In this document: in pieces, positions 1 to 64,000 of the stretch
Layout of the letters: every line of letters begins with the position of its first letter
How positions within the stretch are numbered: position 1 is the first letter of the stretch
Program-made: the position numbers and the translations under genes
Assembly: GCA_026026165.1 (NCBI GenBank)
Contig: JAPEUD010000060.1
Span: 1-64,000 of the forward strand
Direction: 5' to 3'
DNA: 64,000 nt
From: Sarea resinae
Lineage: Eukaryota
The notes under the pieces: model-generated
What the model was told of the DNA's origin: nothing
Database searches by the model: none
The model's input: the letters and a program-made list of their open reading frames with translations, nothing else

Positions 1-143
1 GTTTCTAGTAAGTCAGTCAAGTCTATATATTGACTGCCTTACACCTCTATAGCTAGAATCTCTAAGTTCAAAATACACAATCATTCTATACTATACTTCT
101 TTAGCACCTTCCTCTACTTATATCTTTGTGCTACCTTCTAACA
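1..143 (+). repeat. 3' end of a Copia-family LTR, truncated by the window edge, opposite in orientation to the adjacent Copia
   Basis: 1-143 ends ...ctaccttctaaca and is the reverse complement (with transitions and a short indel) of 63263-~63388. It is not followed by a PBS, so it is a 3' or solo LTR. Confidence 0.85.
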
Positions 144-234
144 GATAGTAATGCAATTTAGAACACCTATAGAACTTGGCTTTTTGTAACAGTTGCTGTA
201 GGTACGCAATTTTATGCACCTATAGAACTTGCAC

Positions 235-2543
235 CTATAGAACTTGTTTGTTCTTTAGGTGTAGGCTGTATTTAAATAGCCTTTAGAACTTCTAGCCACT
301 TTTAAGTGCTAAGTGGCTTAGTAAAGCTATCTGCTAGTTAGCTAGCTGTAGGTATATAATTTAGGTGAATTATATTCCCTTAATAATTGTCTCTAACAAA
401 GTGATATTGTATATTAATATGCTTTGTTTTTTAATAAAACATTAGGTTTTTTGCTAGTTCTATAGCAGAAAGGCTATTAGTGTATATAGCCTTAGAATCC
501 TCTATGCTAATATTGTCTTTTAGCAAGGGGATTTGCTTAATTAGAGAATTTATATATAAATTATCTTTTATAGCCTCTTTTAAGGCTATATTTTCTGCTT
601 TATAAGAGCTTAGAGTAATTGTTTTTTGCAGTTTAGGATTCTAGGAAACTATGTTATTATCTAGTAGAAAAACATAGCTTGTTGTAGATTTTCTACTATA
701 ATCTCCTCTCTAGTCTGAATTGCAATAACCTAGGAATTTTAGGCCTTTTTATTATGATTTAGACTAATAGATAAGACTATAGTCCTTTATATAGGTAAGG
801 TATTGCTAGATCCTATCTAGGGATTTAAAATGCAGCTAGCTAGGATTTTACATAAATCTAGCATATAGATTTACTATATAGGATAGATTAGGTCTAGAAA
901 TAACAGTTAGATAGATTAGACTACCTATTTCCCTTTAATATTGTTTAATATCCTTAGAGTTTACTTATAGACTGTTTTTATCTAGCTTTACACTACCTAT
1001 AGAAGGTGTTATTATAGGCTTTAGGCCTAATTTATTGAATTTTATCAATACATTAGTAATATAAGCCTTCTAATTTAGAGTAATCCTTTTATTAAGTTTG
1101 TCTCTAGAGATTTCTATCCCTAGATAGAATTTTATAGCCCTTAGATTAGAGATCTCTAGGTGCTTAGAGAGGTCTTTATAGAGACTATTTATACTATTAG
1201 CTGATTTGCTAAATAGTAAAATGTTGTCTATATATAGTAATTATTATATCCTCTCTAATATAGATAGAGCTATCTGCTAGGATTGTTTTAAATCCTATTT
1301 TTATAAGTAAATTCTTTAGGTAAATTTCCTACTGTCTAGCAGCTTATTTTAAAATATATAGGGCTTTGTTTAGAAGATAGACTTTGCCTTTTTCTTCTAT
1401 AAAACTCTCTAGCTGCTCTATATAGATAGGATTATCTAGATTAGCATTAGGAAATGCAGAAGCTATATCCTACTAATATGTTTCTAGATCTAGTTTAGCA
1501 GCTATAACTAGAAGTAGTTTTATAGCTATAAGATTGCTAGTATATGCAAAGGTCTTTGTATAGTTAACCCCTTACTTTTGTAGGAAGCCTCTAGCAACCT
1601 ACCTAGATTTCCTTTTGTTAACTGTATTACTAGAGTTTAGCTTTGTTTTATAGACCTACCTGCTATTGATTATATTAGCATTTTTAAGTCTAGGGACTAG
1701 CTTAAGAACTCCTAGCTCTTTTAGCTTAGTAAGCTCTTTCTGCATTGATTTTAGCCACTCCTCTTTATAGGGTGACTTTAGAGCTTCCCTATAGCTCTTA
1801 GGATTAGATACATCTATAGAACTTCTATAGGTGTCTGTAACAGTGTGATTCTCTCTTATGTGCAGACTGTTACAAACTATGAAATTTTGCATAAAGTTTG
1901 CATAGTGTTGTTGCTGCTTAGAGGTGCTAGCTATATTAGCATAATATTTACTACTTAGCTTATCTATATTAGATCTGCTATCAGTGTCTATTATGTCAGG
2001 TGTGACTGAATTATCATCACCTATAGAACTTTGATCTTCTACTGTTATAGGATCTTCCTATACTGTTACAGCAGGTGTAGGAGGTGAATTTTTGACACCT
2101 ATAGGAGTTTTATCCTCTAGATCAGATGTATCCTCCTCTAGCTCCTCTAGGGCCTCTAGGTTAGGGGTATAGCCTTCTGTAGAATTATAGAATGTGTTCT
2201 CTATAATCCTAATATCTCTAGCCTATATTGTTTTAGCTGTTTTAGGGTCTAGGAGCTTGTATTGATTTAAGCTATAGTTGATTAGGTAATAGGGCTTAGC
2301 TCTATTATCTAATTTTTTAATTAGTTCTTTAGGCTCTCTCTTATAGGCTAGAGAGCCCTAGATTTTTATGTGATTTAGGTTAGGCTTTTTGTTAAACCTT
2401 AGCTTATAGAGTGTTTTGTAGCCTATAGAGCTATTAGAGGTCCTATTATAGAGGTATATAGCAGCTAGAATAGCTTCTCTCTAGAATTTTTTAGGGATAT
2501 TAGCCTGATTTAGTAGGGCTCTTACTTTATTAAGTAAGGTCCT
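235..2543 (-). pseudogene. pol: Copia pol remnant: integrase C-half, reverse transcriptase, RNase H
   Basis: ORF 1656-1892 gives PKSYREALKSPYKEEWLKSMQKEL (RT start). YIDNIL at ~1225 corresponds to YVDD, GYCNSD*RGD at ~715 to the RNase H start GYCDSDW, and KHINIQYHFVRD lies at ~410. Many RIP stops. Confidence 0.92.
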
Positions 2544-2799
2544 TAGGCTAGCATATAGGTTAGGTTAAACAGATTAGAGGCTGTATTTACTAACTCTATA
2601 TAGGTTTCTAGAGTGAACAGATTATAGATATAAAATCTAATCTAGTAGTAAATCAGGTTAGTTTTTCCTTAGCACTACTACATATAATCTTAAAATAGCT
2701 CACATTTAATAGAGATATACATAAGTTAGTGTTATAGAATTTACATGTTATAATGTTCTCTAGATTATAATTAAAGTGATTTACTAGGGTTTACCTCTA

Positions 2800-3900
2800 T
2801 TAATTTATTGTTAAAGGTAATAACTAATAGTAACACTTATTATAAAGAAAAGATCTGTAAACCTATTGCCTTTATACCTCTTTTGCCTCTAAACTCTATA
2901 AGAAAAATATGCCTATTAAGCGCTATAACTACCTAGTAAACACTATATAACTATTTAAAGTAGACTGCTAAATTCTCTATTATCTTCTTTACTAATTATA
3001 TGTCTTTCTACTAGATAGTAACTCTATTAGCATAGATAGCTATATTATTAGAGTCTAAAAAGAGTGTTACTATATACTATTACTTTAAAATATTAAGCTT
3101 AACTTACTATTAAAGATGCTAGATATATAAAGTTCTATTGCTTCTTAAATAGTATTAATAGCAGAGCCTTAGAAATAAAAGGACTTAGATAGATACAGAT
3201 TAGTTACTATTTCCTAGACTAAGTAGTAAAATACTGTCTTTAGTAATAAGAGTTAGCTACCTTTTTAATAGTATTTTATCTAATAAAGCGCGCTTGCTAG
3301 AAGACATTGTATTACTAATATATATTACTATAGAACAGTAGATAAAGAACTTACTACCTAGTTTAGTCTTTCTATAGACATTATTTATTACTAGCTTAGC
3401 TATAGTAAAAGCTTTATTCCTAGCTAAGGTATTATAACACTACTTATTCTATTTCTTATAGCGTTTATTAAAGCTCTTATAGTATTTGTCTTATCTACTC
3501 TAATATAACTTTATAACCTTAGAAAGAGTAGAATGTTTAAAGTTATAGCGCTTTATATATTGCTTAGTGCACTCTATAATTACTGTTTAAGTAAGAGTTA
3601 AAGTAGTTACTATATTCTATTACTATTAAAAAGACTTATATAGAGTAGACTTAATAATAATAATAAGACTTAGTAATAATAATAATAAGACTTAATAATA
3701 GTGTAAGATCTATAAAACAAATAAGTATTACTAGATACTATTACCTTATAATCTTAGATTATAACTCACTTAACTTTAGAGAATAATAAGGTAAAGTAGA
3801 ATTAATAGCTCTAATTAAGTAGGTATATATATACTAGTTACCTTTCTAAGTTACTAGCTAGGATATTAAAGAAGTATAATAATCTAAAGAAAATCTATAG
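2800..3900 (-). pseudogene. Probable intron-containing cargo gene remnant of the outer hAT, product unknown
   Basis: Minus-strand gtaagt...tag intron-like segment at ~3298-3354, with codon-like flanks. No recognisable domain, and boundaries are approximate. Confidence 0.35.
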
Positions 3901-4089
3901 AGGTATAATAGCTAGAGAAGAGAGGTAGTAAAGTAGAGGTGTATAAGTAGTAAGAGAAAGAGTAAGCACTTAGATATATAGGTAAGTAGAAGTGTAGCAG
4001 TATAGTATACTGCGTGCGCTAGTAGTGCAACTCTATATAAGGATTAAGTTTTAGCATAAAAATCATTAAACATCTTAAATATAGTGAAT

Positions 4090-4155
4090 GTAAGAAACAA
4101 TAAATATAAAAAACAATAAATATAAGAAATAATAAATGTAAGAAATAGTAAATAC
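4090..4155. repeat. Tandem repeat, ~17-bp unit (taagaaacaataaata-like) x4
   Basis: Directly visible. Confidence 0.7.
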
Positions 4156-4419
4156 AGTATATACTATAGAGTTATATAACTTTTAAATAGGCTATCTACT
4201 TAGGTACTTACTAGGTAGGTAGAGGTAGAAGAACCTGCCTAGCTATAGGTATTAGGTACTTATACTCTAATTAACCTACCTAATAAAACTTAGTAAGTAA
4301 GCCTAGGTACTTATTATATAATATAAAAATAGTAGCTAAAATAGTATAGATTGTAGAGCATCTTTTACAAAGTATTAAAAAGCTGCTATTACTCTATAAA
4401 TATTACCTATATATATTAC

Positions 4420-5700
4420 TAAGTCTATTAAGTCTTTATTATAGACTAAGTAAAAGTAGAGACTAAAAATGCTAAAAGGTAGAGAAAACTTAGAAGCCTC
4501 TTATAACTTCTTATAACTTATAACTAGAAGACTAGAAAAGCCCTAACTATATCTCTAATTACATCTCTAATTACACTACTAGAACTAGTAAAACCTTAAA
4601 GCTAATGCTATAGAACTTTAACCTATATATTGCTAGAGATCTAGATACTAAAGCCCTTTATTAAAGCCTTTATAAACTAAGTGTCCTTATAATTAATAGT
4701 TATATAGTTCTAATAAATGCAGGCCTAAAGCATATCTAGAAATAATAAGTATAGGATAGAAGAAGAGATTAAAAAACTTACTTTTAAAGAACCTAACTAT
4801 AAAAACCTTAACTATAAAAGCCTTAGTAGCTTCTTATAAGGTATATATAGCTAATAACTAAAAGCAAAGCTCTTTAAAGAGGTAGTAGTAATAAGATATA
4901 ACCTTATAGACTAGGCGCTAGAAAGAGAGCTTTAGAATAACTAGATTAAAAGACTTTTACAATCTCTTAATTTTATAGAGTGCAGATGCTATAGTGTTAA
5001 AATGTTACTATAATATATTACTCTTAGAGTTTTAAGACTAAGACTTACTACTTAGATAAGTGCAATAAAGCTAGATTAGTTTAGGCATACTATAAACCTT
5101 TCTATAACTATAAAAGGCAGTATCTTTATAAACCTATGTTTTTATAGTATCTTTATAGGCCTTTTAGTGTTAAGTATATATACTAGTAGTAAAGCGTTAT
5201 CTAGTAGTAAGAAAACTCTTCTAAGCTACTATACTAGCTAGATTCTTATATAAGGATTTGCTTCTAGTAACTTATTAAGCTTTAGTAGCAGATATACTTT
5301 TACTTTTTTCTTTTCCTTTTCTACTAGCACTAAAGATAGTCTTATAAGTAGTATAGTTAGTATAAGCTATTATCTAATAAAATGTTACTATTAAGTGTTA
5401 CTAGTAGAGATAGGAAAGTATAACTTACTATATAAGTAACTATAATTATATTAAGAGAGTAAGAATTTAGTGTAGAGAGTGCTAAAAGAGAATCTTTAGT
5501 TAGTATTAAAAAACAAATCTAGAGAGTTGTTTATAGTTAGGAAAGGTTTAGCTAAGTGCCTTTATAGCTTTAAATGTTACTTAAATGTGTTACTACTAAG
5601 TAGTAGATCTTAAACTTACCTTAACCTAAACACTTATATAGTAGGCTTCTAATTTGCTTAAATTACTAAGGAGAGCTTCTAACTTAACTAAAAGAGATAG
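4420..5700 (-). pseudogene. Probable cargo gene remnant A of the inner hAT, product unknown
   Basis: Minus-strand intron signature gtaagt (~5619) ... ctaac ... tag (~5520). Boundaries are approximate. Confidence 0.4.
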
Positions 5701-5709
5701 TAAAAAAGA

Positions 5710-6255
5710 TAGAGTTAATAGATTTAATAAAGTCTTAATAATCTTAAAGACAAAATTAATGCAGTTTATTAAATCTTAATAATACTAATAATAGAAGTGA
5801 TAAAGTTTATTAAGTCTTAATAATTTAATAATAGAAGTAATAAAGTTAGAGAGAAAGAGCAATCCTTTTACTATAGGAGAAGGTTGCTAATAATATAGGT
5901 AGTTAGGTTAAATTAAGTAGTAGACCTATATAATATTAAGGTAAATATTCACTGTAAGGTATATACCTTAGTTAGTGTTATTAGCTAGTTAATAAGGTAT
6001 ATACCTTGTAGTAAATGTTATTAACTAATAAATAAGGTATATACCTTATAGTAAATGTTATTAACTGTTTAATAAGGTATATACCTTTTACTTAAATCTT
6101 ATATACCTAGTTCTACTATGTAATTTAACCTTACTACCTATATTATTAGCAACTTTCTTCTATATAAAGAGAAGTGCTATTTCTTATTAACTTTATTACT
6201 TCTATTATTAATATCATTAAGATTTTATTAATTTTATTAATCCTATTAACTCTCT
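5710..6255. repeat. Imperfect long inverted repeat (foldback) enclosing four ~40-bp tandem units, each with the palindrome aaggtatatacctt
   Basis: Arm ggagaaggttgctaataatataggtagttaggttaaatta (~5876-5915) is the reverse complement of taatttaaccttactacctatattattagcaactttcttc (~6121-6160), and similarity extends outward. Palindromes start at 5956, 5994, 6034 and 6074. Confidence 0.9.
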
Positions 6256-6284
6256 AACTGTTTAGGTAGTAGAAAGTAATAAGA

Positions 6285-8350
6285 TAGCTAGCTAATTTCT
6301 CTTTAAATTACTTATATCTCTTATAAGCTCTTTTTAAGATAAGGTAGCTATAGAGAATACTATTATTATAAAGAAGAGGTGAGTTTTAGACTTTTATATA
6401 AGATAAAAGTAAGGTGAAACTAACTTTTTCCTAGATATTATAGCTTACTAGCAGCTCTAAGCTAAGGGTAATATATTAAGGTAATAATAGTACTATAGAA
6501 GGCTTATATTAGTGTAGGAAATAATAAAAGCTTAAGAAAGCTAAATCTAGTATAACTAAGCTAAGTCTAGATATAGAAGAATATAAAGACAATAATTAAT
6601 TACCTATAGATCTTAAGGATAGAGTTATAAACAATTCCTAGTATAGTAGTAGCAGTTAGAAAAGAAGTAGTAATAAGAAGATAGATAGTAAGGCTAGGTA
6701 ATGCATTTAAGTAACACTTTCTATAGATATCTGCTAATAGTGCTACTCTAGTAATAATAGCAGCAATAAAGTTAAGATAGTCTTTATAGTTAAGAAGATA
6801 AAAGCAAAGTTCTTAGATAAGGTTAGAAAAGCAAAGTTTTTAGATAAAGTAAAAAAGGCTTATAAGAAGTAGAAGCAGTAATATATCCTAGTAATAATTC
6901 TAAATACAAAGCTAATAAAGTAATAGGACTATATCTAAGAGATAGAAGTAGAAAGATACTAACCTTAATAATAAGCTAGAGAGCTTAGACTCTTTTACTT
7001 TTAAGAAGAGATATCTAAGGTAATATATTTAGGTAATATTGTTTGCTAGTAACTAATATTAGTGCAACTTATAGTGCAACCTCTATAACTTCCTCTTACT
7101 CTAAGAGAATATTTAACCTAGAGATAGCTAGCCTAGTAGAACATGTAAAAGCCTATCTATAAAGACATTATACTAGTAAGATAAGGCTTAGAATAATTCT
7201 CTATAGTAAACAACAATAGATTACTAGAGTATAGCTTAAAGAAGCAAAGTCTAAAGCATTAGAGTTAGAGCTAGATAGTAAACTCAGCGATACTAAGTTT
7301 AAGAAGACACTAAAAAAAGCAGATAGAGTAGATAGAAAAGCAAAATCTACTTTAAGAGGCAAACTCTACTATAAGAATAGTTATGCTAGTATAATAACAG
7401 CAAAACAATAAGACTTTAAAGAGACTATTATAGACTCTAAAATAGACAAACTAATAGAACAACGCTTTTTCCTCTATTAGTCTGCTAAGTAGGTTACTAT
7501 ATAGTAGTAAAAGGCTATTAAGGTAAAGAAAGTAAAGGCTAAGGATAATAAGTAGATAGTTAAGGATATTATTAATATCTTACTACTTAAAGACAATAGA
7601 GATAGCTAACCTAATAGTAGTGCTAATCCTAAGGTAACACTTTTAGGTAATATTTCTTTACAGCATCTATCTAACTAGTTTAGCAAGGAGAAAATCTAGA
7701 TAAGCCTAACTTATTATTTAGAGTATAGAGTAAACGCATTAGAAGTTGCTTACTAAAAGTAGTTTGCTGCTATAAGAGAGATATCTCTTGCTATAGCTAT
7801 AATAACCTAGTAGAAGCTAGTGATCTTAATTTAAAGGATATAATGTTAGAGTTTATAGAGTAAGTTAAGGACTATATAACTCTCTCTAATAGTAATATAA
7901 AGGCTAAGACTAATTTTACTAGGTTTAGCAATTTAGAAGCAGAAGTATTTCTATTATTTAATAAGGATATTAACCTAATATTAAGTGATAAGAAAGACTT
8001 TATACTGCTAACTATAGGAAAGAAAACTTAGCTAGAGAATATTCCTAAAAGAGAGGACATTTATAAAGGACTTAAAGAAGAGGAATCTACTATTACTAGG
8101 TCTGCTATAGAGGAACCTCTACTAGTAACAGCTAAGAATATTCCTATTAATATAAAGAAGAGTAAGGATAACTCTACTAATAATGCTAAAGAGAAAGGCT
8201 CTAGTCTAATACTACTAAGGATAGTAATAAGTAGAGAGGTAGGTATAGCTAAGTGGCTTTTCTTTATTAGTCTATATTTGCCTAAGGATAGGTTTTCACT
8301 TTTTCTCTAGAATTTAGTTGACTAAGAAGGTAACACTTACTAGTAACATT
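6285..8350 (+). pseudogene. Multi-exon cargo gene remnant B of the inner hAT (charged, coiled-coil-like), product unknown
   Basis: Canonical fungal intron at 6379-6434 (gtgagt...actaac...tag) and a second intron-like segment at ~7020-7074. Purine-rich, K/E-rich coding pattern. Confidence 0.55.
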
Positions 8351-8429
8351 ATATATAATAATTATATTAGGAATGCATATTCTCTTAATTAAATCTTAGC
8401 TATATAAAGTCTATCCTATAACTCTAGTA

Positions 8430-11150
8430 GATAGCTGTATTGTATTACTCTCTATATAGTCTCTCTACTATATTTATTTAGTAATACTTAACTTAGCAAC
8501 CTTTTATATTAATATTTAAGCAAATACTTCTCTAATTAAAAGCACTTCTTATATCTTTACTCTATAATACATTCTAAGGCCTTTTACATTCTTTTGTTGT
8601 TATAAAATCATTCTTTATAATATCTAAATTATTTTAAACATTAGACTATAAGGAACTTAATAATAGTATATAAAGATCTATAGCTATTAAGTCTAAACCT
8701 ATAACTATTACTTTAACTTTAAATTATAATGTTCTAGAGTTATTATAGTAAGATCCTACACAGTGTATAGTTATCTAGCAGCAGTTATATTATAATACTT
8801 TTATATTATAGTAGAAGCAGACTCTCTATATAGATATAAGTTAATATAGAAGCCTTTAGTAGGATTCTAGGTTGTAGAAAAGTATAACCTAGTCTTTCTT
8901 CTTCTAAGTTGCTAATATTGCAACTAGCTGCCTAGAGGTAATATATTAACAATATAGACGTTAATAAAGGCATCTTAGTCTAAAAAGCATTAGCACTTCT
9001 ATAATAAAACAACACTATAGCTCTTTAGATTGTGCTTAGTCTCTTATAGCAAGCTTAATATATACACTTAAGGCTCTTTAGACTATAGTAAGATACTGCT
9101 CTATATAATAGATCTCTTAAGCTAATACTTCTATCTTAATGCTAGTAATATACTATAGTATTAAAGACTCTCTAAACCTTAGAGCTATTCTTTTAGTTAA
9201 GCTAGTAGCGCTTTCTTCTTAAGTTAATTCTATTAGCAAATCTTCTATAGCAGATTATAGAAAACTACTAGTTCTAATAAATCTTCTTTCTTTACTAGCT
9301 AGACCTTTAAATTCTAAGGCGATAGTAGGTTTATAATAGTATTTATAATTAATATACAGAGATTTTACTAAGGATCCTATAGAAACTAGGCCTAGAAATA
9401 AAAATTTCTATTGCACTAGATATATAGCAGAGTCTAAATAAGATCTCTTTTCTTTCTATAATAGAGTATTTTATTAATAAGGACTAGAATTACTAGGAGG
9501 TCCTTATAGAGTTTAAGAAGATAACTAGAGAGCACTCTAGTTATAACATAGCTATATTACTACTTAATTAACTTTAGTGTTTTAATATTTAGGTTTGTTT
9601 CTTATCTTTATAGTAAGGTTTTTAGGTAACATTATATTGTAGGATTATATATTAGCTGTAACAACAAATAATGCAAGTAATAATAACATAATATATTAAG
9701 AGCTAATAAGCTTACTTGCTAATTACTATTAGATTGTATAGGATTATAAGGTTGCTTATATTCCTTACCTTATGTATATTATTTAGCTTATAGTTATAGC
9801 TTTTAATAAGTGCCTAAAAATTACTGCTTTAAATAACTCTATATAAGACACCTAGTTAGATATAAACTAAGAGCTTCTTTAGCAGCTTCTTTCTAAAGAC
9901 TCTTTTAGCAGCATGCTATAGAAAGTAAATTCTAATAATACTTATCTATTGCTATCTCTAAAGTCTCTAGATTTATACACTTACTATCTATATTATAGCT
10001 TTATTATAACAAATAGCGCGCTTTTATAATCTGCAGCTAATGCTAGTAAATATAATCTAAGATATTAAAACTTAATAGAACTTAATATATAATATGCTAA
10101 AGCAGGCCTAGCAGCTATAAGATACTCTTTAAATATTTCTTATTAGTAAAAACAGTCTTACTATATATAGAGCTTATATCTCTTTTACTAGTTAGGACTA
10201 TATTGCTATCTAATTATCTTACTAAAGCTATTTAATAATTAGATAAGAGCTATATCTTAGACTAAAAGAGTAACTATTTATAAGACCTAGTTTATATACT
10301 CTTAAATCTTTAAGCACTTAAAGAAGTATCTAAATAAGATATAGCTTAAGCAAACACTCTAGAAATAAGAGCTTACTTCTGCTATAAAAGTAGTAAAGAC
10401 TAAGCTTTCTAAGTACTACTAAGATACTAAAGGCATATATAGGACAATGTTTAATCTAGCATGTATCTTTAATCCTTTAATAAGGCTTAATCTATATAGA
10501 GTATATTACTTAAATCTATTACCTTTATCTTATTCTCTAGGAATTTTTTGCTAATAGCTAAGAAGTCTAATAACTAGGGCTACAAATATTTGTAAAAGTA
10601 CTAGCGCGAATTTTAAGGAATATTATTAGTTGCATTATATAAGGACTAAAGTTGCTTCTTTAGATATTACTACACTCCTTATATTAGCATTAGATATTAA
10701 TTTACTTGCTTAAGCTAAGACACTTTAAAAGCAGTATTACTTTATTAAGGATCTAATTAGTTAGTATCTATCTTTACTAGCTACAGACTATAAGGATCTC
10801 TTATAGGTAACACTTTTAAGTAATATTCTAGTGTAAAAATGCTAATATTCTACTAGTTCTAGCAAATATACTACTAGCTCTTACTTAAACAAATAGTGAA
10901 AGATATTCTTACTATACCTAGAGCTACTATTAGTGTTAAGCAGACTTTTAATAAGGTATAGGACCTTATTACCTTTTATTAAAGCTAGCTTTTAGCAGAA
11001 ACAGTTTAGAACACTATAGTTATAAAGCACTTTAATTGCAATAAACTTTGTTTATATATTAGTAAAAGTAAATCTAATAGTATTTTTAAAGAAACTATTT
11101 ATTAACACTTGCTATTAGCTGAATTTAATAATTATTTACTTGTTATTAGT
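8430..11150 (+). pseudogene. hAT transposase remnant (inner element)
   Basis: ILAVTTNNASNN at ~9650 corresponds to the TDNASN catalytic Asp motif. PYLMYII at ~9765 corresponds to CxxH, DIKT**NLIYNML at ~10062 to DVxTRWNST, and GATISVKQTF-like at ~10920 to the dimerisation-domain xxVERxF motif. Confidence 0.88.
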
Positions 11151-11493
11151 AATAATAAGGAGCTAATCTTAGTTAATAGTGAGCCTGCAATATAGAATAA
11201 TATAGACCTATATAGGTTTTCTAGTAATAAACACTCTTTACTACTTCTAGCTCTACTTAGAGTGTAGATAGATACAGCTGCTTTATAGCAGCAATCTTTG
11301 CTTTAACGCTCTAGGTAACACAATTCTTAATATATATTATCTTAAAGAAAGCGCCTGCGTTTAACTATAGATAATCTATTTATTAGATTAAAGGTATAGA
11401 GGTACTCTTTTAGAACTAGTCTATTTCTTTCTTAATTGCATAAATAATTATATATATAGTTGTTTACTTTATACATACTATAGTATATACTAG

Positions 11494-11880
11494 TGTGAGA
11501 GATCAAACTAGATCGCACTAGATAAGTGCTAGACAGTCCTAAAGATATAAGAACTGCTGAATTGTAATAGCGCTGCTATGCTTAATAGTTGTTAAGTGTG
11601 TTACTATCTTAGGTCTCGCTACTAATATGTCTTAGAGAACTTAAATAGGCAGCAGAACAAGTGTATCGATTAATATAAGCTATTAGCCTATAGCCTAGTA
11701 ACTAAGCAATAAGAGGAAGAGAAAAACTAATGTGCTAACTGCTTGCTTAACTAAATGCTAGAAAACTAATAACTAAATGCGTGTATAAAGAACTAATAAT
11801 GCCTCCTTTTAAACCTCTAAAGAACACAACCCTACTACTAACACCTAATAACTAAGCTATTGCTAGTTTACCCTATTATA
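11494..11880 (-). repeat. 3' LTR of the Ylt1-like Gypsy
   Basis: Direct repeat of 22868-23254, adjacent to the polypurine tract ggagagaagga (minus strand). Confidence 0.95.
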
Positions 11881-11899
11881 TCCTTCTCTCCTACAAAAA

Positions 11900-14800
11900 T
11901 AAAGTTGGCCCTTAACTTTACTAACACATAAAAGACATGTCTGTTAAGGAAAAGGTAGGAAAAGCATTCCTATAACTTGTTGCTCTTACACTTCCTAGTT
12001 AAGCGGCAGAGAGATAGGTCTGTTACCTGTCTATACAATTGTAGCATTTCTTGTATAGTCTAGCTATCGAACAGATTAGACAACTTATTCCCTAGTAGCA
12101 GAGCTTCTTAAACACTTTTATAAGGAGATGTTTTAGGATTTAATAATGCTGCGGTTTTCTGCTTCTTTAAAGGACAGGCTAGGAATAGTCCTTGTTGTTT
12201 ACGCTTGTTAGGTTTAGAACTCCTAGCCTGTCTAGAAGAACCTTTGCTAATTATATTATAGGTAAGGTCTTAGGAGAGTTAGTTTGTTAGATTAAGTAAT
12301 TGCATTGCTTTTATTATTAGTTAGTCTTAGACTTAGGCAAACTCTTTGCTTGCTGCCTTTTCTATGTTATTATTAGTAAAGACTAGCTTAATATCTAATT
12401 TAACAGCGAACTTTCTCTTAGCTAGGCTAGAGGAAACAATTTTATAGAGGTCTTCTAAAACATCTGATTCTTCTAACTGTTTAGAGTCTGTGTTATTATT
12501 AGATACATGTGTTCTGTGTTCTATAGAGTAGAAATATAATTTGTTTCTATAGAGGCGCATTTCTATTCGCTTAAATACCTTAAAGGCTTTGCAGTATTAG
12601 CTTAGGGCTTAGTGTCTCTATCGCTAAAGATATCTAGTAACCTTGTCTGTATTGTCCTCTATAAGAATTCTTTGCTCCTCTATAACTTCTAGCTTATTAA
12701 ATCTCCTCCTTCTAACTAAGTAATTAGACGTAGCCTCTAACTCTGTTAATAAGACTGCCGCTAGAAATTTACTTAGGACCTCTCTATACATGTTAGGATG
12801 CCTGCTTAGGCTGTTTAGTAGAGGCGTTAGGTCTCTAAAACATGCAGATATATTCTCCTAAGTTCCTAACTCTAAAGCCTCTAGAGTCTAGTAGTTAGTA
12901 TAGACACAAACTTTCTACAGATAAATAACGTGGCAGCAAGCTGTTAGCTTTTTAGTAGTCCTATAAGCGGCCTTAGGATTTGTAACTCAGAGGTCCTAGG
13001 CTTAAAGAGGCTACATAGTCTTTATTATGCTAAATCTTTCTTTGTCTGCTTTTGTAACCTATCTTCTATTAATAGTAGTAACTTTCCTAGTATGTGTGTA
13101 TAGCTTTAGGTCGCGTTTCTTAACTTCTTTAGCCTAAAGTTTAAAGGAATAACTTATGCTAAAGTAGACTATAGTGCAATTTTGTTTATCCTTAGGTTTA
13201 ACAGCGATAGCGAATTGAATTATATTTGCGCCTTAGTCCTCCTTAGCTAGCTTACAGACATTCTAGTCTAAATAGTAGAAACCTATATAGTTGCCTTTAG
13301 ATAAGGATTTAGCATAGTAAGGATAGCTAATAAGCTGTATGTTCTAGTCTAGCTAGCAGAAAACAGTAATTAGGTAATGCTATAGGTCTATATTAATTAG
13401 CTGCTAGAAAAGAGAGTAGAACATTATCTAAACCTAACTCTAATTAGCTTTCCTATTAACCTTGTGTTAATAATGTTTGTAGCACGCAAATTCTTCCTTT
13501 ACTATATCTGCTAGTCTAGGTGCTAACTCTATCTATTAGTAAGCTTTGTTAATAATAACCGATCTATTTTTGTCCTAGTCTGCTATATATGTCTTAAACT
13601 GCTGTTTAGTGTAGGTATAGGTAGGTATAAACTCCTCTATATTAGTTTCTGCCTTTAACTAGTATAACTCTCTAGCATCTGCTAGGCGCTTAGGTTAGAT
13701 CTTCTTACTAAACTAAACATAGGTTTCCTTCTTAACTATAAAATCCACGAAATCTCTTAGCTAGGCTAGGAGCTCCTAAAATTGTCGTCCTAATTCTGCG
13801 TCTAAAGCATTATTCTTTATGCTAATACACAATGCAAGTGCCCTTATATAGTTTTAGTAAAGCTGTTTAGTATTATGCGTCGCGTTAATTGTCTCCTACG
13901 TTTGTAATAGCTTAATCGCGATTGTAGAGGTAGCTAGTTTCTTGCTTACAACTGCATCTAAGAGCAAAGCTAGGACCTATAGAGTACATTTACAGCCTTT
14001 AACAACTAGCTTCTGTTTGACTTTAGATTCCTTTAACAGAATTTTTAGGCCTGTCTAGGAGTTCTTAACTAGCTGTAATACTCTAATAGTTAAATTTAAC
14101 ATGATATTCTTAGCCCTAAGCAATAACAACCTAGTAGCAAGTGCTTTCTTTTCTAATTCCTCTTCTAGAAACTCCTTAGGTTCCTTCTCTTTATTATTGT
14201 TAGCAGTAAGTCTCTTCTTTACAGCGTCTTTATAATCTGTCTTCTTCTTTAGTAGATCTTACAGGCTATTCTATTCTAGGTTAGCTTCTCTAAGGATCCT
14301 ATGCACATTAATAAGTGCTCCTACTATCTAAAGGTCTTTCTTAGTAAATAAGAAGATTTCTAACTTTTTGCCTTTCTCTAACTTTTTAAAAGCCTTTGCT
14401 AGTCGTTCTTAATCCTTAGAAGTTTGCTTAACAACAGATTTAGAAAGCCCTTGCTTTCTTCCTCTTATAAGTCGTTGTATAGCTTCTGAGTTTGCTATTC
14501 TTATCGCCTCTTTAAATAGATACTAAGCTGCAACATACTTTATATTGTCTAGGTAATTTCTAGACATTTCTGCTTCTAGCAAATAACAGGCATTATTATC
14601 TCTCTACTTGTTTCTAATCTTTTATCTTCCTTTAGCAATGCGCTTCTTCTTATTATAGGATTCCTTAGTAAGATTAAATATCTTAAGGATATTGCCTGTC
14701 TAGTGCGTCTTAACATACTTAGCTAACACTAAGTCCTTTTTAACTTCTTTAACACTCTATTTATACATCTACAAATAACAGGTATAGTGCTTGCTTATCT

Positions 14801-15300
14801 TATTAATAAAAGTCTTATAGAAGTCGACTTTTTCTTAGGGGTTAGCTATTATACTTATATAAGTGTAAATAGATTCTACATTCTAGAATAGGATGCTAGA
14901 AATAGTTATAAACATATCTTTTGCCTTAAGCGCTGTTGTACTAGGTGTAGCTAGTGTAAGAGAGGTGTAGGGCAAGGTAGAAGACATGTTAGTCCCTTAG
15001 TTTTCTTCTAGTTAGTCCTAGAGATTAGACTGTGTGACATGTCTTAGAGAACTTAACTTAGCTGCTAGCGCTTCTAATATTAAGGTGTCTACTTCTTCTT
15101 CCTAGGTATCGCCTTTAAATTCTTTACAGATAATAGAGAGATTAAGCTGTGTAGTAAGGGTGATAAAAAGGTCCTAGCTATTGCCTTTAGACAAGATAGA
15201 CAAGGGTGCTAGGGTTTCTTCTTACACAGACAATTGCTAGCCGGCTATTTTTAGCGATTCTTATCTCTTAGACTGTCTAGAAGATTAGAGAGAGCAAATG
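11900..15300 (-). pseudogene. Extra ORF in the Gypsy 3' region, with a putative PhyH-like 2OG-Fe(II) dioxygenase domain at ~12640-13600
   Basis: A single frame reads ..MFYSLF*QL..LISYPYYAK..GFYYLD*N..GANIIQFAIAV..NCTIV..DL*VTNPKAAYRT..CCHVIYL*K..ELGT*ENISA... Reverting RIP gives H-L-D (13274-13266), a distal A-H-G (~12964) and R-R. ORF 12333-12560 is a C-terminal fragment. Start and end are approximate. Confidence 0.7.
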
Positions 15301-16299
15301 TCCTTAAGGGTATAAAAAGATTTTTCTCCTAGGAATGCTAGGAGATTGTAAATAACTATAGAGCGTGATTAGATAAGAGAGGTAATTATGCAGATTTTCG
15401 CTTATTATCTAATAAGGCGTTAGACAGCAAGTGCTAATAGTAAGCGAGCTAATAAGGTAGAGAGCATAAGCGAGCTAATTAAGAAGAGAGGTCTATAATA
15501 GGTGAATAATATTAGAAGAGCAGATAAGATAGCGGCAGTAGAAATTGCATAAGAAGTAGGAAAATATTTAGAGAAGATAGAGGCAAGCAAGTAGAAGATG
15601 TTTTCTTATAGTCCTTGCTTAGAGTGTATGTGACTAGATTCCTACTAATAATCGTTAGATATTAGCGTAAAAAAAGTGTTATCTTGCTTTTCTTTGTAGT
15701 GAAATTTAGCGTGTTATTAAGCTGAAGTAGTAGCTGTAGCGTTAGTGATACGCTTAAGCAAGGTTCTTTATTGTCTGTATCGCTTCTTTATTTACCCTTA
15801 CTTTTATACGTGTTTTGCACCTAAAAGTAAGGTGAAAGTGAGATAAATTTAAGATAAGGTTAAGCGAGTAGTAAGAACAGTCTCTGCAATGCTAGTCGAG
15901 GCAAATAGTAGTAGTAAGGCAGATATATAGTGCTTATGCAAGTTAGGAATGCTTGTTATACTATTTTACTAACTTATAGCGTGTTGTTAAATTCAGATAG
16001 AGGCTGTATACTCTGCAGTGTTACTCTTTAGGTCTGTCTAGGAGATTAGGCTAGCAGAGTCTGTTTTGCCTTAATATAAGCTAAAGAAGTAAAGTAATAT
16101 AATGTGTAATAAATTAGAAATGTTATCACAGATTATTAGGTATGCTGTGCTATACAACATAAGCTGCGCCTCCTACACCTCTAGCAAGGTAGACTGTAGT
16201 TAAAAAGATCTAGCTAGACAAGGTTATGCATATACACACCTCTCTCTAGTTTCTTTTAAAACTTCTAGCTAGGCTAAAAAGTTTTGTGCTATATAATTA

Positions 16300-19200
16300 G
16301 CTAAGGTAGGATAACAATAGCGAACGATCTTCTATAAGGCACTAAGGCCTATAAGGCCTTGTATTCTTCTTAAGTTACTTGATTATTATTATCCTTAAGG
16401 TCCTTAGACTAAGTATTATTAGCATTATCTGCAGACTTATCTTTAATCAGATAATTAGGTATAGGGGTAGGCGATTGCGTGTTCCTTGCAGAATTAGGTA
16501 GAGAAGGTTAGCACATAAATTTCTTTAGACAATTTCTAGGTGCAGTGCTGTTTAACTTAGCGCTATTAAGTTTAGCAAGCTAGTAAGTTCCTTAGATAGG
16601 GTCAGCCTATATAACACAATAGAGGCTTATCTACCTATAGCAGAGTTTGCTTTAGAGCGAGTAGTCTGTAGCAAGCTTAGTGTTATGTAGTAATACTATA
16701 TTATTAACGTTAAATTTATCTAGGCAGAGATTATAAACTTTATTAAATGCTTCTTTACTTTGTTCACACATGCAGTGTAGATATAGCTAGGTCTCTTATA
16801 GATCTTTATCGCGGCGTTACATTTGCTAAGCCTATAATGCTAGTAATTCTGCAGTAGTTTAGACTAAGTTCTAGTCTAATACGTGCTAGGTAAGAAGGTC
16901 TAATTTAATAAGCAAGACTGCGTTGTATCTGTATAGCACTTAATAAGGTGTCTAGCTAGTAGAAACTCAAACTATAGTGCGGTCAGCCTATAGGACTATG
17001 TGTAAGTTCTAGACCTAATTTCCTATGCCTCTGTCTGTTATCTTAGCTAGTGCATTAACAATAGAGGTATAACCTCTTTCTACTAGGCTATTTGCTTGCA
17101 AGTAGTATACTAAGACTACAACGTGATTGATTCTGTACTTCTCTATAAGAACATGTATAGACTGCTTGTTCTCTAGTCCTCTATTAGTAACTAGCTTCTA
17201 AAAGCATCTGTAGCAGCAGATAATATCCTTGTAAAGGAATTTAGCAATAGTAGCAGAGGTAGCGTCTCCTATAGCGCGTGCTTCTACCTAGCTAGAAAAG
17301 TCATCCTAGGCAATAATAATATTCTTCCTATTCTAGCAAGCTAGTATATGTATTATGTTAAGGCTAACCTTCTCCTAACAGGCAAAAGACTAGGTTAGGT
17401 GCAAGGCCTTCTCTTTCTATTTAGAGGCTCTCTTCTAACACTTCTAGCAGCTCTTAATATATATTACTACTTCTAGATATAGATCGCTCTACTAGTATCT
17501 ATCTGCAATGCGCTAATAGGTGCCTTCTTAGCCTCTGTGTCCTCCTTAATTGTAGGCCTCCTCTAGGATGCAGGCTTTATTAGCGTCTTAGTTAATAACT
17601 CTTTAAAGTAGTATATTCTTAGAGGCACGCTTAAACAAGTGTTAGTCGCGAACTGAGAATTTTAGGGCGTGATTCTTAAACTTGCAGAACTCTTTTGCGC
17701 TTATTTCTGCTGGCTAGACTAGAGAAAGAAGCTATTATACAATCTTCTGCAATTTGTCTAAGTAACTATCCTTAAGAGGTAATAGAGGTTCTGCCTTTAC
17801 GCTGTCGCTATTTACAGATATAGGAAAGACTTAAACAAGGTATAACTCTAAGTCTATCACGTTGTTAATATCTGCCTTGTTTTCTATATTAGCAATATCT
17901 TCTGCAGTAGCTAGCTGACAAGATAATCTATTAGCAGCACTATGCTTTTAACTAGGAACATGTTAAACAGTAAAGTTAAAAAGGCAGATCTATGCAAGCT
18001 ATTAAGTGATAAGAGCACTAGGAAGGTCAGCTGCAGGCATATTAAGTTGTGTAACTAGGGTATTAGCATCGAGTTCTACTACAAAGGTCTAACTGTATAG
18101 GTAGACTTAGACTTTCTTTAGCGCCTTTAGCAGGCCTTAGTATTCTTGCTTTCCTGCATTGTACTTTTTCTCTGCGTTGTTCTAGAGTCTACTCTTAAAT
18201 CAAATAGAGTGCTGTTTTCTAGTCTCTAGATTAACCTGTATAAGGTTCGCTCTCTAGCCTTCTCTACTAGCATTAACTCTAAGTATAATCTCTTCTTCTC
18301 CTAGTCTATAGATAATTGTCACTAGTGCTAGCGCAGTAGTAAGAGTGTACTTTAGCTTATCTATAGCTAACACCTAATCTAGTCTCTAGACAAATTTAAT
18401 ATCCTTCTTAAATAAGATAAAGATCAGCCTAGCAATAATAGCGAACCTGTTAATAAAGATCCTATAGTAGACGCATATGCTGATAAAAGCCTTAGCTTCT
18501 GTAACATTCTAATAATTAGGCTATTTAACAATCTTTAGCACTTTAGTGCTGTTAGAGTGTTAGCTGTCTAAGTTGCAGACATAGCTAACAATCTTAATGC
18601 CTTCTATACAGAATTAAGATTTCTTACTAGATACTATACAGCTAGACCGCTCTATGTCTGCTAGAACCTTATTAAGTAATTAGATATGCTTAGCTATATA
18701 GCGCCTGATTCTAGGTAAAATTTCTTTGCCTTTATAGTTAGATTAAGGCCCTTTAACACTAATGTTATCTAGAAAAGGTTAAGTAAGATTAGGAATGTAG
18801 TCGCTAAGAATCTTTGTAATAATGCAGACAAATTGCGCAACTAAGTTTATAGCTTTTTAAGGTAAAGTTGTCTAGCAAAGCAGGCCTAGAGGTGCTATAA
18901 AGGCAGTTATATCCTAGCATTCCTCTACTAGTTCGATCTGATTATATCCTAAGAAGAAATCAATAAGTAAGGCAACTTACATGCTAGCAAATTCCTTAGA
19001 AAATTCTTCTACTAAAGGCAAGAGGTTTGTGTCTTAAATTATAACCTTGTTTATTGCTATTACTGCATTAACTATGCGATACTTTCTAGACTTCTTCTTA
19101 ACTAAGAACTATAGGTTTTAGTACAGTCTGTAGCAGTGTTCTAATAACCTATTCTTTAATTGTTCTTATAGCATTTTAATAACTACTCTGTTTAATGCTT

Positions 19201-22200
19201 GTAGAACTAAAAAACTATTAGCTTGCTAAGCAGTATGCAGAATAGTTTGTATCTCTTGCGCTAGCGCCACCTCCTTTTAGACCTTGCTAATTTCTAAGAA
19301 GTCCTATGTAAAGGCCTTCTTACAATTATAAAGCATTGTAGTAAGCATCTCTTTCTCTTAATCTAATATGCTATCTCCTACAACTATTGTCTCTAATCTT
19401 TTAGGTGTAATATAAGATCCCTTTTGCAACTTTAAAAACTTTAGAATTAGCAACGCGTTAAAGTCTTCTTCTAGACAGTCTAGGTCTTTTTCGTGTAACG
19501 TTCTGTGGTTTAACATGTCTTTCTCTTCTAACTCTCTTTTCTAGTCTTTTGCTTCTCTAGGCTTGCTACTATCTAACACTAAAGTGTTAACTAGTCTAAC
19601 CTTATCTCTCTTTTTCTTATACATTGTATAGATATAGGCTAAGTCAACGTTTCCTTTTAGATTTAACTCTAGATTAAGCATCCTCTTAGAAAACTAGTAA
19701 GTTTCCCCTTAACCTATATGTAACGCTTTAAACTCCTTAACTAAATCATTATTCCTCTAGTCTGTCCTAGAGAAATCTCTAGCCTTGTTATCTAGTTTCT
19801 ACCTGTCTTCTTCTTCTAAGCCTTGCTGTGTTAGTCTTACAGTTATAGTAAACACTTGCTTAGGATAGCGTCTGCTATCTAGTTTAAACAGTTCTAGCTA
19901 GAGAACACATTAGCATACCTTCTATCAGATAAATTTCCTACTTATACTGCACTAAACATCTTTAAATAACGTTAGTCCTCTAAGAATATAGTGCACATTG
20001 TTGTTCTGTTGTCCTACACCTTAGTGCGTATACAAGCAGCAATCTAATACAGTTGACTAAGGATAAGCAGTCGATCTAGTTAAGTAGTGATAAAAATAGG
20101 TACCCTGCTAGTAATACCTCTAATATTGATTTTAATATCTTTAGCGTATCCTATAAATAGTGCTAGCTTTCCTTTAATGCTAATCATTGTAGTAGCTAGT
20201 TAAGGAGTCTAACTTAGCCTAAGATTCTTTGCTGTTAATAGACTTATCAGATATATCTTAGCACTACTATCTAACAGTCCTCTTATTCTTCTTTTTCCTT
20301 TAATACTTACTTCTGCTATTATACACCTAGCAGTATATAACGTGGAATTCAGTATTTCCTTATTAGTATAATTGTTGCTTTCTATCTTTCTAACTATTAC
20401 TAGGCGATCTATATTATGCTGTCTAGCTGCGAGATAGCCTTCTAACTTTCTGCCTAAAGAGTACAACTTATCTCTAAGGTTCTTAAAGAAAAGCTTCTAA
20501 ACTTTAGGCGCATTTAAAAGAAGATCCTTTACTATAACGTGGTTAAGCTGCTGATCTAGTATTATATCTACAATAGAAGTAGGGTTAGTATCTTCTCTAA
20601 GGTAATTAGACAATTAGTGTTAACAAGCCTTTTGCTAATATGTTTCTTCTACCTTATCTATTAGCTCTAGCTTAGCAAACTCTACTCTCTTCTTAGAACT
20701 GCTAGCTAGACTAGGATATTGCAGAGGCTGTTCTTTATAACAGACTATATCTCTCTTCTTAAGAACACAACTGCTCTAGTACGTCCTAAGGCAGATGTTC
20801 TTAGCTGCAAGCAACTTTTCTTCCTCCTAAATTCGCCTCTTATAGACTCTAGCATCTAGGTCTTATATAGGTTTCTATGTAGCAGAGTTAGATCCTTACC
20901 TAAGGATCCTCTTAGGTTGTCTTGCTAAATAGACATTCGATTAGTTATAGTCATTAGCTTCTACATCTGTGTTATCTAGCTTAAGATCTGCTGCACAAAT
21001 AGAACTAACTCTTACTAAGTTAACCCTTAAACTAAGGCTTAGTTGCTCTTTCCTTTTGTTATACATCCTTTTCTATTCTCTATTAGCAAACAAGGCTTAA
21101 TATTTGCTAGGAGGAATATACAACTCTGCTTTGCCTTATCCTTTAGGACTCTAACACATTTAACAATGTTTGTTAAAATAAATCTTCCTACTTATAAAGA
21201 GCTGCTGCATTAGCAGGCAATTAGCGAATCTATAGCGCTAGTCACTGCATCTAAAACATCTAGTTAATTAAGCACAGTTTGTATCGCAGGCTAGATCTGC
21301 TCTATTATTCTGCTAGCTAGTCTAGTAGTTTAGTGCACTTGCGACTTTTAGGGCAGAAGATAGCATCTAAGTAAAGAGCTTAGCAGTGTTTGCAGCACTT
21401 GCTGTAACTGCCTTAATTAGAATTATTAAGCTAGCTAACCTATCTGCTAATTTGTCTATAACCTTATTAACTTTCTTACTTGCTGTTCCTTCTATATAAT
21501 CTTGTATAACTAGAGGTTAGAGTAGCTCTACTACAGCAGCCTTTAGAGCTAGGTGCTGTCCTTTAATTAAGGTCTTTACTATCTTTGTTAGCTCTGTCTT
21601 ATTTAGCTTCTGCAGTGCCTGTATAGATTGACATTGCTTAATAGCGATATTAAAGATCTTCTTAAAGTCGATATTAGTAGGGTTGTAATTGTCTAGGTTA
21701 ATATAGCCTCGCGTGATAACTTTGACTTAGATCTCTTAGAGAAGGCCTTAAAGGAACTATAACATGCGAGTATAGGCATTAAGCTTGTTTTTCTAGCATA
21801 GGGTTTAAGAGATGCTCTAGAACTAACAACAATATTAACAGATCTCCTCTGCATTCGAACAAGGTTTCTCTTTAAGGGCTTTAAGGTAAGTTTAGGAGTT
21901 GATTTGCTGCTCTACATCCTAATTAGAGTAGTCTTTTAGCAGCGATTTCTTAAACTCATCCTAATCTACAAGATACTCTAGCATAGTCTTAATACTGCAA
22001 GACATAATACTCTTATAATAACATAGGAGCCGCTTAAACATCTCTATTTAGTTAAGCTAGTAATCCTTATATAGTCCTTTATATCTCTTAAGGAACTCTA
22101 TAGCGTTCACCCTGTTGAAATATAGTACGCTATAGGTCCTAGAGGACAGTATAGAGGTGAGATAATGTATAGTAGGTAGGAATGCAGTGCTAGCAGCTAT

Positions 22201-22650
22201 TGTAGGTAGTGTTAGTAATTCTAGTAAACTGTCTCCTAAAAAGTGCAGAGAGGAACGCGTTTGTATAGCAGTAACAATTGCAGCTGCAATAGAGTTTGCT
22301 GTTTCTTAAATAATTGCTTAAACAAATTGTGTTAACTTGTAAGGGCACTTGTCTTATTTGCTGCTTTTAACTTTCTTATATTTAGACCTTGTCTTACTCT
22401 TACTAATCTACTTATCTCTAGTAGCGCCTTAAACATCCCTTAGCGCACTCCTTAACGTATAATAAAGCTGTTCCTTCTATCTGTTCTCTCTATATACTAC
22501 ATAATAAACTGCCTTATCGCTAAATAAACTGTAAGCTGTTAAGGATCGCCTCTAACCTCCTTAGATAAATAGCTGTCGCCTAACTATTTTAACAATAAGA
22601 TCTAGCTAGTCTAGTAGAATTTTTCGTTGTGTAATCTCTAAACTTTATGT
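16300..22650 (-). pseudogene. gag-pol: gag-pol remnant of the Ylt1-like Gypsy (gag, zinc knuckle, protease, RT, RNase H, integrase)
   Basis: CCHC-like knuckle CFRCSD*RYRFANC at ~21220-21262. Protease GLLDSSAKIYLIS in ORF 20209-20466. RT at ~18500-19200, RNase H at ~17930-18290, integrase at ~16500-17560. Confidence 0.92.
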
Positions 22651-22867
22651 CTTTGTTTCTAAATTCTTTTAGGGTCTCTGCAATTCCTACTTCTTATCTC
22701 TCTTGTATTGTGCTAACCTTTTAGAGTCCTAATTGTACAGGCTAGGTTTTGTACTAGCCTTGCAGATCTAGCAACCCTTCTGTGTATCCTTTAAGCAGTG
22801 TTTATACTTATCTGCAAAGCACTTTCTAGTTGAATCTGTGTTGTTTAAGCCCTATATAGGTTACTAA

Positions 22868-23254
22868 TATAAGGGATCAAACTAGATCGCATTAGATAAG
22901 TGCTAGACAGTCCTAAAGATATAGGAACTGCTAAATTGTAATAGCGCTGCTATGCTTAATAGTTGTTAAGTGTGTCACTATCTTAGGTCTTGCTGCTAAT
23001 ATGTCTTAGAGAACTTAAATAGGCAGTAGAACAAGCGTATCAATTAATATAAGCTATTAGCCTATAGCCTAGTAACTAAGCAATAAGAGGAAGAGAAAAA
23101 CTAACGTGCTAACTGCTTGCTTAACTAAATGCTAGAAAACTAATAACTAAATACATGTATAAAGAACTAATAATACCTCCTTTTAAACCCCTAAGAAACA
23201 CAACCCTACTACTAACACCTAATGACTAAGCTATTACTAGTTTACTCTATTACA
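22868..23254 (-). repeat. 5' LTR of the Ylt1-like Gypsy
   Basis: 387-bp direct repeat, followed on the minus strand by PBS-like ttagtaacc (RIPped tggtaacc). Confidence 0.95.
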
Positions 23255-23899
23255 CTAGATTTAGTTTTAGTAAAATATACTAGGTTATAAATGTTTAAAG
23301 AATAAGTTAATAGGTTTTTTTAGAGTAAATAGTATATAGGATATACTAATATAACTATATAGAGTGTATTATTATCCTATAATTTTTATTCTACAACTCT
23401 TATAGTCTTATTACTTTTGTCTCTAATATATTACCTCTATATATTACCTTTTAATAATCTTATCTTATTAATCTACTCTTTATCTTATTAATTAACCTAT
23501 ATATACCTACTAGGTAGGCCTTAAGCTCTACAGCTAATTAAGCCTACCTAAAGCTTAATTTAGGTTAGGTACCTAAACTTAAGTAGATAGCCTACTTTTA
23601 AAGCATTATACTTATAGCTTTTAACTTCTTTCTTCTTTAACCTTCTTACTTCTTTCCTTAACTTATTACTTACTACTTACTACTTCTTCTATCTCCTTTA
23701 CTATTAATTTTTTCACTAATTATCTATAAACTTAATTTCTATTCTCTCTAGACATTGCACTATATAATAGTAACAGTATATAGTAACTAAGAATAAAAGT
23801 TTATACTATATTAGCTAAAATTTAGTTTTAGAAAAAGGATAGCTAATTTCTCTACTAAAACTCTTTAGAAGAGCACACTTTTATTACCTTAATATTATA

Positions 23900-25200
23900 T
23901 TACATAATAGTAACTATAGATAGTAACTAACACTTAGGTTAAACGAAATTTAGATACAGATTCCTAATCTAATAAAGATTATTAATCTAATCTAATAATC
24001 TTAATCTAATCTAATAATCTTAATCTAATAAGACTTAAGATATCTAGAAAAGAGATTAAGATAGAAAAGGTAACACTTATTAGTAACAGCTTTATATAGA
24101 GCACTTACTAACTCTAATAGGATAATAATATAATAGATATAATTATAGATACTAAAATAGATAAAGAGACTGCTATAGCATTAGCTAAATATAATGCTAG
24201 GTTCTTTATACAAAAGGTAATAGTCTTTAGTAACACTTTTAACTATATAACTAACTTGTCTTAGAAACAATATAGGCTATATAAGAAGAGTAGTAAAGAT
24301 AAAATTAAGGTGTAAAAGGACTATAGCTAGTACTTTACTAAGGCCTTTACTTCTTATACTTAGAATATAAAGTCTTAAATAACTCTAGATAAGCTAATAC
24401 TAATAAGGGCTAGAGCAGCAGACTAAAAAGCTAAATGTAATGCTAAGGTTGCTCTACTTAAAACAGCTGCCTATTAAGAGGCTAGTAAAGATAAGAAGGC
24501 TTAGATACTAATTAAGCGCTTTAAGCTGTTAGAAGAGAAGAGATAGAAGAAGAAGAGATCTTTAGTGTAGATTAAGTCTAAGATTATAGCTAGATTAAAT
24601 AAAGAGGAGTAAGAAGCTAAAGAAAAATTCGATAAAATAGCTAAGGCTAGGCTAGCTAATAGAGTCTTAGAGCTAAGCTAAAAGGTAACTAATTTTAGTA
24701 ACGCTTTTTTAATTATATAATGCTTATAAAATTATAGACACTCTCTTTAAAGACTAATAATAAAGAAGGAATAGCAGATACTTTATATAAGTGTATAGCC
24801 TCTTTTATCTGCAGATAAAAGCAAGAGATCTACACTACTTTCTAGACTAGAATCTTAATAGCTAGCTCTAAAGATATAGAAATAGAGCTTTAGCGCTTTC
24901 TAGCTAATTGTAAATATCCTAAGGCTCTTCTAAACTCTAAGGATATAATAGATTCTAAGAGTAAGGCCTTATTAGTTAGCAGCAATAATATTAAGGTAGT
25001 AATTAGTAATAATAAGGTTACTCTAGAGGAAGAAAGTGATAACAGTTTTATTAATAAGTTAGATATAGAGGATAATAACAAACTAGACAATATTAATAAA
25101 AGAGATAAAGAGAGACTAGCTAGTAGCTTATCTAATATAGCTATAGATAATTAGAGAGTTACTAAATTACGTTACCTTTCTTAGATAATTAGTAGTAGCT
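23900..25200 (+). pseudogene. Intron-containing cargo gene remnant of the outer hAT (coiled-coil-like, acidic tail), product unknown
   Basis: Intron-like gtaata...actaac...tag at ~24217-24264. K/E/A-rich frame at 24340-24680. Confidence 0.5.
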
Positions 25201-25899
25201 TTTATTAGTAATAAAGGCTTAAGGGTTACTAAAATGCGTTACTAGTCTAAGATAGATATTAGTAGCTTTTACAGCTTCTTAACTATATAATTAGAGAATA
25301 GATTATAAACTCTTATTATTAATATACCTCTTTAATCCTAAGCAGTGTATATATACTAAGTCGCTTTACTTTCTTTAGTGACTTTTTACTATACTAAAAC
25401 AAGCACTAGGTAGAAGTAGTAAAACACTAATAATATATCTCTTGTTATAACTAGCACTATCTGTAGTTTAGTCTCTTTCTTAGCTAGTAAGTCTGTTCTA
25501 ATAGCCTAATATTAGTATTATACTACTTATGCTTTATATTTGCTATTACTAATTATTATTACTTTACTTAACTCCTATACTAGCCTTCTTTTTACACGTT
25601 GTTAGAGAGCTAATTACAGCTAGCTATATAGTTTTAACATGTTTTGTTTATGTTTTTACTCCTCTATATATACCTATAATATAGTCTCTCTATAATAGTG
25701 TCTATATATTATTATACTAGCCTCTATACCTAAGTTATATAATAATAACTATAACTTTAAGCTAAGAGAGCTTAGCTTCCTCTACCTCTAGTATAATTAG
25801 CTAAGAGTTAGACCTATTATTAGGTATATACTTCTAATCCTATTTAAGTAACAATAATTAGTAACGCAAATTAGAGTCTCTACTCTCTAAGAGAGTTAA

Positions 25900-28320
25900 A
25901 GCCTCTATTACACTTAGTTGCACTTCTTATTATTGCTACATTATCTTTAATAGCAATAAGTTAGCTATGTTTCTTACCTAGTAGACTAATACAAAATATA
26001 GTGCTAATCTTATATAATTTAGGAATCTATTATAGGATTTAATATAGAGATATAGTAAATACTAGGAATATTTTAACTAATATATAAAAAGCAACAATAG
26101 ATAACTAGCTGTTTGCTACAGACTATATAGCTTTATCTTAAAGTATCTATTAATAAAGAACACTAGAATATTAGTACTAAAGAACTACCTTATAATATAG
26201 CAATATATAAAGAAAAAGCAGTTAAGTGTATAGATAACACTTAAGATAAGTCTCTAGGTATATATTATCTCTAATATTATAATAATAAATAGTAACGCGC
26301 TTTCTCTAGAAATAGTAAAAGACTTCTACTTAAGATAATTTTCCTATGTTTACTTAAGGCTAATAAGAGGAACAACTTCTAAATATAATTATTAATCTAA
26401 ATCTACTGTTCTATACTATAGAAAATACTTAGTTCTAAAGGATATTATATATGCTTTATCCTACTCTCTATATCTAAAGGCAGTCTATAATTTAAGCATA
26501 TATCTTTAATTATATTTATAATATTAAGGTAGCTCTTCTAAAAGACCTTAGTCTAATAGCAAAGGTTTCTATTACTCTAGATTACTAGATATCACTAAAT
26601 AATTTTTTGTTTATAGTAATAATAGGATACTATATCTCTTCTAACTAGTCTTACTATAAAGTGCTACTTAGCTTTAAGTATATAACTAGGTAGTATATAG
26701 AGTAACGCCTTATAGAGATAGTCTATAGTGTTCTATAGCAATACAAACTTTAGGTAAGTTCTAGTGCATTATTAAAGAATAGTGCTTATATAATCTTAGA
26801 GGTATCTGCTTAGCTTTACTACAGATAATACTACAAATAATAGTATATTAAAAATAGCTCTTTATAATATCCTCTTTAAAAGAGAGGATTTTAACTAGAA
26901 CCTAGCTATATCTGCTGTTTTATATATAGCATATATTATTTAACTTGTTATAACTACACTTCTTAAGTCACTCTTAGTAATTACAACAAATAATACAGCT
27001 ATAATAATGTAGAAAGAAATAGAGCTTAAAGATATAACTAATAATGTTATTATATTTAGTAATACACTTTAGAAGGTACCTCTATAGTAACTATAGATAG
27101 TAACGCTCTTACTTATATATATCTTTAGGTCTACTAAATCACTATTACTATCTAGGTATTACCTTAGCACTTTAAAAGGTTTCTTAATATCTAAGGTAAT
27201 AAAGCCTTATATTCTACTTAGAACTTAACATTTAATATGCTTGCCTATGCCTTAGTACTACAACATGCAATTAATAAGCTAGTTTAAAGCAAAGAATTAT
27301 CTTAGATCACTAAAAAGCTTTAATTAAATAACACTAAGTAGAAGTAAGTAGAGTATCTAATTGCTATTCTACAACTATTTAAGGTGTAGACTAAAGCCCT
27401 TTCTATAACTAGTAGAGTTATAATTTATCTCACTTAGTTTGTATATAGAAAACTCTTTAATCACTTTAAGTCCTAAAAGGCTTAGCTTCTTAAGAAGGAT
27501 ATTCTATAGAAATAAGGCCTAAGTAAAGCAATTAAGGCTTTACTATCTTACCTAAGTAAATACTATAATGCAACAATAGATAGTAGTAAAGAGCTATATA
27601 GTCTTACTTATATTCTAGACCTAAAGTAAAAACTTAATATATATAAGGTAACGCTATCTTATAACGCTTATAGTAATATTACTAACTTCTCTCTTCTACT
27701 CTTCTAGAGTCTAGACTAGAGTGCAACTTATATAAAGAAGTATTAGCAACAGTTTCTATAGTATTATAGAGCTAACTACTAGAAATTTAAGAGTAGCACT
27801 CTATATATTACTCTAACACTTACACCTCTTTATCTAACTCTTAATTCACTTGCTTTTATAGATTAGCAGAAGTCTATATTACAGAATATAAAACTTACTA
27901 AGGCTATAAGATACCTTTCTATACCTATCTTCTCTACTACTTATTAAATACTACTTAAAGTAAGTAATAAAATATTATAACACTCTATATTACAGACTAT
28001 ACTATTTATACTTATACTTACTTATACTTATATAGTTGTAAATATAACTGCTTAGTTAGAACATTACTATATATAGCCTATTAGGCCTTTAGCTAGAACC
28101 TTAAGCAATAAATACATTACTATACCTATATACTATATCACTCTAAACTTACTAACTTATAATTAGTCTTAGTAACACTCTATAGTTAAACTCCTAATTA
28201 TTAAGTAAGTAGTAAGAGACATTCTAGTAGCTCTAGTCTTAATAGTTAAAATTAAGTAATACTTTAATATTATATGTAATATTGTTTACTATTACTAAAG
28301 CAACTTAAACTCTAATATAA
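25900..28320 (+). pseudogene. hAT transposase remnant (outer element)
   Basis: FTTDNTTNN at ~26815 corresponds to TDNA. An RC..H-like segment lies at ~26912, LDP-like at ~27615, and a dimerisation-type APVxxVxIExxF at ~28230-28268. Confidence 0.8.
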
Positions 28321-29954
28321 TTTAGAGCCTAATAATAATTCGCTACTATAAACGCTATATCTTCTTATAATAAAGTCTAATAAAGGATATAAGTGCTAAT
28401 AAGATAAAAAATACCTTTAATAGTAAAAATTGTAATAGTAAGGTTGCTAAGAGTTACTATATTAGTAAAAGAGAAGATAGAAGTAGGTAAGAGTACCTAG
28501 TAGCCTAAGCCTACCTAAAAAACATTAAGGCAAAGAACACTATATTATATCTAATATAGTGCTTTTATCTCTAGGACTTATAACTCCTTATATAACCTAA
28601 GCTTATTAGAGAATAAATTAGGTTCTTAAGTAGTTAGAAGACTATACTAGATATAAGTAGATAAGACACTAATTCTAGTTAAGTAGGCCTCTTATATAAT
28701 TTAGATCTAGCTACTATTAAGATTATATCTATATTTCTATTAGAATGCACTATCTACTATATAGTAGAAAAGTAACCTTATTACTATTACTTCTATTTTC
28801 TTATATTGCTTATACTTTTATTATTACCTTTTATTATTACTTAAGGTGCTATAACTATATATTATTTAATTAGTATCTATAGACCTCTAGTTATATATTA
28901 GATTATAATAGATTACTTAGGTTAAGTTAACTATTATTCTACTAACACACTATTAGTTAATAGGTTACTAGACTAGCCTTATCTAGTTTGTAAGCCTTAT
29001 CTACAGAACTATTAGATTAATAAATCTAGTTAAAGCAGCTACTCTAAAGGTCCTATTAATCCTTTCTACTAGGCTATTTTGTTTAGGAGTATAGAGTGTA
29101 TTATAAGAGTCTATAATACCTTTTTCAGCATGAAATTCCTTAAACACAGTGTTATTATAGACCTTAGCATTATCTAAGAAAACCTTTTTAGCCTTTTTAG
29201 GCTTTAATTTTCCTCTTTAGCAATATATTCTTTAAATTTGCTAAAGGTTTTACTTTAATGTTTTAGAAGATAAACATTAAGGTATTTTATAGCTAGGTCT
29301 AGGAAGGTAACATAGTATTTGTTACTACTAGGTGTTAGAGGTTTTATAGGACTCTCTATATTACTGCATACAATTTTAAGGTATTCCTTAGGCTTTTCTA
29401 CAAGGGTTTTACTAGTATATCTAGTAAATTTAGCCTCTAAGCAAATAGTATAGTCTTTAATATCTAAGTCTTTAGACTTAACACTAAGCTTTGCATTATC
29501 TTCTAGCCTTTTTAGAGCATTTTCCTCTATATATCCTAGCCTTTTATACTATATATTTAGGCTATTATCCTCTATAGTGCTATTTAGCACTACAGGTATA
29601 GCCTTTATCTAAAAGACACTAAGCTTATTAGCATAGGTCTCTTTAGCAGTAACACTACCTCTATTATCTAGGATAAGGACCTTTTTAGGGCTAAAGTTGA
29701 CTTTATAGCCCTTATTTATAATTGCCTCTAGGGATAGTAGGTTTACACTAAAGTTAGGGATGTATAAGACATCTCTAATATTTACCACCTAATTTGTTAG
29801 GGTAAATATTAGCTTGATATCCCCTATGCCTGTTGCTATAGTGGAACTGCTAGTGTTACCCCACTTTACAGTAGTATTATAGGGTCTAAGGTTGTTAAAG
29901 AGTTCCTTTCTATAGCAGATATATGTTGTTGCACCTGAATTAAGAATCCACTCT

Positions 29955-30160
29955 GTAACAGTGCATTTTGACTCGGATTTTACACAGCTATAGGAAGCTT
30001 TAGGTGTAACAGTGCCTTTTTATGGCTTTGTAACAGTACCTCTAGGACTGTGCTTGTAACAGTGCATTCTAACACTGATTTAGGGCATCTATAGAAGTTA
30101 GAGCTTATAACAGTGCGTTTTAACACTGATTTAGGACAGCTATAGGAATTAGAGCTTGTA
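29955..30160. repeat. Degenerate tandem repeats (gtaacagtgc core) in the Copia gag-protease linker
   Basis: gtaacagtgc/ataacagtgc recurs at ~29955, 30006, 30030, 30056 and 30107. Confidence 0.7.
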
Positions 30161-30448
30161 GCTATAAAGCTCTTTTCCTCTTGTAGTTCCTCTGCTATAG
30201 AGGGGTTAGCACTATGCTTTTTAGCATTAGGCTTTTTGCTCCTTTTTAGGTTAGGATGCTTTTAAAAGCATGTAGACTTATTGTGATTATTTAGTCTATA
30301 ATAGTCACAGTGCTTTTTACCCTTAGAGGTAAGGGCTACCTTACCTCTGTATCCTTCCTAGTGTTAAGACTATTATCACTAGTGCTAGTGCTCTTAGAGA
30401 TTTTAAACCTCTTAGAGTTATCTATTAGCTGTGCAAAGATTTTCTCTA

Positions 30449-31450
30449 CCTTATAGCTAACTCTAGGATTTCTGACACAGTCTCACAACTGTTGTGACAC
30501 CTAGTGGAACCCTCTATAGTGCGAAATTCCTGAACGTGTTAAAACCATGTTGAGACTGTTACAATACCTACTATAGGTCGCAGGATTACTATTGGTCGCA
30601 GAATTACTATTAGTCGCAGAGGTTTAGAACTACCCTTGGTTGCGACTGACTTTTGCACACCTATAGAAGTTGCAGAAAAAAAAGTGGGAAAATTCAGAAA
30701 ATTTAGCGAAAAAGTAAATTGACAACAGTGGGAATCGATCCTAGAAGCATTACGTAATCGATGATTGACATTACACTAACTAGGTTATATGACTTGTTAG
30801 AAAATCTAGCCCTAGAGTGCTATATAGCCTATAGAAACCATAATATTATTTTGACATAGAGATTTTCAAAATTTTAACCACCTATTGTAAGTGAGACGTT
30901 CGACAATTTTTGCGTATATTATGTAATTGCTTACATAATATTTGTAAAAATTGTTGAACGTCTCAAATATTTTTCAAGTTTTACCTACTAGCAAGAAAAT
31001 TATATTTATTTTCACTAAGTCAAAATTGTGTAGCAGAACTTCTAACCTATACACTGTTACAGACCTATAGGTGCACCTAATTAGGTTGCAACATCTTATA
31101 TAGGTTGCAATGCCTTATATAGGTTGCAATGCCTTATATAGGTTGCAATGCCTTATATAGGTTCAAATCACTAGTAGGTTACAAGAATTTTAAACCCTTA
31201 GGCAGTATATATTCCCTGCCTAGTTACAGAACTTCTGAACCACGTACTGTTACAAACCTATAGGTGTACTAAAGTTGGTTGCAACACCCTATATTGGTTC
31301 TGATTAGTAGTAGGTTGCAAAAAATCAACAGGCTTTAAAAATTAGAAAAGTTCAGCACTATTCTAAAACGTATAGGAGGTTTTAAACACATTGTTACAGT
31401 GTTAAGACTGTCTCACAACTGTGTCAGAAACAGTCCTAGGGGCACTTAAG
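30449..31450. mobile_element. 1002-bp non-autonomous TIR element (MITE-like) with TA TSD
   Basis: Inserted in Copia gag with TA at 30447-48 and 31451-52. Imperfect 32-bp termini have a perfect core tttctgacacag / ctgtgtcagaaa. Internal 18-bp (x3, ~30576-30620) and 19-bp (x4, ~31082-31163) tandem repeats. A second partial copy lies at 63849-64000. Confidence 0.88.
30720..30793 (-). other. Degenerate tRNA-like segment (Pol III A-box and B-box) inside the TIR element
   Basis: Minus strand reads gtcatataacctagttagt (A-box-like) ... ggatcgattcccactgttgtca (B-box-like) over 74 nt, followed by T-runs. Acceptor stem pairs poorly. Confidence 0.55.
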
Positions 31451-34400
31451 TAGGTTAATATCTTTATCTTTGCTTCTGTTTATTGTTTGTGTGATAATAG
31501 TAATTATATTATTATAGTTGCTAGTAAGGTTGTTTAGAGTCTATACAGCTATGAATTTATCAGGTAGGATTAGATCTCTAGCCCTTAGCTTATTATTTAG
31601 CTGCTTAAGTTTTGTGATATAGTCCTCTAGATCCTTGCATTTTTTAAGAGTTGTACTAAACAACTCTCTATATATTAGGAATTTAGAATTAAATCCCTTA
31701 GATTTATAGAGATTTTACAGACTAGCCTATAATTTTTATAGATTAGTGTGATATCTAGTCTGTAACAGTAGGCTATCTGCTAGGGCAAGCCTAACATAGG
31801 CTAGAGCTTTTGCAGATTTTGCCTTGTAATAGTCTAAATCAATATCTATGCTATTTTCAAGGTCTTTAGATATGACTTTAAAATAGCCCTTCTCTATAAG
31901 CAGGGATTCTATCCTTATAGACTACAAATCCTAATTAGAGCTGCCTTGCAGCTAAGGGATTCTATATGCAGGATTAGACATAGCTGTAATTACTAATCTC
32001 CTACTTAATTTCAGAGAAAAGAACTACTAGCTATTAAGTGTATTCTACTGCAAATAGTAGAATCACACTAGTATAGCTTTTATACACCTACAGAACTTAT
32101 AAGTTCTATAGATGTGTGAAATAGCTGCACAAAGAGTGTCTTATGCTTTTGTACCACTGTTATAAGTTCTATAGATGCATAAAAGATCAGCACAAAGGCT
32201 GTTTTGTGACTTTTAAACTGTTACAGTTCTATAGGTGCGTAAAATTGCGGCACAAAGGCTGCTTTGCAGAACACAGGCTGCTATACTATAATTCTATAGG
32301 CACAAGCTATAGGTGCTATAGGATCTAGGTAAAGGCAGCATACATCAAGCAGTTAACTTGCTCTCCTATAGGTGTTTCTCTTTAAAGGGGATTATGCCTA
32401 TAAGGCAGCACAAAGGATTAGGAAAATCCTTATTAAGTGTGTGTATACCTAATATCTATTAGTATAGACTTAGTTCAAGCAGTCTACCCTAAGTGGTTCT
32501 TATCTGCAAGTTAAGTTATATAACCTCTACATTAGCAAAAAGAGAGGTGTGCTACAGGTGACTACAGGTGCGCTGTGTAACCTATGTTACCTATATTACA
32601 AACAGTTAACGCTGTAGCGCTATATGTACAGTAGTTTAGGTAGCAGCTACTGTAGTACTACATAGAATACACTGACTTTGTATATCTTCTACACAACATA
32701 TTAGTGTTAACTACATAATTATTCTTTTACCTACTAGTAGACTACAGTAGATTCTAGTAGTTATACTTACTAATCTCTAGAGATTAGATAAAATACATGT
32801 AGACACCTACTGTATTACTAATGAATACAAAATACATGTGTATTTTAGTAGCTACTATATAGCACAGATAACTTATTATATAGAGTCTATATAGTGCGAA
32901 AAATAGTGTTAATTATACAGCGAATCTACTAACTAGGAGAATAGGTTAGTTAATTAACAATAACATAAACTATTAATATACTACCTAGTATCTGCTCTAG
33001 CTAATTAGGTTTATAATTTGACTTGTTCTTTAGGTAATAGGCTTAGATCCTCTAGATCCTCTTCTCTATTATTATAGAACACTTCTATTAGAATGTAGAC
33101 TTTTCTAGGAGTTAAAGTATTGCTATTATTAATAGCTTTCTTTATTAGTAGAAGGATAGCCTCTTACTACTAACTGCTTAGAAAATTATATGTAGCTACC
33201 TAGCGCTAGTAGACCTCTAGGTGTTTATTAGCTGTTATATTATTTGTTAGCTGTTATATCTAGCTAGTTACTTACTACTTGCACTATCTCTAGTAAAATC
33301 TTAAGAAGTAAAGCTCTCTTTTTTCTATTTAAAGAGAGTGTAATAAAGTGTAGTAGATATAATATATATTAGCTAATAGGTAATCTGTTTAAAAGCATCT
33401 AATGTATAACTAACATTTGCTAGTTTCTAGACCTTGTTAAAGAACTCTTTAAGTATAACATATATAATTACTAGGTAGAATAATCTCTCTTTCTTTCTCT
33501 AAAAACTATTAGATAACTAAAACAAGTAGAGAGATTTATATATAGATAGATATATCCTAACAGTTAAAACTATCTTAATCTAGTAGTTAACTTACTTTTC
33601 TCTTAAGTTGTTCTAGTTTAGTAAGAGGCAGATTATATAGGTCTACTACTAGTTAATAACACTGTAATATAATATATCCTTATTACTAGCTTATTCTAAT
33701 TAATAGCTAATAAGATTTAATTATTTAGAGTTAGTAGGTAGATAGTAGAAATATCACTTAATAGTCTTACTTACTATAGGTTTAATATATATAGGCAGCT
33801 CTATTTTGTATTATCTAGAGTTCTTAATAGGATAAGGAAATTAATGCTCTATCTTAATTACCTTTGCCTTTATATAAGCCTAGTCCTATATGTTAGCATA
33901 AATAGTAGCTATACTATTGCTTTTTAAGAAAGAGTTCTAAGTAATAACATATATTTTTATTATTACCTTAGCTATTAGATAAATATCCTAATACCTATAG
34001 TATAGATAGCACTCTTTTAAATATACTTAAACCTTTATATATACTCTTATATCTAGTGTAGGAAGCTAACTTAAACCTGCACTCTAATTATTTGTAAACG
34101 TTTATAGAGTGCTAGACAATTAGTTTAGCGTTCTTAGTACATCTATCTTGTTAAAAACATATATAGAAGTAGAGTCTAAGTTAATACTAACTGCTTTAGA
34201 ATAAGGACTAGAGGATAAGAGTCCTTTGTTATTAATTAGAACCTATTATCTATAAGTAAAATTAAAAACAAGTACTCTAAGAGTAAGACTTGCTAATAAT
34301 AGTAGAGGTAGTATTAACAATTTGTTCTAGAAAGTGTCTGTTAATAGATTCTATATATAAAGCTCTTCTAGCAGTTGTCTATTAAAAAGGTTAGGCTTTT

Positions 34401-37400
34401 AAAGGATATCTCTTTAGTTAGTTTGTTTTGCTGATTTCTAACTAGTAGTAGACCTATATATAGGACGTCTGTTTGTTAGAAGATCTTAGAATCTTATAGG
34501 TAATTCTCTTATAGTTTAATTTACCTTACTACTTATTTATTGCTGTTCTACTAAGTATAAGGTAGCTTAGGTGTTATTAGATATATATTATCTGCCTGTT
34601 AGTATACTCTCTCTACAATTAACTAAGTTCACTTTAATGTGATTTAGCCTAAGGCTTATTATTTGTCTTCTTATTATATAAAGACACTCTTATTTATTTA
34701 GATTCTTTCTAAGCAGATAATTACACCTAGATACTTCTTTATCTATTAGTATACTTATCTAGCTATTAGGAGTTGCTAGTATAAGTTGACTTTCTAGACT
34801 CTTAGTGCTGTCTAACTAATATCTCTTTCTTTAAGTAGGTGTATTCTGTGTTATTAGATTAAGTGAATTATTACTATCTTCTGCGTTTTTAGCAGCAGAT
34901 ATAGCACTAACATTAGATAACTAACTAGGTAGGCTTTATATTAGAGACATTATAGCTCGCTTATAATTCTCTTTATTACTATCTAATAACATTAGCTATA
35001 GTTGCTCTTAGACTAGAGGAGTAGTAGTAGCAATTACTAGATCTAAACTATGTTTAGTCTTTTAGTAGTAGTCTTTTATTAAGTGTAAGTATTGCAGAAG
35101 GCAACTGCTTTATTTAGTATAGATTAGATAAGTAGAGATAGAAACAAGCGTTACTATTAGTAAAGTAGTTAAGTTTTTATTCCTTAGCAGACTAAATATC
35201 TTGCTAGGAATAAGTCTAGAGTTGTTTAGAAGGCATTATAAAAGTTACTAGCTTCTCTATATAGAGTAGATTTAGATAGCTAGGATTTTAGTGTGTAAGA
35301 GATATTAGCGTTAAATAGGAATTTAAAGAGAGAGAGAATTATTAGTCTAAGTAGAGATAAGTATTATTACTTAAATTATATCTTTATAAATTAATAGATA
35401 ATTGTGTTGCTATTAGGACAACTTATGTAATTAATTTAGATTTATATATGCTTAGACTAATTAAAACAACACTAAACAGAATAAAAGAGACTAACTTAAA
35501 GTAGATTAGCAGATATTAGCTTCTATACCTTGTTAAAGTTATTTAGAAGATACTTATAGTTTAGAACTAACTATTACTACAATCTCTACTAGGCTGCTAG
35601 AATAGAGTATAGTAGAAGAGTAGGTAATAATAGTCTTAAGAGTAGTAGATATATATATCTACTGCTCTTAGTATTATAAAGTCGCCTATAATTAAATAAA
35701 AACTTATATTAGCTGTGTTTATTACATGTCTTATTTGTCTTTATCTCCTTTATATATTGTAGAGTTAATAGTAGGGGTTGTTATCTTTAGTATCTATATT
35801 ATCTTTACTACTAATCTTAACTTTAACTTGTAGCAGAACTAGCAGATTGTTCTTCTTTAGGGCTGCGTTATTTAAGATACCTCTTAACCTCTAGGTAGCT
35901 ATAAGTGTATTCTTAATTGCAGACTTAGTGTTAATAAATTAATACAAACTCACCTTACTACACTAGCTAATACAATAAACCCTATTAAGTGCTTATTACT
36001 TAGAGGTGTCTATATAATTAGGTTTAAAGACAACTACTAGATTCGCGCGAATTAAGGTTAAGCCTAGTAATATTATACCTATTGTCCTAACTAAGTAAAA
36101 AGGTTCTAAGCTAGAGAATATATCTATAGTGCCTTAGAATTATTCTACTAACCTTAAGCGCTTTGCTATAGAGATTCTACTATAGAATAGAGCAACTAGC
36201 TTGCATCTAATATATTTTATCTATTATATATCTGTTATTAGCCTAAGTGTGTTATCTAGTAGATAAATACCACTTACTATTGCAATAATAAAGGCTATAA
36301 TTAGGAATACAGTAAAGATAACTATCTTTTCACTCTCTATCCTTAAATTCACTCCTATATTATTAATAAGATTATCTAGTGCTTTTAATTTAGAGGATAA
36401 CTAGCTAAGTATTTCTAGATTGTTATATAACAGATAAAATTCCTAATCCTTAGTGGCTATAGACCTAACGCTTAATAAGCTCTAGTCTAACCTAGCTAGA
36501 TTAGAGTAGGTAAGGCCTAGGAATAAAGAGATAATTTGTAGTCGCTATATATATTAGAAATATATTATTAAAGTAATACATTATCCTTTATTTAACTCTA
36601 GAATTTAGTTTGTTCTTACTACTATAACAGCTTATTGTTGTTTGTATACTATCTTCTAGCAGTTATTGCTAAACTAGACTAACAATTTATATCTGTAGAA
36701 TAGTAAGAGGTTAATTAGTAGGTAGCTGTCTAGGTCGACTGCATTTTTATCCTATTAGATTATTAGCACGCTAAAGAAGCTAATAAAATTCTAGGTATAT
36801 TAATTAAAGTCTTTATTAGTAGGAGGTAGTTACAGTCTATTAGGTTTTGCTATGCAATTAAATAGATTTTTATACTGACTTTTAATAAAGTCTAACTTTT
36901 TAGGCAAGTATTTTTATCTAATATAAGAGAGATTAGTTATCTATTAGGTATATATAAGAATGTTTACCTTCTCTCTTAAGTCTCTAGGTATAACAAATAG
37001 AGTGCTAGAGAGGAACTACATTATAGGCTAGTGTTCTTTATAGCTTTGTCTTAAGGTAGTTAGGTCTTAGATTAGGTTAGTGTTCTTTAATTTAATAATA
37101 TACGCCTTATCTACTACTATCTGCTAAAATTAAGTTTCTGCCTACAAATTGCAGCAAAGTTATAAACACTTAAACAATGTTACTAGAATAACATTTAATC
37201 TTATATGTTTGCTACTAGAGTCTGTTTCTATTAAGTCTATAAACTTGTGTTTCTATTAGCTATGCTTAAGAACTATTAGGTTCTTAGCAATCTATTATAT
37301 AGTAAACAACTTTTAGTATTCTATTACCTATATATAAGTGAGATATACTAGGTATATAACTATATTTGCTCTCTAATCTATAGTGATTTAAGAGGTTATA

Positions 37401-38144
37401 GATCTTAGTTAATATAGGTATTGTATCTTATAGAGGTTGTTACTAGGACACTTAACGCTGCATTTAGTATTGTTATCTATATTGTCTAATAAACACAAGT
37501 GTAAGTAAAATGTTATATAATATTTAAAGTCTTATACAGATAATACCTACTACTAGCCCTTAGATATCTTTTGTTATAGATTTGCTAACTCTTTATTATA
37601 TCTAAGTGATTATAGTATAAGGTCTATAAAGTAGTAATAAGAGCTAATATTATTAGTGTCTGCTAGTAGATTAAGTGTTAGCTATTAATTTAAGTATATA
37701 TTAAAGAGACACTATAGCAGACACACACCTTTCTAAACCCTATCCTATCTGCTAAAAACCCCTCTCTAATTCTATTGCTTTTGTTGTGTAATATAAATAT
37801 AATAGCTGTAGCTTAATACAGTAGTAGTTAAATAGGTGCTTAAAAGAATAGTAGCTTTATAGGTATTTAGGTTGTTAATGCAGTGTGTTTAGGAATAAGG
37901 AATATAGCTGCTATATCCTTCTATATTTAGAGTGTGTTATGTTAAATTGCTAGACTATTTTAAATAACTGTTTAGCGTTTCGCTATTACTAGGTTTGTTC
38001 TTTTAATTAGGTTATCTACTCTCTCTAATTTGTTATACTATTTGCTAGCAAAAGCACTAAGGTCTTAGAGGCCTATAAAGTAAGGATAAAAGTTAGTAAG
38101 AGTTGTCACCTATTATCCTAGTACTTACTAAGCAGATAATGTTC

Positions 38145-38440
38145 TGTGCTATATAGATAATTATTAGGTGGCAGATTATTATATAGAGTATTATTAGGTA
38201 GCAGATTATTATATAGAGTATTATTAAGTAGTAGATCGTTATTTAGAGGATTATTAAGTGGCAGATTGTTATTTAGAGGATTATTAAGCAGCAGATTATT
38301 GTTTTTAACAGGTAGATAATCCTTGTTATTAACGTTATCTTTGTTGCTATTATTATTATTAACATTATCTTTGTTGTTATCTTTATCCTTAACATCCTCT
38401 TTATTAGTATCCTTACTATTAACGTCTTCTTTATTAGCCT
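38145..38440 (-). repeat. Coding minisatellites (27-bp and 15-bp units)
   Basis: ORF 38118-38495 shows NNLLPNNTLY/NNPLNNNLPL and KEDVN/KDNVN repeats, with Asp converted to Asn by RIP. Confidence 0.8.
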
Positions 38441-38639
38441 TGTCTCTTATTAGGTTATATATAAGCTTATTAGAAATGTTATCTTTAATTTGCAATAATA
38501 GGTCTATAAGGAGTTAGCTCTATAGTAATAAGATAGTACTACGTTTAAGTCTAGTAGCTTACACTTAACATTATAGCAACCTAGCTTAGGAACTAGTAAT
38601 AGACGTTGCGTTTTCTTTAGCTAATATAGTAATAACTTA

Positions 38640-39015
38640 GGTATACTACTAGACTAACTAACACCTGCTATAAGGCCTAGCAACTAACTCTTTAGTAAGT
38701 GTTAGCTAGTCTTAGTAGTAGAGAGTGAGGTTGTATTTAGTGTTATTAGTAAATAGCTCTATCCTAGATCTATAACTAGCAATTTATTTGTAGACAAGCC
38801 TAGTAACTAACTCTTAGATAAGCTTAGCAACTAACTCTTAGATAAGCCTAGCAACTAACTCTTAGACAGTTATTAAGTTTTCTATAGCAGAGGCGATAAC
38901 GACTTAGGTGTGCTACTAGACTAGCTAACACTTACTATAAGGCCTAACAATTAACCCTTTAGTAGGCGTTAGCTAGTCTTAGTAGTAGAGAGTAAAGTAG
39001 TATTTAGTGTTATTG
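38640..39015. repeat. ~100-bp direct repeat pair flanking three 24-bp tandem units
   Basis: 38640-38745 matches 38910-39013, and gcctagcaactaactcttagataa occurs x3 at ~38798-38868. Confidence 0.8.
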
Positions 39016-39589
39016 TATTTAGGTTTGCATAATATATCTCTAGTTAGACAATTAAACAGTCTGTTGCACTAGACAGTTAACAACTGTATTAGGACTAGAT
39101 ATAATACCTTATAGCAGACAGTGTATATACCTAGTCTAGGTCTTATCTATATAGAAACTAAGTTGTTACTAGCCTGCTTAAGGTTTCTGCGTTTTACATC
39201 CTATATAAGGTTAACAACTAGAAATCAATGTACTCTTATAAGGAGACACTTATAATATAGAATACAATTAGTTATAGGCCTAACTTAAGTACTAGTACAA
39301 CCTCTTTATTATATTCTAATCTAATCCTCTCTCTCTCTATATCTGTCTTAATCTTATTAATAATCGCTGCTTATAGGATAAACCTAGCAATAATATTACA
39401 GATACTATCTATAGTTAGAGATAATAGTAGGAAAAGTTAGGTGCTTATCTTATTATCTATTGTTATATACTATTTAGCTAGTTAGTTATCTATTAACTAT
39501 TAGTAAATATTAGTTAATAGATAAATATATATACCTCTTACCTATTAGTAGTCCTATAGAAAGAGGTGCTATATAGATAGTTAGTAGAT

Positions 39590-39945
39590 AAGAAGGTATT
39601 AGTGTATAGAGAGTAGTAAGGCTACTAGGTAGAAGGGTATTAGAGTTAGATTAATTATCTATTAGCTGTTAGCAAGTGCTATTTAATCGATATAATTAGA
39701 TATCTCTTACTTATAGGTGTCTTTATAAGCTGCTAAACAGTCTAGTTAGTAGCTTTATACTAAGAAGAAGCTAGTGTATAGATAGTAACTGCTAGAGGAC
39801 TACTAAGTAGAAAGGCATTAGAGTTATATTAAATGTCTATTAGCTGTTAGTAAGTGCTATTTAATCGATATAATTATATGTCTCTTACTTATAGATATCT
39901 CTATAAGCTACTGCAATATCTGTTTAGTAGCTTTCTACTAAGAGA
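39590..39945. repeat. Tandem duplication with ~178-bp period
   Basis: attagctgttag(c/t)aagtgctatttaatcgatataatta occurs at ~39661 and ~39839. Confidence 0.8.
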
Positions 39946-41399
39946 GAGCTAGCTAGTAAAGAGTAGCTAAAGTACTAGAGGTGTTAGATAAGAGTAATAG
40001 CAAGGTCCTACTTTTAGATTGCAGTTCTTTCTTTACATTGTCTTACAGCTTCTTATAGATATCTTATATAATAATAAATAGGTGTTCCTAATTATAGCTC
40101 TATCTAGCAGCTTATCTTCTAATTTAGTCTGTAAACAGCATTTAGAAAGTTAGTAGACTGTATTACATCCTCTATTATAGTGTTAACTGCATAATTTCTT
40201 GCTGCTTAAAGGTTAGTGCAGCTATAGTTAGATAATACTTACTAGATAGCCCTTTATAATCTAGTCTTAGCTTTGTTTAACGTGACACCTAGAGTTAGGT
40301 ACACTTCTAATAGCCTCTCTTTTATAAGTTCTTATACTTAAGGATTAGGTCTTATAACTATCTCTTATTCTAGTCGATAAACTACATCCTATTATATCTC
40401 TTATTAGTTATATCTATTGTATAATAAGAGAGTAGCTTACTTAGCTAGATTGTTATAATATATTAAGAGGTAGAGAGATAACTAGCAAAGAGAATAAGTA
40501 GGAAGTGATTAAGGCTAAGAGTATAGCACTAAACTTAAGTTTAGTATAATAAGAATAATTAGGCTGCTAGACTAAGAGAGATATAATAAGCTAAAAGATA
40601 ATAACATAAGAGAATATAAGTAGAGAGCTAATAAGGCTAGAGATAAAGTTAATATCTTAATAGAATAATTATCTAAATTAGTAATAAAGTAAGGTTGTAT
40701 CTAGTAGGAATTCTTAACTAGGCTAGACTAGGTAGTAAGGGTTTTATAGCTTTAATATTAGATAAATAACGCGTTAGTATAGCGTAAGGTAAATAAGAGT
40801 AGTAGCAGCAAATAAGAGTAGTAGAAGTGAATAGAGATATAAGGTAAATAGAGATCTAACTAAATAAAACAAAGAATAATAACATTGTAACGTGTAAGAA
40901 AGAAGATAAAGAAACGTTGCTATTATTAACTGTTTCTAGCTATTAGCACTTAATGCTATTAGTATATCTAGTGCATAATATCGCACCTCTAACTAATATT
41001 ATATCTAATATACAATATATTATATAGATAATAGTTTGCTTATGTTTTAGACAGCTATTAGTGTAGGAGTAAGGTTAAAGCAATATAAATAGCAGCACTA
41101 CTTATATAGTGTCTACTTAGTGATAAAAGTCTAATAGTTAGTCTACTACTTAAGTAAACTGTCTGCTAATATAATGTTAAGATAAAGTCTTATAATAGAG
41201 TATTAACTATAGTATATCTAGCATTTTAATATTAAACAAAGAGGTAGAGTAAGAATAGTAAAGTAACACTATATATAAAATCTGCATTTTAGCTAATAGC
41301 TGCTATATATATGCAATATATATTAGAGGCACTACCTTATATTATATAATAGATAAGCAATATACTAGGTAGTTAGGTAGGTAAGGTATTATAGTAGAT

Positions 41400-41460
41400 A
41401 TAGTACCTACCTAGGTATATCTTAGACTATAGTACCTACCTAGGTATATCTTAGACTATA
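41400..41460. repeat. 29-bp tandem duplication atagtacctacctaggtatatcttagact
   Basis: Two adjacent exact copies. Confidence 0.85.
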
Positions 41461-41699
41461 ATGTAGTAGGTAGTTACAGTCTACTTAGATTTATATAGCT
41501 ACTATATAATAGTATACTAAGAGATATATAAATATACTTAAGAGTACCTTACTATAATATTGTGCTATAGTAGTCTTTAATAATAGACTAGAGTATATAG
41601 TACTATATAAGAGCAGATTAATAACTAATACAATTAGTAGATTATCTTATTTGCATACAAATTAAGTCTAGTTTATCACTAAATTTATCTGTGTCTTTA

Positions 41700-43300
41700 G
41701 CTAAGGCAGGTCTTTAAATCACTTAAACACTAATTAGAGTAGCTAACCTACTATACAGAGCTAATTAGATATTTAGACTAGTGTATAGTGTTATCTATTA
41801 GTTGACTTTTATTATATAGATAATATAATAGACTTAAAACAGACACTAATATATAGTTTACATAATAGAACGTTATATAACTACCTCTAGAGAAAGTGTA
41901 GTAGATAATTAGGTTTCTTTACTAAGGACTAAGGAAAGCTTTTGCTAAATGCCTACTGTCTTACTATAGTTACATGTTATAGAGATGCTTTTATTATTAC
42001 GCTAGATACACTTATTATAATTAATTAAACTATCTAATACACAATAATAAGAGCGCCTTTTTAGTCCTTCTAGTATACTGTATTTATCTATGTATATAAT
42101 CTTATTAGCAAGGCAGATAGGAATTTCGTTTAATATATAATAACAGTTATCTCTTAGTAATATCTAATAGATATATATAGTATATCTACTTACTACTACT
42201 TAGATAGCAAGATAATAGCCTTTTCTAAGGCAGACTACTTTTACTTATATATTTAAGGCTAGTAATAAGAGGTACTTAGTAGGATAAGAGTCCTACGTTA
42301 TTAGTTTAAGTCTAATCTTATAATTAAGTAATATACTATTTGCTTACTTTTCTTCTAAATCATAAATTTCTGTAATCTATTTGTTTATTAGGTTTTATAT
42401 AGATATATATCTCTTTAGAGATACTAGATAATAACAATTAGTAGATAATTATCTCTTAGGTAAAGATAGTCTAGTTATCTAGATATATGTTATTAAATAG
42501 TTATAGTGTTGTGTTACAAGCTACACTCACGATTTTTAAACGCATAATTTCTTCTAGAAAAAGTTTAAAGGCAGACTCTAGCTCACTATTATATTTAATC
42601 TAAAATGTCTAGTAGTTAACGTCTAAGTCTATCTAAACTATCTTATAGCTAGGTATATAGCGTCTAATAACTTATTAGACAGATTCTATTAAAAGAGATA
42701 GAAAAGAGTGTATCTAGGATTTAAAGGCGTTCTCTCTATAGTATATATCCTAGATAATATAATGTTTAACTATCTAGTATATAAGGATATAGATATTAAA
42801 TAGGTATTAGATATTACTTACTAGTTAGAGTCTTTATACTAGAAGTTAATATTTCTACTGCGCTAGTAGATAGTAGTATACTACTATTATCTTTACCTTC
42901 TCTATTATTATTATTAGTTATATCACTGTCTGCTATAAGAGGACTATATTCTCTCTTCTTTTAATCTCGCTTCTTTTTATAACAATCTTAGATAACAATG
43001 TATAAGTATTCCTAATAGTCTACCTATCCTTAAGGTTATTATCTAAAGTAATTTGCTAGGGCTAAAGAGAAGTCTATTTACTAGATTATATCTCTAATTA
43101 AATTATTAACTTGTTTAGCCCTTGCTTAGATAGTGTTATATATTTTATACTAACTCGCGATACATTTTATATAACGTTATAATACTACCTTGCTTTTATT
43201 TATTAGATTAAGTAATTTAAGAGTATAATATACATCTAATAGCTAATAATAAGATAATTGTTTAGATCGCCTAGACAGTTAGTTTAAGAGACTAGAGAGT
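41700..43300 (-). pseudogene. Intron-containing cargo gene remnant within the Plavaka element, product unknown
   Basis: Frame ..ELESAFKLFLEEIMRLKI is followed by an intron gtgagt (~42530) ... tag (~42480). Confidence 0.5.
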
Positions 43301-46300
43301 AGATAATAAAGGCTACTAGTAGTTAGCTAATAAGGTGCTTTTCTCTATTAAGTCTCTCTAGTTAGTAAGGTGCTAATCTTATAGAATTAGGTTGTTAGAA
43401 GCAGGCGTCTAACTGTATAGCGTGTATTGTGTATATAGTGTACTTATGTATTTGTAGCTAGTTTGACTTGCTTAAAAGCAACTAGAAGATATAGTTTTAG
43501 TAAAGAAGAAGAGTTTTACACGTATATCTACCTATAGGCTTAATAGATAGTATTAATAGCAGTACACTAGTAAGACAATCTCTTACACTAAGGCAAAAGC
43601 CTACTAGATCTAGTTCCTTTTACCTTACTATTTGTTATTTTATCGCCTTTGCAACGCAATGTTAAAGTGTATATTACAGTGTATATAGCAAGCTACTTGC
43701 TTTTATAACACTGCTTCCCCTAATTAAAATTCGCTCTATTTGTTCGTCTATAATCTAGTTTTTCTAATCAGAACGTTTAAACGCTTAAATTGCTTTAATT
43801 CTATTGTTTACTTTACTAGTTAAACCTAGCATATACAACTACTGCAAATAAAGTGACTATATCACTAAGTTTGCTTATAAGGGTACCTACCTTACCTTAA
43901 CTTATCTGTTTTTATCTACTCTAACTACACTTTATATCTTTTCTTTACGTTTAATACAGTGTCTGCCTAACTAGGCAGCTACTCTATTACAGTTAAACTA
44001 GAAAACCTAATTGATCTAATCTTCTTTAACAAGGTTATCTAACTTGCTTATTATCTCTAGAGCTTTATCTACTAACGTACTGCATATATAAGAAACGTTA
44101 ATAGCAAGACAACTTTAAATCTTAACTTTATTACACTTGCTTATAGTGCTTTAAGCTTGCTAACACTGTATCTATAAGAGTAGGAATCTAATCGATCTTT
44201 ATATATAGAAGCAGTTAGACGTTTTAACAAAGACGCTGCAGGACTAAAGGCTAAACAAAAGAGATTATTAACCCTTAATTATCCTAAAAGAGATAAGAAA
44301 CATTTATTAAGAAATAATAGTGACAATTCTAGCAACCTACTAGCACTGTAAAAACTACAATCTTAATCTGTTTACTAAATAGTAGTCAACTAGCTGTAGT
44401 TTGACATAGCTAATTGTATATTGCAATTAGTGCAGCCTAACTAGTCTAAGAGAGTCACTTTAGCTGACAAGGAAATTAAACGTCCTAGCATATAAGAGAA
44501 AGAGAAACAACTATAATAAAGGAGATAATCTGCAACAAATACAGGTCTCTCTAGGTTAAATACAAACGCTAATGTTAGTTTTACTCTACTGTAATTAAGC
44601 ACACTGTAAGTAATAATAAGAGAGGCTATATATAAAGGAATAACGTCTAGACTAGAACGCCTAAGAACTAGCAGTTCTAATTGTACTGCTAGACACTAAT
44701 CGCTATCCTATTAACTGACTTAATCGTGTAGAACCTAGGATAATTAAGATCTAGATAGAGATAGTAAACTATTAGAAGACAACTCTTATAAGCTTAAGGA
44801 TAATAATAACACGTTAGATAATTGTTAGAGATTAGAAGAAGTCAGCTTTTTTAACCTAAATCTTAACCTAACCTATAGTGACAGTGACATCGTTTAAATC
44901 AGAGATAAAACCTATTTTTAAAACGTCTAACTATTTATTAAGAGTCTTAAAGATGTTGCAATAATAAAGAAACTATAAATTGTAAGACGTAACCTAAACA
45001 AGTGCCTCTATAAGACCGCCTAGCAGTAGTATATTAGTGTGCTCTTAGCTGCTAAACGCTAAGTACTTAAAGACAGCTTAGGTGTAAAACAATAGACAGA
45101 TACACTCTACAAACAATTTAAAGACTCTTGCTTAAAAGCAATAACAGCGCTTAAGAGCAAACAATACACAATTATAAATATATAGCAAGGACATAACGCA
45201 GGCGATTATGTTACTAGAGTCGTTAGATACGCAAAAGCCGCTAAGGTCTCTTTAACTCTCTCTTAACTTATAATAGTGTAGATAAGGCTAGATCTAAATC
45301 TATGTATTAATATACTAAAGCCTAAAGAGAGCATAATAGTAGACGCCTTTATTAAGTGCATAGATAACATAAAGGAAGTATAGGAAGACTAATATATTAA
45401 CTAGCGTCTAAGCAACAAATAGGCTCTTTTATAGTTTTAAGGTAACTACTACTAGCTATTTAACAGTTGTAGAAACTTTAGGTATAACTAACGCAGTGGC
45501 TTTAGCTTTAATAACTGCAGAGAGAGTTACTAGAATACATTCTAGTGTACTATGTTTTAGAGATCTAATATTAACCTAACTTAGGAAAGAAACGCCGGCT
45601 TGCCTAGGCTTCTAGCCCTCTAGCAACCCCTTTAGATTACTGCTAGCAACAAGCGTAATACTAATAAAAACTGCAGTAGATATAAAGGTTATAACAATTA
45701 AAGTAATTACTAAAACAACAATTATAGGAACTATTAAAACAACACCTAGAGTAACTATAAGAACTATTCTACTTACTAATAGAGAAACTAGAATCAATAG
45801 AGAAACTAGAATCAACAGAATTAATAGGGAAATAATGCTAGACCCTTAGCATATTATTAAGAACAAAACAACTTAGATAATAACAAAAACCTAGATTCGC
45901 GCTAAGAGCTAGCTTCCTACTATTAAGATTACCTCTAAGAACTAGAATCTTCTAATCCTACTAGCTAAAGTAGATATTATATTGATTAGGATAGTTTCTA
46001 TATCGACTAAGATAGATTCTATATTAACTTAAACAGCTTCTAAGTTAACTAATTTAGAGCAAACACAGATGCTAGCTAGCAAGCTCTAATATTATAACAA
46101 GCCTAATAAGACTAAGTTAACACGCATTTTATAGACATCCTAACTAAGGACCGCGTTACTTACTAAACATGTAAACTAGAATTTGTATCTTATAACAAAC
46201 TCTAGGAATATCTAAGCAAATCTGCCTGCTAACTTATTTCCTAGAAAGTTAAGGTTAAACTATCTGTTAGAGTTTTACAACCCTAGAACTATATTTAAAC

Positions 46301-48389
46301 ACTAAAGATATAAAAGCAAATTCGCTCTGTATCTATATAATAAGACTAATCTACTAGAGGCTACTAATTTAGGCCTTATAAGTATATAACAATGTAGGTA
46401 TTGTTCTAGAGTAGTAATAGTAAGTATAAGATTTATATTAACTTAGGTTACAGCATGTCTCTTATTAACTAAGCTTTCCTAACTAATATTCTAAATGTCT
46501 AAATTAAGAATATAGCTAGCCCTATAACAGTTAGAGGTATAGGCCTCTAAACCTATAGGTCTAACAAGTACATCTATATTAAGATCTGTTTTAATAGAAT
46601 TACACCTAATACTACTAATAATTACACTGCGATTATTACAAGAGAACTGCATCTTATTAATAGATTATGTGCTAACGTTCTTCTTAGAGTAGATGTTATA
46701 AAACTAGAACTTATGCAAATCGACTTTTCAGCACTTAAATTAGTTATAGAGAGCTATAACTAAGCTGAAATCCTAATATTAGTCTCTATAAAAAGCAATG
46801 TTAGAGTCTAACACGTAGTACGCTCTAAGAGGAAGTTAACTATCCTATCCTACACCTATATAAATGTTTAGATATCTCTTAAAGGCGATAACCTATTGCT
46901 TAATAACTAGAACCTTATATTTAAACTGTCTTATAAGTCCTACATAATATAGTTTTACACACACATTATTAACACTATTATGTTGTTTGTCTAAGTCTAT
47001 AATTCTAGTAAGGAAACAGTTATAATACTACGCTATACTTAGCTAGAAACTATTTAAGAATATAAAGAAGATAGTTACTACTTTATAGATCTAGCAAACT
47101 ATTACTTAGCCTAAACTATAGATACAGCAGTTAGCACGTTTAAATAGTTTTATATAGACATTAAGATAAAGTTATAGGAGTATATTATAAAGAACAGTGT
47201 TATAGTGTATAGAGATACACCTACAGTAAAAAAGCTTAAGAATGTAGTTTTATCCTACCTAGAACTATAGTCTAACCGCAGATTAATAGTTAATATGCTA
47301 AACAAACACTATATATATATACTACTTATTAACAATTAGGACAGATTTAAGATACTAATAAAGGTGTATCTACTTAGTTAAAAGGACAGAGATATAGTTA
47401 ATAACACGTTTAATAAAATATATAATTAGAACAAAATAGAATACACTATATCCTCTACACTATTTAGTTTTCTAGTATTTATTGTATAGCAGTCTGTGAA
47501 AGCTAAAGATAGACAAGCTATAAAGAAGGGCAGAGTTATAGTAGATATCTGCAGGCTAAATCAAATTACTTGTAAAGACTTATACCTAATTCTATTACAA
47601 TCTAATATAATCACTATAGTTAAAGGTTGCAAATTTATTAGCATTATTAACGCAATTACTATGTTTTACTAGTTTCTTATTACAGAGAAAGACTACTATA
47701 AGTTAGCTATAAATACACACTGTAGCTAGGAGTACTTTAAGGTTGCTCTTATAGGTTATTTAAGATCTGTTTAGCATGTGCAACAATCTATAGACTGTAT
47801 TCTCTAGCCCTATTAACAGTTCTTATAAGGATATATTAACAATATTATTATGTTCTCTAAGACAATTAAAGAACACGTCTAACACTTATATACTTTGCTA
47901 TAGGAACTTTATAAATTAGGGTTTTCTCTAGCTGTAACAAAGTTATTGTTAGGGGCGCTACACGGCTTAGGTTGCTACATGTGGCTGCTGCACTACTGCA
48001 GTATAGAAAGCTATAGAATAGCATAGAACTAGAACAGAGTTATATAAGCAAGGTAATAGAGGCTGTTAGGCACTAAAGCGACTCCTATATAGGAGGCCCT
48101 AAATGCTAGAGGTTAGAACCTTAGCATTTAACTCTATAAGGATAGTAGTTATTAAAGCATAGAATCTATATACAATTGTTACCTACTAAGCTATAGGTAT
48201 CCTACCCTTCTCTACTTAGCTAGCTACTAGCTGTACTATAGGTAGCTACCTATTAGCGTTGTTTAAGCAGCCTACCTAATAGACCTGTCTTACAGTTTTA
48301 AATGCTTTCCTATCCTAGGAGGTAGTCTGCTAAACGACCTAATTAGCTGTTATAGTGAACTAAACAAGGCATAACTTATATCCCTTAAA

Positions 48390-51300
48390 GGACTACCCTT
48401 GCAAACTAGTTATGTTAGGAACTACAGGTAGACTAACGTCGACACCTGACCTAAATCTAGCTGACACTTGTCTGCTGTCTGTTAATAAGCTAGATATTAA
48501 TAATAGTCTTACTCTTACTAAGAGGAGCGAATTTAATTGTGCTGCTAGGCGTGTAGAGCGCTAGAGGTGTTGCGCGAGATTAAACAACGCGAAAGAGAAC
48601 TTAGAGAGGAGATTAGATATAAATCTAATAAACACTACACTAATATCTCTCTAAGTTATTTGTCTTAAAGGAGCACGCTAAGCGCCTAGCTAAGGGATTG
48701 CTAGCAGATATCTAGCGATAAGGAGGCTAAACGCTAGACTCTAAAGCGGTATTAAGTAGAAGACTTAACGTTTAAACCTAAAGACTCTCTAATCTACTTA
48801 GAGAAGAATTAGCGTTAATACTATAAGTACATGCGCAAGTGCAACAACACCTTTGTATTAAGACTCTCTGCTACCTGCACTAATAATTAGAAGGTCGCCT
48901 ATGCTGTTATATTCTTAGAGGCAGAACCAGCCTATATATAGGAACGCTATAAGGCTAATTATAGTCGCAGGAGTATTACCTAGCAGGGTTATTAAGATTT
49001 GCTGCTAGATGCTCTCTAAGATCCTTTCTAACAAAGTATAGACGCTATCTAGCGATACGCTAGCGCGTCGCAGCGTCTAGGCTAGAAGGTCTAGGAGTTT
49101 GTAGCGTACCTTAACTGACTTAAGATAGAATTAGATCCTAAGCTAGACAAGCAACAAATAGAGGATCTATCTACTAAATTCCGCCCTAAAATTATACAAC
49201 AGATTAACCTATACCTTAAGCAGCCTAAGACACAGGCAGCCCTTATTTCAGCAGCTTAGAGAATCGAAATGGTTTTAAACTAGTTAAAGACATAGACCTA
49301 GCGCGAACTAGCTTTGTTAGGGTAATAGGACTAGACACACTTAGAAAAGCCTAAGTATAAAGAACAGGATTTATAAGATAGCTGTTAGCGCTAACTAAAG
49401 AGGTAATAGAGCGATCGCTAGACAAATTCTAGCTCTAGACTAGCGACAGCCCTAAATAACATAGCTACATTATCTAAGAGCAGCTTCGCGCCTAATACCT
49501 ATTAGACCTGTAGCTCTACAGACTATTAGTCTAAAGAGTGCCTAAGGAAACAAAACCGCTAGAGATCTTTAAAAGGCAGTCCTTAGAAGTCTTAGCCTCT
49601 GCACTTCTAGGTAAGAGAGCGCTAAAGAGGCTATGCATAACTACTACAGTATAGGTTTAAGATATTTGCAGTAATAAGTAGGAGTTGCTTGCCTTTGTTA
49701 ACTCTAGTGCAGTATATAACTGTATGTCCTAACTTAGTGTTAAGCAATGTAGCCTCTAGGCTATTACTAGCAATACCCTAGCGATTCGCAGGGTAGACAG
49801 CTAGAAGCTGCTAGCATATAGCTACCTTAAGGTTAATATCACCCTTATTAACAGCAAGTTATAGACTAAGTAGAGCAAGGAAGAATTCCTATCTATAGAT
49901 ATAGTAACCCTATATAAGGTGATCCTAAGACAACCCTAGCTAGTTAAGCATAACCTGTCGATAAACTAGCAGACTAGCGACTAGAGTTATAGCGTCTAGT
50001 TAATTGATAGACATAAGTTCTAGCAGGAAAAGGACAGCAATGCTGTAGTTAGTGCTCTGTTTGTTACTAACTAAACGCTAGACAGTAGCTAGCACATTAA
50101 CAGCAAGAAAATTGTGTCTATCTAGGAAGCTAAGATTCTAGAGCCTTATACAGTATATAGAGATGTATTCTCTAAGGAGGAAGCGAATAAGCTCGCCCTT
50201 TATACTCCTTTTAATTATTTAATAGAAACAGTTAATAACAGACTGCTGCCTTTTAGTCCGCTATATAACCTCTCTAAGACAGAGCTTATAGTCCTAAGAG
50301 ACTATATCTATAAGAACCTAGAGAAAGGGTTTATTAGTCGCTCTAAGTCACTAGCTAAAGCACTAATCCTATTTGTTAAAAAGAAGGATAGTAGCCTGCG
50401 ATTGTGTGTCAATTACTAAGGGTTAAATAACCTTACTATTAAGGATCGCTACCCTTTGCCACTGATTAGCGAAGCACTTAATCAACTAGCTAGCGCAAAG
50501 TACTTTACAAAGCTTAATATTTGCGCCGCCTACAATCTAATTTGTATCTAGCAAGGCAATAAGTAGAAGACAGCGTTTAGAACGTGATATAGCTACTTTA
50601 AGTATAATGTTATACTGTTTAGCCTGTCTAATGCCCCTGCTACCTTCTAGTTATACATTAACTAGTCGTTGCATAACTGCTTAGATGTCTTCTATATTGT
50701 CTATTTAGATAATATACTAATATATTTAAACTCTCTAGAAGAATATAAGGAACATATACGCTAGATCTTAAATAGGCTGTGTACTAACCGCCTTTTTATA
50801 AAGCTAGAGAAGTGCGAATTTAGTAAGAAAGAAACAAGCTTCTTAGAATTTACTGTCTCTAAGAAGAGCGTTAGTATAGAGATGTCTAGAGTATTAATAA
50901 TAATAGACTAGCTATTACCTAAGTCATTTAAGGATATCTAAGTCTTCCTAGAGTTTGCTAACTTCTATTAACAGTTTATTAAAGGATTCTCCTAAATCAC
51001 TGCTCTCTTTATAGCTATGCTAAAGAGAAGTAAAGCAGGAAAATTCTTTTATAAATTTAAGATAAGGAGGTAACCCTTGCCTTTAAGAAGATAAAGGATG
51101 CCTTTACCTAGGCCTTGTTTCTAATCTACTTTAACCTGTTAAAGCTAATCTACATAGTGACTAATGCGTCAGGCTATGCTATATCTAGTATCCTGCTACA
51201 GACTAGCAATAATCTAGGTCAGGCCTATTAGCATTCTATCGCGTTCTATTCCTACAAGATAGAACCTGTAGAGAAGAACTATAAGACATATAATAGCGAA

Positions 51301-53410
51301 CTGTTAGCTATTGTAACCGCGTTTAAGACCTAGAGACACTACTTAGAAGGAGCTAGGCATATAGTGCAGGTGTACACAGACTACACAAATATCCTAAATC
51401 TCTTAAAGGACAAAGAATTGCGCTATAAGCAGCATTAGACCTGCTAGGCAAAGTGGTTAGCTGATTTTAATATCGAATTCACCTACTTAAAAGAGATAAA
51501 GAATCCTATAGATAGACTCTCTTATCGCCTAGATTATGCTAGCAATACGCTAGTAAGCGACTAGGTCGCTACCCTTATAGAGAAAGAGACGCGTAAGGTA
51601 TTAACCTTATCTAAGCTCTAAGAGGCTAACGCTACACGTCAATGTATGCTGTATGCCCTAGAGGTAGCTAAAATAGCTAAGCTAAAGAGCTTAAGCTATT
51701 GTTAGGATAGATATAGACTATCGCTAGCGACAAGCTAGAACGTACCTAACAATAGTTTAGCGTTCTACAAGGCTAATTTAGATAAGAGTTCTATTAGCAG
51801 GTCTGTGCCTAAATTGTAGGGTAGCAAGTATGCTGCTAGTACTAGTAGTCTAGAACACTTTGTACTACAATTAGAGGCAACTGTAGCCCTAATCAAACTA
51901 GTAGAAGACGAACTAGAATCAAGTCTTAGTCTTTACACAATACAGGCTAGAGATGCTAGCACAGCAAGGATAACAGCTAAGCTTAACAAAGTCGTTGCTA
52001 GAACCTACAAACCCTAGGTTAAGCACTAGAAAAAGACACTAAAAGGTGTTGTGCTGTATTATAGCTGTGTCTATATCCTAGACGTAGCTAGCGTTAGGAA
52101 GGAGATCTTCTAGCAATTGTATAACAATGTAATAGCTAGTCACTTTAGTTATACTAGAACGTTAGCACACGTTTAGAAGCAATATAACTAGCTAGGCTTG
52201 CCTAAAGAAGTAGCGCAGTACATTAAGCATTATAATATGTGTTAAAAAATAAAGATATAAAGGTATAAGCCTTATAGCGAGCTACAAACGCTGCTAGTTC
52301 TAACACACCCTTAGAAAGATATTTCTATAGACTTTATTACTAGGGTTCCTCTAGGTATAGCCTGCAATAGAGTTGTAAGTGATGCTATACTTGTGATAGT
52401 AGATAGATTTACTAAAATAAGCTAATATCTAGTTGTTAGCAAGACTATTAACAGCTTGTCGCTAGCAGACCTCTTCCTACACATAATATAGAAGGATTTT
52501 AGAGCTCTATAGTCGATTGTCTTAGATAGAGGAAGCATTTTTACCTCTAAGTTCTAGACCTTGCTATGCAACTATCTTTACATTCGTTAAAATCTATTAA
52601 CAGCGTTCTACTTACAGAGCAATAGTTAGACTAAACGCTAAAACTAGACGTTAGAACAATATCTTTATAGCTACGTTAATTATTAGCAAGATAATTAGAC
52701 TGACTTGCTACTGCTTGCAGAATACGTGTATAATAATAGCGTTAACGCTACAACAAGCTGTACACTGTTCGAGGCGTTACTAGGCTATAGCCCTAATATA
52801 CTCTTTATACCTCTAGCTAATTGCTAGCGATTAAAAGCCTCTAAGGTAAGAGAGCGCGCTAAAGAACTTTGCGATATATAAGAGCACCTAAAGGCATGTC
52901 TTAAAGAGGCTAATACATATCAAACGTAATTCTATAACAAATCCTATATCCTAAAGTCCTTTAAGGAGAGAGATAAGGTGTTGCTATTATCTAAGAATAT
53001 ACGCACTACTAGACCTAAGAAGAAACTTAAGGAAAGATTCCTAGGACTCTTTAAAGTAGAAAAGATAGTTAGAAGGCAAGTGTATCGCCTTTAATTACCT
53101 AGCGATCTAGAGAGGATACACCTAGTGTTCTATATCTCCTTGCTAGAAGACTATAATACTAGAGAAAGGGATGCTACTCTTAAACTAGCGCAAATTAAGC
53201 TATAAGAGGACTCTAATTCTAAGTACAAAGTTAAGAAAATTGTAGACAGCTGCAGAAGCAGCCTAAGCTAGGTAAAATATAAGGTTATATAGAAGAGTTA
53301 CTTAGAAGACAATTCTATATAGGAACCTACAGCGAACCTATAAAAGGCAGCAGGTCTAATCAAGGAGTTTTACTAGCTAAACTCTAGCAAACTAATAGCG
53401 TTATATAAAT
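48390..53410 (+). pseudogene. gag-pol: gag-pol remnant of chromovirus C
   Basis: Protease AFVNSSA at ~49690. RT PILFVKKKDSSLRLCVNY at ~50365 and YLDNILI at ~50702. RNase H TNASGYA at ~51160, integrase ISIDFI at ~52321, chromodomain YKVKKIVD..YKVI*K..*EP at ~53224-53340. Confidence 0.93.
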
Positions 53411-53549
53411 AGAAGTAGAACTAGAAGCTAAACCCTATCTATTGTTGTATAGGAAACAAAAAAGACACGCTATAAACCTGTACTATAAAAAAGGAAAAGA
53501 AAAACACCTACTCTAATACCTGCGATCGCCACCTAATAGCCTTCTAACA

Positions 53550-54470
53550 GCTGACTAATAACTATATATCTCCTATCTAATAGTTATTACTGCTCTAGCT
53601 GTCTGCTATATAGGCATTATTATCGCCCTTATTAGGAATATAGCGGCCCTAGGTAGCGTCCTACACAAGTTTATAACTGTATTCCTAGAGATAAAGCGAA
53701 TAAGAAATTAGCCTAACTGCATTCGCTAGAGACCCTTGCATAGCTGCGACGCTAGTTTTAACAGTCGCTAGGTCTCTCTCTATTACTACAACATAAGCAG
53801 CTAAGCTATCTACCTAGGTGCCTATAGCATTAACAGAAGCTGTTAGGCTAGTTATCTAGGTCCTAAACTAGGTTATAACAGTCTAGAGCTAGTTAATAGT
53901 TAGAGGTAGGCTAGCAATAAGCGTGTTTAAAGTAGTAATAGGACTAGGCGCGCTACCTAGACTAGAAGTAAGAGCATAAGTGCTGCAGCCTCTAGAGAGA
54001 GAAAACAGGACTAGTAAGAAGAGAGTATTAGTAGGACCTCTAATAAGTGCACAACAAGGTGTAGAAGGTAAGAGCATAGTCTGCTTATAGCAACGCTAGT
54101 TGTATTAGGCAGCGAATCTGTCTGCAAAGGGCTTTAGATTAGCTGTCGTTTTAGTCTCTATAACAACCTCTTAGAACATAGCACAGATCGCTGCAGCCTT
54201 ATAGCTTATGTCATTAGGTATCTGTTAAACGTTAGCTTATAGCTGATTAACTGCTAGATAAGAGAAAGACACTTACTACCTAACACTCTTTCCTAATCTA
54301 CATGCAATAGGCACACTTTTAGCTAAATACATTGTTACTTTCCTAGCAGACATAGGGCTAGTTAAAGGGTAAACAATGCGCCTAGCTAAGGCACTTAGTG
54401 CACTAAGGGGTTGCTTCTATACTACTAGCCCTAATTGTATCAGCTTGTTTAGCTAGAGATAGCATAATAA
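53550..54470 (-). pseudogene. Antisense, intron-containing ORF with a Cys6 zinc-binding-like motif in the 3' region of chromovirus C
   Basis: Minus strand reads CTKC....VC....KCAYCM*IRKEC (~54285-54403), then an intron at 54222-54276 (gtaagt...gctaac...cag). ORF 53889-54077 overlaps the downstream exon region. Confidence 0.65.
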
Positions 54471-57400
54471 AACTAGATAATAATCAGCTATTAAATAGTA
54501 ATAGGCTAGCTATCTAGTAGAAGTTACTAGACAATAAGATTGTTAAAGAAAAGTGTTAGATAAGAAGTTAAGATAAAAAGCAGTACAGTAGTGTAGTTGT
54601 AGGTAGTACAAATGCTAAGTTAGTAGTAAGGATATAATAGTTAAAGAGATAATTCCTACCTAGAAATCGCTGCAATATATGCTAGAGGTAAACAAATAAG
54701 TAAACAACTTAGGACTAGGTAGTGAATAAACAGCATCTGCATAACAGACAATAGCATTAGCTAAACAACAATAAGATTATAAGCACTTTATTCACTTCTA
54801 CAATTATAACAAACGCTAACCTACAACTAACAAACAGCTAAGGAACAGACAATAAACAGCTAATAAAGAGCGAAGCTATTCCTAGACTCTTTGTTTACTA
54901 TCCTTTATGCAGCCCTAAACAATGCCTTTGTCCTCTACTATAATGTTATACATCGCGAGCTTTAAGGGTCTAAAGCTATAAGGAGAGAGATAGTTGTTAG
55001 AGGCGCTACACAGCTTAGGTCGCTATATGTGGCTGCTGCACTACTGCAGTATAGAAAGCTATAGAATAGCATAGAACTAGAATAGAGTCACGTGAGCAGA
55101 GTAATAGAGGCTGTTAGACACTAAAGCGACTCCTACATAGGAGGCCTTAAATGCTAGAGGTTAGAACCTTAGCATTTAACTCTATAAGGATAGTAGTTAT
55201 TAAAGCATAGAATCTATATACAATTGTTACCTACTAAGCTATAGGCATCCTGCCCTTCTCTACTTAGCTAGCTACTAGCTGTACTATAGGTAGCTACCTA
55301 TTAGCGTTGTTTAAGCAGCCTACCTAATAGACCTGTCTTATAGTTATTCCTAGGCTTTCCTAGTATTATACTTCTTAGACAGCATGTTAATATATTAGGA
55401 CTATTAATAGATAAAGAAAAGCTTGCAGCTATTGCTAAACTAGACTTCCTTTATATACTAGAGGACTTAGAAAAGTATCTTAGGTTTACTAAGTAGATAA
55501 GACAATATATACTATACTATATAAAAGCAGTAGAACCTCTCTAGCAATAGAAAACAGAGCTGCTTAAGCTTACACTAGCTAAAGGATTTGTAAGACACTA
55601 TTTTACAACTAAGACAATTGTAGAAAACCTAACAGACTAAGAGAAGGCCTTATATAAGATAATCTAAGGCGTCTTTATAACACTAATATTCTTAGTACAC
55701 TTTGTGATTGTATAACAATTATATATTAATATAGATACGTTAAAGGAACGCGGTTTTAGAGTTGTTATCTACTATATTAAAGGAGAAAAGGCAGACTTTA
55801 GACGCAATAACATAGAACCTATAATGTTCCTTAGTAAATTGCTCTCTAATATAGAGTCTAGGTACTAGCTAACTAAACTAGAAATAGCTGCTTTAGTATA
55901 GACAATACATAAGATACAGTATATAGTAGAGGTATTACAGCAGCTAACTATTATATTTACTAACTATATTTCTAGCACAGACATTGCAAAACAGACTATT
56001 CTTATATCCTTAAATACTAACTGTATTAACTTATATCTTATAAGAGCGTCTTAGTACCTTTCTTAATTCTAACTTAACATTTGCTATAAACTAGGCAAAG
56101 AGTATATAGCACCTAATTACCTCTCTAGACTAAGGCAGCTAGGAGATTCTACAAGACAATCTAATACACTAGGCAAGCTAGAAAACCTTAATATTACTCT
56201 CTTTATATATGTAATTTCCCTTGTTAAAATAAGCGATAACTTTAAATAAAGACTGCGAAATAGCTACAACATAAACAACTAGTAGAAAAGAATAAAGGAG
56301 TCTATTGCTAAAGATAAGTTGTATAAGAATAATACTAGTCGATTCCTAGTCTAAGACAATTTGATATACTTTTATAGAGAGTAGTCTAACTAGCTATATA
56401 TACCTAAATCGCTTAAAGCTAAGCTATTCTACATAGCGTATAATAACTACAGTTATACTAGAGTAAATAGATCCTTCTATTATCTAAACTTAATTGTATT
56501 TATAAACTAATTAGCTAAGAAACTGCGTTCTTATATAGCTTACTGCTATAAATACTAACTTAACTAGACTAAGAGATATAGTCTATATAGATCGCTCTAA
56601 TCGATAATAACAGTACTAATACCTTTTTATACAATAACTATAGACTTTATCTAGGGTCTTTCTATATTAGAAAAGGAGCTTAATATAGTCCTTATAGTAA
56701 CAGATAAATTCTCTAAAAGGCTCACGCTATTACTAAGAAACACGTACTATAAAGCTGCTAATTAGGCAAATACACTAGTTAACTAACTACTTGTTGCTAA
56801 TTAGAGTATTCTATCAGCTATTATTTTAGATCGCGACCTAAAATTTCTCTCTTAGTTTTAGCAAACAACGTTTAAACAAATAGGAGTTAAGCTACTAATA
56901 AGCGCTATATATCACCCCTAAACAAATAGTTAGAGCAAACGTATAAACTAGACAATTAAGATAGCGCTGCAGTTTGCACTCACTAGTGTAAAACCTAAAG
57001 AACAGAAAAACTAGCCTAAGTTCCTTCCTATACTGCAGGGAAATATAAACAACGCTGTTAACACAACTATAAGAAAATCGCTAAACAAAATAATATACAG
57101 ATTTTCGATTAATAAAAGGCATAGGAAGCTTAGCCTATTAATAGAGGATACAGATTTTATAAGAACCTATAAAATAGAATGTAAAGACATAGCAGATATA
57201 ATAACATATATAAACGCTGTGTCTAAAATCAGATATAATAAACAGCATACCCTAATTAACCTTAGAGAAAGCGATAAAGCCTTTCTTAAATTGCACTATA
57301 GCTATGTTATACTAGGACTCTAACTAAGAAAATTCACTAGGCAGCGAATCAGCCTATTCACTATTAAACGCAAGATTAGAAAGCTTGCTTACAAAATAGA

Positions 57401-57949
57401 TTTCCCTTCTATTTTTAGAATTCACCTAGTAGTTTCTGTAATGCAATTAGAACTGTCACTATAAAACGCGGATCTATATTAGCAGATTGTGCCTAATAAA
57501 TAATATCCTCTACCTATTAAAGGCGACAAACTAAATAGGACACTACTAGACTCTACTCTACCTTATAAGATAGAAAGCCTCTTTAACAGACGTGTCTTAC
57601 ACTATAGATAAGGCTGTAAGGAGATAGTTTAATATCTAGTGAAATAGTTAGGATATAAAGAACATTACAATGTATAGTACAACCTAGAAGACTTGCAAAA
57701 CGCACTTAACCTTGTTAGGGCCTATAACGCTAAGTACAGCTACTACTAATAGAAAAGTAGCTATATTTACTAGACTTGCATCGCTATTAACTACAACAAT
57801 ATTGTTCTACTATTACTATTTCACTTTACTCTTGCATTTACTGCACTAAGAATTTGCTTAGTAGTAGAGCAACATATAATTCTATTACAAACAGCTTTTG
57901 CTAACTCTCTTATATCTCTCTTACAACTTATTATCTAATCTCTTTCTCT

Positions 57950-59200
57950 TACACAAGATAGCAACGCTATAAGCTTAACTACTAGCTACTACTCTAATAG
58001 TTGCTTATTAAAAGGATATTACTTTGTCTTATTCTAGCCTTTAGTAAGAAGAAGATAGCGACAAGCTAAACGTTATATTTGCAAATTACCTAGACCTACC
58101 TGCAAGCTAGGGCTTGCTAACCTATACATATAACAAATAGCGCTTATATAACAAGTTTATAGTTTAGAGCCCTACTACTAACTCTCTATACAATGTATAT
58201 CTAAGTAATAGCAATGTCGCTAAAGCTATTAAATAGCTCTTACTAAAGGATTATAACAACTGCTATCTAGCAGACTTTAACAGCGCTAGTAACGTGAAAA
58301 TCAAACGTCTTATTACAGATCTACTTGCTAAGGTCTACCTTAACAGAGTCTAGTTCTTCTAGTCCTATATAGATATTGTTGTTCTATACAGATAAGAAGG
58401 CCTATATAAAGGTTGCACTTTAGAAGGTAGCTACTCTTACTTAATAAGTAGAAAGGTTAAACAGCTCTTTATAGATTGTTTTATACCTTATAGCATTTAG
58501 AGCAGCATCTCTAGACAGAACTACAATAAGCTTGCTTACCTAAACAGTCTACTGCTAGACTTAGCTCTAATAGCTAATGTCTCTTTAATTAATAACATTG
58601 TCTATAAAGCAAACAACAACTTAGAGACAACTGTAAAAGCAAAGAGACTGTAAGAGGATAAGACCTCTAAACCTAGAGTTTCTTTACTATATAAGTGTAT
58701 ATAGGTATATACACTAACGCTTCTGCTACAGCTAAGCCGCTAAAGTTAGTTCCTATTAATCTCTATAGCTATCCTAAAATCGCTTATCTATACTAAACCT
58801 AAGGTCTATTTAACAACAAATACAATAGCACCTCTATAAAAGAAGGTTAGATAGCTTAAAGAGGAACTTGCTAAAACAAAGCATTAGCTAGCAGAATTAA
58901 ATTGTTACCTCTACAAAGCACAACTAAGTATCAAACGCATTGCTATCTAAAACGCTAAGATAAGAGTTACTTTACACTCTACACTTGTATCTATTCTTAG
59001 CAATTTTAATGACATACTTACTAGCCTTATTACTGTATCTATAAATATTAACTAGGACGCTAAAAGGAACGCTATACTTGCCTCTTACTACACAGGCAGA
59101 AACAGCACTAACTTTAGGCGCTAGCTCTTTAAAGAGATTAAGAAGGTTTATAACAACACTAGAAAGTTGCCTAATAAGGAAATTAATAAGGGCGTTAAGT
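57950..59200 (+). pseudogene. Extra sense ORF remnant between chromodomain and 3' LTR of Gypsy B, product unknown
   Basis: Long codon-like frame (NVAKAIK*LLLKDYNNCYLADFNSASNVKIKRLITDLLAK..), with an intron-like segment at ~58691-58731 (ataagt...actaac...cag). Confidence 0.5.
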
Positions 59201-59649
59201 CTTAAAGAAAAAAGCAGGCAATTGTTAGGAGTAAGCGTCTAACTATATAGCGTGTATTATGTATATAGCGTACTTATATATCTATAGCTAGTTTAACTTG
59301 CTTAAAAGCAACTAGAAGATATAGTTTTAGCAAAGAAGAAGAGTTTTACATGTATATCTACCTATAGGCTTAACATAGGTGTACTATATAGGTCTGCTAG
59401 AGTTTATACTTTTTCTAGGTAAGAGCGATATAATAATTGTGCTTAGAAAGTCCTATCCTAATATAAGCTTAATATAAAGGTGTGTGTTAATTAACATATA
59501 TATAGAAATAGAAATCACTGCCTTATCTACCTATATTAGTATAAATGTATAGGTTGCCTATATACTAACACTAATATTACCTAACTAATAACTTAGTCAC
59601 TCTTTAGACTTTTAAACTCACCTCTATAAATATAACGTGTAAAGCAATT

Positions 59650-62600
59650 ACCTACACTATTACATGTATAGTAACAACTACTAGAGGATATTGCAATATT
59701 AAAATGCTATATATATAGTTATAATACAACGCACTCTCTATAGTTAACTTTATATATAAGACGCTACAATCTACTGTTATTTAAGAAACACAATAAACAC
59801 TAAAGTAAAACAGCAGATATTAGCTCTATAATTAATAACAACACTAATAGCTACACTAACTGCAATATTCTAGCAGATATCTATAGTAAGATAGATATTA
59901 ACTACGCTAAAGATTAACTAGATTATAATAGTAGTTAGTTGTTAGATAGAGTAGCTTATAAGACTACGCTATATATACAATCACTAGCAAAGCTTATAGC
60001 TATCTAGTTAATAGCTTATCTATTAGTAGGCAAACTATATAAATTGCCTAATTAATTGAATAAAAGACACAATATATACCTTAGTTAATCTTAGGCGCTA
60101 TTTAATACTACTAAAGACTATAGACTAGCGTAGTAGTTTCTACAGAATAATATTACCTTAACTGTAATTAATAAGTTCTTTAATAACAACATTATAGGAT
60201 AAGACTACTCTAGTTTCTAATCTATATATACTCTGCATTAAAAATTAGATAGGATATTAACTATACTTAGAACGCTAGGTAGAGAATAAGAAGAAATATC
60301 TTTCTTAAGGTATTATAATTAGAAGATACAGATATATCTTAAAGATCTCTTAAGATATATTTTGTTTCTACTTAGACACCTATACTTTAAAGAGGCGCTT
60401 GTATATTTGCCTATAAAATTATATAGAGAATAAAATACTTAACTATACTTAGATATATATACTAGGAATTAGTAGTAGCAGACTTAGGTATATAAATCAC
60501 ACTTATCTAGTATTAGATATAGTGCTAACTATCTACTAAGATACACTGCCTAAAAACTCAACACTAGTCCTAGTAATCTATATATCTAACAAAACTTATC
60601 TAACTAATTTCTTAGGCGATAAGCATATATAGCTAATATATCTTATAATTAGTAACTTACTAAGCACGCTTTAAGCTAAACCTTTATTATAAGCGACTAT
60701 TCTCTTAGGTCTTCTACTAGTTTATCTAAAGCAAATTAAAGCGAATAATGTTTAAGAGCAGAATTATTATTATTAACTATACTATAATAGACTAGATTAG
60801 GCCCTTTAGACACTTAGAAAGCTAGGAGAGAATAGTATACAGATACTATATATAGATAGTTATACCTAGAATTATTTTCTACAGCTTACTAAGGTAGGTA
60901 GGTAGCTAACTATAAAGAGGTTGTTACAATATACAGTATTATATAAGGCTACTATCTAGTATATAAATGTCTATAGGCTAACCTTAGTTATTGTCTAGAA
61001 GATAATAACTAGATAGTAAAAGACTTAGCAAACTACTAGCGACTTCTAAGAGAGAGTAATATATAAACGCTAGAGTAGAAAGGTGTTAGAAAGACACTTA
61101 ATAGCCTCTAGTTTCTACTAGGTGTTAACATCTATAATCTGCTAAAACTAAATCTACTGTATTAAGTTTATATAGGTATACTATAGCACTTTCTAAACTA
61201 GCTAGCAGTATTTCTACTTCTATATAAATAACTAGACACTTTTAACTCTCTATAGACTATAATGCTAGTGTATCTAATTTTTAGTCTGCTAACTAAGACC
61301 TATCTCTAGATATTATAGTAGTAAGAGAAAGAAATATAGAATGTAGTGAAATTCTTAGTCTCTATTACAGCTATATTATTAGCAAATCTATCTATATAAT
61401 AGCACTAGGATTTTAAGCAAGCAATAATATATATACAGTCTTTTATTAACTTTATCTTCTTTATATAACTATATACTTATAACAATAAAACCCTTATATA
61501 TATAGACCTTCTACTAAGTGTCTTCTATAAATACAAAGCTATTTTCTAGAGATTTTATACTAATAAAGGAATAGTAGCTATAGCGCACTTAGCATCCTAA
61601 ACAATATATACTATAGTATTATAAAGAGCTTTATAAAGAGCTTCTTAGCTAACAGCTAATAGAAAGCAAAAGCAGAAACATAGTGTATATTTTAATAAGA
61701 GTTAGAGGAAAGAAGATAGTATATAGTAGGCAAAGGATTATATAAAAGAAGAGGCTCTAAAAGCAAGTGCATATTTTAACTTCCTTAAGATACATATTAT
61801 TAGTCACTATATATCTATAATTAGATAATTTAGGTCTCTTTATAGCTTCTCTACTAACTGTTTAGAGGCTCTCTACTAAACAATAGTAAAGTTAGGCTAG
61901 TAAGCATTAAATTATTAACATACTACTCTATAGATATTAAAATACTATAACTAATATTTCTATTTTAAGGCGTGTAAGATAGCTATAGAGAGGCTATTAT
62001 CTCCTAATACAATACTAATATTAAATACTAGATTACTTATTCTTAAAGGTTTTAACAGATATCTAATGCAATTATTAGAACAAATTATAAAACTAGGTCT
62101 ACTAGACTTTATAATTGCCTTGCTAATATTTATTAAAACATTGTTTAGTAAATATAGTCAGCTAAATATTAACTAGCAGACATTAAACTTATATATAAGT
62201 AGCTAGCTTATAGATAGAGTATCTTCTACAATATGTTTCTAAGAGGCAAATAATAACTATAAAGATATATTAGAGTTAACTATCTAATGTATAATATTAT
62301 AGCAAAGTGTAGGTAGAAAAAACAATTAGGTTTAAGTAAAAGATAATATATACTATCTAGAGAGACATAGTATAGCTAATAGATAGGCGCTAGTTAGCAC
62401 CTATCTATTAGCTTAATATTAATTTCTATTAAGTCTTACTATACTAGGGTTTGCTCTAATATTACTAGCTTTAATTACTTAGGTATAAGCTAAATAACTA
62501 GAGAGTTAAGATATAATACATTGTCTACCTATTATTAAAAGGTTAGATAACATAGCTACTTATAGTAAAGGCTATCTAATAACTAATAAGGAGTGTATTA

Positions 62601-62722
62601 TACATGTTAAAGATATAATAGAGCTAAGTTATATAATTAAGATACCTTCTAACAGCTTAGATTATAAAGAACATTTCTTAGTAAACAAATATATTAACTA
62701 GGAAATATACTTTACTAAATAG
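59650..62722 (+). pseudogene. Plavaka transposase remnant
   Basis: TRN***QT at ~60461 corresponds to TGxWWW. After an intron, DTLPKNSTLVLVIYISNKTYLTNFLGDKHI*LIYLIISNL corresponds to SDKTHLTNFSGDKxAWPxYLTIGN. ANYKE at ~60905 corresponds to ADYxE, LNLLY*VYIG at ~61148 to PDLLHQ, FNFLKIHY at ~61775 to FNFPKxH, and the terminal FLVNKYIN*EIY is present. Start is approximate. Confidence 0.9.
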
Positions 62723-63250
62723 ATTTTAGAAGTTAATAGAAGTTCTAGTGTAGCTTATATAGCTTATATAGCTTATATAGTACAAAATCAACTGCCTAAT
62801 ATTATATAGCTGTTAGTAGATACTATATAGTATAGATAGTATATATAAGTTCTATAGAGATATTATAACAAGTATCTACTATATATAACCTAATAACAAG
62901 TATATAGAAGACAATGTATATCTATATAGAGATGTATTTACCTTTATATCTACTAGTAGACAAGTATATATACTATAATATCACTATACAACGCTATAGA
63001 TATACTGTAGCACTACTATTTATATAGAACTAGTACTATATACTATGTATCTACACTATATCTATATAGACCTCTTCTCTTTTTGCTGATATAAGAGGCT
63101 ATATAACTGCCTAGAGACTATAAAGACTATAGATCCTAGTCTTTTTAAGTGAAAAAGAGAAAGTTCAACTCTTTTTCAAGGGAATTTCAGTGGCTATAGG
63201 TGAAAAAGCCATAAAATTATAGGAGGATAGGCTTCTTTAGTAGGCTATTA

Positions 63251-63262
63251 AGGCTTATAACC
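63251..63262 (-). promoter_or_regulatory. Copia primer-binding-site-like motif
   Basis: Minus strand ggttataagcct directly after the LTR end is a RIP derivative of the ggttatgagccc motif typical of fungal Copia elements. Confidence 0.75.
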
Positions 63263-63790
63263 TGTTAGAAGGTAGCACAAAAATAAGTAGAGGAAGGTGC
63301 TAAAGAAGTATAGTATAGAATAATTATATATTATAAACTTAGAGATTCTAGCTATAGAGGATATAGACTTAACTAACTTACTAGAAACTTCTAGTAATAA
63401 GTAATTATATAAGTGATTTGTAAGCAACAGGCTGACAATGACATATGCTTTATAAGAAAGTTAGGAGATAGTTGTGTAACCCTTATGTTATAGAGTTCTA
63501 TAGATATCTAAGAGATTCTATAGATATCTAGATAGTAGGTTCTAGAACTCTCTAGAATGTTCTAGATGCTTAGTCAGCATATAGTGATGCTTAGTCAGGA
63601 TACTACACTGCTTAGTCAGCATAGTTATAGAATCTTTAAGAACGTTCTATAAGATTCTATAGGGTTATACTATGTTCTATTAGCTTCTATAGGTGTGTAA
63701 AAGCTTCTAGAAGGATCTATACTGTTTTGTAACAGTCTGTAACAGTCTAGATACTTAAGAGTGACTAGAATTAAGGTTATAATTCTAACA
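63263..63790 (-). repeat. 5' LTR (528 bp) of the Copia element
   Basis: Bounded by tgttagaa...ttctaaca, with internal gcttagtcag repeats x3 (~63568-63620). Homologous to 1-143 and 63791-63848. Confidence 0.85.
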
Positions 63791-63848
63791 TACACTATTA
63801 CTTCTTTAGCACCTTCCTCTACTTATATCTTTATACTACCTTCTAACA
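63791..63848 (+). repeat. 3' tail of another LTR of the same Copia family
   Basis: cttctttagcaccttcctctacttatatcttt..ctaccttctaaca matches 96-143. Confidence 0.88.
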
Positions 63849-64000
63849 AATGTCTTAAATCTCTTAGGTGATCTAAAGTCTATAAATCTCTATGTCAAAA
63901 TAATATTATAATTTCTATAGGCTATATAGCACTACCTATAGGGCGAGACTTTCTAACAAGTCATATAGCCTAGTTAGTGTAACGCCAACTATTGATTGCA
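63849..64000 (+). mobile_element. Partial second copy of the TA-TSD TIR element (inverted relative to 30449-31450)
   Basis: 63883-64000 is the reverse complement of ~30752-30865, including the tRNA-like A-box gtcatatagcctagttagt. Confidence 0.85.

Follow-up and report, generated by a model that had tools for sequence, protein, structure and literature searches.

The stretch of DNA analysed here (the window: positions 1 to 64,000, forward strand, of Sarea resinae contig JAPEUD010000060.1, assembly GCA_026026165.1) contains an LTR retrotransposon with a long, stop-riddled reading frame between the end of pol and the polypurine tract. The locus raises the question of whether this region was a gene of the element, what it encoded, and whether its product served the element. 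An initial annotation had read it as a PhyH-like Fe(II)/2-oxoglutarate (2OG) oxygenase carried as cargo, and possibly as a nucleic-acid or chromatin-modifying enzyme. We read it as ORF3, the third gene of an 11.8-kb Ty3/Gypsy element, which codes for an oxygenase in related elements; RIP would have destroyed the window copy of the element, ORF3 included. We give this reading a probability of roughly 0.78.

Structure of the retrotransposon

Positions 11494-23254 of the window form an 11.8-kb Ty3/Gypsy LTR retrotransposon on the minus strand. Two direct repeats of 391 nt (11488-11878 and 22862-23252) were 94.1% identical, and all 23 differences between them were transitions. We placed the 5' LTR at 22868-23254 and its direct-repeat partner, the 387-bp 3' LTR, at 11494-11880 (both on the minus strand). 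The TG..CA-type ends of the 3' LTR have been altered by transitions, and its termini resemble those of the LTRs of L019, an intact related element. The element is flanked by an exact 4-bp duplication, CTAG (11490-11493 on the 3' side and 23255-23258 on the 5' side), and duplications of 4 bp were found in all four related elements that were read (L019, CTAC; L065, ATAG; L031, TTAT; L040, CTAG). The paired LTRs and target-site duplication of the initial annotation were thus confirmed. A purine run just inside the 3' LTR, AGGAGAGAAGGA (11881-11892, minus strand), is a putative polypurine tract, by analogy with the position of GGGGGAGGTA before the 3' LTR of L019. No second copy of the element was found within the 64-kb window.

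The RIP-degraded pol (RT, RNase H and integrase) was located by Pfam and tblastn at 16457-19690 on the minus strand. The X read-through of minus-strand frame 2 matched RT_RNaseH (1.2e-10), RT_RNaseH_2 and Integrase_H2C2, with RT_RNaseH preceding Integrase_H2C2 in one frame. The pol of L019, used as a tblastn query, aligned to 19633-16517 with 40% identity, and those of L045 and L042 gave 35% and 32% identity, respectively. In intact relatives the order of pol domains was Asp_protease, RVT_1, RT_RNaseH, Integrase_H2C2 and rve. The gag/protease region and leader (19691-22867, minus strand) were assigned by position only, following the gag-PR-RT-RH-INT order of these relatives; searches with Pfam and with the gag of three relatives found no gag homology in the window element.

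The PR-RT-RH-INT order, the LTRs and the target-site duplication are shared with fungal Ylt1-like and chromovirus Gypsy elements, the surveys of which mention no oxygenase ORF in the passages available (PMC2864245, PMC3248453). Pfam found no Chromo domain in the window element or in L019 and L042, as would suit the Ylt1-like lineage. A sub-threshold Chromo match in L045 (22.3 bits, cut-off 25.1) means that the ORF3-bearing elements may not all be of one lineage.

Between the end of pol and the polypurine tract lay about 4.5 kb, in agreement with the gap first reported. Its upstream part is a spacer of ~1.5 kb (14988-16456, minus strand) with no recognisable coding content, for which neither Pfam nor tblastn with the relatives gave a protein match, and in which the sole repeat was a 26-nt unit present 1.9 times (15441-15490). 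The corresponding spacers of intact relatives are shorter (0.1-0.8 kb).

ORF3 in the window

ORF3 lies between pol and the polypurine tract, in the same sense as pol, at 12333-14987 on the minus strand. It is a RIP-inactivated gene of 884 codons plus stop (ATG at 14987, last codon ending at 12336, stop at 12335-12333) for a protein of ~900 aa. The separate same-sense frame annotated after the integrase is therefore real, but it measures 2.65 kb and not roughly 3 kb. We counted 47 in-frame stops (34 TAG, 12 TAA and 1 TGA) and no frameshift. The stops favoured columns with W, Q or R in the homologues (19 of the 42 stop columns versus 89 of the 671 other columns; Fisher p 1.4e-6), which bears out the claim that RIP-type stops broke the frame. 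The window ORF3 kept 41 of the 79 highly conserved columns, and most of the others carried transition-type codon changes.

A phmmer search with the X read-through of ORF3 recovered 374 proteins at E<=1e-3, 175 at E<=1e-10 and 9 at E<=1e-30, the best at 1e-40. The homologues were fungal proteins of about 900 aa; all the named ones came from Pezizomycotina, annotated as hypothetical or, by JGI, as PhyH. The read-through aligned colinearly with them along its whole length (880 codons).

We also considered whether the frame is an artefact, either a chance low-stop stretch or an unrelated insertion nested in a dead element. This reading could draw on a window copy that cannot be read without passing the 47 stops, on the spacer to pol being longer than in relatives, and on Pfam, which assigned no family to the X read-through of the window ORF3 frame itself. 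It was refuted by the colinear homologue matches, by the enrichment of stops at W/Q/R columns and by the same gene order inside the LTR pairs of six related elements (see below), and we regard it as extremely improbable.

Protein family and predicted fold

The ORF3 proteins of intact relatives are ~900-950 aa long and comprise a helical domain at the N-terminus, then a disordered linker, a conserved CxC...CxxH motif and, at the C-terminus, the oxygenase domain. Basic C-terminal tails were seen in some family members. Longer forms fused to pol were absent among 4675 candidates, which is weak evidence, and a scan of IMG/VR viral contigs for ORF3 relatives gave 37 pattern matches, none of them confirmed.

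Judged by Pfam profiles, ORF3 is only marginally PhyH. PhyH (PF05721) was matched by 4 of the 14 homologues scanned (among them P0014 at 1e-8 and 36.1 bits, cut-off 22, and P0021 at 22.8 bits) and by 10 of the 26 rows of the homologue alignment at E<=0.01, while the remaining 16 rows, L019 ORF3, P0001, P0002 and the window had no PhyH match. None of the 26 rows matched PF07350 (Gig2-like/DUF1479) at E<=0.01, and no TET_JBP or AlkB-type Pfam families were found among the homologues and the alignment rows. Searching solved structures with two family sequence profiles returned low-complexity noise and then nothing at E<=10.

For the fold, residues 395-900 of the intact ORF3 of L019 were modelled in place of the mutated copy of the window. 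The AF2 model had a pLDDT of 95.9 and a pTM of 0.87, and Foldseek gave 245 matches at E<=0.001, with PhyH-clan enzymes in the lead and DUF1479, SnoN, EvdO1, GriE and EctD at the top. In an exhaustive VIA structure search, the best matches were the Gig2-like/DUF1479 proteins YbiU of E. coli/Yersinia (4rgk; Z 20.9, rmsd 3.1, 275 residues aligned) and GIG2 of Candida albicans (6akz; Z 20.4). Both stood well above the next block at Z of about 15-13, which included human PhyH (2a1x, Z 13.8) and PHYHD1 (3obz, Z 13.0). The AlkB homologues (Z 8.1-8.5) and NgTET1 (Z 8.2, rank 45) came lower. The ESM Atlas, searched by features and structure, also led to PhyH/Gig2-like clusters, and a BFVD fold search returned only PhyH-type proteins of giant viruses and phages, none from reverse-transcribing viruses. 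The domain is thus predicted with high confidence, in the intact relative, to be a double-stranded beta-helix of the PhyH clan, closest in fold to Gig2-like/DUF1479 proteins.

The likeness to Gig2-like/DUF1479 proteins is one of fold only: ~280 residues align on the shared PhyH-clan helix, but identity is 12-13%, and the ORF3 proteins are twice as long and have N-terminal domains. The phytanoyl-CoA 2-hydroxylase family (PF05721) likewise shares the fold and the HxD...H...R layout, but most ORF3 members score under its Pfam threshold, and sequence searches of the PDB gave no match. Known PhyH members are metabolic enzymes with a single domain and are not known as transposon cargo. The N-terminal domain (L019 ORF3 residues 39-250) was modelled as helical with a pLDDT of 88.2; its best match in the PDB was at Z 7.2, to generic helical repeats, so that the domain was given no fold, and none of nucleic-acid-binding type was recognised.

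Active-site residues

The best-conserved part of ORF3 in the window is the oxygenase core (12519-13514, minus strand), which tblastn with the L019 domain recovered at 27% identity (E 5e-31). The HxD motif (13266-13274) reads Tyr-Leu-Asp, with TAT (Tyr) at 13274-13272 in place of a His found in 25 of the 25 homologues (column 572), and with GAC kept for the Asp (column 574, D in 24 of 25). The distal His-Gly of the facial triad (12960-12965) reads Tyr-Arg (TAT AGG); its His codon is TAT at 12965-12963, where all 25 homologues have His (column 675) and 24 have Gly next to it (column 676). Both histidines had been placed at these same positions before (13274-13272 and ~12964). A conserved Arg-Arg pair (12930-12935) has become Cys-His (TGC CAC; column 685, R in 25 of 25; column 686, in 22 of 25). 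We take the Arg that follows the distal His to be the putative binder of the 2OG C5-carboxylate, as in the PhyH layout. Further upstream, the CxC of the CxC...CxxH motif is kept (13986-13994; columns 332 and 334, C in 25 of 25; TGT at both), and its CxxH partner has Tyr in place of the Cys (column 377) and of the His (column 380); the motif as a whole is probably a zinc site. With both iron-binding His and the Arg pair mutated, and with stops at 47 codons, the ORF3 copy of the window can do nothing.

In the relatives, H246, D248, H347, G348, R357 and T359 were invariant in 19 of the 19 intact locus sequences and reached 90% conservation or more across 79 sequences, with R357 lying 10 residues after H347. 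By these alignments intact ORF3 keeps the complete set predicted to bind metal and co-substrate, and, with the predicted fold, the PhyH-like layout first proposed (HxD, distal HG, downstream Arg) holds. The ORF3 of intact elements would be an Fe(II)/2OG oxygenase with extra domains, kept by selection, and the protein is likely a working enzyme. Like env-like third ORFs, it would be expressed from a subgenomic or spliced transcript or from one with an internal start, a route that we favour somewhat.

Genomic context of the relatives

We kept 80 metagenome loci from 334 relatives, 48 of which had enough flank for context. A pol gene lay directly upstream on the same strand at 38 loci: 36 of one family, together with L016 and L042. 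L045 was a permuted contig (ORF3, LTR gap, gag-pol, ORF3). The order gag-pol-ORF3 was enclosed by LTR pairs in L016, L018, L019, L031, L040 and L065. The LTRs were 100% identical within L018 and within L019, and the intact ORF3-bearing relatives are apparently active elements. Of the sequencing runs listed for L019, seven were DNA-type, only one of which contained at least half of its sequence words, and none was an RNA run.

Homologues thus occurred downstream of pol and between paired LTRs in five or more divergent Gypsy lineages, and pol identity among the ORF3-bearing lineages was 40-49%. In filamentous ascomycetes, ORF3 is a regular part of several divergent Gypsy lineages and, where LTR-borne, always stands after pol, on the same strand and inside the LTRs.

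The gene also lives outside LTR elements, since pol was absent within 6 kb at 10 of the 48 informative loci and none of the eight free-standing loci examined had LTR-like repeats around the homologue, only short tandem arrays. The possibility that these are LTR elements without pol was dropped on the latter result. One free-standing homologue (L025) lay ~5.5 kb from the conserved host gene Hid1. The phylogeny rejected a single origin of the LTR-borne copies (AU p 0.00016, on a small mixture-model tree; the larger family tree was built with LG+G4), which shows that the gene switched repeatedly between an LTR-borne and a free-standing location. The homologues carry both histidines, are predicted to form the double-stranded beta-helix and occur next to pol within LTRs, as the oxygenase annotation expected; the notion of LTR-borne genes distinct from ordinary host genes stands for the copies after pol, but the family has free-standing copies too.

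These observations also bear on whether ORF3 is a mere passenger, that is, a host oxygenase gene picked up by transduction or template switching and with no role in the life of the element. The uninterrupted free-standing homologues lacking pol and LTRs, the proximity of one to Hid1, the repeated transfers between contexts and the fact that PhyH-clan enzymes are mostly small-molecule oxygenases would all suit such an origin. A passenger should decay, yet ORF3 is intact and in the same place in lineages whose pol genes have diverged to 40-49% identity, its catalytic set is invariant in the 19 intact sequences, and the fact that it has joined LTR elements repeatedly speaks for some advantage to the element.

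Selection and RIP

dN/dS was computed for one pair of intact elements, L018 and L019, from two samples. In this pair it was 0.085 for ORF3 (dS 0.33), 0.066 for its C-terminal domain alone, 0.091 for pol and 0.198 for gag, which points to purifying selection on ORF3 as strong as that on pol. This also runs counter to the passenger explanation, which we consider quite improbable.

Of the 38 metagenome copies that have pol upstream, 36 were riddled with RIP-type changes, as was the window copy; between the degenerate L065 and the intact L019, 1452 of the 1468 differences were C>T/G>A. Carrying ORF3 does not protect an element from RIP. The earlier suggestion that the enzyme counters RIP fits poorly with this pattern and is weakened by it.

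A broader form of that suggestion is that ORF3 acts on a methyl mark of DNA, RNA or histones, by removal or oxidation, and so shields the element from methylation-linked silencing or RIP. It could appeal, by analogy, to 2OG oxygenases that are fixed in transposons (PMC12730594, PMC9289625, as far as these sources were available), to hosts that are Pezizomycotina, with RIP, to apparent selection on ORF3 within the element, and to additional parts that small-molecule PhyH enzymes lack (the helical N-terminal domain, the CxC...CxxH motif and, in some members, the basic C-terminal tails). It is opposed by a fold near Gig2-like and PhyH-type proteins and far from AlkB (Z 8.5) and TET, by the lack of Pfam matches to TET_JBP or AlkB-type families, by an N-terminal domain in which no nucleic-acid-binding fold was recognised, and by the heavy RIP mutation of the family despite ORF3. 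We hold this suggestion as tentative and rather unlikely. Nothing points to the nucleic-acid or chromatin substrate proposed at first, the nearest folds being Gig2-like/DUF1479 and small-molecule oxygenases, and such a target is doubtful.

As the third gene of the element, ORF3 would help it to replicate or to evade silencing, its target for hydroxylation or demethylation being a macromolecule (RNA, DNA, chromatin or a protein of the element); we put even odds on its having any role on behalf of the element. A metabolic role unrelated to transposition is possible, because the closest structural matches are small-molecule enzymes or, in the Gig2-like case, uncharacterised.

Comparison with known systems and significance

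Retrotransposons rarely have accessory enzymes as fixed components, and such enzymes tend to lie where element and host are in conflict. The literature search, which did not reach Repbase or subscription journals, found no description of retrotransposons that carry ORF3, and the family seems to be undescribed in this setting.

The initial annotation knew of no characterised 2OG oxygenase in LTR elements, which does not hold: Ty3/Gypsy elements of the orchid Phalaenopsis carry an AlkB ORF with demonstrated m6A RNA demethylase activity, and its authors propose, in the part of the report available, that it serves the element (PMC9289625). Both systems are Gypsy LTR elements with an extra Fe(II)/2OG oxygenase ORF, but the orchid elements have a plant host, 25 kb and AlkB, whereas the ORF3 elements have fungal hosts, 10-12 kb and a PhyH/Gig2-like enzyme with extra domains; AlkB reached only Z 8.5 against the L019 model and had no Pfam match. 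TET/JBP dioxygenase genes, in turn, occur as cargo in DNA transposons of fungi (KDZ and others) and in Helitrons, and according to the accessible part of this 2025 survey no retrotransposon carries them (PMC12730594). They resemble ORF3 as 2OG oxygenases fixed in transposons and moving between lineages, and the ORF3 tree also calls for repeated transfers; they differ in their carriers and in that ORF3 is not TET/JBP (Z 8.2, no Pfam match). ORF3 represents a predicted oxygenase family distinct from TET/JBP and the orchid AlkB, conserved under apparent selection in several fungal Gypsy lineages.

A more speculative view, which we consider improbable as a whole, is that Gypsy elements of filamentous ascomycetes, some of them active, repeatedly acquired and kept a multidomain oxygenase from an uncharacterised PhyH/Gig2-like family that acts on a macromolecule and aids replication or blunts host defence. 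Candidate targets would be the RNA or cDNA of the element, the chromatin where it inserts, or its Gag or integrase. If so, ORF3 would be to retroelements what the TET/JBP genes are to fungal DNA transposons, and its free-standing forms would be either donors or domesticated versions of this weapon.

Through the ORF3 family, several hundred 'hypothetical proteins' in Pezizomycotina genomes gain a name. Intact natural copies with identical LTRs (L018 and L019) allow direct expression and assay, and ORF3 may thereby offer a testable entry to the function of Gig2-like/DUF1479-type oxygenases and to the way in which fungal retroelements handle genome defence.

Structure of the window element and its third gene

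The window is AT-rich throughout (24-40% GC), holds just two ORFs of at least 60 aa between 5000 and 22000, and has a TpA/ApT ratio of 1.77 (1.83 within the element), which together is the look of RIP-hit DNA. The minus-strand element is bounded by a 391-nt direct repeat (11488-11878 versus 22862-23252; 94.1% identity), and all 23 differences between the two LTRs are transitions. Read from the repeat junctions, the LTRs extend over 11494-11880 and 22868-23254 with TG..CA-type ends, and the 4-bp target sequence CTAG is duplicated exactly, at 11490-11493 and 23255-23258. The purine run AGGAGAGAAGGA (11881-11892) lies just within the 3' LTR boundary, on the internal side. We recovered RT_RNaseH, RT_RNaseH_2 and Integrase_H2C2 in one pol frame, read with X at stops, and 19633-16517 aligned to the pol of an intact relative at 40% identity; no gag was detected in the element. 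The third gene, ORF3, occupies a constant position between pol and the polypurine tract, on the same strand.

Two other direct-repeat pairs were present in the window, one of 300 nt (47946-48245 and 54994-55293; 95% identity, spacing 7048 nt) and one of 152 nt (43392-43543 and 59222-59373; 92% identity, spacing 15830 nt). Neither matched the Gypsy pol queries that we used, and both may be LTRs of further degraded elements.

The ORF3 frame runs on the minus strand from an ATG at 14987 to 12336 (stop at 12335-12333), comprising 884 codons with 47 in-frame stops (34 TAG, 12 TAA, 1 TGA) and no frameshift. A search of 1.84 billion cluster representatives with this frame, read with X at stops, gave 374 protein matches at E<=1e-3, 175 of them at <=1e-10 and the best at 1e-40. 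Because of these matches, and of an alignment colinear with the homologues from the first Met through the C-terminus, the frame is not a chance product. Codons for W, Q and R turn into stops through C>T/G>A changes, and homologues had one of these residues in 19 of the 42 stop columns versus 89 of the 671 other columns (Fisher p 1.4e-6). The window copy retains 41 of the 79 columns conserved at >=88%, and most of the remaining ones carry transition-like changes (His>Tyr, Gly>Arg/Ser, Pro>Leu, Arg>Cys/stop, Trp>stop). The codons at 13274-13272 and 12965-12963 both read TAT where all 25 homologues have the HxD His and the distal His, respectively, exactly the two key positions that the initial annotation had named. 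Finally, Cys-His (12935-12930) stands in place of a conserved Arg-Arg. This copy of the gene is dead.

ORF3 protein family and predicted fold

Homologues of ORF3 are about 700-1000 aa long, and all named ones belong to Pezizomycotina (Leotiomycetes, Eurotiomycetes, Lecanoromycetes, Arthoniomycetes, Dothideomycetes and Xylonomycetes); one record labelled 'Sphagnum' is probably a fungal contaminant. The named homologues are annotated as hypothetical, bar two JGI labels 'PhyH'. The Pfam PhyH domain matched weakly, in 4 of the 14 top homologues (e.g. protein P0014, 1e-8, 36.1 bits, cut-off 22) and, at E<=0.01, in 10 of the 26 rows of our homologue alignment, while sequence searches matched no solved structure to the family.

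Residues 395-900 of an intact ORF3 relative, that of element L019, were modelled with AlphaFold2 on a 79-row alignment (mean pLDDT 95.9, pTM 0.87). Foldseek returned 245 PDB matches (E<=0.001), with DUF1479 proteins, SnoN/SnoK, EvdO1, GriE, EctD and proline hydroxylases at the top. An exhaustive structural search placed YbiU (4rgk; Z 20.9, rmsd 3.1, 275 residues aligned) and Candida GIG2 (6akz; Z 20.4) first, followed by other PhyH-clan enzymes (Z ~15-13), among which were human PhyH (2a1x; Z 13.8) and PHYHD1 (3obz; Z 13.0), and then by AlkB homologues (Z ~8.5) and NgTET1 (Z 8.2); the ESM Atlas agreed. The predicted fold is clearly that of a PhyH/Gig2-like oxygenase; a PhyH-like fold had been proposed from the window sequence. 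Six residues, H246, D248, H347, G348, R357 and T359 (model numbering), were invariant in the 19 intact locus sequences and at least 90% conserved across 79 sequences, and the Arg falls about 10 residues past the distal His, a spacing that matches the PhyH layout.

Upstream of the oxygenase core we found a conserved CxC...CxxH motif, a disordered linker and an N-terminal helical domain. The motif, CxC-(~43 residues)-CxxH, is nearly invariant across the family, opens the folded C-terminal half (L019 ORF3 residues 399-448, L019:8650-8799; window 13994-13848) and is probably a zinc site; the window copy retains CxC and has Tyr for both the Cys and the His of CxxH. A structure search with the helical domain (model pLDDT 88.2) gave nothing above Z 7.2, the matches being generic helical repeats. 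No pol-ORF3 fusion protein was found in a weak search.

ORF3 as cargo of several retrotransposon lineages

A metagenome scan recovered 334 relatives of ORF3, and 80 loci were kept. Gypsy pol was directly upstream on the same strand in 38 loci, no pol occurred within at least 6 kb upstream in 10, and the flank was too short to tell in 32. Among the pol-linked loci, 36 of 38 belonged to one family, and L016 and L042 represented two other lineages. One short-flank locus, L045, is a permuted contig whose ends repeat each other, in the order ORF3, 464-bp gap, gag-pol, ORF3. The complete element L019 occupies a 10.9-kb contig with LTRs of 274 nt that are 100% identical; it comprises gag with protease (471-3512), pol (3497-7102; RVT_1, RT_RNaseH, Integrase_H2C2, rve) and ORF3 (7456-10419; 950 aa counted from the first likely Met), and its 3' LTR begins 50 nt past ORF3. 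A second intact element of this family, L018, was also identified, and LTR pairs enclose gag-pol-ORF3 in L016, L031, L040 and L065 as well. The LTR-paired relatives have 4-bp duplications and LTR ends resembling those of the window element, and pol identity among the L019, L016, L042, L045 and window lineages is 32-49%. ORF3 is thus retrotransposon cargo in several lineages, the status that the initial annotation had given it.

Between L018 and L019, dN/dS was 0.085 for ORF3 (dS 0.33), 0.091 for pol and 0.198 for gag, and 0.066 for the oxygenase part of ORF3 alone. ORF3 is therefore under selection as strong as that on pol, within an element with identical LTRs.

Many homologue-bearing contigs measured 10-13 kb, about one element (e.g. 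11780, 10873, 11682, 10517, 12372, 11373, 11007 and 11002 nt), which would fit repeat-limited assembly of single elements. The pol of L045 gives a sub-threshold chromodomain match at its C-terminus (L045:8218-8373, pol residues 2101-2152; 22.3 bits, cut-off 25.1), and none was seen in the L019 or L042 pol; elements with ORF3 may include both chromovirus-like ones and members of other Gypsy lineages.

Free-standing copies and exchange between contexts

One of the 10 pol-less loci, L060, is of the degenerate L019-type family; the remaining ones have uninterrupted ORFs of 755-1170 aa, and none of the eight pol-less loci examined had flanking LTR-like repeats. The family is therefore not cargo only, and free-standing copies exist. 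Their neighbours are mixed in kind: convergent SNF2-type helicase genes in L003 (10990-15960, minus strand) and L013 (3897-6628, minus strand), a DEAD/Helicase_C gene in L008 (6704-8648, plus strand), a Helitron and a Tc5/pogo transposase in L034, DUF6589 in L037, and a Hid1 gene 5.5 kb away in L025. L003 and L013 are closely related (ORF3 81% identical), and their shared helicase gene may be simple synteny. L002 has TPR and Sel1 proteins as neighbours; 2 kb upstream of its homologue, on the same strand, lies an ORF with an integrase-core match (6515-7618, plus strand; Pfam rva_4, 2.3e-10) that does not match the Gypsy pol query.

Upstream of free-standing homologues of different clades, L005 (4481-8344) and L012 (518-4354) carry plus-strand ORFs of ~1280 aa that show homology to one another (24% over 448 aa, E 3e-20) and fall in no Pfam family; they may represent a partner gene that recurs, or a gene belonging to a transposon. 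Tandem arrays lie directly upstream of the homologue at the free-standing loci L012 (8456-8714), L023 (7936-8247) and L054 (8353-9062) and at the LTR-borne L042 (7809-8123), with units of 16, 103, 76 and ~98-217 nt, respectively. In the window, the spacer between pol and ORF3 holds only a 26-nt x1.9 repeat, at 15441-15490.

In a 136-row tree, LTR-borne copies occupied four or more separate positions, with free-standing ones between them, and the window copy sat on a long, unplaced branch. Forcing the five LTR-borne rows of a careful 13-row tree together cost 46.5 log-likelihood units (AU p 0.00016). This result owes much to L016, whose degenerate sequence is biased in composition and clusters with L002, L003 and L005 (support 93/96). 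The gene has thus passed more than once between LTR elements and other locations, in a direction that the unrooted tree does not polarise.

RIP damage to ORF3-bearing elements

Aligning the degenerate L065:1483-12120 with L019:127-10743 revealed 1468 differing positions, of which 1452 were C>T/G>A in the direction from intact to degenerate, 5 were reverse transitions and 11 transversions. Because nearly all differences are of this one kind, L065 must be a copy on which RIP acted recently, derived from an element almost the same as the intact L019. L019-family copies in the same samples had 14-29 stops per 506-residue domain, and the window copy shows damage of the same kind. Since these carriers are themselves RIP-mutated, ORF3 gives its element no protection from RIP, which weakens the anti-RIP role first suggested for it and leaves a role against other silencing routes untouched.

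Proposed function and known systems

Judged by its catalytic residue set, ORF3 is a conserved, selected and putatively complete PhyH/Gig2-like oxygenase gene, and we put the probability that its protein is an active oxygenase at roughly 80%. The protein would be translated from an RNA that is subgenomic, spliced or started internally, as with other LTR-element third ORFs, and would hydroxylate or demethylate some target to the benefit of the element; that ORF3 serves the element at all we regard as an even bet. Extra domains and repeated fixation in transposons both speak for a macromolecule as the target. The fold neighbours either point to a small molecule or are themselves uncharacterised; YbiU itself is reportedly listed in E. 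coli papers among genes without known function. A nucleic acid or chromatin target seems unlikely on balance. Of the original interpretation, the fold and the cargo status stand and the substrate is unproven.

The closest precedent is an AlkB ORF of orchid Gypsy elements 25 kb in length, for which m6A RNA demethylase activity has been demonstrated (PMC9289625), and because of it the earlier statement that LTR elements offer no characterised example is out of date. The carriers of fungal TET/JBP genes are described as DNA transposons and Helitrons (PMC12730594). Passages on fungal LTR elements in two surveys describe chromodomains and 'complex' nested elements, and no oxygenase ORF is mentioned in them (PMC3248453, PMC2864245). 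Full-text searches of the openly accessible literature yielded no description of this ORF3; the sole paper joining 'phytanoyl-CoA dioxygenase', 'Gypsy' and 'transposable element' deals with a metabolic gene that is not related. ORF3 adds a further 2OG oxygenase to those carried by transposons, one that belongs to another oxygenase family and resides in fungal retrotransposons, and intact natural copies exist that can be used for testing.
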